DNA from: Scyliorhinus canicula
Taxonomy: Eukaryota
Assembly (NCBI RefSeq): GCF_902713615.1
Contig: NC_052154.1
Coordinates: 81,013,072 to 81,077,071 of the forward strand
Length of the DNA stretch: 64,000 nucleotides
Direction of reading: 5' to 3'
Shown here: in pieces, positions 1 through 64,000 of the stretch
Layout of the letters: each line of letters opens with the position of its first letter
How positions within the stretch are numbered: the first letter of the stretch is position 1
Position numbers and translations under genes: made by a program
The notes under the pieces: generated by a model
What the model was told of the DNA's origin: nothing
The model's database searches: none
What the model saw: the letters and a program-made list of their open reading frames with translations, nothing else

Positions 1-744
1 CAACCCAGGACTCAGAAAAATACAGATCTTTTGTGTCTTTGAAACGCAGGCAGCTAGACCTGATCGCAACCTCCGCTCGTTTGCATTCTAATGGCTCATT
101 TCTCCAGAATAATAACCCTTGTGTATAAATAAACTATCTTTGAACTTGAACTGACTAACTGGCTGTGTGGTCATTTGACCGATAGACGGGAAAGCCTTGT
201 GGTTCAGCTGTGGTCTCGAGAACGACAGATTGGCAGAATTATTAATCCTAATTGCTATTCCTGTGATTTTTGGGAGAATTATTGCTGTGTGGAGGCTGTT
301 TGAAATCAGGATATCACTGCGCACGGAACGGGCAGGACGATATATTTACTCACTTTCGCTGCCTATACTCCTGAATGAAGGCCAGTCCCTCAGATGAGGT
401 GCTGGGGAATTGCCCGCTCCTGGGGCCTGAATCGATATTATCAGCCACAATACGTAACTTTAATCATGTGGTATCCCGTGTCATGGTCACACATTCAATT
501 TCTTAATCTATGAGATCAATTCCTGACCAAACCATTCAATGCATCATTCTGATTTGCTGCAAGTGGTCAAGAAACGTTTTTAAAATCATAAGGTTCCACC
601 TCCTTATTTAGATTCTGCGTTGCAAATTAGATGCGATATATCTCAAATCCGATCGTTGCTGCTTCTTAATTGTTTCTGTATTTGACTTATCTTCGTTATT
701 TTTTCTCTGACGGATGCAGTTTATCGTAGTTCTTCTTTTTCTCG

Positions 745-929
745 CCGCAAAAGTAACTTCAAACAAAATGGAGCAATTCCCTAAACTTATGACTGTAGCC
801 AGGGGGGACAATGTTTCCATATTCTGCACATTTTGCATATATGAATATGCTCCTGAAGTTTCTTGGTGGCGACGCGGCGCGGAACGTTTCTGGAAGCAGA
901 CAACGGAAAGAGATCCACTCCAAAGAAAG
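745..929 (+). pseudogene. Truncated, frameshifted duplicate of the 5' two-thirds of the V exon of receptor gene 1
   Basis: AAKVTSNKMEQFPKLMTVARGDNVSIFCTF..YAPEVSWWRRGAE parallels 1334-1520. The upstream intron (about 650-744) is also duplicated. The acceptor AG is lost, small deletions shift the frame near 888-905, and homology stops before the second Cys. Confidence 0.9.
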
Positions 930-1067
930 ATGCTCTCTTTCAGTCATGTGACATCTCATGTCAGGGTCCCCCCGTTTCATATACTCAGAGACCTATTTCC
1001 TGCCTAAACCATTCAGAATACATCCTCCTGTGCAGCACCTACAATTATTTTCCTTTCCATTTACAAG

Positions 1068-1122
1068 ATGTCGATCAGAGTTACAGCTCAGTACATGGCT
1101 CTTCTGGGTCTGATGTGGCCAG
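1068..1122 (+). CDS. Receptor gene 1, exon 1: signal peptide MSIRVTAQYMALLGLMWP
   Basis: ATG at 1068, hydrophobic 18 codons + 1 nt, donor CAG/gtatgt. Phase 1 joins the V exon in frame. Confidence 0.8.
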
Positions 1123-1333
1123 GTATGTTGAGTTGTTTAATGTTGCCGTTGTAGAATGGCTTAAATGGTATTTTAAGTATACAACTGTATTGTTGTAAAA
1201 AAAAATAGTTGCTGCGCTTCTTCAATTCCACTGCTGGTGTTTCTTCATTGTTTTTGAATTTTCCTCCATTTAGTTATTTTCCTTCTCTGACGTATGCAGT
1301 TGTTATCCACATTCTTTTCTACTTATTTCCTAG

Positions 1334-1639
1334 CCGCCAAAGTAACTTCGAACAAAGTGGAACAGTTCCCTCAACACCTGACGGTAGCCAGGGGTGACAA
1401 TGTTTCCATGTTCTGCACGTTTTCCATATATGAAGATGCTCCTGAAGTTTCTTGGTGGAAACGCGGCGCTGAATCTTTGCTGGAACCAGACAACAGGAAG
1501 AGATTTAGTCCAAAGAAGGGACGGAGTACATTAGAAATTCTAAATGCGAGTATCACAGACTCCGGAATGTATTACTGCAAAGTCAAACATCAACAGGTCA
1601 AGATTGGGGATGGAAGTGGCTCCCAGCTCACTGTGTTTG
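1334..1639 (+). CDS. Receptor gene 1, exon 2: V-set Ig domain with germline-joined J-like strand (NCR3/SIRP/VJ-C1-like)
   Basis: Acceptor ttcctag, donor G/gtaagt, 306 nt, phase 1-1. Contains B-strand Cys (SMFC), WW, DSGMYYC and G-strand GDGSGSQLTV. Confidence 0.95.
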
Positions 1640-1762
1640 GTAAGTGTAATTGTTCCAGGGAAAGACCGCTTTCCAGCTGTGTGTGATTTATGTAATTTTA
1701 GCTGTTATTACTAGTTGAAAATCCGGCGATAACGGATTCGTTTTACACTGCTGTAGGTTTTC

Positions 1763-2090
1763 ATAGAATCATAGAATTTACAGTGCTGAAGGAGGCCATT
1801 CGGCCCATCGAGTCTGCACTTGGAAAGAGCAACCTACCCAAGCCCACGCCTTTACCCTTTTCCAGTAACTCCACCAAAACCTTTGGACACTGTGGGAAAA
1901 ATTTGCACAGCCAATCCGCCTAACCTGCACATCTTTGGTCTGTGGGAGGAAACCGGAACACTTGGAGGAAACCCACGGATACACGGGAAGAACGTGCAGA
2001 CTCCACACAGACAGTCATCCGAGGCTGGAATTGAACCTGGCATCCTGGAGCTGTGAACCAGAAGTCCTAACCACTGTGCCACCGTGCCGC
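1763..2090 (-). mobile_element. HE1-type tRNA-derived shark SINE
   Basis: Head gcggcacggtggcacagtggttag, body cacagtccaaagatgtgcaggttagg and tail (attctatg)n on the minus strand. The same family recurs across the window. Confidence 0.85.
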
Positions 2091-2911
2091 ACTTTTTTTT
2101 CCATTGGCCTCCATGTTTAACGACCGTTAATCCCCCATCGCCCAAGATCAATTTTATTCATTCCTCGTCCTCTTACATTTGGAAGTGCTTTTCATCCAAC
2201 GAGTGTTTTTGATGCACCCAGAATTGTCACTGAACAAGATATTGAAAGAAAGATGCTGTTAAAATCTTATTTTGAGATTAATTAATCGGATGGTATGGTC
2301 ACTTTTATTGTCAACAAAAGTACCCTAATACTTCACACAGCAGCAAACTTTGTATTCACTGCTTTAAATTGCCATCTATTACTTTTTATGCTTAATTGTC
2401 CAAACGTTGACTTCGGTGAGACTCTTAGGCATGGGTATCAAAATAATTGAGTTAATCAGCCAAATTAAGTAGAGGTCTAATCAATCGGAATACCCGAATA
2501 AGCTAGAGGAACGGAATAACCCACTACAGTTCCTGTGCTCCTATTTAATGCAGTACACGTGTGTCCATTGATTACCTTGTTTACGATACCGAACCCTCCA
2601 ATGAGGCTTCTTACAGTCCATGTTAGAGGTGTTGATCTTGCCTTCAAGTCTGGTTTTCAACAAAAGTCTGAGAGCGTGCAAGATAGTAAAGATGTTAATT
2701 GCCCATGTTGAGGACCTCTGTCGTTGGCCAATTCGACCTTCATACACTCGAAACCAATAATTGCAGACGGGCTGTCACCGAACGTTCCTGTAAATGGCTG
2801 GGTTCGATACTTGTTAATCTTGTTTTCCATTTCCATTCCCCAAACTTCAATGGAAGTTAGAGGAAGGCAGCAGACAGCAGCACCCTCATTCGTTTGCATG
2901 GACAATCTACA

Positions 2912-3110
2912 GCATTACCTATCACACGTGGATTGGCCATGCTAAGTTGCCTCTTAATGTTCGCAGATCTGCGGGTTAGGTGGGTTGGCCATGATCTAAG
3001 CTTACCATCATGCGAATGGGACGGGGTAGTGGGCCTCGCTAGAGTGCTCGTTCGGAGGGTCAGTGCAGAGTCGTTGGACCGAATGGCCTAATGTTCCACT
3101 GGAGAGATTA
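2912..3110 (+). mobile_element. 5'-truncated HE1-type SINE
   Basis: gtggattggccatgctaa...gggtcagtgcagagtcgttggaccgaatggcct matches the 3' half of the family. Confidence 0.7.
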
Positions 3111-3679
3111 TATGCTGGTGATACTTAATGAGATCCAAGGCAAACAAATATCCTTAAATTGATAATTTGGTATTGGAACAGTGCCAAATAAATAGACATA
3201 TAATGAAAATAATGTTAAGGATAGCGTTCTTAATAAATTAACAAACTACTTCAACTTATTAAAGGACATTTGCTTCCAGATATGTTGTGTCAGGTGATCT
3301 AATAATATTAGGTAGATAGGCAACTGATAGAAATATCATCGCTTCAGGCAAGACGAATTCAACACATCAAATGGAGGAGAGCAGAAAACATTTAAAATAT
3401 ACATTCGGAGTGAGATATGCAATTATGTTTACTTCATCTGAATGGGTGCAGTTATCGACAAAGCCATGACAATTGCCAATATTACACTTTCATGACGAAA
3501 CTAGTATTCCAACCCTCAATTCTTCCTCTGGAGAAAGCACCTGAGGTGAAAACTGCACGATGTGGAAACTCCAGAACAGACACTGAGATGTTGTCCTCAA
3601 AATTAGTGCGGAATTATAATATGCACATTTTAAATCAAGGCTGGAGTCTATATGACATTATTATAATATAATAAACTTC

Positions 3680-3945
3680 ATCGTCACAAGTAGGCTTACA
3701 TTAACACTGCAATGAAGTTACTGTGAAAAACCCCTTGTCGCCACATTCCGGTGCCTGTTCGGGTACACAGGGAGAATTCAGAATGTTCAATTCACCTAAC
3801 AGCACAGCTTTCGGGACCTGTGAGAGGAAACCCACGCAGACACGGGGAGAACGTGCAGACTCCGCACAGACAGTGACCCAAGCTGGGAATTGAAGCTCGG
3901 ACCCTGGCGCTGTGAAGCAACTGTGTTCATCACTTCGGTGACACA
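3680..3945 (-). mobile_element. Shark SINE (tail ttcacagtaacttcattgcagtgttaatgtaagcctacttgtgac family)
   Basis: Same head and tail as the copies near 38435-38735 and 41495-41800. Confidence 0.8.
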
Positions 3946-4447
3946 CGGGTGTTCACAGTCAAAACAAAATATGGTTGGTATTACTTGAAATATTCGAAAA
4001 TCGAATTGATTTGAAATAGGCACAGAAAATTGTATACGATATTATGAACAATGTTAATTACGGGAAAGACGAAAGAGGACACCATTGCTCATTCTGATTG
4101 TGTTGCACTGTTATTTGCAAACATTTAGAGCTGAATTGTCTTCTGAGACATTGCTTCGAACCGCAAACCTGCTCCAGGACCTGCTGTTCCCATTCAGAGC
4201 AGTGACCCGTCTCTCCCTGCATGTTATCAATACTTGGAGATTCATCCTCCCTGTATATCGTTTGTAATACATCCGAATACTTTGCCGTGCGCAGTTTAAC
4301 AATTTTGATATAAATATAAACTCAAGAGTTTAGAAGTCATAAAATGGATAACTGTTGTCACTGCAGAAGTGTAACATGAAAGTTGCGGCATACAAATGTC
4401 AATGCGTTCCTTTAAATTAAAAACAGCATTCTATTTTCCTGTTCAAG

Positions 4448-4744
4448 TTCCTCCAACGCCATTGAAAATGCTTCCGGTTGAAGAGAATTCAGCGACTTCT
4501 CTGAAGTTCGAATGCAAAACTGCTGCCTTTTACCCGAAATATTTCAGAATCTCCTGGCAAAGAGATGGTGTGGAAATTCTGGCCGGAATAGAAACTGTGA
4601 AAAACGAGACAGCGGAGGGTCTTTTTGAGGTTTCCAGCTCTTTGGAAGATGCAAGGCCTGTCCTGAATGGAGTAGTTTATACCTGTCTGGTATCCCATAT
4701 CTCCCTTAAGGTGCCCGCCAGTGTCAGCTACACCGTCATTCAAG
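4448..4744 (+). CDS. Receptor gene 1, exon 3: C1-set Ig domain
   Basis: Acceptor ttcctgttcaag, donor G/gtaaga, 297 nt, phase 1-1. Contains FECKTAAFYP, ISWQRDG, FEVSSSL and YTCLVSH, which are C1-set hallmarks. Confidence 0.95.
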
Positions 4745-6060
4745 GTAAGATTGGAAACAGTTACAGGATTAAGCGCCGGAAAGGCTGCAACCTTAGTTAC
4801 TTGTTAGACATGCATCTGATCAGCTATTAAAACTCGAATATACAGGGTAAATGTGGAGCGTATTTACTCACAATGTCACATCAATGGGAATTAATTAAAA
4901 TAATCAAGGTAGTTTGTCGCTGAAAGAGGGAGAATTTCTCCCTGAAAAGATCTGAAACTGGAGGTTGATGTGCGAACGGCACAAAAACTTAAAGCTGTTT
5001 CTTAGTCAAATTCTTGCCAAATGAAATTAACTTAAAATGGATCAGTATTAGTGGAGACACTTTTATTTAGGACAGTTCCTGTGTGGAACTTCAGCTAATA
5101 TTTTTGAAGGGAATTTTCTCTATGATGCATATTCCTTGTGCATTCATAACTTATTTCTAGCTTATGCAAACATAAACATTTCAGAATACCCTCTTTTACC
5201 TGGATTTACTTTATTCGCATATGACCTTCCCTCTTTTAGTCGTTTGCAAATTGCGGAGTTGAGGAATTGGTTCTAAATCTATTTTGGTGGCAATTGTGGT
5301 TGCAGACCTCTTACTCCAATAAACAAAGTTAATTGAAGTTATCAGCACTAAGGGTGTTGAATAACGGAGGAAATTACAGTGTTAGTACCGAGAATTTGGC
5401 ACTTGATCCGTATGTTACTGAGAACGTGTGTGGCTAGATGGGGGCCGATCAAAGCTACCAGATCTGAAAATCAGGAATCCTAAAGCATATGTGGCATCCT
5501 GATGAAGTTATTAGTGCGGGCAAAAAAACAGGCTGATTGTCAGAGATAGCTGAGCTGGTGTTGCGTGGCGGACTTGTCGTGTCCCATGTTGTTTTAAAAA
5601 AGGGCCCAAAAAGGCGCTTCTTTTTTTTGTACCCGGTCAAATATATTTCAAAGGCTATTTGTTTAGGAGTTGTTTTTCTCTATTTCTCATAAAATTAACA
5701 GAGAGAACAGAGCAGAATCCTACCCCAAAATGGACATCATTGTCCTATATTAATTATACAACCGTTATGTGGAGTTAAAAAAAGAAGCTAACGATCGACA
5801 AGATGGCTTAGCCACCAAAACAGGCTGCCTCGGAAGGTGGAATGCGCCACGGTACACGCTCACGTGGTGCTCATTTTGCCGAGTATATTTTGAGGTTATC
5901 ATCGTCCGGTAATTCAACTTTAGAAATGTAGAATCGGTCCCAAATTTAGAGTAACAATTTTGTGGATCCCTTTCCGTGTCTAAAAGCTAATACTATTTGT
6001 TTCCATTCGGCAATACTTATATGAGCTAATTGATGTGTATCTTTTAATCCCGTATTGTAG

Positions 6061-6167
6061 ATCACAGTTTCCGCAACGTGGTGATTACACGGCTTGTTCT
6101 GGGTTTTTTGGTCATTCTTGGATTGCTGGGTATAATTGTGGACCATGTAACATATGTTCGACTGAAG
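6061..6167 (+). CDS. Receptor gene 1, exon 4: transmembrane exon with Arg (DHSFRNVVITRLVLGFLVILGLLGIIVDHVTYVRLK)
   Basis: Acceptor gtattgtag at 6060, donor AAG/gtgaga. In frame with C1, with a hydrophobic helix carrying an N-terminal Arg. Confidence 0.9.
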
Positions 6168-6571
6168 GTGAGAGGACGTAATTTTTTATTCAATAAACCA
6201 CATTCAAAGTCCATACACAGGTAGCATTGGTAGGCTAGAAATGCGAAATGTGATTCTGCCCGACGTTGTTGACGTAATTTAAGATTAATGGTCCTAAACC
6301 TTGCTGTCAAATAACAGACAACATAAAAGATCGACACTTTTAACACACTTTTCCTGTTTAGTGCTGCTGAAAAGTTACAGGCATGAAACGTTAACCGTTC
6401 CCTTTCCACACATGTAGCCTGAGCAGCCAAGTATTTTCAGCATGTTCAGTTTTTATTTCGAATTTTATTAATTTCCACATTTATTTCAGTTTCGTGCAGA
6501 ATAAGTGAAGTAATAAACATCGAACGTGAATGTTAAGCATTGGCTCCGTGTTCGCTCCTTTCATTAAACAG

Positions 6572-6595
6572 GTTCTGGTTTCAAATTGTCGCTGA
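6572..6595 (+). CDS. Receptor gene 1, candidate terminal exon (VLVSNCR-stop)
   Basis: Pyrimidine-rich acceptor ctcctttcattaaacag, phase 0 matching the TM donor. Unspliced read-through to a TAG shortly after the TM exon is an alternative. Confidence 0.5.
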   Translation, partial: VLVSNCR

Positions 6596-7555
6596 GATGC
6601 TTGAGCACCAAACAGCGGCTAATACTTCAGCGCAGCACTGCTGGAAGTTGAATCTTTTTTCAACACCTTAAACTGAGGTCCCTCTGCTCTGTCCGGTCGT
6701 CGTAAAGACCCCATGGGACATTTTCGTAGCTGAGTGTTGGAGAACTCGCCGGCGACATGATCAGTATTTAACTCTGAATTGCTTCACTGAAACCGATTCG
6801 TTCTTCATTTAGTTCAGTATTCTTTGCCGTTAGGAACGCACCGTGTTGTTTTTATGCACGCATTGCACTTCCAGTGGCCGTGAAAGATGTGATATCAATG
6901 CTAACCCTTTACTCAATTTTGCAAGATGTTTATGCATGGTTGAATAATTAATAACACGGGCGCCGCTTTCCCAGTACTATTTTCCAGTGTTGCGTAAAAC
7001 TGCAAAAATTGAGATAGAGTTATTTCATTTCCTATGTATACTCCTGAAGGTGAACTATTTCCGTGTGAGCACTGTATGAAGTTAGGCTCTTTGTTTTCCT
7101 TCTGAACGCACGGTGTTTAGCTGGGATGACCACAATCCTCTCGCTCCGCCATATCTTGCTTCAATTTTACCCGCTAAGCCTTCAGCATCACATGGTTGAG
7201 CTGGGAATCTTCCTCGCTCGATTAGAATTTAAGGATCTGGAGCAGAATGCAATGTTAGTTTCTCTCTCGCTCTCCCTGAAAACACAAGCAGGATTATCTG
7301 TTGCAGAACCAGTAGCATTTAATACAAGACACAGATGAGATGTAACCAAGCTTCTTCTCAACTGTTTGGCTTTGTGGATACTCACGTGCTGTACGCGTCT
7401 TTCCTCAGTGTTAAAATGTGATTTTTTTTTTACATGTGCAAGAGAGCACTGAATACCGAGTGAGTGCGGTCATTTTGAAATTATCTATTTAAATTATCTA
7501 TTTAACTAAAAATACTGTCCACGATGGACTGTATTTTTATTTAAATGTCATTCTA

Positions 7556-7960
7556 TGGCACGGGTACTTGTGGCTTCACAGCGCCGGGGTCCCAGGTTCG
7601 ATTCCCCGCTGGGTCACTGTCTGCACGTTCTCCCCGTGTCTGCGTAGGTTTCCTCCCGGTCCTCCGGTTTTCTTCCACAGCCCAAAGACGTGCAGGTTAA
7701 GTGGATTGGACATGCTAAAAAAATGCCCTTAGTGATCAACAAAAAAGGTTGGGAGGGGTTATTGGGTTACGGGGATAGGGTGGAAGTGAGGGCTTAAGTG
7801 TGTCGGTGCAGACTTATGTTCTATTTTTTATGTTCTATCTGTGCAGGTTGGGTGCTGTTACGCGGTAGGGTGGGGGAGTGAGCATAGGTAAGATTCTCTT
7901 TCCGAGGGTGGATGCAGACTCGATGGGCCGGATGGCCTCCTTTTGCATTGGAGGTATTCT
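7556..7960 (+). mobile_element. HE1-type SINE
   Basis: gcttcacagcgccggggtcccaggttcgattcccc head, gtggattggacatgctaaa body and ttctatgttctat tail. Confidence 0.8.
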
Positions 7961-9397
7961 ATGGAATAAATAAAAATCAACCAGGTCCGACTTAGGTAAT
8001 CAGGAGTTAACATTCTTTATATATTTCTTTAACGTCTTTATGAAAAATTATGGACCACACAATAACATACAGACAATAATCAGAGATTCGCCGAAAGCCA
8101 TTGAAAACACAAATGCAAGTTTTGGAATCTGATGTTTTGTAACTTTGAAAATGGTGTCATATTTATCTAAATTAAGTTTTCACCGATCCTGGTTCTATTT
8201 ATTACAGGGCTATTGGAATAATTATTGTCGAATTACAATGAAATGGCACAATTGGAGGCAGTCCCGGTAATTTAGTAATAGTTTCATATTGTTCCAAATG
8301 AGTGTGCATCTGTGAGTCTGGAAATATTGATGTCTTGCTTAATGTATTTGGGATATTGATGATGAAGGGATTACATCGGAACTGTGTGTGTATATAAAGA
8401 AGGAGGAATATAACTAAAATAAACCGTTTCGTTCAGAAACTCTCTTCCATTCCCTTTTCCGAAAGCTAGCGATTTGAAACAAACCTGTTGAACTTTAACC
8501 TGGTGTTGTAAGACTTCTTACTATTATTTTTTAATAGTCAGGTAAAGATCGGCTGATAATCTCCGCCTCGGTTGTTCATAGCTACGCAAGCTCAACACGT
8601 TAGCCTTTGGGAAAGAGACACATGTGATCAGATAGAGGCGGGAAACAAAACAGAAGAGCCACAGGAAGCAAGGACCAAGATGAAAGAGCTGCAATTGAGA
8701 CGGATCAATGGTTCATGCAGCATTCGCTTACAGCCACTTTACGTAGCATTTCGTGACCCAATTTTCCAGTAACATTAGAATATAAAAATACAATTGTTAG
8801 TTGACGCCGTGCACAAATAGAGCTAAATGCATTCTATATAATTGCATTAACACGAATTTAGACATGGCCGTCAGCCAATCCACATACGGATTTTTAGGAG
8901 GGCTGGCACATATCCTGATGTATGAATCTCATCAATTGACATTTAAAGAAAATAAATGTAATTGTTCACATTTATAAGCATCACAATACTTTACGTAAGG
9001 AAACCTTTCATATATATTTTTGCCGAAACCATTGGAAATGACAGAGAGAGACATTCTTGTTCAACGAATTTATATTTGAAGAGTATTTCAGGACCTTTAA
9101 CACTATTCCGTGCTGGTTGCAATTCTGTCTCTGTCAACAGTCAGTCTGTGAAAGCTGCAGCCGTTCAAGAAGGCAGCAAAAAACCACCATGAGGGATGGA
9201 CAACAAACGCTGGCCCAGCCAGAAACGCTCCCATTCCAAGAACGAACAAAAACAATGTGAAGGAATGTTGTCTTCTCCATTTTCTCCTTTCCGGGATACC
9301 TAAAACCAAGTCTCTATCTCCCTCTTTTGGGTGATCAGCAGATTGCAAAATATCTCATAATTATTTCAAATAAATGAAAAATGAAATTAAAATCGCT

Positions 9398-9560
9398 TAT
9401 TGCACAAGTAGGCTTCAATGAAGTTACTGTGAAAAGCCCCTAGTCGCCACATTCGGGCGCATGTTCGGGGAGGCTGGTACGGGAATTGAACCGTGCTGCT
9501 GGCCTGCCTAGGTGTGCTTTAAAAGCCAGCGATTTAGCCCAGTGTGCTAAACCAGCCCCT
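9398..9560 (-). mobile_element. Short tRNA-derived SINE (ggggctggtttagcaca family)
   Basis: Matches the + copies at 27435-27606 and 42030-42190. Confidence 0.8.
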
Positions 9561-10394
9561 AAGAACAAAACATTCTTCAGAGCAGATCTGTCAGCCCTTA
9601 AAATGAATAAATAATCGCGACTTTTATCAATACAAATGTCTGCCTTTAGGGTCTTCTGCTTTAATTGACTACCTAGTTGCCAAGTTATGAATTTCACTTC
9701 AAATTTAACTACTTTTTCAGTGGATTGCAATGGAATGTCATGTGTAGGTGACAACGGTGCCACATCAATGCCAATTCACCACTTCCCTTTACAGTTATTA
9801 GCGTGTAGTCGTGTGCACATTTTTGTATTAAAAATATATTCAGTTAGCTATATTTGTATAATCAAATATCGTATTGTAAATTGAGAATGCTCGATGTTAA
9901 TTAAAACTGAATATTAAACGTTTCAGTTAACCGTAACAGCGAATCGTGAGAATATGAGTTCAAGCCAAATAGTGAGAGGAACGGTACTAATGCAAATTGG
10001 ACTCAAGCAGTGATCTCAGATCGCAACCAGCTATCGTCTCGTCAAACGTGTTGTTTCCCACACCGAAACTGGCAAACTGGATTAGTTTGAGAATAACTTA
10101 TTGCTAAAGTTTAACCAAAATAAAATGACGGCAATTTGCATCAGGAAAAGTAACGAAAGCATTCAATTGTCTTAATTCTTCAAAGGGGTTATCTCTAATA
10201 TGGAATATTCCACGATTTCTGCAACCTTGCCATATCAGTTGCCATGACTAAAATGTATGCATTTGCAAGTGTTTTGCCGGACTAGGTGTGTCTGCATGTG
10301 TTGATTTGTGTCTCTGCGTGTGTTGCGGAGATATCCAAATGGACATATTTCATCCTCACATGACACATGCAAGTGGAAGTAAATGTCGAGGAAA

Positions 10395-11900
10395 CAAGAA
10401 TGGAGACTCTAGATAACAAACCATCTGATCCACCAATGTATTATACCAGATTTCAACCACCCTCTGGTTGAAAAAGCTTTCCCTCGCATCTCCTCTACAC
10501 CTCCTGCTCATTACCTTAAACCTATGTCCCCTGGTTATTGATCCACCAACTAAGGGGAAAAGTACTTTCCTACCCACCCTATCTATGTCATTCAAAATGT
10601 TATACACCTCTATCAGGTCCCCTCTCAGCCTTCTCATTTCCAGGGAAAACAACCTCAGCCTTTGCAGTCTCTCTTGATAGTGAAACACTACAGCCCAAGC
10701 AACATCCTGGTAAGTCTTCTCTGCACCCTCTCCAGCGCAATCACTTCCTTCCTATAGTGTTGTGGCCAGAACTGCACACAGTACTCCAGCTGAGGTCCAA
10801 TCAGCATTTTATACACTTCCAACATAAGCTCCCTGCTCTTATATTCAATACCGTACAAAGGATAAAAACCCATAAGCCGTTTTACCCACCTTATCTACCT
10901 GTCCTCCTGTCTTCATAGGTCAGTGGAGATGTATAACAAGGTCCGTTTTAAACTCTGTACTTCCTAGGATCCGACCATTCATTGTATATTCCCTTGCCTT
11001 GTTAGTCCTCCCAAAATCCATTACCTCACACGTTTCCACAAAGAATTTAGCCAAATTTTAAAGACAGGATCTCCCTTTGACAAAACCATGCTGACTATCC
11101 TTGCTTTTTAAAAATTCATTTACGGAATGTGGGCACCGCTGGTTAGGTCAGCATTTATTGCCCGTCTCTAATTTCCCTTCAGAAGGTGGTGCTGAGTCCC
11201 TTCTTGAACCTCTGCTGTTCTTCAGGGTATAGCTACACTCACTATGATGTTCGGGAGAGACTTCCAGATTTTTGTCCCAGATTAATCCATGCCTCCTCAA
11301 GTGGACACATATTATAGCCCTAAGAATGTTTTTCAGTAGTTTCCCTACCACTAAAGTTAGACCCATTGGCCTGTACTTTGCTGGTTTGTCTCTACTTCAC
11401 TTCTTGAATAATGGGGCCACATTTGTTGTCCTCCAGTTCTTCGCCCGTGACCAGAGAAGATTTGAATTATTTTTTTCAGAGCCACGGCAATCCCTCCTTT
11501 GCCAGTTATAACTGTTAATTCCTCCTCCCTCTCAATGTTAAGTCGTTCAAGAAAATCACAATATGCCTCCCTGATTTCTATAGTTACATCATCCTTCTCC
11601 GTAGTGAACACAGATGCAAAGTACGCATTTAAAACCTCACCTGTATCTTCTGTGCCATACAAAAAATTCCACCTTGGTCCCTTATGGGGCCTATTCTAAC
11701 CCAGTCAATCTTCTGCTCTTACTATACTTAAAAACACCTTTTTAGTTTTCTTTGTTTTACCCACCGTTGCTTTTTCATGCTCCTCTTCATTCTCCTTTTT
11801 ATAGGTGGCTTCCTGCACTTTCTATACTCTTCTAGCGTTTCTGCTGTTTTAATCGGGTATCTGCCATGGGCCTCACTTTCTATTGATATATGGCCTGAAA
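10395..11900 (-). mobile_element. Degraded CR1 LINE ORF2 fragments
   Basis: Translations LEYCVQFWPQHYRKEVIALERVQRR, LRGDLIEVY and EVLNAYFASVFT are typical CR1 RT-region motifs. Confidence 0.85.
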
Positions 11901-12199
11901 GACATATCTGCTTGACTGCCTGTGCACTAGGTGATAAGTGAACCATAAGAGAGAAAAATCGACTACCTATTACAGATGCTCCTTTGCAGCATGGCCAGTG
12001 CAATTGCCGCTGCACAGTAGTTATGGAGACGAAACCCCATATTTACACTGACAACGAATCCCATTGTGTTATGTCACTGTTTCCTTCATTAGGATTCCTG
12101 GGTATACCCTGCCCCAGCGGCAGCACTGACCAACCCCCCCCCCCCCCCCCAAAAAAAAGTGGCGGCATTGTAGTTTGCAGTCTGTAGGAATGAACACTG

Positions 12200-13430
12200 C
12201 TCAGTCCTTACTGAGACAAAGCTACATCTTTACATCAACGACACCTCAGTTTGTTCTGTGAAACTAGCAACTGTGCTAAATAGGAAGGTTTTGGAACAGA
12301 GTTGGGATATCAGAATCGAGCAGCCACGAAATACTGTGCACCATTAGTGGCAGCAAAATTGTATAAACCATAGCCTGTAACATCACAGCCCAGCATATCC
12401 CTGACTGTACCATTGCCGTGAAGTCAGTCAAACAACCTTGTGCCAGGAGGAAGAGAGGAATGTAACCCAGCAACAGCACGCTTCCCCAAATACCCGGTGC
12501 TGATTGGGCGAAGGACAACATGCGTGTCAAGCAGTGGAGACAGTTTATAATAGAAAGAGCTAAGCGATCCAACACCCAATGGTTCAGAGAAGGGCTTTGC
12601 CAAATTCATTTTTGAACGTTGCAGACAATTAGAGGAGAAGGCGACAGAGACATCCCCATCAATCATGGGAGAGCCAACATCTCCATGCCAAATATCTGAG
12701 TGTTTGCAGCCACCTCAAGCCAGAAGTACCGAGGGGATGATTCAACTTGGTTTATTTCTGAGGTCCCAAACATCAGAGGTGCCAGTCTTCAGCTAACTCA
12801 AATCGCCCCATGTTATATCAAGAAACGACTCCATGTATTGAATGTGAACCTCTCAGCTGCAGGGGTGAAAACCAATGCTAGAGAACCAGCTCTATTACAA
12901 GTCAAGTTGTTGTGGTACGCCTACAATACAGGCATTTATTGGGCAATGTGGGCAATTTCCCAGATATATGCCACCAACAAAAAAGGCTCATTATAATTTC
13001 CAAATTGCCATCCCATCAATTTACTCCCCATCATTAGAAATGTGCTGGAAGTTGTGGTGGAGTGTTTTTATGTATTCAACAAATATGAGCATTGCTGGCT
13101 GGAGAAGAATCTATTACCCATCACAAATTGCCCTCCAGAAGGTGGTGATGATCTACCTTCTTCAACCGTTGCTGTCCGTACTCTGCTAGGGAGGGAGTTC
13201 CACGATTTTGAACTGGCGACAGTGACTGATCGGCGATTACATTCTGCATCAGGATTGTGTGCAGCTTGGAGGGGAACTTGCAGGTGTTGTGTCCCCATCC
13301 ACCTGCTACCCTTGTTCTTCTAGGTCTCAGGGGTGTTAGTTTGGAAGGTACTGTCCAAGGATGTTGGGGTGTTGTTACAGTGCATCTTGTAGATAGGCTA
13401 TTAAGGAATACCAACTTGGCAATCAGCTGG
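12200..13430. mobile_element. Degraded CR1/L2-type LINE fragments (+ then -)
   Basis: Broken ORF2-like motifs (PQHIP..TI, RAKRS..W) and an inverted 3'-end fragment. Confidence 0.6.
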
Positions 13431-15007
13431 CCACCAATGCTCAGTTTAAGTTCCGCCAGGATCCCTCGGCCTCAGACCTTATTATAGCGTTTGTGCAAAC
13501 AGACCAAAGTGCGGAATTCCAGAGGTGCAGCGAAAGTGACTTCCCCTGATGCCAAAACAGCATTTTTTTCAAGTTTAACATCAAGAAACTGGGGGATTAA
13601 AATAAATGGGATTCAAGAGGAGAACCTTTGTTTATTGGAATCATATCTCGGACAAAAAATGTGGCTGTTGGGGGGCAATCTTCTCTGACCTATGACAAGA
13701 CGTCAGGAACTCCTGTAGGTGAATTGATGTCACATGATTAGTTTTAGTTCAGTGTAATAATGTCTCTGATTAAACTTCTCGTGAATGTCAGTTTTAGCAA
13801 CATGTGACTGTATTAGCTTCACTTTGCAGGAGATTGTCGTCTTCAAGGTTGAATGATCAGCTCAAATTTGTTATCAGCAAAAATGCTGGCAGGATGTTAT
13901 GGGTACAAGGGAAGGAAGTATAACATCAGATGTTCCTTATGTTAGTTTAGCTCATAGGTTTGAAGAAGAAGTCATTACCTTTAACTTTGAATTAGAGTTA
14001 AAATGTGTGATAGTATGTGGTCCGTTGTAATAGTATAGTTATTTAGATCATCATTATTTAACGACATGTATTAACTAAACGTATAAGGACACTGGTTTAG
14101 AACGTCACATTTTAAACTGTGACTATTGCTATACACTTATATTGTGTTCTCACTCTTGCAACTTTAAATACAACTTGCATTATGACTTTCTGCATCACTA
14201 CTTCATAACTTTCGGTATTAGATATACATAGTCTTAAGCTGTAAATAACTCTGTCACTTTAGTCTTTGTTCTAACATTGAAGTGACTAATTCCGAACCCC
14301 AATATCTACAGAGTAAAGGACAGGGACTCTAATGCAGTCACTGATAAGGATCTTATTCAGTGAGTGACTTGCACTAGTTAAGCAAATCCCAAGACGACGC
14401 ATTCAAGGCGCCATTCCAAAGGAAATCACAGGATAGTTCCACAATCCTAAATAAATGGACAAGGAAGATACAAGAAAACATATTTTGATCTTAGCAAGAG
14501 GTGACAAAAACAAACATTAATGAGAGGCATGGTGCCGCAAGTAATTGACAGCTGAGATGGCAAGTCGGAGGATAAAGCGAAATGACATCATAAAATGAAC
14601 ACCACCCTCGAGAAACCAATTAGAAATTGACCATGCCATCAAGAGCAATCTCATATTGATCATGCACCCGTTCAGCCAATTAACAATAAGCCTTGCCTCA
14701 TTCAAGCCAGTCAGAAAACAATAGTATCACCGATAATGCTGTGCGATGTGGCTTGAGGGGGTGAATAAAGAACTGCTTACAGTGAGCAAGGCGTGCACGA
14801 AGTTTCAAAGTGAACTTTGCAGAGTTTTCGGTCAACAGCAAAGCAGAAGACCCACAGAGGTTACGGGCAAAGAAGGGAAGTCGAGTGTCGCCTCGCACCG
14901 GAGTCGAACCGGAAAGCAAGAGCTGTAGTACGGCCGTCAATTCGCTGCCCTGCTTTGCTACATATTAATTCATAACTAGTTTCCTGAGTTACTTTGTCTC
15001 CTGCATT

Positions 15008-15095
15008 GGGGCAGTACGGTAGCATAGTGGTTAGCACAAGTTGCTTCATAGCTCCAGGGTCCCAGGTTCGATTCCCGGCTTGGGTCGCTGTCTGT
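15008..15095 (+). mobile_element. SINE 5' head abutting an L1 fragment
   Basis: ggggcagtacggtagcatagtggttagcac...ctgtctgtgcgg ends abruptly at L1 endonuclease-coding sequence. Confidence 0.75.
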
Positions 15096-15096
15096 G

Positions 15097-18000
15097 CGGT
15101 GTCCACCCATCCACGGGAGAAAGAGTTTTCCTTCTGCACCCCAGTACACAACGTATACACCAGGATTGACTTCTTTGTGGTGGGGAAATCGGTGCTTCCA
15201 GGGCTGGTCAAAGCGGAATACTCAGCAATCGTAATCTCCGACCACTCTCTACATTACATAGCTGTGAGGTTAGAGATGGGCAAGGCACAACGCCTCACCT
15301 GGAGGTTGTACACTGCCCTAATAGCCGACACGTCTTTCAGCGAAAAGGTATCGCAGGCCCTAGTGGAGTATACGGAAAGCAACCAAAATGGGGAGGTCTC
15401 ACCCTCCACATTCTGGGAGGCGCTAAAGGCCTTAATTAGAGGGGAAATTGTCGTCTTCAAAGAGCGAAGAGTCAGGGCGGAAAGGACGGCTAGGCAGCAG
15501 TTGGTCGACTCCATACTGGAAGCAGTCCGTAAATACTCTGAGGCACCAACCGTAGAGCTCCTGGCAGAGTGGAAAAAGCCACAAATGGACTTTGACCTGC
15601 TCTCCACGAGTAAAGCTGTGCATCAACTCCACCAGGTATGGGGGACCCAATGCAAATACGGAGACAGAGCCAGAGGCCGGCTGGCACACCAGCTGAGAAC
15701 ACAGGCTGCCACCAGAGAGATTGCGCAAATTTGGGGCAACAGAGGCACATTGGAAACAGACCCAGAAAAGTTCAACAAAATCTTTCAGGTCTTTTACCAA
15801 GGGTTGTACACCTCGGAGCCCTCAACAGGGTCTCGGGGATTAAATGGTTCCTCGACGGACTGGACATGCAAGTTGTGGGGGAAGACAGAAAACGGGGCCT
15901 GGAAGCACCACTAGAACTGGGAGAGAGAATGGAGAGTATTAGCTCCAAGCAGGCGGGGCAGATGCTGGGAGCAAATGGGTTCCCGGCGGACATCGACAAA
16001 ATATTTGCGACAGCCCTGGCCCCACATCTGCGGGAGATGTTCACAGACTTTCTGGCAAGCGGCACACTTCCACCTACACTTGCACAGGCCTCAATATCGC
16101 TAATACCTAAGAAAGACAAAGACCCAACAGAATGCGGGTCATACAGACCCGTCTCATTACTAAACATAGACGCCAAAATACTGGCCAAGATTCTCACCAA
16201 AAGGCTGGAGAGCTGTTCCCAGATATGATTGCAGAGGGCCAGGCGGGCTTTGTAAAAGGTAGACAACTAACATCGAACATCAGGTGCCTGCTTGTGGAGA
16301 GAACACCAGAGATGATTATCTCCCTGGAGGCAGAAATGCTCTTTAACAGAATCGAGTGAAAGTACCTCATACAGGTACTGGGGCGGTTCACGCTCGGGTC
16401 AGGATTCACCTACTGGGTGAAGCTCCTGTACAGCGCTTCCATGGCGAGAGTATGGACAAAAAACACCCAGCACAGGGGCAGCAGGCAGGGATGCCGGATG
16501 TTCCCACTGCTGTTCGCCCGAGCGATCAAACCACTAGAGATCACTCTCTGAACAGCAAAAAACTGGATGGGAATCCCAAGAGGGGCAGGAGTACAGAGTC
16601 TCGCTCTGAGCAGATGTCCTACCTGCTCCTCTACATCTCAGACCATAAAGCAACATGGGAGGAATCAGTACACTCCTGGAATTGTTTGGTGCCTTCTTGG
16701 GCTACAAACTCAATATGAGCAAATGCGGGATGTTCCTGGTGAACCTGCAATGGGGTGGGACAGCGCTGGAGGGACTCCGTTTAAACAAGCCCGACGCAAA
16801 TTCCGCTACCTGGGGATCCAATTCACTCACGATTGGGTGGCGGTTCACGTAGAACCTGACCAGTCTGTCAGAGGAAGTCAAAAAGGACCTGCAAAGATGA
16901 AGCACACTCCCACTCTTCCTTGTGAGGAGAGTGCAGATGATCAAAATGAACACCCTGCCAGGTACCTCTTCCAACTTGGATCTGTCCTGAACTATATCCT
17001 CAAGGCCTTTTACAACTCACTGGACAAGACAATCTTGATGTTTGTAGGGGGGAATGGAAGAATGCTAGGATCCCAATGAAGGTCCTATAGAAAGGAAAGT
17101 CCAGGGGAGGGCTAGACTCCCAATGCCACTCGGTAGCGACTGCAGAATGAGTAATGGGATGGATTAGGGAGCCAGAAGCCGGGTGAGTGTGCACAGAGGA
17201 TGCCTCCTGCATGGGGACATCGCTCCTGGTCTTCGCCATGGTGGCACTCCCATTCCCACCCAAAAAACACTCCAGCAGCCCAGTGGTGGTAGCCAGCTTC
17301 CAGGCCTGGAACCAATTACGGAAGCAATTCGGCCTGACCACAATATCCGACAAAGCCCCCCATCTGCGACAACCATAGGTTTGTGCCAGTGTTCACTGAT
17401 GCCACCATTAAAAGGCAGAGACAGGACGGAGTACACTGACAGCCAGGGATCTACACACCGACGACAGGTTCACAACACTGGATGAACTGATGGAGAGATT
17501 TCAACTAGCTAAGGGCAACAAACACAGATACCTGCTGCTTAGCAACTTCCTACGGAAGGAGACAAGGATGTACCCATGACCACCGTGACAGACACTACTA
17601 GAGGAAATACTGGACGCAAGCATTCTAGGTAGAGGAAACTGTAATGGCATGTATGAACGACTGGTAGAGAGGGCTGACACTGTACTGGATGCGACGAGGA
17701 TGAAATTGGAGGAAGACCTGGGGCTAGAAATAGGGTGAGGACTCTGGCATGAGGCACTACATAGGGTTAACTCCAGCTCCACATGCGCAAGACTCAATCT
17801 AACGCAAATAAAGGTGGTACATAGAGCCCACTTAACAAGAACCCGAATGAGTAGGTTCTTCCCGGCGGTGCAGGACACATGTGAATGGTGCCAAGGAGGC
17901 CCGGCGAACCACGCCCACATGTTCTGGTCTTGCCCCAGACTTGCTGGGTACTGGACAGCCTTCTTCGTGGCAATGTCTAAGATGGTGGAGATGAGGGTGG

Positions 18001-18990
18001 AGCCATGCCAGAAAGTCCCGGCCTTCAGGCTATCAGACCAGCCAGATCTCTTCACGGGGAGGAGGGCAGAGGCCCTTGCCTTTGCCTCCCTGATCGCCTG
18101 CCATAGAATCCTATTTGGCTGGCGGTCAGTAGCATCACCCAAAGCCGCAGACTGGCTGTCCGACCTCTCGGAATTTTTCCAAATGGAAAAAATTAAATTC
18201 GCCATCGGGGGTCAGAAGGTGGCTTCCTCAGAACATGAAAACCATTCACCCAACTGTTCTGGGACCTGTTTGTGGCCAAAGAATAATCAAATAAATAATT
18301 AAGTCACCAAAAGCCAGGGGAAAGTAGCCAAGACGTGAGAAAAGACAGGGAAGGGAGGGAAGACCCGGGGTGCCGGGGGGGGGGGGGGGGAGAGTGCAAG
18401 AGGGGGTAGCTAAACACAACGCAAAGAAGAGGGAGGCGCAAAGAGGACGAGGAGGGGGGAGGGGGCAGGGAAGTTGGAGAATGGGGGGTGGGGCAGGGAA
18501 GAAGGAAGGACAGTGGGCAAGAAATAACAGAGAGGAGCCAGATGGGAGGAAAGACGAGGGAACACAAACTGTCAGGAGAACACGGGAAACAACAATGACC
18601 ACAACAAACACAGCAGGGCAACAGAGAGAAGAAGTAATGGAGGAAGGAACGAAAGACTGCCGAGGCGGAGGCAAACACATACAACCGACCAAGAGAAGCA
18701 GGTAACACCAGGGGCATTGTCCAGGCGTCCCGCCAACCCAGTTTTGTTTTGTTTTGCTTGTTCAGTATGTATCTTATTTCTTTAAAAAAACAGAAAAGAA
18801 TAGGGGAGAACACCCCCCCCCCCCATGACAATGACATGTCTCTCCGTTGCCTCTATGTGTATACACTGCCCCAGTTTTTATTTTCCCTGACCTTGATTTT
18901 TATTTTAGTTATGTAATGTTTTAATTATCTGTTTTTGGTTTCTCTATGTGTACATCTGTAAATATACCATGTATATAAAAAAAAACATTT
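15097..18990 (+). mobile_element. 5'-truncated, degraded L1/Tx1-type LINE (EN end, RT, Cys-rich C-terminus, G-rich 3' UTR)
   Basis: VYTRIDFF..ISDH (endonuclease), SYRPVSLLNIDAKILAKIL (RT), CEWC..HMFWSC (C-terminal Zn motif). Many frameshifts. Confidence 0.9.
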
Positions 18991-19479
18991 TTTTAAAAGT
19001 CCATGCAGGATTGTTAAAACATTCTCATTACTTCCATGGTTTGCAATGCAGGGATGATATTACAGGATGGTGACATTAAGGAAGGATAGATCTTTAATTT
19101 CATGGGTTAATTTAACACGAGACCGACTTTTCCAGATGGAAATTAAGAACGGCCTCAAATGGAATTAAAACACTTTGGATACGTTCAAAAATCGTTCACC
19201 GATTACATGACTGTTTTGGAGGAAATATGTGTTAATGCAATTTTCATCAAAGTGCCAATAGAAGACGTTGGAGAATAGGAAATGTGACAATGTTTCTGCA
19301 ACGCTGTTCCACCAATCTCTCAGAACACGGTCAACCCGTGGCTTACTACTACTAATAATAATCTTTATAATAATAATCTTTATTGTCACAAATGGGCTTA
19401 CATTAACACTGCAATTAAGTTACTGTGAAAAGCGCTTGCCCCCAGTAAGGAAGTTTTGTGCTATGAGCTCTGGGCAAAT

Positions 19480-19875
19480 CAAGGTTGAAAGGAACGACAT
19501 TTAAAATTATGAAGGGAATAGATAGGATAGATGCGGGCAGGTTGTTTCCACTGGCGGGTGAAAGCAGAACTAGGGGGCATAGCCTCAAAATAAGGGGAAG
19601 TAGATTGAGGACCGAGTTTAGGAGGAACTTCTTCACCCAAAGGGTTGTGAATCTATGGAATTCCTTGCCCAGTGAAGCAATTGAGGTTCCTTCATTAAAT
19701 GTTTTTAAGGTAAAGATAGATAGTTTTTTGAAGAAAAAAGGGGTTAAGAGTTATGGTGTTCGGGCCAGAAAGTGGAGCTGAGTCCACAAAAGATCAGACA
19801 TGATCTCATTGAATGGCGGAGCAGGCTCGAGGGGCCATATGGCCTACCCCTGCTCCTAGTTCTTATGTTCTTATG
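19480..19875 (+). mobile_element. CR1 LINE 3' end
   Basis: TFKIMKGIDRIDAGRLFPL..TRGHSLK..NFFTQRVVNLWNSLP with a ttcttatg tail. Near-identical to 61230-61604. Confidence 0.9.
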
Positions 19876-20761
19876 ACTCCATGGTATGCAGATGAACAAG
19901 AAAATACGGCATTTGGGAAAACACAAAGCAACACACGAAAAGTGTTTTTTAAAAAGCAAAGATACAAATGCCTTACGTAGAAGAGCTTAATCTGTACCGA
20001 GAGTAGTGTTAGAAATGATGCAATGTTACATGTGAAGTAGAATATCTGTGGCGTGTGAACAGCAACTGTTGTTTTGGTTACACTGAAACATTCGACGTGA
20101 AATTGCCTTTGATATTCAATAGCACGTACATTTGCAACATGCCACAATTATATTTAGGACTAGAGATGTGGGTGCTTCGAACAGAGCGACTGCAACACGT
20201 CCGTCAGATCAAATAAGCAATTGGCCATCGTTAATATTTAGAAGCACATCTTGTCTCTACGGTAACTATATTGCAAACGGAGATAATCGGTTGTACTTTT
20301 TGAGAATGAGTAAAACGCCCACACATTAAACTGTACTTCCTGTAAATAGATGCATCATGTTGAATAAATATCGAAACAATCTCCCGCAGATCAGTGGGCG
20401 ATTTTCTTCTGTTAATACCTTGAAGGAATACATGACGATTCCGAAGCCTCGAGTTGTTTCCATTGCCCTTGAACATTTCATAATATGTGATTGTGCACAA
20501 GGCATGTGGAAACAACACAAGGTCTTTAGATGAGGAAAGCCAATACGAAGGAACCCCTAGGAACAGGAATAAGGTATTCAGAGCCCTGAACCTGTCCCGC
20601 CATTCAATGAGTGAACTGCGGCCTAATTCCATATACCTGCATTTGGTCTGTATCCCTTAATTCATTTGCTAAACAAAATTACATCTATCTCAGATTTAAA
20701 ATTAGCAACTGTTCTACCGTTAACTCCTCTTTGTGGGAGACAGTCCCAAACCTCTATCACA

Positions 20762-21250
20762 TTATAGGAAGGATGTGGATGCATTGGAAAGGGTGAAGCG
20801 GAGATTTACCAGGATGTTGCCTGGTATGGAGGGAAGATCTTACGAGGAAAGGCTGAGGGACTTGAGGCTGTTTTCGTTAGAGAGAAGAAGGGTAAGAGGT
20901 GACTTAATTGAGGCATACAAGATGATTAGAGAATTAGATAGGGTGGACAGTGAGAGCCTTTTTCCTCGGATGCTGATGTCTAGCACAAGGAGACATAGCT
21001 TTAAATTGAGGGGAGATAGATACAGGACAGATGTCAGAGGTAGGTTCTTTACTCAGAGAGTAGTAAGGCATGGAATGCCTACAACAGTAGTCGACTCGCC
21101 AACACTAAACGCATTCAAATGGTCATTGGATAGGCATATGGACGATAAGGGAATAGTGTAGATGGGCTTCAGAGGGGTTGCACAGGTCGGCACAACATCA
21201 AGGGCCGAATGGCCTGTACTGCGCTGTAATGTTCTATGTTCTATGTTCTA
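20762..21250 (+). mobile_element. CR1-type LINE 3' end nested in an antisense CR1 fragment
   Basis: YRKDVDALERVKRRFTRMLPG..RGDLIEAYK with a ttctatg tail. The host repeat resumes on both sides. Confidence 0.85.
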
Positions 21251-22099
21251 TCATCCTTTGCGTGAAGAAATCCTTCCTAACATCGTGAACGACCTGGCCC
21301 TAATTTTTAAACCGTGCCACCAAGTTCAAAGGGATTGGAGCAACTGCAGGAAGGAGAATGAAGAAAGACAAGTTACAAAACACAATTGGAAATTCAATAA
21401 GATTCTCACATTCTTCAGTCCATTTTATTACAGAATACCATTCGAAAACTAAGACCCCAGTCCTTTTAATATGACAAAACTGTTAGATTAAAACGATCTC
21501 TCCTTAAAGCGGCATGTGAACAGTTTTATTCAAGGCATCATATCTAAGTTCATGAGTTTCTCCGCAGGCAAATCACAACAATATAAATGGTTGGATCGTC
21601 CATTCCAAAGAATCAACTAAATTAACATTGTGGAGGGGAGTTTGATGAGGATGGAAGGAGAACATTAAATGGGTTGAACCTCACGAAGGTTTAACAAAAA
21701 CGTTCCTTTGTATTTTTAAAATTGTATATCAGTGAGTTTACAACCTTGTGTGGTTAAATATACTATTTCCTTTCATGAATGGGTTATCCAACGGTTAGTT
21801 ACACACTGATTTTCCAATCAGTGGCTCTGACAGAATGCGACGGGGTAGATAGGGTATCAACATTGTAATAAGTGACATGCATATGTTGGGAGAAACACCT
21901 TAATACAAATTATTATCAATCAGGTATATGCTTGGAAATTCCGCTGTTAGACAACTGGTGTATAATTTGCCCTCGGAGCATGTGATTCAACCGCTCGAGC
22001 ACGCTCTACCATTCAACAAGATCATGGTTGATCCGATGACAGCTCATGTGACTAGAACTCCATTACCCTGTCTATACCATATACCTCCCGATAAGGTTC

Positions 22100-22572
22100 A
22101 CAAGAATGATCCCTGGAATGAAGAACTTGTCGTATGAGGAACGTTTGAGAACTCTGGGTCTGTACGCGTTGGAGTTTAGAAGGATGAGGGGGGATGATCT
22201 TATTGAAACTTACAGGATACTGTGAGGCCTGGATAGAGTGGACGCGGAGAGGATGTTTCCACTTGAAGGAGAAACTATAACCAGAGGACACTACTCAGAC
22301 TAAATAGACAATCCTTTAAAACAGAGATGAGGAGGAATTTCTTCAGCCAGAGGGTGGTGTATCTGTGGAACTCTTTGCCGCAGAAGGCTGTGGAGGCCAA
22401 ATCACTGAGTGTCTTTAAGACAGAGAAAGATAGGTTCTTGTTTAATAAGGGGATCAGGGGTTATGGGGAGAAGGCTGGAGAATGGGGATGAGAAAATATC
22501 AGCCATGATTGAATGGCGGAGCAGACTCAATGGGCCGAGTGGCCTAATTCTGCTCCTATGTCTTATGGTCTT
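22100..22572 (+). mobile_element. CR1 LINE 3' end
   Basis: RT C-terminal motifs and the conserved 3' UTR ctaattctgctcctatgtcttatg. Confidence 0.85.
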
Positions 22573-25500
22573 ATGGATTTCCCTCTGAAATCTGCTTTCC
22601 CTTCCCTGTTGCAGTGTGGTTATTCCAATTGTCTACTTAACTCAGAACACTTTGTTTTCTCTTTCTTGATTTTTTTCCTGAACAACACTTTCGTTTCTGT
22701 TCCTTAACTTCAGTCCTCTTAAGACATTGTTTCTGCCACAATAACCTGATTTTCTGGACTATAAGGATTCTTTGGGACATTTGTCCCTGCAGCTCCCTGG
22801 TCCTCTCCAGTTTCTCCTGGCAGAGTTGAGAGACCTTCACTCCCAGCAGTCCTGTCTCTAGCTTCCAACAAGTTCAGGTAAAACCAGAACCAGACGAAAG
22901 TCCTTCCCTCTGGAAAGTGGCCCGGTTGCTGAGCAACCACTGCTAGTTTAATTTATGTTTCACATCATAGCTATCTCTAAGCAAAATAGAAACACATTTA
23001 GAATTGAAAACAATCCCCCCAGATACAAAAACTGTTGACAACCTCTAGGTTTTATCCTTCCATGAACTAAAACATTAAATTCAAACCACTTGAAATTATA
23101 TCTTACTTCTAATGTTTACCAATACAAATATAAGTCACTTGAAATTACTTTTGTTTTCCGAACACCCAGGTAGATTAAAATGAAAGATTGATAGGCAAAA
23201 CTGTCTTTCAATAATGGGCTGCTTTTAAAGAACACATGGGCCAGGTAGAGTCGAGGCATATTACCCTTCCCATGAAGGGGAATGATATGACAAACAAAGC
23301 CGGAGCTCACAGAATGATGAAGGAAGTGGAGAGAAATATGGCCCAGGCAGGATATGAGAAATGTTAGGTTGATAATGCAATTCAGAACTCGACCTAAGTT
23401 AGGAAGTTCAGAGGGGGCTTTCCGGTTGCTGTGGTATAAAATGAGTAATAGTGTCTAAACTTATCAGGGAATAAGTTACTGTCAGAGCTACAGCATTGGA
23501 GAAGATAGTTAAGATACAGAGTTGGCTAAAATTGATAAAGAGGCAGCACAAGAGAGACTGATTGCAAGCATGGATGGAAATTGTCCAATAAATCTAGTAA
23601 TGTCATTGTAAGTCAAGGCAAAGGAAAATTCTCCCTTGCTGGAGACAGCCGTTACCTAGTATTTGTGTGGCGTAAATATACGAGGGTGTCATGGCCTTAC
23701 TAGATTCTACCATGAACTATTATAGGGGCTTTTCACAGTAACTTCATTGAAGCATACTCGTGATAATAAGCGATTTTCATTTCATTTTCATTTCATATTA
23801 ACTGAGAAACTGCGATGGGCAATTAATACTGCACGATCACTGAACAGAACAGGCCCATTCAAACTTAATAAGGAAGCGAAGGTGGTTGCATCGCGGACAC
23901 TTCCATGCGAAATTGCAGCAGCCATGTCCCCTGTCTGAAATGGTCAGTCTTCAACAATTCCTACCAGCTCCTATTGTGTGACTCCAGTTTTTCTGTCGTT
24001 GTCGGTGACACAAATTGCGCCAAACCTCTTTGTGTGATGTTCGATCAGATGAATGAAACTCGAATCCCAGTGGTCTCCCGCGCCTCCAGGAACCCACCCA
24101 GTGAATCCCAGCGGGTTTTCAGCTGCTTTTCTGACTCGCTGTGAAAATACGACTGGCTAATTTTCTTGCTATTTTTCTTGCTAGAGTTGTGGTAACCTTA
24201 CTTAGCATCACTGTCGATTAGAATAAACAAATGCTTAAAGCGGTTGATTTTTTCATTTTCTTATATTGTGCCAAGTGTAGGCATCACTTGCCAGATAAGT
24301 TTCGAGCGTTACATTTCCTATCGATAGTCCGGTTATGCACAGTAAAACTCGCTCTTTTTCTTCTCAATGCAGGTAGTTTATAACGCAGTAAAACGTCCGT
24401 AGATTCTTCATATGATCTTTAATAATAATAACTACACTGTTGTATCTATAAAATATCAGATGGTTCGACCAGTGTATTAATCAAACGTTTTACCCAGATG
24501 TCTTTAATAGCGATGAAAACAAAGAACAGCGTAAATATAGAGTCAAATCAATTTTATAACGACAACAATATTTACCCTTGAATTAACCTAAAATCATATA
24601 TTAAAGGTTCAGAAGATTCGTTTAACTGCCCATATTGATGGACTCGGTTGAGCCGCGAGTCTGATTTTTGCATCTCTCAGGTATTGTTGCAAAGGTGGGT
24701 CTGATCTGGGTTGATCCTTCCCTCACTGGTCAGTTTTTTGAATGGTCAATGCACCTACACATCGGGTCTTCACTGGGGTGTCTTGGGTATCTACCTTTAT
24801 CTCCCTCCTTGACTTTCCAGAAATTTATCTGGCTTTTGACCAATAATGTCTCCGGAGGGGGCCCTAAACCCAATGGATTAGATGATGACCGCTTAACAGG
24901 ACTGGGGGCCTCTCCCTGGTGTCCATCTCTGATGGTGATGCTTGTATGTAACCTGTTACCATATAAAGTAACTGTTGGAACCCTGTGTGTCAGAAAGTCT
25001 GGCTCAATCTGGGCAACCCAAAAGAAATCGGTGCATATCAATAGAATGGTTGATCTCCCGGTTATTGACAAGGCAGCTCCACACATGTCCTGGCAGTTTG
25101 TCAGTGCGTCCTGTAATTGACTTTGGTCAAGTCTGAATTCCCACCAGTCTGCCTGACGTTGACTGCAGTTTGATTTAAAATGTCCAATGCTTAATTGTAA
25201 GTGTCCAATTTTATCGCCCTAAGACCCAGGCCCTGCCAGGACTGCCCCACATAAGCAGATACTTCGGAAGATGCCTTTTATCCCCCAAGGCGCGAACTAT
25301 AATGTACGGCGGGTAGGAATAAAGAGGTACACAGAAGAGGCAACCAGGGTTTGCGATGGAGTTCCAATGTTCTTGGAGTTCTAACAACGTCTGCTTTAGA
25401 TGACAGCTAATTTGGACGTTAAGATCGCATAACCTATTGTTAATGCTCCAGTTTACACTCCAGCAACCGTGTCCATGCACATCGATTCCGATGTTTTAGT

Positions 25501-26548
25501 TGATTATTTTATTTTAAACTTTTTGTTTCTTGCGTCATTTTTTTCTCTCCCTCTTTTCGCTCCAGTCAGTAATCTGTATTTGGATATCCAGCCCTATTGA
25601 ACTTCTACTTTTTGATGTGTAGAAGCATTCAATCTGACAGCGATGTTCTTTTTAATGCACGTTTAGGATTCCAGGAAGTTAAAAAATTCTTAACTATGAC
25701 GGGAAATACAAGATTCGAATAAGCTGCTCGGCTATACTTCGGAGGAGTTTCTCCTTGTCATGGCAATTGAATATCGGTTAGTTCTTGGAAGAGTATTCTT
25801 TCCAACACTGAATCCCCGTGGCTCACCACTCTCATCCCGAATGACTCTTACGGGGCAAGTGCTGAGCAACAGAAACGTGCGTCTGACCGTCGACATGAAG
25901 TGAAATAAATTTCTTAGTTAAGGAATCGACCTGATACCCACTACTGACAGAACACGCTTTATTGTCAAAATACCAGAGATCAATACAAAGTGGTATATCA
26001 GGGCTGAAGATTACCGTCGCAAAAAGGTCTGTCAGTTGTTCAGGTTCTGGACAGAATAGCTTGTGTTCTCTGTGTCGTTTTGTTCAACTTTCTCTGTCTT
26101 CTCACTAGAACACAAAATTCAAAACGCCATTTCAGTGATACAAGATGTGATTTTGTCAATCTTGCAAATTTATAATGCGGACAAAGTCGGAAGGCGTCAT
26201 AAAATTCCGTAACCTGCCTTTACACAGTGAGATGCTGGATGGTAAATACTAAGGCCAACTTGCTCTCTGCAAAGTTCTCCCGAAGTAGGAAAAAACATTT
26301 GGAGACTATCATTCTCGTAACGTATGGATTTTCGTGAAGCCCAGTGAGACGAATTTTGTATCGGAAAAGGATGGGAGGCGTCTACCTATTAGCTCTTACT
26401 AATTTAAAATAACTGCTGCCTTTCAGGACTACAGACCAATTTCAAATCTCAACAACCACCATTCCTGCGCCAACAAAATGAAAACCTTTAAGTTACTCAC
26501 TGAAAAGTCTCCGTTCATTATGATTGGTATTTGAACTAAATGCCTTAC

Positions 26549-26668
26549 CTTTACAGTCACTGAATTTGAACAGCATTATAATGGTGGTCAACAAAATCAC
26601 AAAGGTCAATGTGAAACTTGTATATCCAAAGATCCGTAAATAAAGCGAGGGCGAGGTACTGCCACGGC
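26549..26668 (-). pseudogene. Receptor gene 2: TM exon (GRGSTSPSLYLRIFGYTSFTLTFVILLTTIIMLFKFSDCK)
   Basis: Acceptor taatcttgcag, donor G/gtaagg, 120 nt, in phase with C1. Hydrophobic helix with an N-terminal Arg. Confidence 0.85.
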
Positions 26669-27434
26669 CTGCAAGATTAATATAATTTTCACCTGTGAAG
26701 AATGCCATGGGCAGTGAGAAACGTAAGAGATTCGGATTTTCGTTTTAATAGTTTTGCTTGAGGAATTAAAATGTTTGCTGATGGAAATGTATTTGGCGCC
26801 GTATAAAAGTAAAATTGGTGTTGGGACGTGGCAGGCGGTCGTCATACGTCATATTTGTTGACGGGGGAAAACATACTGATGGAAAGACAGTCAGGCGGAG
26901 GGTAGACCAACTATGTTTCGCAATGGCCAATTTTACACTGTTTCTCCATTAGATTACATTCCGTTTCACTCTGTTTCAGCGAAGCTGGCCATCGTCTCGA
27001 CATCCCTTTGCATTGCGGAACGGTAACAGCTTATAATGGAAAATTAAATATTCAATGTCAGTTTTAAGGAATTAAATCAATCAGCTCACCAGTCACTTCT
27101 TTTTCAAAAGGTTTCCCCTGTTAGACATGTCCAGGCATGTTGGCTTACTTTGAATAATGTGATGGTGAAATGTATCCTACAATGCCTTTGTTTCGTCAAC
27201 GCTCTGTTCAATCCAAACCAAATGACTGCCAGTATTCCATGAAAAATAGAGATATGCACCAGTGCTCTGTATATTCAGAACAATGAATTATACCCGTTTT
27301 CCATTACGCCAGTAGTCACGATTATAGGGATGTTCACAAACAAAGAGGAACCAAGGGAATTTGATCACATTCAAAGTTTAAGAGTAAGGATATTCAGCAC
27401 CCATGTCCGAGAGATGTTCCGAGTTTAAAGTTTA

Positions 27435-27606
27435 GGGGCTGGTTTAGCTCACTGAGCTAAATCGTTGGCTTTTAAAGCAGACCAAGCAGGCCAGCAGCAC
27501 GGATCGATTCCCGTACCAGGCGCCGGAATGTGGCGACTAGGGGCTTTTCACAGTAACTTCATTGAAGCCTACTCGTGACAATAAGTCATTTTCATTTTCA
27601 TTTCAT
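27435..27606 (+). mobile_element. Short tRNA-derived SINE
   Basis: ggggctggtttagc head and cattttcatttc tail. Confidence 0.8.
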
Positions 27607-28115
27607 AAAGTAATCTAATTGCTTTTTCAATGTTGTGGCGCTAAATCAGTTGGTATTTGGGTAAAGACGGGAAAGTGACAGATTACGAAAGTAGTCAGAT
27701 TGAAGAGTGAATGGTGGTGAATAAAACTAACCTAATCACAATTTTAAAAGTTGCATCAATCTCGGCATTGCTATAAAACGAAATAGGAAACAACACCTTG
27801 CGGGGTGCACAAAGCAGCCGATCATATACCGCCAGTTTTACGCCACTGGGATCTTGAATGTGCCGTCCATTTGAAATGTTGTCACATTTCTCGAGAACCT
27901 GGTAGATTAGAAAACCGGAAATCCAAGCGCTCTGGAGATAAAAATTATGCTGCGCTATTTTTAATATTGGTGGGTTTTCACCATACTTCGTATACGCTTA
28001 ATTCCTCCTGTTTGTTGATCCAGTTTTCCAACACGTTCTGTTTCGGTTAGGAAAGGAGGAAATATAATCCTGCCTAGAAATAAAGTACTACAGTCATAGA
28101 AAAGTTACATCTTAC

Positions 28116-28644
28116 CTGGGTTACAATTGGGAACCATATAACTTGCCATGACTGGAATCTGAAGAGTCACATGAGAAACCAGGCAGATATACACAGTTCC
28201 TCCCCGGGCCGGCTGTGCATCTTCAAAATAGCTCCAAGCTTACATAGAACATAGAACAGTACAGCACAGAACAGGCCCTTAGGCCCTCAATGTTGTGCCG
28301 AGCCATTATCACCCTACTCAAACCCACGTATCCACCCTATACCCATAACCCAACAACCCCCCCCCCCCCCCTAACCTTACTTTTATTAGGACACTACGGG
28401 CAATTTAGCATGGCCAATCCACCTAACCCGCACATCTTTGGACTGTGGGAGGAAACTTCATACATTCCGGCTCTGCTGAGTTGCTTCGTGATGTTTATTC
28501 CAGTCACAATGCTTTCATTATTTTTGTACCAAGTGATAGTCAGACCAGCCGGGTGAAATGAAGCCATTTCACACACGAGAGTCAAAGAACCAGCGACATT
28601 ACGTTCAGATACGTGAGGAACAATCTTCACTGGAGTTGGGAGAG
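28116..28644 (-). pseudogene. Receptor gene 2: C1 exon interrupted by a SINE
   Basis: Removing 28242-28452 plus one TSD gives a 312-nt in-frame exon, ALPTPVKIV..LTLVCEMASFHP..ITWYK..GMYEVWSYFEDAQP..YICLVSHVTLQIP, collinear with gene 1 C1. Confidence 0.92.
28242..28452 (-). mobile_element. 5'-truncated HE1-type SINE inside the C1 exon
   Basis: ttctatgttctatgt tail and a 6-bp TSD AAGTTT/AAGCTT (28453-28458 and 28236-28241). Confidence 0.9.
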
Positions 28645-29578
28645 CTGGTGGAAGGTCGAGAAGAAAGTTAATATGTCGCCCATTCTGGAACAGAGTAACA
28701 TTCAATTCTATGGTGGCTCCTTCCCAGTGAAGGGTTATGATTATTTTGGATCTGCTACAACATACAAAAAACACCATCCACCTGTTTGTTAATGGTTAAA
28801 TAAACAACAATACGAATCAACCACTCTATATGTTATACTATACTGCACAGCTGAATGCAGCTCGGCCTAACGTGTCTGTGACACGTATGCCCGAATTCTA
28901 AGGGATCAGACACTAGTTTATGGTTTGTATTTTCTGTTCTTCAATCAATAGCTTTGGTCAGATCCTGAGTGACTAACGCAAGAACTTGAATCGCTTGAAA
29001 TTCTTTCAAACCGATAATGTCATCAATAAAGAACTGAAATGTACTGAAATTGTCTGGGTTGTCCAAACTCTAATCACTGGCGTTCTTAATTTTCAAATAT
29101 AACTGTCTCCCAGATGCTAAAGTAACCTGTGAAATGTAACTTTCGCCTGTTGCTAAATCCCCAAAGACCTACGGAATTCATTCCACGCCCCCGATCCTCG
29201 CCCGAGCTCTGCAAATGTTTCCCGATCAGGAACGATCAAATTCGGTTTGAAGTTGCCTTTGAAGTTGTTTTCCATCCAAAATAGTGCGGTGCAGATCTTA
29301 AGAATGATCAGGTGTGATTATTACTTTCCCTGTTTGATATCCGAGCATCCTGTTTAGGTGGATGAATTGGCGAACATGATGAAACATTTGGGTGCCTATG
29401 TCGTGAAGGAAAAATGCATTTGCGAAAACATTTTATATGTCCCTCATTCGCGATCTGACACCGTTTGCAAAACGCAAATGTTAAAGGAACACCCAAGGGA
29501 GTGGGAAAAGTATATTCTTTATTACTTATTTGAATAACCTCTTTACTATACAACTTACTCTCTTTATACAGTTCTTAC

Positions 29579-29821
29579 CACTGACGATGAGCGTTGATCC
29601 ACTTCCATTTGCGGCCCTGTTTCCCTGTGTCACTCCGCAGTGTCACTGAACACTGATATTCAGGAGTTTGAAGGAGGCTCTTCCGTTCCCAGTGACAAAT
29701 CGTTTCCTGCTCTCTGATGCAGGGTGTATCACTTGCTTTTCGCCAAGCTTCCACCAATAATCGTCCGCATCTGAATCGTCTTGGAAACTAAGAAATGTGC
29801 AGTCGAATGCAATATTCGTAC
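29579..29821 (-). pseudogene. Receptor gene 2: 3' part of the VJ exon, with an in-frame stop
   Basis: TNIAFDCTF..YWWKLG..RKRF..FKLLNISVQ*HCGVTQGNRAANGSGSTLIVS, donor G/gtaag. The DxGxY motif is replaced by TGA (about 4 codons lost). Confidence 0.92.
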
Positions 29822-30519
29822 TGTAGAAGTGGATTTCATTTGGAACTTCGCTGATAGGGTTAATATAACAGTTCTGAAAAGCTCTGTGAAAGAGATGTCA
29901 ACAGGTCAAGGGATGAAATAAAGGGAGTGTGTCTGACCGGCATCTGTAAAAGCAAAGATGTCAGAAGGTTATGGGATGGAATATAGGGAGTGTGGCATTG
30001 GTACTAATTAATGTTCTGACCCGTATCTGTAAAAGCAGAGAGGTCAAAAAGGCAAAGAATGGAATGAATGGGAACCGTTACTTTATTGCAGAGATAACAT
30101 AATTAAGCTCGTTTGACCAGTTGAAACAAATAAACATTGAAATGTAAAAGGAAGGGCCTTGGAATGAGATAAGCCAGATGGCCATGGGATACAAAAACCT
30201 TTGTATTAATATTGATAGTGACTTGTGCTAATGATTATGTCAAAAATAACCTCCCGACCTCAAAGAATAATTCCATATATGTACATATTCTGGATCCTTG
30301 CCAAATCATAGGTGTATCTAGGAATTTAAAGGGACCTCCCCTAAGCTGCAAGATGTATAAAGATACCGTCCTTATTCTGGGATTTTGGCACTTCTCGAAG
30401 GTGGTTACCCGACTGCTTAGAGATTTGTCCCGGCCGTAAATAAACGAAAATTCGTTACTGACGTGTTCGAGTGTTTTACTTCTGGACTGACGATCAGATA
30501 CGTGAAAGCGCAATTCACA
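29822..30519 (+). repeat. ERV-A 5' LTR
   Basis: TGTAGA...TCACA, TATAAA at 30356, AATAAA at 30439. Four substitutions versus the 3' LTR counted by eye. Confidence 0.97.
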
Positions 30520-30521
30520 TT

Positions 30522-30539
30522 TGGTGGCCCGTACGGGGA
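30522..30539 (+). promoter_or_regulatory. ERV-A primer-binding site, tRNA-Ile(AAU)
   Basis: TGGTGGCCCGTACGGGGA is complementary to the vertebrate tRNA-Ile(AAU) 3' end TCCCCGTACGGGCCACCA. Confidence 0.9.
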
Positions 30540-30780
30540 TCTCCAGAGGGGTCTGCGCAACTAACCGGCGTAATTGACTGAGCTCGTTCAAAGTAGAGGA
30601 CGAATTTGGCCCCCAACGTGAGTAAAAATTTGTTTTCCACCTTGGTATTCGCCTACTACCAGTTTGATCGTTGCTCAGCCTTGCCGTTGGTTTGTCGAGA
30701 AGCCTCTGCGAGATCCAGGTCAGTCCAGCGAACCCGTTTTAAAGAGGGTAAGTGAGTGAACCCTGTGGTTATCGTCTCTA

Positions 30781-31190
30781 GGGGCAGCCTGGGACTGCCG
30801 CTGTGATTCCAGGCAGCGTTCGCTGGAGTTACGGGCGGGGTTGCCAGGACTGCTGGGGGCAGCCTGAGGAGCCGCCGTGATTCCAGTCAGCGTTCGCTGG
30901 AGTTACGGGCGGGGTTCTCAGGATTGCTAGGGGACGGTTAACGGGCTGTGGGCAGCCTGGGACTGCCGCCGTGATTCCAGGCAGCGTTCGCTGGAGTTAC
31001 GGGCGGGGTTGCCAGGACTGCTAGAGGCAGCCTGAGGAGCCGCTGTGATTCCAGGCAGCGTTCGCTGGAGTTACGGGCGGGGTTCTCAGGACTGCTAGGG
31101 GACGATTCCGGGCTGTGGGCTCCGGACGGGACTGCCGCCGTGATTCCAGGCAGCGTTCTCTGGAAGTTACGGGCGGGGTTCTCGGAGCCT
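30781..31190 (+). repeat. GC-rich tandem repeat in the ERV-A leader (5 units, about 70-95 bp)
   Basis: The core gtgattccaggcagcgttcgctggagttacgggcggggtt is repeated five times. Confidence 0.9.
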
Positions 31191-31377
31191 ATCCCCCGGT
31201 ATAACCCATACCTTCACCGAAGAATTTTACCTACTTACCCCTTAATAGCATTGGTGTCCTGGGTCCTGTGTTATTAAGGAAGTGAAGTAAGCTAATAACC
31301 ACTTAAAATCTGGTCTTCTTGAGTTGTATTAGCTGTTTAAACTCGGCTGCTTTCCTTGTCTTTCTCCAGCAGGCTGC

Positions 31378-31410
<33 letters not shown>

Positions 31411-32226
31411 GTTGCTGTTGCAGAGTGCTGCTACTTCTGCTCCCTGGGTTTATATTCTCTTTCGAAGAGTTATTAAGTTTTAACGACTGTATTGTATATG
31501 GGCTTGTTTCACTTTGATAGTTTAAAAGTATCTTTGATGTAAACATCTTACTACAACTAATTATTCATTTCAGGCATATCATCTCCTCTCAGATTTGATT
31601 TAAAAAATGCTTTTGTTTCAATAGTTAACTTTTATTTCTGTGATTTCAAATCGTTTAATTTTCCAATTGTCCCCAGTTCATAACTTTGCCTTTGATTTTG
31701 ACTTAAATGTTGTTTCTCGTAGCCAGGTCATCTCCAATTTTCTTTTAATTAACTTGATGTTTGTAGAATTTTACCCCTTAAATTGACACTAAATTCGACT
31801 GAGCATCTTCCATTCTTTCCAGCTGTTTACTAAGAGAGTTTATTTCAATTAAGGTGTGAAACTTTGCTCTTAGCTGTATGCTAAAATTTAACTTGGTTGT
31901 GACTTGAAAGACTTGCCTGTTTTAAACATTCGTCACTTAATGCAATTGAAACTCTCATCCATGCTTTTTCAGATGCTTTCCGAGATAGTTACATTCCATG
32001 AAGGTGTGAGCCATTGTTTTAGCTTACCACATGAAGCCTGTGTGTCTGCTGAGGCCTGCTTGTGAGCAAGTATCTGCATTTTATAACCCTGCTCTTTGCA
32101 GCTGCTATTAACCTTTTGTGGGATCTTTCCCTGTACCCTCTCAAACCAGATATTGCCAGACATTCATGTTTCAAATGACACATTTTTCTGTATTATCAAG
32201 AACCCACCGCAAAGAAATTAATTGCC

Positions 32227-32577
32227 TTGTGGAGGGAATACTGTCAGTCATTGAAAGATGCATCTATACTGGCTAGCTGGCAGGAAAATGCCTCAAAATT
32301 GGGTATTGGCCTCACAAAAGGGGGAATTGTTAAAACAGTAGAGGTCTTAAAAAGGGAATGTAAAGAATATAAGAAACGTAAGAATGCTAATCCTACCCTG
32401 GCGCCGGTCAGCAATGCGAAGCAAGGTTGGGAGGAGGGGGACGATGGGGATGAGGAACATCTGTTCAATTGCGGGGGACGTCAGAAGCCCCCACAGCCCC
32501 CACAGCCCCCACAGCCCCCACAGCCCCCACAGCCACCTCCGCCACCGCCCCTGGAATGTGATCAGTATTATGAGTAA
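32227..32577 (+). pseudogene. gag: ERV-A gag remnant (matrix-like and Pro-rich region)
   Basis: Position after the leader, basic helix and a PPQ/PPP run. Capsid, nucleocapsid, protease and RT core are absent. Confidence 0.6.
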
Positions 32578-32719
32578 CTCAGTATGTTCAGAACTACATT
32601 GGTCTCAGAATAAACAGATAAAGGATTTGTGCTGGGCAGTTTCGAAACTGCTGCGTTGAAATTGACACTGCATGGCTCCGCAGGGTCCTAGTGCCCGCTG
32701 ATCACAAACAGTCACTAGC

Positions 32720-33338
32720 AGAACCGCCTCAAGGAGGCACTCCTCCAGGCCCCTGCCCTTGGTCGACCCTTATATGATCGCCCTTTTCAGCTCTATTGCA
32801 CAGTCCTTGCCGACTGCGCCACAGCTGTCCTGACCTAACGCCACGGCGACCGCTGTCGCCCGGTTGCATACTACTCCTCTAAACTCGATCCGGTAGCCCT
32901 TGGCTATCCTATCTGTACCCAAATTCTTGCAGCTATCTACAACAGCCTGCAATCGGCTGCTAATATTACCCTCCAACAAGATGTCACTGTCTATAGTTCC
33001 CATTCTGTTACGGCCCTTTTGGGACAGCTACAGACTCAGCATCTCACGATGGCTCGTCAGAATAGATATGAGATTGCTCTCCTTAATAACCCAAAGGTCC
33101 AGTTTGCCCACTGCACCACTATCAACCCTGCTAACTTTTTGACGCATCCTCCCACAGACATGCGCGACCCAACTCATGACTGTCTGCAACTGTTGCAAGA
33201 AGTCTCCTCGGTTCGAGACGACCTCTCCGATATACCCCTCCCAAGTGCAGATTGTTCCTTTTTCACCGATGGAAGTTCTTCCGTCGGCGAAAGGGGGGAT
33301 AGACAATCTGGCTATGCAATCATCGATCAAGACGGTGA
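32720..33338 (+). pseudogene. pol: ERV-A pol remnant: connection domain and RNase H N-terminus
   Basis: LKEALLQAPALG, PVAYYSSKLDPVA, FFTDGSS. One TAA, and the RNase H core is deleted at about 33338. Confidence 0.9.
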
Positions 33339-34748
33339 TGGAAAAACAGAGGATTTCTAACCTCCGCTAGTACACCCATCTCACACCAGCAGTTAGTAAC
33401 CCAGTTATTGCAGGCCCTTATGCTCCCAGACAAGATAGCGGTGATAAAATGCGCAGCGCATACAAAAGGCACAGGACTGGTGGAAACGGGCAACAGGAGA
33501 GCGGTCGAGAAGGCAAAAGAAATTTCTAAATCTGGCAAACTAACGGTGCCTAGAATGATGAGGCAGACTAAAACCCCCTCGGGAAAGTCCCCCTCTGAAA
33601 AACCTATGCCAACCATTGCTGACATAATCCAAATGCAGGAGGACGCTCCTGCAACTGCTGTAAATATGTGGAAAAACTTAGGATGTATATATGATATCGA
33701 AAATAAGCTGTGGGTCACCCCGGTAGGACAAACATGTATGACCGATGCATTAGCAGCCTGGGTGACCGAATGTGTACACTTTGCAACTCACTGTGGAGCT
33801 CGTGCCACAGGGGACATATTGTTAAAAAGCTGGTGGCACCCACGACTGCAAGAAATGGCCCAACAAATTAGCAGTCGGTGCCTAATCTGTCAACAGCACA
33901 ACCCCGGTAAGGCCGTCCCCTGTGATCCTGGCACAACCCCCTTACCTGAGGGTCCATTTGAGACCCTACAAATGGATTACATTGAGTTGGAAAGATGTCA
34001 ATGCTATAAATATGTGTTAGTCATTGTGGACACTTTTAGCAAATGGATCGAGGCCTACCCGACTACGGATAACAAGGCCTCGACAGTAGTTAAGGTGTTA
34101 ATGCGAGAAATTGTTCCGCGATTTGGAATTCCAGCCCGGCTGAGCTCTGCCAATGGTCCCCACTTCATAGGTCAAATCAATAAGGAATTCTGTGCTCTGC
34201 TAGGAATAAAGCAACAGTTTCATTGTGCCTACAGACCACAAGCCGCTGGAGTGGTGGAAAGGGCTAATCAGACTCTAAAGACTAAACTCGCTAAACTACA
34301 AGCAGACACTGGGGCCACTTGGCTCAAACTCCTGCCTTTAGCACTCTTCCAGCTACGTGCCACCCCCGCAGGAAAAACTCGCCTAAGCCCAGCGGAAATA
34401 CTATATGGCAGACCCTTTCGAACGCCTTGGGACAGCAGTGTTCCACGGAATGTTCAATTCCATTACATGACTACCGAGATGGCTAATTATATATTAACAC
34501 TAACTAGAATTTTGAAAGGATTACACTCCCGAGTTCGTGCCACCCAGGAAGAAGTCCCCTCCATTACTCATGACGTCTCCATCAACCCTGGGGATTATGT
34601 CCTAATTCAAAATTGGACATGTAAAGGTTTGGAACCTCGATGGGAGGGTCCCCTACAGGTTCTACTCACTACCCCCACTGCAGTCAAAGTGGAGGGCCGG
34701 AACGCATGGGTACATATGCACCATTGTAAGTTAATTAAGTATCCATGA
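33339..34748 (+). pseudogene. pol: ERV-A pol remnant: RNase H C-terminus and integrase (open frame)
   Basis: KCAAH..GN, HHCC (HFATH..CLIC), QMDY, SSANG (second catalytic Asp changed to Ala), VVERAN, WEGP. Confidence 0.93.
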
Positions 34749-34792
34749 TGTTCTAAACTTTTCCTTTAAGTCCTAGGAGCACGAGTACCAGG

Positions 34793-35341
34793 ATGAAGTC
34801 CCTCTTCACCGTCACAATACTCGCCACCCTGCTCTCTCTCGCTGCATCCGGAAGAAGGAGATGCCCGTATGGAAGCCGACGTCCACCCCTGTGCCGAGAA
34901 GGAACCCCACGATGTGGAACAACAACAGGTCTCCGATGGATCACCACCCCTATCAACACCTGCCCGACCACCGTTCCTCCCGATGACCAGAAGCCCCGAT
35001 TCCTGATTACGTACATGGTTCTAATGTACGATCGCCGCACATGCAGGTGGAACCACCGGTGCATTGATAAGGACAGGGTACAAATTTTACCATCAAGGAC
35101 TACTCACCCCTACTCGCCTTCCAGAAGGAAGCGGGCAACGCACCATGTAACGGCAAATTCTTTTCTGTTTATGTCCTATGTCTATGCTAAGAAAGTGGGT
35201 GTCTCCTCTTGCTGGGTATGTACACAGGTCCCGACCCATGCCCATGGAAGCGTTCCCTTGATATCTGTTCCTTTCTCGATCGAACAGACGGCTGCATGGG
35301 TTATATTCCAGACAGTTCAGAGAATATCACGCGTCTGGTAA
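34793..35341 (+). CDS. env: ERV-A env 5' ORF: signal peptide, Cys-rich domain, RRKR furin site, NSF..CWVC SU start
   Basis: 182-aa ORF directly after integrase, truncated by an internal deletion and frameshift near 35300. Confidence 0.8.
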   Translation: MKSLFTVTILATLLSLAASGRRRCPYGSRRPPLCREGTPRCGTTTGLRWITTPINTCPTTVPPDDQKPRFLITYMVLMYDRRTCRWNHRCIDKDRVQILPSRTTHPYSPSRRKRATHHVTANSFLFMSYVYAKKVGVSSCWVCTQVPTHAHGSVPLISVPFSIEQTAAWVIFQTVQRISRVW

Positions 35342-35670
35342 CCCATATCAGAGATGGAGTACAGCGCTTGCGACTCGCCGGTCAGGCTGACTGGTGGAGC
35401 TGGATGTGGTCCAATTCTTGGGCCACTTACCTATTCCATGGGCTCATTATCTTCGTTACCATCTGTTTGTTGCTCTGTATCATAGCTACTGGTGTGAAAT
35501 GCCTATCCAACCGTTTGGGTGCCACTGCATTACCACAGATGCTTCAGAGATCCGCCCTAGACGAAAAAGAAACACTGGTTCCACCTACCCCTGACCTATA
35601 TGAGGAAGTGGCATCCTGCTGGAGCCTAGTAGAGGAGGAGTACCTCCGCCTCGCTCTCATTTCCATCTAA
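35300..35670 (+). pseudogene. env: ERV-A env TM-subunit remnant
   Basis: YIPDSSENIT, W-rich membrane-proximal region, TM LIIFVTICLLLCII. Out of frame with the 5' ORF. Confidence 0.85.
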
Positions 35671-35704
35671 AGTATCCTGAGTGTTATGTGATCAAGGAAT
35701 GATC

Positions 35705-35715
35705 AAAGGGGGGAA
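35705..35715 (+). promoter_or_regulatory. ERV-A polypurine tract
   Basis: AAAGGGGGGAA immediately precedes the 3' LTR. Confidence 0.9.
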
Positions 35716-36413
35716 TGTAGAAGTGGATTTCATTTGGAACTTCGCTGATAGGGTTAATATAACAGTTCTGAAAAGCTCTGTGAAAGAGATGTCAACAGGT
35801 CAAGGGATGAAATAAAGGGAGTGTGTCTGACCGGCATCTGTAAAAGCAAAGATGTCAGAAGGTTATGGGATGGAATATAGGGAGTGTGGCATTGGTACTA
35901 ATTAATGTTCTGACCCGTATCTGTAAAAGCAGAGAGGTCAAAAAGGCAAAGAATGGAATGAATGGGAACCGTTACTTTATTGCAGAGATAACATAATTAA
36001 GCTCGTTTGACCAGTTGAAACAAATAAACATTGAAATGTAAAAGGAAGGGCCTTGGAATGAGATAAGCCAGATGGCCATGGGATACAAAAACCTTTGTAT
36101 TAATATTGATAGTGACTTGTGCTAATGATTATGTCAAAAATAACCTCCCGACCTCGAAGAATAATTCCATATATGTACATGTTCTGGATCCTTGCCAAAT
36201 CATAGGTGTATCTAGGAATTTAAAGGGACCTCCCCTAAGCTGTAAGATGTATAAAGATACCGTCCTTATTCTGGGATTTTGGCACTTCTCGAAGGTGGTT
36301 ACCCGACTGCTTAGAGATTTGTCCCGGCCGTAAATAAACGAATATTCGTTACTGACGTGTTCGAGTGTTTTACTTCTGGACTGACGATCAGATACGTGAA
36401 AGCGCAATTCACA
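35716..36413 (+). repeat. ERV-A 3' LTR
   Basis: Direct repeat of 29822-30519. Confidence 0.97.
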
Positions 36414-36477
36414 TTACCAATGATCGAATAGATATTTTCTGGGACCTGGGTCACTTCAAGCAGAGGATGGGTAGCAA
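36414..36477 (-). pseudogene. Receptor gene 2: 5' part of the VJ exon
   Basis: Acceptor ttctcttctatag, then ATHPLLEVTQVPENIYSIIG. It joins TNIAFDC in frame once the ERV and one TSD are removed. Confidence 0.9.
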
Positions 36478-37734
36478 CTATAGAAGAGAATGAACATCAA
36501 TTATAATTATCAAACATTGAGGGCGATTTAGAGAGAGAGAATAATAAGAGGAAAGACAAAACGAAATATGGAAAATATCAATGCAGGTAATCCCTATTAA
36601 CATTACGTTCTGAAACTCAGCCCTCATCGGCATTTCAGCGACGTCACTGGCCAATTGAAATAACTAACAGGAAAGTACTTTCTTCGGGGAAATAAAGCTG
36701 TGTATAACCTGATAATAAGTGTTAGACAATGACGTATGAGGGTGCATCCCTGTGACTGGTGCCAATGGCTGAGTTTAAAGAGTGGAATGGAGGCGTATGC
36801 TTCATGTAGATTAGATGCTCATCTCCATGTTAACACAAGGCAGGATTAGAACCAAGTATCTATGGAACGATATCGTTATATTGTATAATTCGTCGTACTT
36901 TAGAATGTTTTATATACATAGGCGATTTGACACAACGTTCCAAACACAATGCCATATAAATCCTACATTTTAAGTTAATTTCCATTCAAAAATCGCAGTG
37001 TTTAGCGTTGTGGTGGAAAAGTGGAAGGTAAAAAGAAAATGAATCATGAGGAAGTGATTATTCATAGCAGCAGGGATATAGTTTGGGTCCAAGTGATTCG
37101 CAGGGCAAGCAACCACTGAGCAGGGATCAGAGAGAACATGTCTAGAATTCAACAAGCTGAAGGTGCAGTAATTAGGTAGGGTTTCTGGTTGGTACATTCT
37201 TTGCAAAGGAGGGGCATAGGCCCACGGACAGTAATATGATAGCATTAGAAATTAATGGTGTAAGGGACAGAGAGATTGGTGATGAGAACAAAAGCAATTA
37301 TTAAGTGAGAAACAATTTCTGTCGGCATGTCTAGGTGTGTGGTAAGTGTCTATCTCTCAGATCTGTGGGCATGTTCAATTCTTGCGATTTTAGACAGTAC
37401 AGGCAGTTGAGGAGAAAATTATTCCTTCGCACTAAAGTTAGTTTGGAGGTAATGAAGATCGTTAGTTGTAGTGATATTTATTACACGTGAAAACCGTTGC
37501 CACTAAAGTAGTTTTGGATTCCACAAAGAAACAGCTGTCTTTGTTTCAGTTTGTACTCTGAAAATTCAGTTGTTTAATAGCATTCATATCTATTGCAATA
37601 CTAGGTAGGGGTCAGGTTTATTATCATTGCCTCCTGAAGTAGAGCATCTTTGCTGAAAGTTATGCTCCTCTGCAGAATACATCGCATTGATACTAAAGTA
37701 ATCTAATATCTTCAGTGCTCATATATCTTACATG

Positions 37735-37940
37735 ATGTGGAGATGCCAGCATTGGACTGGGGTGGGCACAGTCAGAAGGCTTACAACACCAGGTTAAATT
37801 CCGACAGGTTTGTTTCGAATCAGTAGTTTTTGGAGAGCGGCTCCTTCATCAGGTGAGTGATGAAGGAGCTGCGCTCCAAAAGCTAGTGACTCTAAATAAA
37901 TCTTTTGGACTTTAATCTGGTGTTGTCAGACTTCATACTG
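37735..37940. mobile_element. Head-to-head inverted pair of Penelope-like 3' ends with degenerate hammerhead motifs
   Basis: Both arms match 39253-39374, and both have GAAA changed to AAAA. Confidence 0.7.
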
Positions 37941-38434
37941 TATCTTACAGTTCAAAAACTATGACAATTCAGAGATTTATCAGAAGTACAGGGAAATATA
38001 GTTGTACGTGAAATTTCAGATGGATTGTCTAAAAGTAGTGCTCTTGACAGAAATGTTACAAACACTTAAACACGAAGGCAGCCAGGAGCCAAATCACTTT
38101 CGGAATTTTATGGCGAAATTCTTCTTGGACAGCATGTCACATCGGTTGGATTTCTATTAGCAAGCTGTATCAGAGCAGCAACATGGAGGACACACAATCA
38201 CATCCATTTTCTGCTGTAATTCACACACCATACTGACGAGCAAATGTCAACATTCACATCTTAGAGACTACACGCTAGTATTCCCTCCCTACCCATTCAG
38301 ATAAATACCATCAATTTTAACAAAAGCCATCTTGCATGGCGTTGCAAATGTCACCGTGATCTAAAGGTTGAAAGCACAATACAAAGCATTTCACTGTACT
38401 GATATCGATCCATCATTGCTTAGTACTTGAGGTA

Positions 38435-38735
38435 ATAATCTTTATTATTGTCACAAGTAGGTTTACATTAACACTGCAATGAAGGTACTGTGAATATCCC
38501 TAGTCGCCACACTATGGCGCCTGTTCGGGTACACTGAGGGAGAATTCAGAAAGTCAAATTCACCGAACAAGTACGTCTTTCGGGACTTTTGGGAGGAAAC
38601 AGGAGCACCCGGAGGAAACCAATGTAGGCACGACGAGAACGTGCAGACTCCGCACGGACAGAACCCCAAGCGGGAACCAAGCCCAGGACGCTGGCACTGT
38701 GAAGCAACAGTGCTAAGCATTGTGCTACCATGCAT
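38435..38735 (-). mobile_element. Shark SINE
   Basis: Same family as 3680-3945. Confidence 0.8.
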
Positions 38736-39118
38736 CAAAGTGGAGTCAAAATTCTGAAATCATTCAAGAGACAGTTAGAACCTGTAAATTCAAATCATGT
38801 TTGTATACTGCAGAATAAGGATGGACAATGTGACCTTGCAGGTAAAGTTGCATGTTGAAAATGTTTAGCTTGATGTCTGTGTCCTAATTTTAATTCTGTT
38901 GTATAAAAAAAGCCTTACACAACAATAAAAGTAAAAGTTATTTAATTTTATACCATTCAGCCCATCTAATCTGCACCGGCCCTCCAAAAGAGAACTGCCT
39001 CGCCCTATCCCCTTAAACCCGCGCATTGATCATGGCCAAACCACATAACCTGCACGTCCTCGGACACTAAGGGGCAATTTTAGCATAGCCAATCCACCAA
39101 AACCTGCATATATTTGGG

Positions 39119-39374
39119 ACAATTCACACCTCTTTAACCTGGAGTTACCTCTCTCTCTGCATCTTTGATGATTTGATTGCCTGCGGGTGCTCGCATTCCG
39201 GGGCATCTCTGACTGTGTCTATATAAACATTTCTGGAACAAGCCTTTCCATTCACCTGAAGAAGGAGCCGTGCTCCGAAAGCTCGTGTTTGAAACAAACC
39301 TGTTGGACTTTAACCTGGTGTTGTAAGACTTCTTACTGTGCTCACCCCAGTCCAACGCCGGCATCTCCACATCA
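39119..39374 (+). mobile_element. Penelope-like element 3' fragment inserted in a SINE
   Basis: Flanked by a 14-bp duplication TGCATATATTTGGG (39105-39118 and 39375-39388). Carries a hammerhead motif. Confidence 0.75.
39253..39287 (+). ncRNA. Minimal type I hammerhead ribozyme motif (Penelope-associated, dimer-dependent type)
   Basis: CAC-CUGAAGA-A-GGAGC cgu GCUCC-GAAA-GC-UC-GUG: conserved core, 5-bp stem II, palindromic AGCU stem III, and stem I CAC/GUG. Confidence 0.7.
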
Positions 39375-40874
39375 TGCATATATTTGGGCTGTGAGAGGAA
39401 ACCGGAGCTTATCAACACGGAGAGAACGTGATACTTCCACACAGACAATTACCAATGCCGGCTCCCTGGCGCTATGAGTGCAGTGCTAACGATTGTGCCC
39501 ATAACTTGAACAATTTGTGTTAGAAAGCAGTTGTACGAGAACTTCAGGTCTTAAGTCCTGGCTACGTCTACGTCAGGCTGATCTAGGGTAATCAGGCTTG
39601 TCTCCCGCCTGGTAACAGTCATGTTCAAAAATGTGTTGGGTTCGCCTCTAATAGCATGTTCGACAGCATCTTTCAAAAAAATAAAGCATTCGAGTGGTTT
39701 ATCGTGATTCGAATAGTTCAATAATTTTGACAGGGAGAATCTCCTATATAAATATGTAGATTATGTGCAATAAGCTGGATGCTAACCTGAATTTGAGCTG
39801 ACTGCGTGTCAATACAAGTAATGCGAGGGTGCATTTGCAGCGCATTGTAAATATGGTATGAAAACTTTTCAATTTGCTAGAAGCCAAAGGATAGCTCGTA
39901 AACTAAAGCACTGTGAATGAAGATCAATTTACAGGCCAAAAAATAGATACGCAGCGCATTTGGAGACCGAACTGAAGATCACAGAATGTTCTTAAAGAGA
40001 GAAAGAGGAAAAATGAGATGGATAGAAAAGGAAAACGCAAATAGAAACAGTAGTATAATCTAAAATGCAGCACTCGTTTGATATTTCCTCCTTGCTTGAT
40101 GTGTTAGCAGATACCCTCTCCAATTATTTATTCCAACTTAGGATACCACTAACAGTCAATAAGCCTGGAAATTGAGATCGACAACTTACATTTTGCTCTC
40201 GCTAGTCCAACAGTGGAGAATCAGATTGTAAGATCCACCACATAACCAATTGGTATTTTTCTTACAGGAACCTCGTATTAAATGTACAAAATATAACTGG
40301 CACTGTATAACTCGCCACCTAAACAGAATTACAACAGCCAAAGTGGCTTAAAAGTAAGATAACTTGATGTTCTGCATGGCTGAGTACTGCATCTTGGAGT
40401 CGATTTGCTCACTGGGCCACCAGCTACTGAGAGAAATATTTGAATTGTATGCTTTATCGCTTGGCTAAAAAGGATGATCTGGTGAAGATCGTCAGAGTAG
40501 CTCTCCTTCTTTAGGTGAAAACTTTAAAAGTTGAATACAAAAATGTAATCGGGATATAATGTGTCCCGGTAATTATCAGGGTGCGTCTGTGTTAATGTTC
40601 CTGGGTTTTTCTGAAATAACGTTCAATTTAACATTTGTCTCCCAAACTGTTAGCAATTTGTACGAGGTTGCAGGTTTACTTGACTGTAACATAACATAAT
40701 TCACATGTGTGTGCTTGTATCTAACTCTGCGGTTGCAAGCTCAATGTACAAACTTTTGTTTTTGTTTGAGCCGACAGGGGAGGTAACATTTTCTCTACTA
40801 GAAGCCTCTCTGCATCTCGGCTGCATAGGCACCCATCTTACAACTAGAAATAATGCAATGTCCATTGCTCCATT

Positions 40875-41190
40875 TAGAACAGTACCTTCGGCCCTCGATG
40901 TTGTGCCGAGCACTGATCACCCCACTCAAACTCACGTATCCACCCTATACCCGTAACCCAACAATTCCCCCTTAACCTTACTTTTTAGGACACTACGGGC
41001 AATTTAGCATGGCCAATCCACCTAACCCGCACATCTTTGGACTGTGGGAGGAAACCGGTGCTCCCGGAGGTAACCCACACACACACGGGGAGGACGTGCA
41101 GACTCCGCACAGACAGTGACCCAGCCGGGAACCGAACCTGGGACCCTGGAGCTGTGAAGCATTGATGCTAACCACTATGCTACCATGCTG
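40875..41190 (-). mobile_element. Near full-length HE1-type SINE
   Basis: Head ggggcagcatggtagcatagtggttagc and the family body and 3' end. Confidence 0.85.
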
Positions 41191-41494
41191 CCCCATTGTT
41201 TGCAAATTGTAGAACTGAAGTACTGGATAATATGGAACCCAGCCTCTTTGTTCTCAAACTTAGAACTATGTTGAGAAAGGTACATTCGCCCGAACGTCAG
41301 AATCGTAAGGTAGAAAACTCTCTGAAAGTGATTCGTGAGAAATCACGAGTTTGTGATGGGTTAAGACATAGATCTAGACAGAATGTATTATAAAACTTTT
41401 GTGTCTTACAAGACGACACTCCGTTCTCATTGACATGTGTACCATTCTCAGAAAGCATGTATTGTTTTACTGGGCATGCGCCGTATCGTTACAG

Positions 41495-41800
41495 GCCAGC
41501 ATTGTAGCACAGTGGGTAGCACTGTTGCTTCACAGCGCCAGGGTGCCAGGTTAAATTCCCAGCTTTCCTCACTGTCTGTGCGGAGCCCGTTCGTTCTCCA
41601 CGTGGCTGCATTGGTTTCCTCCTGGTGCTCCGGTCTCCTCCCACAAGTCCAGAAAGACGTGCTTTTAGGTAATCTGGACATTCTGAATTCTCCCTTTGTG
41701 CACCCGAGCAGGCGCCGGAATGTGGCGACGAGTGTCTTTTCACAGTAACTTCATTGCAGTGTTAATGTAAGCCTACTTCTGACTATAAAGATTATTATTA
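41495..41800 (+). mobile_element. Shark SINE
   Basis: Same family as 3680-3945. Confidence 0.8.
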
Positions 41801-42029
41801 TTTGGCGTTATGTCCATTTTTGCAGCCCAGACTTGCAGTAGGTTCTCATGTGTGAGTGTTGGGCAATATTTGAGGTTCTGTTCGTGAGCTCTAACGTTTT
41901 TATTGTCTCGAAAATGCAGGGTTTTCTTTAAAGAGAAAGTGCACTCTTCTAACTTATCAATTCCGTCTCAGTGTTATGCAGGCAAATAGCTCTACATTGA
42001 CTGCTTCCTTCAATCACCATTTGAAACCA

Positions 42030-42190
42030 GGGGCTGGTTTAGCACACTAGGCTAAGTAGCTGGCTTATAATATAGAACAAAGCAGCAGCGTAGGTTCAAT
42101 TCTTGTACCAGCATCCCTGAACAGGCGCCAGAACAGGCTTTTCACAGTAACTTCATTAAAGCCTACTTGTGACAATAAGTGATTATTATT
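42030..42190 (+). mobile_element. Short tRNA-derived SINE
   Basis: ggggctggtttagcacac head. Confidence 0.75.
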
Positions 42191-44049
42191 TATGTATATT
42201 AAACTGTTGCCTATTATTATTATTCAATAAGTTTTTTGTTTTGCATAAAATGCAGTGCTTGGACAGCATTGGAGTTAGCATTAGAAAAATTGTTGCATCG
42301 AAAGTCGATTGAAAACAATTTTTACCATTTGAACCTAAACTTTTGACTTTGAGTAATGCACAATTTACAAATTGGTGCAATGATATCAATATTAAAACAT
42401 TGCAGCACCTTACATTAAGTTAACTGCTATGATTATAACCTAGGTGTGCTAATATATGCCTCTAGATGAATAAGTGAAACACCCGAAAATGTATTTAAGA
42501 AAACACTTCTACACGTGACGTAATATTGGAAAGTGAAAGATTAGAATAAATTCATGTGCTTTAAGGTGATCCTGCTGAATATTTCATTGTTAGTGAGAAC
42601 GGCAAGTTCACAATGGGAAACATGTCGAATATCTGTTTAATTTCAACCTTATCTGTGTCTGCAATTGCATGGAACCATGAGCCCAATAACTATTGTTACG
42701 CAACACTAGATACATTTAACTGTTGCAATCATTAACAACTAAATTAAAATGAGCACTTCTACTGCTGCGGTGAGCAACTGAGCACGTTCTTTGTTTAGTT
42801 GTAGAAACTTGTGTCCTTATTTCACAACACTTGCCAATATTACAAAACATAGGAGGGACTTTCGCTCACCGCTTCCTCAAGTTATTTTTTCACTGCGCTT
42901 TGGAACGTGTCATGATTAATTACCTAGAAATATATAGAAACCACAGGTAATATACTTATTGATGTGGCAATGTTAAGTACAGAAATGTGTGTGCCTGTTA
43001 TAACTGATATTTCGTTCTGTTGGTATTTACTACAATACACTGTCACAGATAGGGTAAAACTCGAGGCAGTTTAAGCACCTTACACGTGTAATGTCAGCTC
43101 ACAAAAACAACATTTGGATGTGCTGCATGTAATTTTTACATCCAAGTATTATAGCTGAATGTTGTTCAAGATATCAATGCCACTTTTCTTCTTTCTTTAT
43201 GCAGCTTCACCAGCATCTGAACATGTAACAGATGATTATCAAAACAAAATTTGAATGCAGCATTAGAAAGAGAAAAAGACTGTTGTGAAATAGGTTGTGG
43301 TAAACAATTTCCAATTTCAGAAGTTTTAAATAAAATGGAATCCACTTCTTTGATAAATTGAAAACAAAAGCATTTATTATTCTTTCGTACTTAACTGGAG
43401 TAATGAAAATTAATTCCATTGGATGATTACAATATTGAGTCAATTTCCATGCCTGTGCTTTAAAAAATTTACGTCAGTGGGAGTCATTCAAGAATCAAAT
43501 AGAGAAAGTACAGGGCCAATATGTACCTGTAAAGTTAAAGGATGGGAACAAAACGGCCGGAGTACCCTGGATGTCAAGGGATATACAGGATTGCATAAGG
43601 AAACAAAAGGGTGGCTTATAGCAGATACAGGGTGATCAAACCAATGGATGCACTGAAGGAGTGTGGGAAGTGGAGGGGGAAACTTAAAGGAATTAGGATA
43701 GCAAAGAGTGGGGCATGAAAGAACACTGGCAGACAAAATACAAGAAAATCTCAAGGTGGTTTGTAAGCATTCAATCAAGGCGTTCAAAAGGCAAACATGT
43801 GGACAGGATGGGATAGTGGGATACAGCACAACAAAGAGCTGAGGGTTTTGGCAAAGGTTGGTATCACGGCCGATACAGACTTTGGGGGGGGGGGGGGGGG
43901 TCGAAGAGCCTGTTCCCGTGCTGTATTGTTCTTTGTTCTTTGTTTCTTTTTCTATATTAAGGGCAAGCTGGTAACAGGGCAAGGGAAGGGTGCATTAGGG
44001 ACCCAAAGTGGCAATATATATGTGTAGCCGAAAGAGGTAGGTGAGGTAT

Positions 44050-44802
44050 TATATAGTATATTGCATCTGTGTTCACTATGGCAAAGGATGATATTGGTAT
44101 TAAAAGCATGAGAGGGATTGTGATATAATTGACTAGATTAGCTTTGGAAGGGAGGAGGTGGTAGCGGTTTTAGCATGCTAAAAAGTGGACAGATCCCCAG
44201 GCCCAGATAAGATGTATCCTAAGCTGCTTTGTGAGGCAAGGGAGGAGATTTCAGGGTCTCTGAGGCTAATTTCTATACACTCTCTGGCCTCAAGAGAGGT
44301 GCAAGAGGATTGGAGGGCAGCTAATGTGGTACCATTATTCAAGAAGGGAATTAGGGGGAAAACTAGAGAAATACAGGCCATTAAGTTGAACTTTAGTGGT
44401 AGGGAAAGTATTGGAAAAATGACAGATAGACAGCATTAAATATCACTTGGAGAGGCAAGGTTTAAAAAAGGTTAGTTGGCATGGCTTTGTCGGGGAACAT
44501 GTCTAACACATCTGATGGTTGATGTACTCCACAAGGAGTCAGCAAGGCTTGTAAGATCTGCGGGAGGGGAGTTTTTTTTTGCGGGGGGGGGGTGGACTGA
44601 TCAAGAAAGTAAGAGCTGATGGGATCCAGAGAAATTATGAAGACTGGATCCAAAATTGGCTTTGTGGCCGGAGCCTGATAGCGATGGTCGAAGTTTGCTT
44701 TTGTGATTGGAAGCCTGTGTCTAGTGGCGCAAAGCATATATTGGTGTTGGGTCCCTTGCTCTTTGTGGTGTACAGTAATAATCTAGATGTGAACTTGGGA
44801 GG
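44050..44802 (+). mobile_element. Degraded CR1 ORF2 fragment, host of ERV-B (continues at 54725-54900)
   Basis: SPGPDKMYPKLL..EDWRAANVVPLFKKG. YSNNLDVNLGG continues as MTNNCMDDTNVGG across the ERV. Confidence 0.85.
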
Positions 44803-45767
44803 TGTTGCACGTTTTGCTATGGGTGCAAAACGCGTTTATTGGGGTGTATTAACTTGCCTGTGTTAAAGGCCGTGTGCTTAACACCACTAGGCTCTGTCTA
44901 TGTATTTTTCAGCTCAGGAGTCGCCAGTTGCCGTATAGACAACTCACAAAATATCTCAAGGTCAGGTTCAAAGTAATAAAACGATACACCGATTAGTAAG
45001 TTCCAAACGATCAATATTTATTATACAATTATAATAAATACGCATGCACACACTAAGGGACTAAGCTATGACTAAACTAAGCAATCAGAATACTTAACTA
45101 CACAGGAACAGGCAAGGTCAGGGAGCGAGGCCTTCGTCCCGGTCTTGGTCTGCAACCTTCAGAAAGCGTGCTGGTCACTGGGGGTCTAGCGTGCTTGGTT
45201 CGCGTAGCGAGCGTCGTATTGGCACTTACGGTTCGGCGGCTGGTGCTCAACGGCTGGAGTCAGGATACACATTGGAGGTCTTGGTCAAAGCCGGAGCACG
45301 AAACAACAGACAGGACCATGTGTGGGGGTCTATTTTTATAGGGGTCCCCAATGTCCTTCCCTCTTCCTGGGCGGGCTTTACCTTCAGGTATCGATTGGAT
45401 CGCTTCCAATCGATATCTTTTGAATTCCTCCAATGTGAGGGTCTTTCTCGATGGTGGGGGCGGTTTCTATAGTGGATACTTCTGGTGCCGCTCTGTCTGG
45501 ACATCCACTTAAAGTATCTTATTCAAACCCAAATGTTGCCATTGTGTGTGCCTAGATCTAGACTGCCTCATTAGTATGTAAACGTTCTGCCATTATCACC
45601 TTTGGTTGGAGATCTTCCACCTGGCCAGAAACTGGTTTTGCTGCTTGCAAAATGCTAATGAGTGTTTGCAGGCTGTTTGCCTTGGCTATACTGTTTTTCC
45701 CTACAGTCTTAGCGATTCTCCATTTTGTTTGATTCAGTGTCCATTTTAGGTGGCTACAGTGGCTACA
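44803..45767 (-). repeat. ERV-B 3' LTR
   Basis: On minus: TATAAAAATA (45340-45331), GTAAGT donor (45229-45224), AATAAA (45022-45017). Five substitutions versus the 5' LTR counted by eye. Confidence 0.97.
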
Positions 45768-45777
45768 TTCCCTCCTT
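45768..45777 (-). promoter_or_regulatory. ERV-B polypurine tract
   Basis: AAGGAGGGAA on minus, adjacent to the 3' LTR. Confidence 0.9.
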
Positions 45778-46137
45778 GTGATCCTCACAATCAAAATATT
45801 GTGAAGGATCACCTATGTACGTTGCCTTGAGTGCATCTGGGTTGCCTTCTTTGTGTTCCCTGACCTCGGCAAGCTCCTGAGCGTCTACTCTGTCCTTAAA
45901 CTATGGGAAGAAAAATTTTTTAACTGACATCTCTACTTGGCGCTATGTCAAAGGGGACATGCATTACCACAAACGGGAACCTCTACCTATCTCAATTATC
46001 CTTATCTTACCTTAAACATTTCATTACAGACTAAACCTCATCCATTCATACCACATCACATAACATTTCCTGACTCGGCAGTCGAGTTCAGGACAATATA
46101 ATACATGGGTACATTTTTTTATTCATTACACAGTGCT

Positions 46138-46482
46138 TTATTCATTTATGGGCTGGGGGGATTGGTGAAAGCCGAAGATAGGAGATTGAATTCCATAGAC
46201 GGTTGAGGGGCAGGAACGGGAGGCTCTCCTCTTCCACTTCCTCAACCTGAGGGTCTGTACAAGTATGGCGAGGATCGCAATCACTAGCAGTGATTCAATC
46301 ACGTATGACATGGAGTACCATGTCATAAATTTTGTGCACCAGGTCTGAACCTCACTGATCAGAGCTGAGCACGGGGGAGTTGCTGTAAGTGAAACATTTA
46401 CGGTGGGGGTTGTGGGGGAAACGTGTCTTGCTTCCACACAAACAAATATAACATTTAAAAGTAATAAGTGGGCTTCCATCAT
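46138..46482 (-). CDS. ERV-B accessory ORF: 114-aa type I membrane protein in the env position
   Basis: Signal peptide (LLLLNVIFVCVEA), NVS sequon, Cys38/Cys49, TM YVIESLLVIAILAILVQTL and polybasic RLRKWKRR. Sense to gag-pol, uninterrupted. Confidence 0.75.
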   Translation of the reverse strand: MMEAHLLLLNVIFVCVEARHVSPTTPTVNVSLTATPPCSALISEVQTWCTKFMTWYSMSYVIESLLVIAILAILVQTLRLRKWKRRASRSCPSTVYGIQSPIFGFHQSPQPINE

Positions 46483-47539
46483 CTTCTCTTCGTTTTTCTT
46501 CTTTTCTTCCTCCTGTATGGCCGATCCTTGCTGTGGTCCCTGTTTCGTCCTTCGAAAGCTATGGGATCAAGCACAGTATCTGTCAATACAGCTTAATATC
46601 CGTACTTGTTAGTGTATCTGTCTTTCAATTCCAATTGACCCATTAAAAATGACTGGCCAAGTCACACCCTGTGACTCCCCTCATTTTTTTTTTCAAAAGC
46701 GAATTTAATGAACACAATACACCAAACAACTCTCCTCCTGCGAGCCATCTCGCAGGCTTTGCTCATTTACCATCCGAATGTTCCTGGATGTAAATAGCAT
46801 GTGGGATGGCGGCCTAAGGGCTGCCTAACGAAAAATGAAAACAAATTTGAAATGAAAGGTCGAATGGGTTGCGTATGGGCCGCTACGGGTACGATTTGAA
46901 TGGGATCCCCGGGTAGGGCGTGCTGTGCCATACCCGAGCTTGGCTGACCAAAGTGGGTTCTCAGACAGGGCGGGTCCTCAGTGCCGTTTGTCCACTGCCT
47001 GAGTAACCTGGAGTAAACGGGCAAGAATGTGTTTATCATGGATTTGCAGCCTCTATTCGCCGAATAGAGGGGCACCTAAAAACAATGGGGGAGCCAAGAT
47101 GCTCCTTCATCTGAAAACAGGGAAGAAGTCGTGAACCGTGTCGGTTCACCAGAGGAAACAACTGAAGTTCTCAGAGGTTTCGGCAGACAAGCTAACGTGC
47201 TTGCGAGGTGGTCGCATTCCTTACAACTGAAAAGATCTCCAATCAAACGGTTGGTTTGCGAACCGAAGTTCTCAAAGGTATTTGCGGACAAGCTAACGGG
47301 TGTGTGAGGTGGTCACAATCTTTTCAGCTGAAAAGATCTCTAATCAATCTCGTAACATATTAACAAACAAACATAAACTGACAAACAAACATGCGTGCAG
47401 GTTCCATCAGAAAGGACATCGCTTCCCTCAAGCGGTTCCTATCTTACATCATCTGGACACCTCACTTTTCCTCTGTCTCTGTGAACAGGGTCACAAAGGG
47501 GTTGCCGTATCGGGATTCAGACACCGTGTCGTCCTGCTC

Positions 47540-50500
47540 TCACGGATCCCACACCCTTGTGTGGATCAGGCATGATATCTTTGAATTGTGTGACCGGGGG
47601 TCACTGTCATCGTTGCGGACAAGTCGGTACGAATTGTCCCTGTGCCAGAGTGTTGGGTCCAAAAGTGAATGGGTATTGTCGGGGTCGTCGGGGTCGGGTG
47701 GTGGGTCTGGGTTTTTAATGTAAGTGACTTCCATGGGGTCACTGTAGTCGGGGTCATAGTCGCTGCTATGTGGGCTGTAGTGTGGTGTGCCGTGGCTGTC
47801 CTCAGAGTCAGTGTCTGTATCGCTGTCTCTGCTGCGGCAGCTTGTGGGCGTTTCGGGGCGTGGTCTGTCATGGTCAGTGGGCGGAGTCGTGGGCGAGTCC
47901 GATGAAGAACTGGTCTGTGAGGGGGATGGTGGAAACGTGTCTCTAGTGGGTGGGGTGAGGTGTTCTGCTGCGTCTAGCAGGACATGGTGTGCATGGTTGG
48001 CCTGCATTCCATATGCCTTTAACTGGTTGATATGGAACCACGCGGTCTTACCATTAGGATATTTTATCCTATAAACCGAGGGGCTAATTTTATCCGAAAT
48101 TGAGTATGGTCCGGAATATTTTGGTGCCAAAACACTGCTGGGGTTGTATACAGATAGCATTACCTGTTGCCCAACCTGGAATTCTGTGGGGTGTACGGTC
48201 TTGTTAAAACAAGCTGTGCGTTGTTTACGGCGTTTCCCTAGCTGAACTGCGGCTGCAATCTGTGCAGACCTCACAGTCTCAACCAAGTCTTTAACCGTCT
48301 TTTCGTGTGTGAGGGCCGTCACTTCGGGGCTAGTCATGTCCAGTCCTAAAAGGAATTCTGTACCTTTCATAGGGCGTCCGGTCATGAGTGTGTGTGGTGT
48401 GTATCCTGTGGAAGTGGAAACTGTATTTCTGATGAACATTAATGCAAATGGGAGCACTGAATCCCATGTGGAGTTGTTCTCTTGAACCATTTTCCTAAGC
48501 GTGGATTTTAGGGTCCGATTCATGCGCTCTACAATCCCGCTGGACTGTGGGTGATACGCAATATGAAAATTTTGTTTTATTCCAAATATTGTCAGGACAT
48601 TCTTCATGACCCGTCCTGTAAAGTGAGATCCCTGGTCCGAATCAATGCTACGGGGTAAACCCCTTCTCGTGAAGATGTGGTGGGTCAGGATCTTTGCAGC
48701 TGTCTTAGCTGTATTCGTTCTAGAGGGGAATGCCTCTACCCATTTGGTAAAGGTATCGATGACCACCAGAACGTATTTATAGCCATTCCTACAAGGGGGC
48801 AATGGGCCTATAAAGTCGATCTGGAGGTTTGTCCAGGGGCCATTAACTGGTCGAGTATGCCGAAGTTGTGCCTTTTTAGAATACCTTTCCGGGTTATTCT
48901 GGGCGCAAATAAGGCAATTCTCGATGTAGTGACCTACATCTGTCCTTAGGTTAGGCCACCAACAGAGCTGCCTGAGGTGCCTCGTGGTTGCGTCGGTCCC
49001 TTGGTGCCCGTGTCCATCATGGAACAAAGCAATCATTTCATTCCTGTCCTGCTGCGGGACCACATAAAGCTGATCCTTTATGATCACACCCTCATGTGTG
49101 GTCAGTGCGTGTCTGAATTTATCATACTGTGGCACGAAGTTGCCTTTGAAAATCTCCCTGAGATCCTCATCTTGCTTTTGTGCCTCTACTAAATCTTTAA
49201 TACTGGTCTGTGAGACTTGGACTGCGCTCACAGGGGCGCTAGCTGGTGCACTAGCTGGGGGTGTCCATAAGTGTCCTCGCCTGGAACCTGCCTTAGCCAG
49301 TGCGTCGGCTTTTACATTCCCTGGGGGGGATGACCTATGGTGGCTTCTTACTTTGATAATGCCGAAGGTCCTGTCCTTCGCTTTCTCTAAAATGTGTTGG
49401 AGTAAAGGGGCTGATGGAAGGGGTTTCCCATCTGCGGAGACAAAACCTCGTGTCCTCCACAGGGGCAGAAAATCGGTTAAACTATTGCAGACATATAAAC
49501 TGTCCGAATATATGTCCGCTGGGCTGGGGAAAGAATCGGGGTGGTCCACTATATAAGCTATGGCCGCGAGCTCTGCTGCCTGCGCGCCTAAGTGTCCCGG
49601 TAATTTTAAAGCTATCTCCTCGAGAGCGCGCCCCTGCGCGTCCTCTACATAGATGCCGCATCCTGTGATACGCTCACCTTCTAAAACTGTGGATGAACCG
49701 TCTACGTAAATCCTCAGTGGTCCACACGTGTCTGTGGGTTGGGGACTTTGTCTGGGGGTCCCTATCTTCCTGGGGGGTGTCTTTGCTATAAAGGGTCCTG
49801 TGTTATGTAAGGGGGCTACAATTTCACATTCATGGGGCTGTCCTGGGTATTGGAGGTTGTCGGCTAAAAATGTGTGTGTGCGGGTCCGTTTACCTGTAAT
49901 GTCCCGTCCTTGTAAAAGTAGTGTCCACCTAGCTGCCCTAATCTGGCTAACTGAACCGTCCTTCAGTCGACCGTCTAGGAGTAACTGTGTGGGGGTGTGC
50001 TCGGTCAAAATGGTGGTGGGGTTGAGTCCGGTAATGTACGAAAAATATTGCACTGCCCAGAAGACAGCAAGGAGGTGCCTCTCGCAGGCTGAAAATCCTT
50101 GTTCAACTGGGTCTAACAGTCGGGAGGCATAAGCCACTGGTCTTAGCTGCTCGTGCCCTTCCTGAAGTAACACGGCCGAGAGGGTCAGATCTGTGCTTGC
50201 TACCTCTATTGCATATGGGGAGAGTGGGTCTGGGACTTGTAGCGCGGGTGCTGCGCTAAGGGCTTTCTTTAACTCTTCCACAGCCTCTGTATGCTGCGGA
50301 AGCCATTCCCAGGGGGCTCCTTTCTTAAGGAGGTCTGAGAGTGGGGCGGCTTTTGTCGCGAATCCGTCGATGTGGTTCCGACAATAACCAACCAGTCCTA
50401 AGAACGACCGGAGGGCTGAAACATTCTGGGGAAGGGGCAATTTGACAATCGAATCAATTCTTTTGAATTCGATCTCGCGTTTGCCGTGTGTGATGACTGT

Positions 50501-51697
50501 TCCCAAATACATCACTTTACTTTCCAAAATCTGGGCCTTTCTTGGGTTAACTTTACATCCAATCTCGGTTAAAAGTTCCAGGAGTTCGGCCAGAAGCGTA
50601 ATGTGCTCTGCCTTTGTGTCTGTCTGCAGTAGTAGGTCGTCTACATACTGTACCAGACATTCGGGGCGGGAAAATTTTTCTAAGCCATTCGCCAGCTGTC
50701 GGTGGAAAATGGAGGGGGAATTGTGGAATCCTTGTGGAAGGCATGTCCACGTATACTGTTGTGTTTTAAAAGTGAAGGCAAATTTGTACTGGCACGCCTT
50801 TGCCAATGGGATTGACCAGAAGCCATTGCTAATGTCCAAAACCGTGAAATATTTGGAGTTGAGTCCCTGCTTGAGCATGGTCTCGGGACTTGTTGCTACC
50901 GTGGGGGCTACTGCTGGGGTTACTTTATTGAGTTCCCGATAATCAATGGTCAGACGCCATGATCCGTGGGGCTTTCTCACTGGCCAAATAGGGGCATTAT
51001 TGGTCGAGGCTACTGTTCTAAGCACACCTTGCTCCAATAAGCTACCTATCACTTTCTCTATTTCTACCTCTGCTTCTAGGGGAAATCTATATTGTTTTTG
51101 TGGTCTGGGGTCAGGTCCGGTAACGTGAATTTGTCCAGCCATTCTGCCGCAGTCATGCCGGTGACTGGCAAATGCTGTCCTGTGTTTATTCAGTACTGCC
51201 TTAACTTGTCTGTCCGTGTTTAGTGTAGTCGGGTCAAATGAGTAGTCTCCTACTGCACTAATCCTGTTAGCGTACTCTCCTACTGTGAGAGTAGCGGGTG
51301 CTCTGTCCGATCTTGCCATTCGCCAGACACACTGGTTCACTGGGTCGAACGACAGGCTATGGGCATTCATAAAATCTATCCCTAGGATGTGTTCTGCTGT
51401 CCGGGGAAGATTTACTAAAACAACGGGGTGTTTTGTGGAAATGTTCCCTAGCTGGATTGCTACGGGTGCTGTAATGTGTCCCTGCTGCGAGTGTCCGGTG
51501 AACCCGCTAAGTGTGATGGTGGAGGTGGTCGGCCACGTGTCTGTGTGTGCCGTGGTGGTGGAGTTAATTGTGGTGCGGGAGCCTCCTGTGTCCCAAAGTA
51601 ACTCTATGGGCTTCCCTCTTAACTTTGCCGTGACTACCGGTCTTCCTGATGGATCCCATAGTGTGTCACAGACCCAAGTGGGGGAGCCCGAACACCG
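47540..51697 (-). CDS. pol: ERV-B pol: protease, RT, tether (degenerate RNase H), RNase H, integrase, acidic/Pro-rich tail (1385 aa)
   Basis: LLWDTGGS, LPQGFHNSP, YVDD, tether PVAYASRLL..CERHLLAVFWA, RNase H YVDGS..AELAA..YSDS..KADALA, IN HHCC, QIDF/SDQG/VERMN and GPY. No internal stop. The ORF track starts at internal Met 51370. Confidence 0.95.
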   Translation of the reverse strand, partial: RCSGSPTWVCDTLWDPSGRPVVTAKLRGKPIELLWDTGGSRTTINSTTTAHTDTWPTTSTITLSGFTGHSQQGHITAPVAIQLGNISTKHPVVLVNLPRTAEHILGIDFMNAHSLSFDPVNQCVWRMARSDRAPATLTVGEYANRISAVGDYSFDPTTLNTDRQVKAVLNKHRTAFASHRHDCGRMAGQIHVTGPDPRPQKQYRFPLEAEVEIEKVIGSLLEQGVLRTVASTNNAPIWPVRKPHGSWRLTIDYRELNKVTPAVAPTVATSPETMLKQGLNSKYFTVLDISNGFWSIPLAKACQYKFAFTFKTQQYTWTCLPQGFHNSPSIFHRQLANGLEKFSRPECLVQYVDDLLLQTDTKAEHITLLAELLELLTEIGCKVNPRKAQILESKVMYLGTVITHGKREIEFKRIDSIVKLPLPQNVSALRSFLGLVGYCRNHIDGFATKAAPLSDLLKKGAPWEWLPQHTEAVEELKKALSAAPALQVPDPLSPYAIEVASTDLTLSAVLLQEGHEQLRPVAYASRLLDPVEQGFSACERHLLAVFWAVQYFSYITGLNPTTILTEHTPTQLLLDGRLKDGSVSQIRAARWTLLLQGRDITGKRTRTHTFLADNLQYPGQPHECEIVAPLHNTGPFIAKTPPRKIGTPRQSPQPTDTCGPLRIYVDGSSTVLEGERITGCGIYVEDAQGRALEEIALKLPGHLGAQAAELAAIAYIVDHPDSFPSPADIYSDSLYVCNSLTDFLPLWRTRGFVSADGKPLPSAPLLQHILEKAKDRTFGIIKVRSHHRSSPPGNVKADALAKAGSRRGHLWTPPASAPASAPVSAVQVSQTSIKDLVEAQKQDEDLREIFKGNFVPQYDKFRHALTTHEGVIIKDQLYVVPQQDRNEMIALFHDGHGHQGTDATTRHLRQLCWWPNLRTDVGHYIENCLICAQNNPERYSKKAQLRHTRPVNGPWTNLQIDFIGPLPPCRNGYKYVLVVIDTFTKWVEAFPSRTNTAKTAAKILTHHIFTRRGLPRSIDSDQGSHFTGRVMKNVLTIFGIKQNFHIAYHPQSSGIVERMNRTLKSTLRKMVQENNSTWDSVLPFALMFIRNTVSTSTGYTPHTLMTGRPMKGTEFLLGLDMTSPEVTALTHEKTVKDLVETVRSAQIAAAVQLGKRRKQRTACFNKTVHPTEFQVGQQVMLSVYNPSSVLAPKYSGPYSISDKISPSVYRIKYPNGKTAWFHINQLKAYGMQANHAHHVLLDAAEHLTPPTRDTFPPSPSQTSSSSDSPTTPPTDHDRPRPETPTSCRSRDSDTDTDSEDSHGTPHYSPHSSDYDPDYSDPMEVTYIKNPDPPPDPDDPDNTHSLLDPTLWHRDNSYRLVRNDDSDPRSHNSKISCLIHTRVWDP

Positions 51698-53445
51698 TCA
51701 GTCCGTTCCGTCCACATTGGTCTGTCCTGACTGGATCCCTATACTATGGGTCGGTTTTGTTTTATTCCGGTTCAGAGTGCCTGTCTGCTGGCCTCTCTGC
51801 GATCTCTGGGGTCCATTACATTCCTTAGCCCAATGTCCTAACTGGCCACAGTTGTAGCATTCCTGCGACTTCTGTGGAGGGCTGCTCTTTCCTTCATTCA
51901 CCCATGCGGGTTTTTGGTGCTCTCTCACTGCCTGTATGTCTGCTGCAGCCTGAGCTTCTTCTGGGGATTTCACTCTACTCTTGCCCTGAACTGATTGCTC
52001 CCAAGCGCGGGACAATCTTTTCAGGACCCACTTCTCATTATGGGCCTCCTCTGAGGGGTCATAGCTGTTGCAAGCGCTCTGTCCTGCTTCTGTTGCATGT
52101 GAAATTATGGTGCGCGTCCATTTAACCATGTTTTCACGGTTCAAATGGGCTCTATCTAAATCGCCAAATACTGCATTAAAATGGATCCACAGCCTTCCGG
52201 CGAATGCTGTGGGGTGCTCGGTTTTCTTCTGCCGGCACTTATTCAGTCCTTCTACGGGGTCACCTCGATTATACCCTATGGCATCTAAAATGGAGGTGTG
52301 CATTTCCTCTAGGGTGCCTCCGCCAACGTTCTGTGGGTCGGGAGGGCTGCTACAACCGATGGGTCTAAACTCAGAACTGTGAGTTTAACCTGCTCTCTCT
52401 CATCCAGGCCGTACATGGTAGCCTGTTGCTTTACCTTTGCGAAAAACTGGTGGGGGTCTGCGGTGGGGAGAAACGGAGTGATCTTCTCACACGCGTCCCT
52501 TAGTTGGGTTACAGTTAAGGGGCTGGTGTAAGTTATATCGGGTGCGCCTTCTGTGGTCGCTTTTCTCTGGGTGGTGACTGGATTCATTGGAATGGTAACG
52601 AGCTGATCTGTGGGGGGTTGGGGTGCTTGCCTTTTCTGCTGCGCTGCTGGCGCACATGTTCCCTGAACATAACGCTGCGCTGTCTCACTTAACTCTTTCC
52701 AGTCTGGGGCATTCTCCTCATCTAACTGTGTTCCAAAGATGCTTTGAAACCCATTTTGTACCGAAAGCAGCGATTGCAGCTCTGCAATCTGCTTCCTGCA
52801 TTTCGCGTGATCTACTGTACTTTGCCTTTGTTCTGTGGTTGCAGCATGGAGTGCTCTCAAAGCTGCTTTAAGGTCAGAGCATTGCCTCTGCAAAGCCTCT
52901 ACCTGCTTCTCTGATTCTTCTCTTATCAGGACGGCACGTTGCACGTCCTGATAGGCCTTTACGTACTGGGTCTGGGAACTGCTGAGATGGGCTAGACAAG
53001 ACTGATGTGCCCTCTTGGCATCATCTACCTCTCTACCTTTCTCTGCCAACTTCCCTCTTAGATCCATATTTTCCTTCTCGATGTCCCTGACATCCACTTT
53101 ACTCATCCTATTCCTTTCTTCTAGTTCTGCCCGGAGCGTCTGAACGACCTCCTCTGTGCCTCGCAATTGTGCCAAACAGGACACAATCGCCATCGGCTTA
53201 CGTGCTTTACTCATGTTTTTCTTGTGAATTTGAGAGAGGTTCTCCCACCAAGTACGTCCTATACTTCCGGGACCTGTCTCCTCATTCAAACAAAACTCTT
53301 TCCAAAGGGGCCATCCCTTTCCTTGCAGATACTTGCGGAGTTCCAGCTCCCACATGGGACACTGACCTACCCTGCTACTGCTGCTGGTCGCTGCGACCAC
53401 AAACCGTTCTGGGTTCATGAGGCGTTCCATTGCCTGCATGGCCAT
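51698..53445 (-). CDS. gag: ERV-B gag (about 582 aa reconstructed, one 1-nt frameshift near 52341)
   Basis: ORFs 52309-53445 and 51698-52303 join as LPDPQNVGGGTLEEMHT if one C is restored. Long coiled coil and a single CCHC knuckle CYNCGQLGHWAKEC. Confidence 0.88.
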
Positions 53446-53736
53446 TTTCTCTGACTCTCTTTAAATTTAGGACAGGGGGTGTTGAGGTTATGTCTCACGA
53501 AACGGGTAAGGCTTACTCTATGTTCCGTTCACAAAACTACCGAAAGTTTGTCGCAACAAAAATGCTTTCAGGTTTTCCTTACAACCCTGTTAGTACGCAT
53601 GCACTAAACACACTTCCGAATTACGCTTATTGCTTTGAACACCTTGAATATTTGTGATTTCTTTCCGTTTTCTTTACCAGATTTCCAATTCAAATTTCAG
53701 GGTCCTCGACGGAGTGGGGGTACCACTTGTAACCGT

Positions 53737-53754
53737 GTCCCGGCGGAGTCGCCA
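53737..53754 (-). promoter_or_regulatory. ERV-B primer-binding site, tRNA-Arg(UCU)
   Basis: TGGCGACTCCGCCGGGAC on minus is complementary to the vertebrate tRNA-Arg(UCU) 3' end GTCCCGGCGGAGTCGCCA. It lies 5 nt from the LTR. Confidence 0.88.
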
Positions 53755-53759
53755 CTAAA

Positions 53760-54724
53760 TGTTGCACGTTTTGCTATGGGTGCAAAACGCGTTTATTGGG
53801 GTGTATTAACTTGCCTGTGTTAAAGGCCGTGTGCTTAACACCACTAGGCTCTGTCTATGTATTTTTCAGCTCAGGAGTCGCCAGTTGCCGTATAGACAAC
53901 TCACAAAATATCTCAAGGTCAGGTTCAAAGTAATAAAACGATACACCGATTAGTAAGTTCCAAACGATCAATATTTATTATACAATTATAATAAATACGC
54001 ATGCACACACTAAGGGACTAAGCTATGACTAAACTAAGCAATCAGAATACTTAACTACACAGGAACAGGCAAGGTCAGGGAGCGAGGCCTTCGTCCCGGT
54101 CTTGGTCTGCAACCTTCAGAAAGCGTGCTGGTCACTGGGGGTCTAGCGTGCTTGGTTCGCGTAGCGAGCGTCGTATTGGCACTTACGGTTCGGCGGCTGG
54201 TGCTCAACGGCTGGAGTCAGGATACACATTGGAGGTCTTGGTCAAAGCCGGAGCACGAAACAACAGACAGGACCATGTGTGGGGGTCTATTTTTATAGGG
54301 GTCCCCAATGTCCTTCCCTCTTCCTGGGCGGGCTTTACCTTCAGGTATCGATTGGATCGCTTCCAATCGATATCTTTTGAATTCCTCCAATGTGAGGGTC
54401 TTTCTCGATGGTGGGGGCGGTTTCTATAGTGGATACTTCTGGTGTCGCTCTGTCTGGACATCCACTTAAAGTATCTTATTCAAACCCAAATGTTGCCATT
54501 GTGTGTGCCTAGATCTGGACTGCCTCATTAGTATGTAAACGTTCTGCCATTATCACCTTTGGTTGGAGATCTTCCACCTGGCCAGAAACTGGTTTTGCTG
54601 CTTGCAAAATGCTAATGAGTGTTTGCAGGCTGTTTGCCTTGGCTATACTGTTTCTCCCTACAGTCTTAGCGATTCTCCATTTTGTTTGGTTCAGTGTCCA
54701 TTTTACGTGGCTACAGTGGCTACA
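53760..54724 (-). repeat. ERV-B 5' LTR
   Basis: Direct repeat of 44803-45767. Confidence 0.97.
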
Positions 54725-55136
54725 GGAGGTATGACCAATAACTGCATGGATGACACGAACGTTGGCGGTGCAATAAACAGCGATGAGAAAAGCTTTGGAT
54801 TACAGCACGAGAGAAACGGGCTGGCCAGATGGATAGAGAACTGGCAAATGGAATTAAAACCCGAAAAGTGTGAGGAATGGGTGGTAGGTGGGGGAGGCCC
54901 ATACAGCTGGTGACACTCTGCAGAACCAGGAAAGAAGGCGAAGCCTGACACAACCAAAGAGAGTGTGTTAGTCCGTTACTCTAGCTTAGTCTGGTATTGT
55001 CTCTTGTTGTCCCTGAAGACTTTGCGGAAATTATACCTAGATTTGCTACATATGTCAGGGTCACCTATCTTGAACGCCTCAGACCTGACCTTCAGTAGGG
55101 AGTGAATCTTCCAGTCAAATCATGGTTTCCAGTTAA

Positions 55137-55854
55137 GGAATACATGTACTTCCGTCTTTGGCACGCAATCTTCTACACACTTACTGATCAGGTCTGTTGC
55201 GGTGGTGACGTACTCATTTAGGTTGGCCTCCGAGTTCTTGAATATACACCAGTGCACTGACTCCAAGCCGTCACATAAGATAACTTCCCATACAATAAGT
55301 TTCCTAATGACTTATTTTAGTTTGCATGTAGTCACAGATGCTATTTGATAATTCACATCGCTGATTGTTTTTAATAATGCGGTTGTGAGCTGTATTCACC
55401 AACCACTTAAATGTGTGCCCAGCAGCTATTCACATTCTGCTGTTAGTTACCACGTTCCAAAATTCTGACCCAGTAACGACCATGGAAGGGTGGTATTTTT
55501 CCAAGTCAGGATGATGTGTGACTTCAAGAAGAAACTTGAAGCGTTGCTTTTCCCATGGACCTGTTCTCATTGCCTATTTAAGTCGAATGAGTTGTGTCAA
55601 TTTCTTGCAGACTTTCATTCTTCAAAACTGCAATAGTAAAGGACTAACCTTCTTAACCTCTACGTGCAAACTAAAACAAGTCATTAGGACACTTATTGTA
55701 TGGGAAGTTAACTTATGTGACTGCTTGGAGTCAGTGAAATGATGTATATTCAAGAGCTCGGAGGCCAAGCTAAATGAGTATGTCACCACCACAACAGACC
55801 TCATCAGTAAGTGTGCAGAAGATTGCGTGCCAAAGACGGTAGTACATGCATTCC
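55137..55854. repeat. Inverted duplication: 195-bp arms (55137-55331 and 55660-55854) with a 328-bp spacer
   Basis: About 16 mismatches by eye. Each arm combines a Rex/RTE-like LINE piece and AT-rich sequence. Confidence 0.9.
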
Positions 55855-56449
55855 CTACTTAAACTCTCCTGATAAGAAAACCCTTCCATTCTGGGATCAA
55901 CCGAGAGAACCTTCTATGGACTGCCTCCAGTGCCAGTGCCAGTGAGGTTTGCCGAAGAGCAGTGGGAGAGAGGCCATCTCTGGAGTGAGGCCACAGGGAG
56001 AGTGAGTTTTAAATGTGGGAATTTGAAGCAGAGCGGGGATTTGGTGATCAGGAAGAGATGCTCCTTGCTTTCTCTCCTTGATTTGTAACTTTTAAATCTT
56101 CAGGCAGTGGTCTTGCCCTGCTGCAGCAGGGACTGCAAGGTAATGGGCGAGATCGGTAAGTCTTTACAACTTTCATCAATTATAGTTTGAAATAGGTTTT
56201 GTGGTTGATAATCTGTAATGGCTATAATTGCTACTGACGAAAACCAGCAAAGACGGGTCATAGATAATTGGATTTAATCTGATATCAAACATCTTCCAAA
56301 GCGTTCATTTAAAAGGGTAAGTCACGGCAGGGGGACTCAACACCTTTGTTTGCTCCATGAGGGAGACTGAGAACGTTTACAGTGCCTGGGGCCAGCGTGT
56401 GTGCAGGAAGTGTCTCCAGCTATAACTGCTGGAAGCCTGAGTTGCGGAG

Positions 56450-58380
56450 CTGAAGCGGCGGCTGGAGACACCGTGGAGCACCCGTGAGGTGGAGAGTATC
56501 GCGGATAACACCTACAGAGAGGTGGTCACAGCACAGGCTCAGACTCCACAGGCAGGAAAGGAATGGATTATCACCAGGCAGTGCAGGAGAGCTAGGCAGT
56601 CAGTGCCGGAATCTCTTATCGCAATTCCCCGGAAGAGAAATATATTGTTTTGGATACTGTTGAGGGGAATGAGCTCCCAAGTGAAAGCAACAACTTCTAA
56701 ATTCGTTGCACCACGTTTGGGTCTGCTGCAGAGAGAAGGAGTAAAAAGTGTGGTAATGCAATAGTTATAGGGGATTTGATTGGAAGGGGAACAGATAGTG
56801 GGTTTCTATGGCCGCAAATGACACTCCAGAAGGTATGGTGCCTCCCTGGTGGTCGGGTTAAAGATATCTTGGAGCGGTTACAGGACAGTCTGGATGGGGA
56901 GGGTGGACAGCCAGCGGTCATGGTCGCATCGACACCAACAACATAGGTAAAAAAAATGAATGAGGTCCTGAAAACAGAATACAGGGTGTGAGGAAGAAAA
57001 TTGAGAAGTCAGACCTTCAAAGTAGTAATCCCAGGATTACTACCAGTGCCAGGTGCTAGTCAGCGTTGAAATAGTAGGATATTTCAGATAAATATGTGGT
57101 TGAAGAAATGGTGTGTGTGTGTGTGGTGGGGGGGGGGGGGGGGGAGATTTCAGATTCCTGGGTCTTTTGAACTGGTTCTGGGGAAGGTGGGACCTCTGCA
57201 AACTGGGCAGGACCGGGACTTATACCCTTGGGGACAGGGCGTGGGCTGGTTCTTGCTGGAGCGATTGAAGAGTATTAAATGAACATGGCAGGGGAAAATA
57301 ACTTCTGTAATGATTTAGAGCAGGGACAATCAAGAACAAAAGAAAAAGACAGAAATGAGAATAAGAAAAGTGATTGGCAGAGAAGTCAAAGGCCTGTATC
57401 AGATAATGACACTGTAAAAGAATTGGAGGGACGGTACAAGGAATTGTAAAATTACTAGCCTTAAGGTTTTGTACCTGAACGCATGGAGTATTCAAAATAA
57501 AATGGATGAGTTACTTGTGCAGATCGATTTCAAGGGATATCATATCGTTAGAATAATGGAGAGATCTCTCGTGACCAAGGATGGGAAGATTGAGGACTAC
57601 AGTTTTTAGGAGATCAGGCAGAAAAGAAAAGCTGGAGGAGGAGTTACATTGTTGATTAAAGAAGATATGGATACAATATTGAGGGAAGATATTGTGATGT
57701 TCTCTGTTGGGTCTATCAGGATGCTTTGAGAACGTAGTGCTAACAAAGAACGTCAATCTGAGTTATTGAACAAAGCTGATTTATTTACATCACTAAATTA
57801 AAGATTTTAGCTCGTCAACAAGCAATAAGTTCGGAAATAAAACAATACAAAATTTCTTCCAACAGAACTCGATGCTATGCACCTAATCTCTCTACCGCCT
57901 TACAACCTTCTCCCAGCATCCCGGGAGTCACATGATACGGTTGCTCCTTTTCTACATCTGGTGGTGAGAAGTATTATTATCTTATTGTTAACACTTTGCA
58001 TTCCTTACAATACACATTTTATTACAATATTTGTAGAGATGATGTGGAATCTGTCTGGATCGAGTTAAGAAACATCAAGTGGCAAACGACATTCGCAGGG
58101 GTGGTGTACCGACCACGAGAACGCAGTGGTAATGTTGGGAAAAGCATAGATAGGAAATCAGAAATGCATGTGATAACAGAACATCTGTGAATATGGGTGA
58201 CTTCATTCTGCATATAGATTGGGTGACTCAAATTAATCACAGTACAATAAAGGAGGAATTTCTGCACTGTATACGGGATTTACTGGACCAGTATGTTGAG
58301 GAACCAAAAAGGGAACAGGCCATCTTGGACTGTGTGTTGTGCAATCAGAAGGGATAAGTTAGCAACCTATTTCTGAAAGA
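56450..58380 (+). mobile_element. Degraded CR1 LINE: ORF1 SGNH-esterase remnant and ORF2 endonuclease start
   Basis: IVIGD..RGTD..CLPGGRVKDI.ERLQ (ORF1 esterase). LYLNAWSIQNKMDEL and ESVWIELRN..GVVYRP (EN). Confidence 0.85.
57693..58026 (-). mobile_element. Solo LTR (334 bp) in the CR1 fragment
   Basis: TGTGA...TTACA termini, 4-bp TSD ATAT, AATAAA on minus. The CR1 frame resumes after it. Confidence 0.85.
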
Positions 58381-58700
58381 AACATAGAATATAGAACATA
58401 CTGTGTAGAAGGAGGCCATTTGGCACGTCGAGTCTGAACCGATCCACTTAAGCCCTCACTTCCATCCTATCTCTGTAACCCAATAACCCCTCCTAACATT
58501 TTTTTGATCACTAAGGGATATTTATCATGGCCAATCCACCTAACCTGCACGTATTTGGACTGTGGGAGGAAGCCGGAGCACCCAGAGGAAACCCATGCAG
58601 ACACGGGGAGAATGTACAGATTCCGCACAGACAGTGACCTAGCAGGGAATCGAACCTGTGACCTTGTGAAGCCACAGTGCTATCCACTTGTGCTGCCATG
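58380..58700 (-). mobile_element. HE1-type SINE
   Basis: Family body and ttctatattctatg tail. Confidence 0.8.
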
Positions 58701-58944
58701 CTGCTCGAAACCTTGGGTATGAGTGACGATTGTATGGTAGAATTCGTTATCAAGGTGAAAAGTGAGGTTGTTGATTCTGAGACTAGGGTCCCGAACCTCA
58801 ATAAATACATAGAAACATTGATAACAGGTGCAGGAGAAGGCGATTCAGCTTGGAGCCTTCACCACCATTCAATATGATCATGGTTGATCATGCAAATTCA
58901 GTATTCCACTCCCGCTTGCTTTTCATACCCCTTGATAGCATTGT

Positions 58945-59190
58945 CAGAGACCCCTCACCCCGCTTTGCCCTCTTCCAGACCCTTCCATCAGGCAGAAGAT
59001 GCAGAGGTCTGGAGACCCGCACATCCAGACATAGGAACAGCTTCTTCCCCACCTCGCTACGAGACTCCGCAATGACTCTCCCTCGGACTGATCTGTTTCC
59101 TGTAAGAACACTATTCACGGCACCCTATGCTGCTCTTGCTCATGTATTTGCTTTGTTTGGCCCTTGTTCTGCACTGTAACCAATCATTGT
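58945..59190 (+). mobile_element. Rex1/Babar-like LINE 3' end
   Basis: ALFQTLPSGRRCRGLETRTSRHRNSFFP. Confidence 0.7.
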
Positions 59191-59194
59191 TTTT

Positions 59195-59415
59195 TTTAAA
59201 AATACATTAAGGGTACCAAATTCATTTTTTCCAATTAAGGGGCACTTTAGCATCGCCAATCCACCTACCCTGCACATTTTCTGGTTGTGGTGGCGAACCC
59301 CAAGCAGACACAGGGAGAATGTGCAAACTCCACACGGACAGTGACCCAGAGCCAGGATCGAACCTGGGACCTCGGTGCCGTGAGGCAGCAATGCTAACCA
59401 CTGCACCACCATGCT
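59195..59415 (-). mobile_element. HE1-type SINE
   Basis: Head cagcatggtggtgcagtggttagcattg and the family body. Confidence 0.8.
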
Positions 59416-59934
59416 GTCCTCGATCACTATTTGTTGATATACCATTTGTCAATGTACTCTGTCGATTATTCTTTTATCTACTCTGTACGTACTGTGTACG
59501 TTTCCATGGCTGCAGAAAAAAACTTTTCACTGTACTTAGGTACATGTGACAATAATGTCAATTAATCCATCAATTGGTTGAGCCGCAAGGGCCACATCCG
59601 GCTCCCTCTTGAACAACAAACTGGCCCCAACAGCTTTCTGTGGCAGAGAATTCCAGAAGTTCACAAGTTTTTGAGAAACGATGTTCTTCCTAATCTCAGC
59701 CCTGAATGTCTCACCACTTATTCTAAGGCTGTGACCCCCTAGTTCTTTTCCATCATCGGGAATCTTCTTCCAGCATCTGGCCTATCCAGTTCCATCAGGA
59801 TTTTATATGTTTACATGAGATCCCCTCTCATTCTTTTAAACTCCAATGAATACAAGCCCAGTCGCTCGGGTTTTTCTCTATATGTCAGTCCTGCATTCCT
59901 GGCAATTAGTCTGGTGAACTGGTGGACTGATAGA

Positions 59935-61604
59935 AATTAGGCTATGACAGGTGAGGACCTTGAGAGGATTGTTATAACTAAGGAGGTAGTGATGGGCAAG
60001 CTAATGGGGCTAAAGGTAGACAAGACTCCTGGCCCTGATGGAATGCATCCCAGAGTGCTAAAAGAGATGGCAAGGAAATTGCAGATGCACTAGTGATGAT
60101 TTACCAAAGTTCACTAGACTCTGGGGTGGTCCCGGTGGATTGGAAATTAGCAAACGTGACACCACTGTTTAAAAAAGGAGGTAGGCGCAGAGCAGGAAAT
60201 TATAGGCCAGTGAGTTTAACTTCGGTAGTAGGGAAGATGCTGGAATCTACCATCAAGGAAGAAATAGCGAGGCATCTGGATGGAAATTGTCCCATTGGGC
60301 AGACGCAGCATGCGTTCATAAAGGGCAGGTCGTGCCGAACAAATTTAGTCGGATTTTTTGAGGACATTACCAGTGCAGTAGATAGCGGAGAGCGAATAGA
60401 TGTGGTATATCTGGATTTCCAGAAAGCCTTTGACAAATTGCCACACAAAAGGTTGTTGAATGAGATAAAGATGCATGGCATTAAGGGTAAAGTAGTAGCA
60501 TGGATAGAGGATTGGTTAATTAATAGAAAGCAAAGAGTGGGGATTAATGTGTGTTTCTCTGGTTGGCAATCAGTAGCTAGTGGTGTCCCTCAGGGATCCG
60601 TGTTGGGCCCACAATTGTTCACAATTTACATAGATGATTTGGAGTTGGGGACCAAGGGCAATGTGTCCAAGTTTGCAGATGACACTAAGATGAGTGGTAA
60701 AGCGAAAAGTGCAGAGGATACTGGAAGTCTGCAGAGGGATTTGGATAGGTTAAGTGAATGGGCTAGGGTCTGGCAGATGGAATGCAATGTTGACAAATGT
60801 GAAGTTATCCATTTTGGTAGGAATAACAGCAAACTGGATTATTATTCAAACGATGAAATATTAAAGCATGTTGCTGTGCAGAGAGACCTGGGTGTGCTAG
60901 TGCATGAGTCACAGAAAGTTAGTTTCCAGGTGCAACAGGTGATTAAGAAGGCAAATGTAATTTTGTCCTTCATTGCTAGAGGGATAGAGTTTAAGACTAG
61001 GGAGGTTATGCTGCAATTGTATAAGGTGTTAGTGAGGCCACACCTGGAGTATTGTGTTCAGTTTTGGTCTCCTTACTTGAGAAAGGACGTACTGGCACTG
61101 GAAGGTGTGCAGAATAGATTCACTAGGTTAATCCCAGAGCTGAAGTGGTTGGATTACGAGGGGAGGTTGAGTACACTGGGACTGTACTCTTTGGAATTTA
61201 GAAGGTTGAGGGGGGATCTTATAGAAACATTTAAAATTATGAAGGGAATAGATAGGATAGATGCAGTTAGGTTCTTTCCACTGGCGGGTGAAAGCAGAAC
61301 TAGGGGACATAGCCTCAAAATAAGGGGAAGTAGATTTAGGACTGAGTATAGGAGGAACATCTTCACCCAAAGGGTTGTGAATCTATGGAATTCCTTGCCC
61401 AGTGAAGCAGTTGAGTCTCCTTCATTAAATGTTTTTAAGGTAAAGATAGATAGTTTTTGAAGAATAAAGGGATTAAGGGTTATGGTGTTCGGGCCGGAAA
61501 GTGGAGATGAGTCCACAAAAGATCAGCCATGATCTCATTGAATGGCGGAGCAGGCTCGAGTGGCCAGATGGCCTACTCCTGCTCCTAGTTCTTATGTTCT
61601 TATG
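59935..61604 (+). mobile_element. Young 5'-truncated CR1 LINE with an open RT (ORF 60093-61460)
   Basis: NYRPVSLTS, LDFQKAFD, GVPQGSVLGP, FADDTK and a ttcttatgttcttatg tail. Confidence 0.95.
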
Positions 61605-61839
61605 AACGGACCTTCGCTGGACAACCTCAATAGCAAGAATGCCCTTCCTCAAGCTGGAAGACCCAATACTCAAGGTGTGGCCCCATCAAGGTCCTGTATA
61701 ACTGCAGCAAGGCACCCCTATGCCTGTATTCAGATACTCTCACTATGAAGGCCAGATTGCGATTAGCTTTTCTGATGGCCTGCTGTACCTGCATGCCAAA
61801 CATCAGCGACTGTTCCACCAGGACACCCTGGTGTTGTCA

Positions 61840-64000
61840 CACTTCCCCTTTTCATAAACTGTCACAATTCAGATAATAATCTCCCTTCCGTTTTAGTCAC
61901 CAAAGTGGAAAACCTCTGATTTAACCACATAATGTTGTATTTGCCAAGTATTTGCCCACTCAGCCAGTCAGTCCAAGTCACCCTGCAGCCTCTTGGCATC
62001 CTCCTCACAGGACACATTGCCACCCAGCTTAGTGTCATCTGTAAATTTGGAGATATTGCATGCAATTCCTTTGTCCAAATCATTAATGTTTATTATGAAC
62101 AGCTGGGGTCCAAGTATTGAAACCTACGATACCCCACTAGTCACTGCCTGGCGCTCTGAAAGGGGCCCATTTATTCCCACTCTCTGCTTTCTGTCTGCCA
62201 ACCGTGTCTCTATCCACGACAATACATTACCCCAATGTCATGAGCTTCAATTCTGCTCATTAAGCTCTTGTGTGGGACCTTGTCCAAAGTTTTCTGAAAG
62301 TCCAGGTACACAACATCCACTGGTTCAGCCTTGTACACTCTGCTGGTCACATTCTCAAACAATTCCAGAAATTGTAGCAAGCATGGTTTCCCTTTAGTGA
62401 ATCCATGCTGACTTGGAGTGATCGCCCCCGCTTTCCAAATGCTCAGTTATTTAATCCTTACTAATTGACTCCACCATTTCCCCCACATACCGATGTCAGC
62501 CTAACTGGTCGATAATTCCCTGTGTTCTCTCTCCCTCGTTTTTTTAAGTGCGTGGTTACCCTTTAATCAATTGGAACACTTCCAGAGTCTATAGAATGCT
62601 GGAAAATGATCAGCAATGCGTCCGCTGTATCTCGGGCCACGTCTTTAAGTAATCTGGATGTTGAGCATCAAGCCCTGGGGAAGTATCGGGTTTTAATCCC
62701 ATCAATTTCAACAATACATTTTCCTGACTAATATGGATTTCCTCCAGTTCCGCCTTCAAGCTAGACCCTCTGTCTCCTAGTATTTTTGGAATGTTATTTG
62801 TGTCTTCCTTGATGAAGACAAATCCAAAGTATTTTTCAACTGGTCTGCGATCTCTTTGTTGTCCATTATTAGTTCACCTGATTCTAACTTTAAGGGACCT
62901 ACATTTGGCTTCACCAGTCATTTCCCCTTCACATATCTATAGAAGATTTTGAAGTCAGTTTTTATGTTTTATGCAAGTCTATTCTCGTATTCTGTTTTCC
63001 CCTTCTGAAATAACACTTTTTCCTCCTCTGCTGAATTTAAATTTCTCCCGGTCCTCAGGCTAGCTGCTTTTTCTGGACAATTTATATGCCTCCTCTTTTG
63101 CTTTGGCACTATCCCTGATTTCCCTTGTTATCCATGGTTGAGCCACTTTCCCCATTTTACTGGTGCGCCAGGGATGTACAATTTTTGAAGTTCTTCCATG
63201 TGTTCTTTAATTGTGTGCCATTGTTTATCCCCTGTCAACCCCTTAAGTATCCATTGCCAGCTTATCCTAGCCAACGCACGTCTCATACCATTAAATTTAG
63301 CTTTCTTTAATTTCAGGACCATTGTCTCAGACGTAACTGTGTCACTCTCCATCGTACTGAAGAATTCTACCATATTATGGTCACTCTTCCCCAAAGGATC
63401 TCGCACCACAACATTGCTAATTAATCCTCTCTCATTGCACAATGAGTTGTGCCCTCCAGTTGGCCCCTCGACAAATTGGACGAGAAAACCATCAATTATA
63501 CATTCCAGGAAACCATCCTCCATTCCATTGCTACCAGTTAGTTTTATTAGCCCAATCAATGTACATATTGAAGTCACCCACAATAACTGTTGTACCCTTA
63601 ATGCACACATCTCTAATTTTCTGTTGGATCCATCCCAAACCTCACAACTACTGTTTGGTGGTCTGTACACAACTCCTACGAAGGCGTTTTGCCCTTTGGT
63701 GTTCTACAACTCCTGCATTCAGATTCCACATCATCCAGGCTAAAGCTGTTCCTTACTATTACATTTATCTCATCTTTAATCTGCAACGCTACAAATCTCT
63801 CTTTCCTTTCCTTCTATCTTTCCTGTATATTGAATACCCGTGGATGTTGAGTTCTGATTATTAGTTACCCTGGAGCCAGGTTTTCATGATCCCAATTACA
63901 CCATATCCGTTAATGATTGCCAGCGTAGTTCATTCAACAACCCTATTACAAATACTCCTCGAATTGAGACAGAGAACGTTCAGGCTTTAAAAAAACCCCA
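61840..64000 (-). mobile_element. Degraded CR1 LINE ORF2 fragments
   Basis: VYRPPNS, DPLGKSDHNMVEF and FADDTKL-like RT motifs, with many frameshifts. Confidence 0.85.

Follow-up and report, generated by a model that had tools for sequence, protein, structure and literature searches.

A catshark V(J)-C1 receptor gene as a probable activating partner in a chondrichthyan paired receptor family

The SIRPs of mammals and birds resemble the catshark gene described here in having a V domain whose J-like GxGxxLxV strand is not preceded by an aromatic residue, followed by C1-set sequence, and in forming a multigene cluster with paired ITIM-tailed and charged-TM, short-tailed members of similar ectodomain (SIRP-alpha inhibitory, SIRP-beta activating). 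SIRP-beta carries a central TM lysine and couples to DAP12, which fits the rule for TM charges given below. LILRA and GPVI are Arg-in-TM receptors coupled to FcRgamma/CD3zeta, and several Arg-in-TM receptors also have an acidic side chain some 17 positions further down the helix from the Arg. According to a 2026 review, CD89 couples to FcRgamma through an Arg close to the top of its TMD, NKp30 and NKp46 use zeta/gamma, and a central TM Lys accompanies coupling to DAP12 or CD3 (PMC13107469). CD89, NKp46 and NKp30 share with the catshark gene an Arg in the TM top and a short, ITAM-free tail (PMC13107469), but CD89- and NKp46-type ectodomains are of the C2/I type (leukocyte receptor complex) and NKp30 has a single V, whereas the catshark gene encodes V-C1. 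The NITR, KIR, LILR, CHIR and LITR families are likewise birth-and-death clusters in which ITIM members outnumber basic-TM activating ones, and the V-type domain of teleost NITRs also has a J-like motif. To our knowledge, none of these five families contains a C1-set domain. B7H6 (NCR3LG1) shares the V-C1-TM architecture but differs in being a ligand with an uncharged TM, a long tail and no paired activating and inhibitory forms. The elasmobranch UrIg and UrIg2 are shark-specific and similarly combine a split leader, a one-exon non-rearranging VJ and C1-type sequence (J Immunol 2023; Sci Adv 2025, PMC12227049). Shark UrIg2 has nine to eleven C domains and dimerises through disulfide links; it is located in the antigen-receptor complex and UrIg is linked to the MHC, and neither has been presented as a paired family of many genes (PMC12227049). 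UrIg and UrIg2 thus carry multiple C domains, whereas the catshark gene has a single C1 exon, a charged TM and ITIM-bearing twins.

At the Scyliorhinus canicula locus, the leader, VJ, C1 and TM exons have GT-AG borders and splice in frame, with exons 1-3 ending in phase 1 and exon 4 in phase 0 (Table 1). These four exons are exactly those drawn in an earlier sequence-only reading of the 64-kb window, the whole stretch of DNA analysed here. The exon 1 leader is 95-100% identical to the leaders of family proteins P0001 and P0002. The fifth exon of that reading does splice in frame to give the computed 262 residues, but its ending was found in no family protein compared and the assignment is replaced here by an exon conserved in relatives. 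This exon encodes SGKDRLIISASVVHSYASSTR, which matches the C-terminal end of XP_038661933.1 (P0001, residues 256-276) at 90% identity (E 3.6e-6), the exon's acceptor has a pyrimidine tract and an AG at 8536-8537, and akin tails are present in Heptranchias and Heterodontus proteins (P0006, P0007 and P0016). Its use likely yields a product of 276 residues and would carry the gene about 2 kb beyond the end first drawn. The 276-residue product matches S. canicula XP_038661933.1 in length and is 97% identical to it, differing by nine amino-acid substitutions, none disabling, and by no frameshift or stop; variants specific to this copy include Q32, H33, D40, K108, V131, K151 and A166. All eight splice sites are canonical and the reading frame is open, and on this sequence evidence the gene is real, intact and non-rearranging, of V(J)-C1-TM layout. 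The exact product was absent as an annotated protein among the matches of the word-indexed protein search; this copy may therefore be silent or lack an annotation.

Table 1. Coordinates of the receptor gene and related features in the 64-kb window
Feature	Position	Strand	Remarks
Truncated V pseudo-exon, adjoining the gene upstream; tandem-duplication remnant	669..940	+	65-75% identity to family V domains
Exon 1: ATG and most of the signal peptide (split leader)	1068..1122	+	ATG at 1068, GT donor at 1123, phase-1 end
Exon 2: leader end and V/I-type domain, YYC, J-like GSGSQLTV	1334..1639	+	AG/GT, phase 1-1
Exon 3: C1-set constant domain (CKTAAFYP ... YTCLVSH)	4448..4744	+	Pfam C1-set, AG/GT borders
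Exon 4: stalk, TM helix and juxtamembrane VTYVRLK	6061..6167	+	AG/GT borders, phase-0 end
Alternative last exon of the sequence-only reading, VLVSNCR and stop	6572..6595	+	AG acceptor, in-frame splice possible; no homology support
Exon 5: 21-aa cytoplasmic end SGKDRLIISASVVHSYASSTR and stop codon	8538..8603	+	Homology-supported
AATAAA polyadenylation signal	8951..8956	+	~350 nt 3' of the stop
Divergently oriented V-C1 pseudogene, same family	28132..29897	-	In-frame stop in V exon; C1 exon split

The V codons and the J-like strand are contiguous (DSGMYYC ... GSGSQLTV) within exon 2, as in a pre-joined VJ-type exon and as had been proposed, and are not split into V and J segments with recombination signal sequences at their borders. 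In a search for such signals the sole heptamer-like element, CACTGTG at 1629, sits within the LTV codons and lacks a spacer. Positions G112, G114, L117 and V119 of the J-like strand are at least 90% conserved across the aligned family members, and the position before GxG is Asp, the aromatic residue of Ig/TCR J segments being missing. In Pfam searches the first domain scores higher as I-set (53.8 bits) than as V-set (39.6 bits). Its AF2 model, computed for the V alone (pLDDT 91), lacks a C'' strand and has a C' strand reduced to a one-residue bridge, where an Ig/TCR-type V-set domain has nine strands including both; only 40 residues separate the conserved Trp from the second Cys, and WWKR stands where WYQQ is expected. 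WYQQ and the aromatic residue before GxG are the Ig/TCR V-V interface positions. Taken from sequence and model, the "V" is thus a domain of V/I type, short and devoid of a C'' strand. In a fold search with this domain shark VNAR came first, and VNAR and TCR V-alpha were the best matches; VNAR presumably also lacks the C'' strand.

The assignment of the second domain as C1 holds: it scores 38.1 bits against Pfam C1-set (PF07654; cut-off 21), and the hallmarks CKTAAFYP, ISW and YTCLVSH are all present, the C, FYP, W and YxCxVxH columns being invariant or nearly so in the 20-24 family members aligned. A family C1 profile finds its best matches in Ig constant (CH) domains and UrIg2 (E 1e-20 to 1e-28), and the UrIg2 structure 9dmx is the top C1-containing PDB sequence match.

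With the fifth exon of the earlier reading the TM reads ITRLVLGFLVILGLLGIIVDH, as stated there. R228 is residue 5 of a 21-residue hydrophobic stretch, VVITRLVLGFLVILGLLGIIV, near its outer end, and an Asp-His pair lies at the inner end; the AF2 model of P0001 has two beta-sandwiches and a TM helix overall, with the helix spanning 222-272. The stalk is cysteine-free and the cytoplasmic tail of 28 residues contains no conserved signalling motif and no ITAM. Absence of the ITAM agrees with the earlier claim, but the claim that there is no ITIM needs qualifying in that the juxtamembrane VTYVRL, two residues from the membrane, formally fits the loose ITIM pattern; its Tyr is missing from the matching TM cassette in other shark genera. 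No family-type ITIM exon or uncharged-TM exon was found within the window. The earlier reading had noted a TM Arg and a short tail, and by the rule in PMC13107469 an upper-TM Arg with a motif-free tail is the arrangement of the FcRgamma/CD3zeta-coupled class (CD89, NKp30, NKp46). The position of this one residue predicts coupling to an FcRgamma/CD3zeta-type adaptor. The TM Asp, previously called unusual, recurs in an R-x16-[D/E]-H cassette common to P0001, P0004, P0007, P0016, P0083, P0106 and P0133, a minority of the family drawn from five shark orders; across these aligned proteins its conservation is a defining feature of the cassette. Among the sampled proteins the cassette occurs in sharks and in no ray or chimaera, and a TM search for homology to the Arg-in-TM activating receptors found nothing.

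More than 80 distinct family sequences were found, and all that carry a source name are chondrichthyan (sharks, rays and chimaeras). Three word-indexed, word-filtered searches gave 24, 51 and 41 family matches, an exhaustive hmmsearch gave about 45 single-stretch V-C1 representatives among the best 150 of 12,160 matches, and 20 of the 20 members looked up are chondrichthyan. One family search shows a step in score, from 143 bits within the family to 35 bits beyond it, and no bony-vertebrate protein scored with the family in the word-filtered searches; on these samples and searches the family appears so far to be restricted to Chondrichthyes. The majority combine an uncharged TM with an ITIM-bearing tail. 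The automatic names of the members conflict (B7H6-like, SIRP-like, tapasin-related, Ig-lambda-like, TCR-beta-like), and a literature search for the V-C1 family found no paper, in keeping with the suggestion that it is uncharacterised in sharks. As judged from the sequences collected, the family is unnamed, large and multigene, and the catshark gene has many paralogues within this chondrichthyan-wide, mostly ITIM-bearing group and is not a singular relic. One isoform of a chimaera member, in which C1 is skipped, bears the automatic name 'NCR3-like'.

The inhibitory-type S. canicula protein XP_038662960.1 (P0211) is 95% identical to the gene in V and 89% in C1 but 22% in TM; its TM is uncharged and its tail carries LTYAAL (an ITIM) and TVYAGV (ITSM-like). 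The two form a same-species pair with near-identical ectodomains and opposite signalling modules, as in paired families, and both should therefore bind the same or very similar ligands. P0004 has identities to the gene of 50% in V, 89% in C1 and 86% in TM. On the ectodomain tree the activating cassette requires at least five changes, and its closest relatives include ITIM forms. The gene is thus probably the activating-type partner of a near-identical inhibitory receptor.

Other accounts of the locus can be weighed against these results. Were the gene a SIRP-beta-like activating member of a shark SIRP co-orthologue, the family being 'shark SIRPs', this would account for the NCBI names of many members ('tyrosine-protein phosphatase non-receptor type substrate 1-like', 'SIRP beta-1-like'), for SIRP-alpha among the sequence and fold matches (2wng; fold ranks 13 and 29) and for a shared design in which a V with a J-like strand is joined to C1 sequence and ITIM-tailed forms are paired with charged-TM ones. 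We consider this unlikely: where SIRPs are V-C1-C1, there is one C1 exon here from V to TM and two-C1 forms occur in some gene models only, the Arg is at the TM top and not a central Lys as in SIRP-beta, and identity to SIRP-alpha, at 22-25%, does not exceed that to butyrophilins, B7H6, CD276 or TAPBPR; moreover, the automatic names contradict one another and no bony-vertebrate protein scored with the family. Still less probable is a B7H6 homologue, that is, a ligand for NKp30-type receptors and not a receptor. The basic TM residue and near-identical ITIM-tailed twins are a receptor signature, unlike B7-type ligands, the tail is short where that of B7H6 is long, and the match to B7H6 has 21-22% identity and E-values that do not surpass those of butyrophilins, CD80, CD276, SIRP or TAPBPR. 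In its favour, B7H6 is itself a V-C1 protein at fold-search ranks 4 and 14 (TM-score 0.57-0.63), NCBI calls the closest paralogues 'NCR3 ligand 1-like', and the name of the chimaera isoform is a further point for it. Against it, NKp30 was only 28th in the V-domain search.

The gene might instead be a recent silent duplicate becoming a pseudogene, the functional activating gene being XP_038661933.1. It sits among pseudo-exons, a dead paralogue and retroelements, and its own protein is unmarked among annotated-protein matches; yet the open frame, the eight canonical splice sites, the polyA signal and the lack of any frameshift or stop among the nine differences from XP_038661933.1 make this improbable as well. 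The sequence-only reading had seen a TCR-chain-like family relevant to the precursor of rearranging receptors; the full form of that idea, a non-rearranging survivor of the antigen-receptor precursor that serves as a TCR-like dimer chain with CD3-type modules, is the most remote of these accounts. The VJ in one exon, C1, basic TM residue and split leader are compatible with it, as are the best scores of the C1 profile, on Ig constant domains and UrIg2, the Fab light chains and TCR chains that lead the whole-model fold search, and the closeness of the V domain alone to shark VNAR and TCR V-alpha. However, the antigen-receptor matches are 17-29% identical, and their E-values do not improve on those for CD79b, CD8-beta, NCAM or B7 proteins, and neither fold nor profile comparisons give a specific affinity to TCR, NKp30, SIRP or B7H6. 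The first domain is of V/I type without the Ig/TCR V-V interface residues and the TCR-chain-like precursor reading is therefore unsupported; the missing C'' strand and stalk cysteine, and a large, fast-evolving and mainly inhibitory family, also speak against it.

We consider it likely that the gene encodes a type I membrane glycoprotein, the adaptor-coupled activating member of a cartilaginous-fish-specific paired family that lies in a birth-and-death cluster. The protein would comprise a split leader, a short domain of V/I type carrying a J-like G strand, a C1-set domain, a cysteine-free stalk, an Arg-containing TM and the 28-residue tail. The inhibitory form would recruit SH2 phosphatases, and the TM Arg of the activating form would pair with the aspartate pair of a dimeric FcRgamma/CD3zeta-type ITAM adaptor, a pairing on which surface expression and signalling presumably depend. 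Counted down from the Arg, the conserved Asp-His is 17 residues away, about five turns of the helix, hence on roughly the same helix face, and may touch basic juxtamembrane residues of the adaptor. A more doubtful extension is that the V-C1 family is the shark counterpart of NK/myeloid paired receptors, filling the role of KIR, LILR and NITR, with an R-x16-[D/E]-H cassette homologous to the FcRgamma-coupling TM exon of bony vertebrates; if true, adaptor-coupled VJ-C1 activating receptors would predate the split between cartilaginous and bony vertebrates.

The cluster itself would evolve by birth and death, swapping ectodomain and TM/tail cassettes. In the V pseudo-exon upstream of the gene the acceptor AG has become CG, 1 bp is deleted and the 3' third is missing. 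The C1 exon of the pseudogene is interrupted by a 214-bp dispersed repeat (28234-28447), which matches other repeat copies, among them 40876-41046 at 88%. The content of the 64-kb window consists solely of receptor family members and retroelements.

The receptor gene of the window is intact and has the domain types read from the sequence at the outset; the sequence-only reading was largely right, with its last exon and, as a footnote, its statement on ITIMs to be amended. As a last exon it had proposed 6572-6595 (VLVSNCR and a stop), which has an AG acceptor, is in frame and could be spliced, yet no relative ends in this way. Because the conserved exon 5 takes the place of this unsupported one on homology, the best model predicted from the sequence has five exons and a product of 276 aa, as long as the S. 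canicula paralogue XP_038661933.1 (P0001). The two products are 97% identical, with nine substitutions and neither a stop nor a frameshift; the closest proteins to the window are those of S. canicula, in keeping with its being catshark DNA. The borders of exons 1-4 are canonical (AG/GT) and their phases compatible, and the AG acceptor of exon 5 is preceded by a good pyrimidine tract. Tails akin to exon 5 are found in proteins of Heptranchias and Heterodontus (GKGRLAISASAAHN..., GKERLVISASAAQN...). The leader intron is 211 bp long and the final leader residues are encoded on the V exon, a split-leader layout that has been remarked on for antigen-receptor genes in the UrIg2 paper (PMC12227049).

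Features of the receptor gene and of its surroundings in the window
Feature	Position	Strand	Remarks
Receptor gene, exon 1	1068-1122	+	55 nt; leader, ends in phase 1
Receptor gene, exon 2	1334-1639	+	306 nt; variable-type domain
Receptor gene, exon 3	4448-4744	+	297 nt; constant domain
Receptor gene, exon 4	6061-6167	+	107 nt; stalk, TM, juxtamembrane; ends in phase 0
Receptor gene, exon 5	8538-8603	+	SGKDRLIISASVVHSYASSTR, then stop; 90% identity with the P0001 C-terminus
Polyadenylation signal AATAAA	8951	+	3' of exon 5
Truncated V pseudo-exon	669-940	+	about 130 bp upstream of the receptor gene ATG
V-C1 family pseudogene, divergently oriented	28132-29897	-	about 40% identical
Gypsy-type LTR retroelement	47540-53445	-	uninterrupted 1276-aa pol ORF (RT, RNase H, integrase)
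Gypsy-type element, zinc-knuckle gag-like ORF	51698-52303	-	
Gypsy-type element, 378-aa ORF	52309-53445	-	no Pfam match
446-aa ORF	33408-34748	+	retroviral integrase core and MLV-type integrase C-terminal domain
Reverse-transcriptase ORFs of further retroelements	60093-61460, 15638-16228	+	
SINE-like dispersed repeat copies	1745-2100, 3824-3919, 7566-7963, 38531-38733, 40876-41191, 58383-58704		

In most members of the V-C1 family the TM (…GCAGGILAILLLII…) is uncharged and the tail carries ITIMs of the LTYA[AT]L type. A minority has a TM exon of the consensus R-[LFS]-[VFI]-L-x-[FVI]-L-V-x6-I-I-x-[D/E]-H. This activating cassette is present in Scyliorhinus (the window gene, P0001 and XP_038662025.1, P0004), Heptranchias (P0007, P0016 and P0136, the last with Gln in place of Arg), Heterodontus (P0083), Chiloscyllium (P0106) and Carcharodon (P0133). 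The Asp at the TM C-terminus, which had been called unusual, therefore belongs to an R-x16-[D/E]-H arrangement that is conserved in the cassette of several shark genera.

S. canicula itself has a near-identical inhibitory twin of the window gene. XP_038662960.1 (P0211), an inhibitory form with the ITIM LTYAAL and an ITSM-like TVYAGV, matches the window gene at 95% in V and 89% in C1 but at 22% in stalk and TM. P0004, with the same activating cassette, matches it at 50% in V, 89% in C1 and 86% in stalk and TM. For XP_038661931.1 (P0002), which has an inhibitory-type TM and a truncated tail, the values are 93%, 90% and 25%. On the ectodomain tree the window gene, P0001 and P0002 group together (SH-aLRT 98) and P0004 joins next (96); the distribution of the cassette requires at least five changes on this tree, and ITIM forms are among the nearest relatives. 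As judged from these sequences, the pattern is one of paired receptors in a family that evolves through duplication and the exchange of cassettes. The TM of P0002 has Arg for Cys (IIGRVGG versus IIGCAGG) and its tail ends before the ITIMs; P0002 may have reached an activating form independently, by another route, or its gene model may be truncated.

In the window protein, Arg228 is the fifth residue of the hydrophobic TM stretch. An Arg at that position couples CD89 to FcRgamma; for NKp30 and NKp46 the partners are zeta/gamma, and a Lys in the centre of the TM goes with DAP12 or CD3 modules (2026 review, PMC13107469). Since the position of Arg228 matches the CD89 rule, Arg-dependent assembly with a dimer of the FcRgamma/CD3zeta type would be expected. 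The Asp-His is 17 residues below Arg228, so it would be roughly on the same face of the helix, and it may contact basic juxtamembrane residues of the adaptor. Mammalian FcRgamma-coupled receptors such as NKp46, CD89, GPVI and LILRA presumably also have an acidic residue about 17 positions below the TM Arg. A PDB search with the TM exon of the window gene gave no match. The gene had been described as having no ITIM, and the juxtamembrane VTYVRL does fit a loose ITIM pattern; this motif adjoins the membrane, and its Tyr is not kept in other genera. Reading the window gene as an activating receptor is reasonable from its sequence.

In Pfam the first domain is better matched by I-set (53.8 bits) than by V-set (39.6 bits), and the second is a C1-set domain (38.1 bits, cut-off 21) whose hallmarks, C-x4-FYP, W and YxCxVxH, are invariant or nearly so throughout the family alignment. 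DSGMYYC and the J-like strand GSGSQLTV are encoded on one and the same exon. In a confidently predicted model of the V domain alone (pLDDT 91) the C'' strand is absent and the C' strand nearly so, and its best structural matches are mixed, comprising shark VNAR, TCR V-alpha, CD79b, CD8-beta, NCAM and kappa V at 17-29% identity. A C1 profile placed Ig constant domains and UrIg2 at the top of the solved structures. In the PDB profile searches run for each domain, multi-domain proteins prevail by their summed scores, and these searches demonstrate only that the C1 is Ig-constant-like.

The sequence-only reading took the gene to be relevant to the precursor of antigen receptors, and a special relevance of this kind is not supported. 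We find a short V/I-type domain that shows no particular affinity for Ig or TCR, in one of many fast-evolving paralogues; as the family shows, VJ-C1 architecture alone is not evidence of nearness to that precursor. At the V-V interface of Ig and TCR stand the Gln of WYQQ and an aromatic residue before GxG. The window V domain has WWKR and an Asp at these positions and the stalk is without cysteine; a TCR-like dimer is therefore not supported. UrIg and UrIg2, published non-rearranging shark genes, have several C domains where the window gene has one C1, and their biology differs. Nor does fold point to a clear orthologue. The predicted full-length model of P0001 consists of two beta-sandwiches and a TM helix, and none of its Foldseek matches in the PDB and the Swiss-Prot models stands out: Fab light chains, TCR chains, butyrophilins, B7H6, CD80, CD276, SIRP-alpha, TAPBPR and SKINTs are roughly equal (E around 1e-13 to 1e-14, 15-25% identity), so that the comparison is not discriminating. 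A V domain like that of NKp30, an idea taken from the name 'NCR3-like' of a chimaera isoform, is not supported; the protein so named comes from a family gene, as an isoform that skips C1, and NKp30 is only at rank 28 in the V-domain fold search.

The named proteins from three word-indexed searches are exclusively chondrichthyan, and in one of these searches the weakest family member scored 143 bits and the next protein 35 bits. Among the top 150 matches of an exhaustive profile search of 1.84 billion representatives were about 45 further V-C1 proteins in a single stretch, 170-490 aa long, and all 20 that were looked up came from sharks, rays, skates or chimaera. P0211, P0001, P0004 and P0100 are all encoded on one catshark chromosome of 198.8 Mb. 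Automatic names within the family conflict (NCR3LG1-like, that is B7H6-like; SIRP-alpha- or SIRP-beta-like; tapasin-related; Ig-lambda-like; TCR-beta-like; MHC-II-beta-like; CD276 homolog; PD-L1-like), as is expected where no true orthologue carries a name. Our literature search returned the UrIg and UrIg2 papers, nothing of use on shark adaptor genes and no paper on the V-C1 family, which appears to be uncharacterised. Annotated isoforms of P0006, P0210 and P0206 (Heterodontus, Scyliorhinus and Callorhinchus) skip the TM exon or the C1 exon; those skipping the TM exon are possibly secreted, and skipping of C1 leaves a V-TM-ITIM form, called 'NCR3-like' by NCBI. In this family functional variety may be increased by exon skipping.

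Paired activating and inhibitory receptors encoded in the germline have been documented at length for mammals, birds and bony fish; to our knowledge, those of cartilaginous fish are little characterised apart from NKp30 and the skate MDIR genes. The V-C1 family, present across sharks, rays and chimaeras, would be a concrete candidate for innate recognition (NK or myeloid) in the oldest jawed vertebrates. It is of moderate interest. To comparative immunology it offers clear inhibitory/activating pairs, along with a TM cassette of adaptor type that is conserved, and both the model of the window gene and the contradictory automatic names need correction in annotation.

Two family remnants accompany the gene in the window. 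The pseudo-exon, which matches intron 1 in its 3' part and the V exon over its first two-thirds, has its acceptor AG changed to CG and a 1-bp deletion. The pseudogene has an in-frame stop in its V exon (29645-29643) and has lost the DSGxY segment. A dispersed repeat of 214 bp (28234-28447) splits its C1 exon, and neither a TM nor a tail exon belonging to it was found. A search of the 64 kb for a family ITIM or uncharged-TM exon, by regular expression and tblastn, returned noise only (best E 0.4). The remainder of the window is made up of retroelements, among which the gypsy-type element may be a young copy and the 446-aa ORF looks like a fragment of an endogenous retrovirus. Two of the SINE-like repeat copies sit inside intron 2 of the receptor gene.

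Follow-up and report, generated by a model that had tools for sequence, protein, structure and literature searches.

What an endogenous retrovirus (ERV) without an envelope gene does with a small membrane protein encoded in the env position is the question raised by a locus of the catshark Scyliorhinus canicula. The DNA analyzed, referred to here as the window, is a single stretch of 64,000 nucleotides. On its minus strand, positions 46138 to 46482 hold a frame of 114 codons and a stop; the plus strand is closed there. The initial annotation had described a clean 114-aa open reading frame (ORF) in the env position of a provirus. This was confirmed, and every motif that it listed is present in the protein encoded by the window copy, which we call the miniprotein.

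The host of the gene is a 9.9-kb provirus resembling snakehead retrovirus (SnRV) on the minus strand (44803 to 54724), bounded by long terminal repeats (LTRs) of 965 bp each that are 99.5% identical to each other. Its 5' LTR (53760 to 54724, TG...CA) and 3' LTR (44803 to 45767) are flanked by a 5-bp target-site duplication at 54725 to 54729 and 44798 to 44802. A primer-binding site, presumably of the tRNA-Arg type, and a polypurine tract were recognized by sequence at 53737 to 53754 and 45768 to 45778, respectively, both on the minus strand. The gag gene (51698 to 53445, minus strand) shows weak coiled-coil matches and one CCHC zinc knuckle; the Gly2 myristoylation signal is absent. In the window copy, gag is divided into two frames by a break near 52.3 kb and ends in a TGA in frame with pol. 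The latter (47540 to 51697, minus strand) is a single open frame of 1385 aa with protease, reverse transcriptase (RT), tether RNase H, RNase H, and integrase domains. The miniprotein gene occupies the env position, downstream of the pol stop (47540) and ahead of the 3' LTR (45767). Its frame, 142 codons from stop to stop, is the longest sense frame listed in this interval of 1.8 kb. The window holds a second provirus at 29822 to 36415 on the plus strand, with 700-bp LTRs that are 99.4% identical, a broken env, and an integrase with an MLV-type C-terminal domain. Env genes resembling that of this second provirus occur elsewhere in the genome, with open frames of up to ~570 codons.

Several non-coding features accompany the gene. 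A conserved block at 46750 to 47050 (minus strand) contains predicted hairpins at 47003 to 46962 and 46825 to 46808. Together with a second block at 47400 to 47500 (minus strand), in which two donor-like GT sites lie just past the pol stop, it is conserved at the DNA level to the same extent as the miniprotein gene. The post-pol spacer also carries two 87-base direct repeats of 82% identity (47160 to 47347), in a region that is variable among copies. On the 3' side of the gene, there is an RNA hairpin at 46068 to 46093 (minus strand). Among 42 copies, 7 of the 16 pairs predicted in this stretch showed double changes in at least two copies, and the alignment fold gave a z value of -12.9 versus column shuffles. 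In many subfamilies, it is immediately preceded by AATAAA, and it may serve in RNA export, in packaging, or in the control of polyadenylation. The idea of an internal poly(A) site behind the gene was rejected, as read depth does not drop beyond it. An Rfam scan gave no match at gathering level.

The closest RT relatives of the provirus are frog and coelacanth elements, with 52 to 57% identity. A tree of 119 RT sequences comprised that of the window provirus and 118 of 120 matches, without a named SnRV or Loki reference. In this tree, the provirus clustered with the frog and coelacanth elements (support of 0.87). Elements of gamma and epsilon type fell elsewhere, as did a clade from ray-finned fish, which we took to be lokiretroviruses in a tree lacking a named reference for them. 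A search for the SnRV reference sequence yielded two distant matches (28 to 31%). SnRV is described as having an in-frame gag-stop-pol arrangement, a non-myristoylated coiled-coil Gag, and a single zinc finger (PMC2717909), and all three were found in the catshark element. We call it SnRV-like on the basis of this layout and these Gag features, with the nearest RT relatives in frogs and coelacanth. The two elements differ in that SnRV has a full Env and four accessory ORFs (PMC12193657), whereas the catshark family has no env-sized frame and carries the miniprotein only. Among the SnRV-like ERVs compared, chicken Ovex1 and elephant-shark CmiERV lineage I, the same difference applies to Ovex1, which has an 873-aa ORF3. 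The catshark element has a dual RNase H in common with lokiretroviruses (PMC7947760), and relatives are annotated as NYNRIN-like, but it lacks their F-like env, which is related to paramyxovirus F. The gene model of the closest frog pol relative extends, by eye, into an apparent signal peptide and an Ig V-like domain; this extension may stem from a host exon fused to the model, or it may be a further membrane gene captured at the place of env.

To what extent the miniprotein belongs to the element was assessed from its copies. A genome protein search with the miniprotein gave at least 150 matches of 89 to 100% identity from 8423 first-look candidates. Two further genome searches with divergent versions of the gene likewise gave only lower-bound numbers of matches, and the family comprises hundreds to thousands of copies. 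A further set was picked by frog integrase and not by the miniprotein, with 60 of at least 150 matches retrieved. A miniprotein homologue was present in all 60 (47 to 95% identity), and its frame was unbroken in 52. The longest sense frame after pol in this set was only 200 codons; therefore, none of the 60 copies has an env, and with the window element equally devoid of an env-sized frame, the initial description of the provirus as env-less was correct. Thirteen of the 49 measurable LTR pairs were identical (range, 93.6 to 100%), and long gag and pol frames were found in 22 of the 60 copies, which indicates a recent expansion of the family. Subfamilies of greater age, with identity as low as 40%, display the same order of pol, spacer, gene, and LTR, and in two sets drawn from them the frame was unbroken in 22/30 and 18/30 copies.

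Outside these copies, relatives were scarce. A HMMER search of 1.84 billion representative proteins returned four matches, two gene models from S. canicula and two from S. torazame, all with longer N termini that are absent from the open frames of the genomic copies. No homologue was detected among 5.8 billion proteins, the profile of a 15-member family alignment matched one protein only in the protein database, and viral and metagenome contigs contained no relative of the miniprotein. In the databases searched, the family is limited to two catshark species. The C-terminal end of an S. torazame HEPACAM2-like gene model consists of the miniprotein's membrane helix and basic cluster, which suggests a host gene splicing into the element. 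Far from being an accident, the miniprotein frame is a genuine gene of an env-less ERV family that is large and was active recently.

Selection on the gene was evaluated by codon models using 48 distinct unbroken natural copies. The dN/dS ratio (omega) was 0.26, with 2 x delta lnL of 188 versus omega = 1. The ratio differed between regions: it was higher in the signal (0.39) and the stalk (0.45) than in residues 47 to 88 (0.11) and the tail (0.15). Within this copy set, the RT segment yielded 0.11, the gag segment 0.17, and integrase 0.05, the last being biased low since the copies were chosen by integrase. The core of the miniprotein (residues 47 to 88) therefore equals the RT segment and lies below the gag segment. 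Disruption or lack of constraint in sister copies, which the initial annotation had weighed against its own proposal, was not observed, given the 52 of 60 unbroken frames and this overall omega. In a counting test, changes common to several copies gave pN/pS values of 0.19 to 0.20 (core, 0.10; RT, 0.04; gag, 0.15). Private changes gave 0.36 to 0.68, drifting toward neutral, and RT and gag followed the same pattern. Since shared changes are constrained and private ones drift toward neutral, selection acts through replication of the element and not on one host-tamed copy. As controls, the adjacent non-coding block gave 0.8 to 1.4 and two wrong frames gave 1.0 to 3.4. Net frameshifts occurred in 1 of 46 copies within the gene, a whole-gene count that leaves out 14 of 60 copies as too divergent or partial, versus 32 of 59 in the non-coding block; in a set picked by 3' DNA, the number was 4 of 29. 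The low omega and the rarity of frameshifts relative to the controls thus place the constraint on the protein, during replication of the element.

Two oligo-dT RNA runs, for which tissues were not given, covered the gene almost wholly in one orientation. Read depth in the bin from 46067 to 46365 was 22.5 and 36.9, compared to 0 and 2.3 in the opposite orientation. Provided that the libraries follow the usual stranded design, the covered orientation is the sense strand of the provirus. Reads with at least 99% identity to the window copy numbered 129 of 1427 and 264 of 4414. Most were 90 to 99% alike and, therefore, derived from sister copies. The family is transcribed across the miniprotein frame in both runs, as expected of a working gene by the initial annotation, which had also suggested looking for splice junctions into the ORF. 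Among the joints listed from the two runs, none led into the gene, a weak negative given that divergent copies map poorly. A likely splice-acceptor region at 46559 to 46616 (minus strand) was identified by the conservation of motifs across copies. It contains a branch-point-like motif near 46612 and AG sites at 46581, kept in 45 of 45 copies, and at 46560, kept in 98%; these conserved sites precede the start codon by ~100 and ~80 bases. Conservation of these motifs suggests that a spliced message may be produced through the acceptor.

The architecture of the miniprotein was derived from its sequence and from 62 distinct unbroken proteins that are 40 to 95% identical to it, a set partly picked by gene similarity. 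These proteins range from 111 to 129 aa and have a single strong hydrophobic helix. A signal (residues 1 to 18) is predicted from hydrophobicity and from an A-x-A-type site in older copies; if it is cleaved, the mature ectodomain measures ~40 aa. Next comes a stalk rich in S/T/P (content of 43 to 54%) with an N29 sequon (NVS, 29 to 31). It is followed by a membrane-proximal aromatic helix (47 to 60) with the pattern W48-x3-F52-x2-W55-Y56, a membrane helix (~57 to 78) carrying Glu63, a basic cluster (79 to 89), and a tail with Tyr96 and S-P-I-F-G-F. Asn29 and Ser31 are each present in 62/62, and this invariant glycan site points to the secretory route. Within the outer aromatic helix, Trp48, Trp55, and Tyr56 (62/62 each) and Cys49 (60/62) are conserved, as are Ser57, Ser59, and Tyr60 (61/62 each). 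Gln76 is invariant (62/62), and Glu63, singled out in the initial annotation, is near-invariant (61/62). All 62 proteins have a juxtamembrane basic cluster of at least three K/R in 15 aa, including Lys82 and Arg85 in every case. In the tail, Tyr96 and Phe103 (both 62/62) and Pro101 (61/62) form part of a motif, Y-x-hydrophobic-x-S/P-P-I/L-F, that was found in 58/62.

Other features vary within the family. The Cys38-x10-Cys49 loop noted at the outset is present in the window copy but is not conserved: Cys38 was found in 32/62, in younger subfamilies only, and a second stalk Cys is absent in 27/62. The oldest subfamily has this second Cys at another spacing and keeps the Glu in 16/18. The membrane residue Cys72 occurs in 33/62. 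Amphipathic moments were 0.47 to 0.65 for the outer segment (62 proteins) and 0.53 to 0.76 for the inner one (4 proteins), as absolute values with no chance baseline. An immunoreceptor motif (ITAM) was found in 0/62, as the initial annotation had said of the window copy, and the myristoylation motif MGxxxS/T also in 0/62. One abundant subfamily gained a short C-terminal extension with T-x-Y-x-x-L, which is ITIM/ITSM-like or a sorting signal and likely accounts for the YxxPhi matches found in 21/62. Residue conservation suggests a functional core composed of the outer aromatic, membrane, and basic helices and the tail motif, on a variable glycosylated stalk. An AlphaFold model (mean pLDDT of 66, pTM of 0.32) showed, at low confidence, the signal helix and one long helix from 39 to 90. 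The structure search envisaged in the initial annotation, performed with this model, returned 0 matches at E<=0.001. PDB sequence searches returned 0 matches and, in one case, 1 chance match at E 1. In an Atlas search, every score was below 0.9 and concerned generic small membrane proteins. A homodimer prediction scored 0.02, which counts neither way.

The acidic residue in the membrane helix had led to a comparison with CD3zeta and FcRgamma and to the proposal of an adaptor lacking an ITAM that acts as a decoy, silencing Arg-bearing receptors such as the NKp30-like gene in the window. The miniprotein does share with these adaptors an acid near the outer end of one helix, a Tyr three residues before it, and a short ectodomain. 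A zeta-family search found the genome's own two zeta-type membrane exons, both above the cut-off, and matched no ERV copy. The Tyr and a downstream Leu-Arg align with these two host helices, and to this extent the resemblance held. The family profile, by contrast, scored only 1.1 to 1.3 bits against them. The acid-anchored register, which was chosen after the fact, gave 6/26 and 5/26 identical positions, and its score was reached by 353/20000 (1.8%) and 965/20000 (4.8%) shuffles. The acid is Glu in the miniprotein and Asp in the host helices. The zeta Cys position, four before the acid, is occupied by Ser59 in 61/62. The Tyr/Thr pair of zeta is its dimer pair; the corresponding positions in the miniprotein are Ala69 and Leu/Ile74. 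The stalk is longer and glycosylated. Pfam TCR_zetazeta (PF11628) matched 0/15 alignment members at E<=10, and DAP10 matched none of the 15. Membership in the CD3zeta/FcRgamma family was rejected on the scores of ~1 bit and the missing zeta cysteine. Absence of an ITAM would suit a decoy, Cys49 could link a dimer, and DAP10 was listed at 0.82 in one Atlas search, but this score is too low to count as a lead, and the list for an older copy did not include DAP10. A decoy would, moreover, act in lymphocytes, whereas selection probably runs through germline copying. Taking both sides together, we consider the decoy hypothesis highly improbable. The window does contain an exon for an Ig V domain (1291 to 1683) and one for a membrane helix that has an Arg close to its outer end (6048 to 6221), both on the plus strand; we take them to be NKp30-like, and they seem to be the receptor gene invoked as gene 1. 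Proximity to this gene, at 40 kb, means little in a family of hundreds to thousands of copies.

The other hypothesis put forward initially was a minimal cell-cell fusogen replacing Env, modeled on the reovirus FAST proteins. In common with p10, p13, p14, p15, p16, and p22, the miniprotein has fewer than 200 aa, one membrane helix with a basic cluster behind it, an amphipathic motif, and a low-confidence, probably disordered, tail. FAST proteins are stated to have neither signal peptide nor glycosylation (PMC3952855) and to carry fatty-acid sites (PMC3701659). FAST membership fails on the predicted signal, the invariant glycan site, the absent myristoylation motif, and a cystine loop that is optional; the alternative to myristoylation, a p10-type loop with a palmitoylated Cys close to the membrane, is not general either, since both the loop and the membrane Cys are subfamily-specific. 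PDB, fold, and Pfam searches did not connect the miniprotein to a fusogen by sequence or by fold. What survives is the looser idea that the miniprotein replaces Env. It is our best reading, held tentatively and at less than even chances: the miniprotein would stand in for Env in spread from cell to cell, as an analogue of Drosophila sORF2 and not a FAST member.

According to a preprint (bioRxiv 10.1101/2025.03.14.642691), an env-less LTR element, MDG1, passes from soma to oocyte via sORF2, which localizes to protrusions carrying capsids into the oocyte. Both systems combine an env-less LTR element with a short single-pass protein whose N terminus and small ectodomain lie outside and which has amphipathic segments as well as a basic patch next to the membrane. 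This match in size, topology, basic cluster, and amphipathic segments with the description of sORF2 and FAST proteins was counted in favor of an Env substitute. Differences are also evident. The host of the catshark gene is a vertebrate retrovirus with dual RNase H, and that of sORF2 is a metavirus; the catshark gene follows pol, in the env position; and the miniprotein has a predicted signal, an invariant N-glycan site, and a membrane Glu, without a myristoylation motif or a sequence link to sORF2.

Acting as an Env substitute, the predicted single-pass glycoprotein would take over the membrane step, and capsids would pass to a neighboring cell, presumably a germ cell. A message spliced through the conserved acceptor might be translated into a protein that loses its signal by cleavage, is N-glycosylated, and reaches the cell surface. 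Clustering could then be mediated by the aromatic membrane-proximal helix and Glu63, and the basic helix and the Tyr96 tail motif may recruit non-myristoylated Gag or actin adaptors, so that capsids would cross where membranes touch or fuse locally. Because it lacks a myristoylation signal, Gag has no obvious membrane anchor of its own, which was counted for this reading. A glycosylated membrane protein would also be of little benefit to a purely intracellular copier, yet the miniprotein is kept, in the place of env, in every lineage sampled. On the other hand, a glycosylated S/T/P-rich stalk would tend to hold membranes apart, against fusion. High copy number combined with env loss usually reflects copying inside one cell, with no cell-to-cell step needed.

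The latter consideration bears on a rival reading, in which the miniprotein is a minimal Env remnant, comprising signal, membrane-proximal region, anchor, and tail, that anchors Gag internally during copying within the germ cell. Its very high copy number, env position, acceptor-like site, aromatic membrane-proximal stretch, and non-myristoylated Gag are all compatible with such an origin, and the long cytoplasmic tail of SnRV Env (PMC12193657) would fit as well. No env-bearing ancestor was found among the loci searched, and in the 20 gamma/epsilon-type env loci examined, out of 78, the family profile produced no match below E 1. An F-type env search of the genome returned no match anywhere and was thus without a positive for comparison. 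A longer ectodomain occurs in no sampled subfamily. An SU/TM ectodomain, furin site, fusion peptide, and heptad repeats are absent from the miniprotein, which has a stalk of ~40 aa and no Env-family match of note. We regard an Env remnant as distinctly unlikely.

The strong conservation of Glu63 (61/62) and of Tyr96 and Phe103 (62/62), with an omega of 0.15 for the tail, would suit an accessory antagonist, in which, within the producing cell, Glu63 would grip a host membrane protein and the tail would re-route that protein, so as to remove a restriction factor or an immune ligand. Vpu and adenovirus E3 membrane proteins are the relevant comparison, and a cleavable signal, a short glycosylated stalk, a charged membrane residue, and a conserved tail motif are typical of such antagonists. 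Weak Pfam matches to the adenovirus E3 glycoprotein were obtained for 1 to 2 of the 15 alignment members (E 0.016 to 0.31), but these are at noise level. There is no family-wide sorting signal, YxxPhi being confined to 21/62 and dileucine to 0/62, and antagonism leaves the exact env placement in every sampled copy unexplained. It appears unlikely, if less so than an Env remnant. Concerning origin only, a captured and shortened host gene related to TMEM156 was considered, since weak Pfam matches over the membrane region were seen in 11/15 members (best E, 0.0018). All of them fall below the curated cut-off, and a genome search with the TMEM156 family gave no match above it; of the 12 loci inspected, 11 proved to be the ERV gene itself. 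We consider this origin highly improbable.

Returning to the Env substitute, its most far-reaching form is that a vertebrate retrovirus lineage dropped Env and evolved an unrelated, signal-bearing miniprotein of a new fusogen class, which would carry capsids from cell to cell into the shark germline, converging on sORF2 and driving ongoing amplification to hundreds or thousands of copies. We offer this as a speculation that is rather doubtful. What the sequences of the copies indicate is a real, new membrane-protein family, limited to catsharks in the databases searched and under strong selection in an env-less retrovirus. In the literature consulted, with subscription papers mostly outside it, neither this family nor any vertebrate retrovirus with a gene like sORF2 was described.

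Env-less ERVs are usually regarded as cell-confined retrotransposons. Genome screens for shark ERVs and for invading ERVs demand an env gene (PMC4422223, PMC10435555), and such screens would therefore overlook the catshark family. Our findings indicate that a vertebrate retrovirus devoid of env can retain a membrane gene with a core under about the same constraint as gag and RT; some membrane step, therefore, matters to the copying of the element. With a protein of this small size and a map of its conserved residues, either cell-to-cell transfer or host antagonism is directly testable. If host antagonism is true, the partner of the miniprotein would reveal a germline defence in cartilaginous fish. 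If cell-to-cell transfer is true, the Env-independent route of flies would extend to vertebrate retroviruses, via a new protein family.
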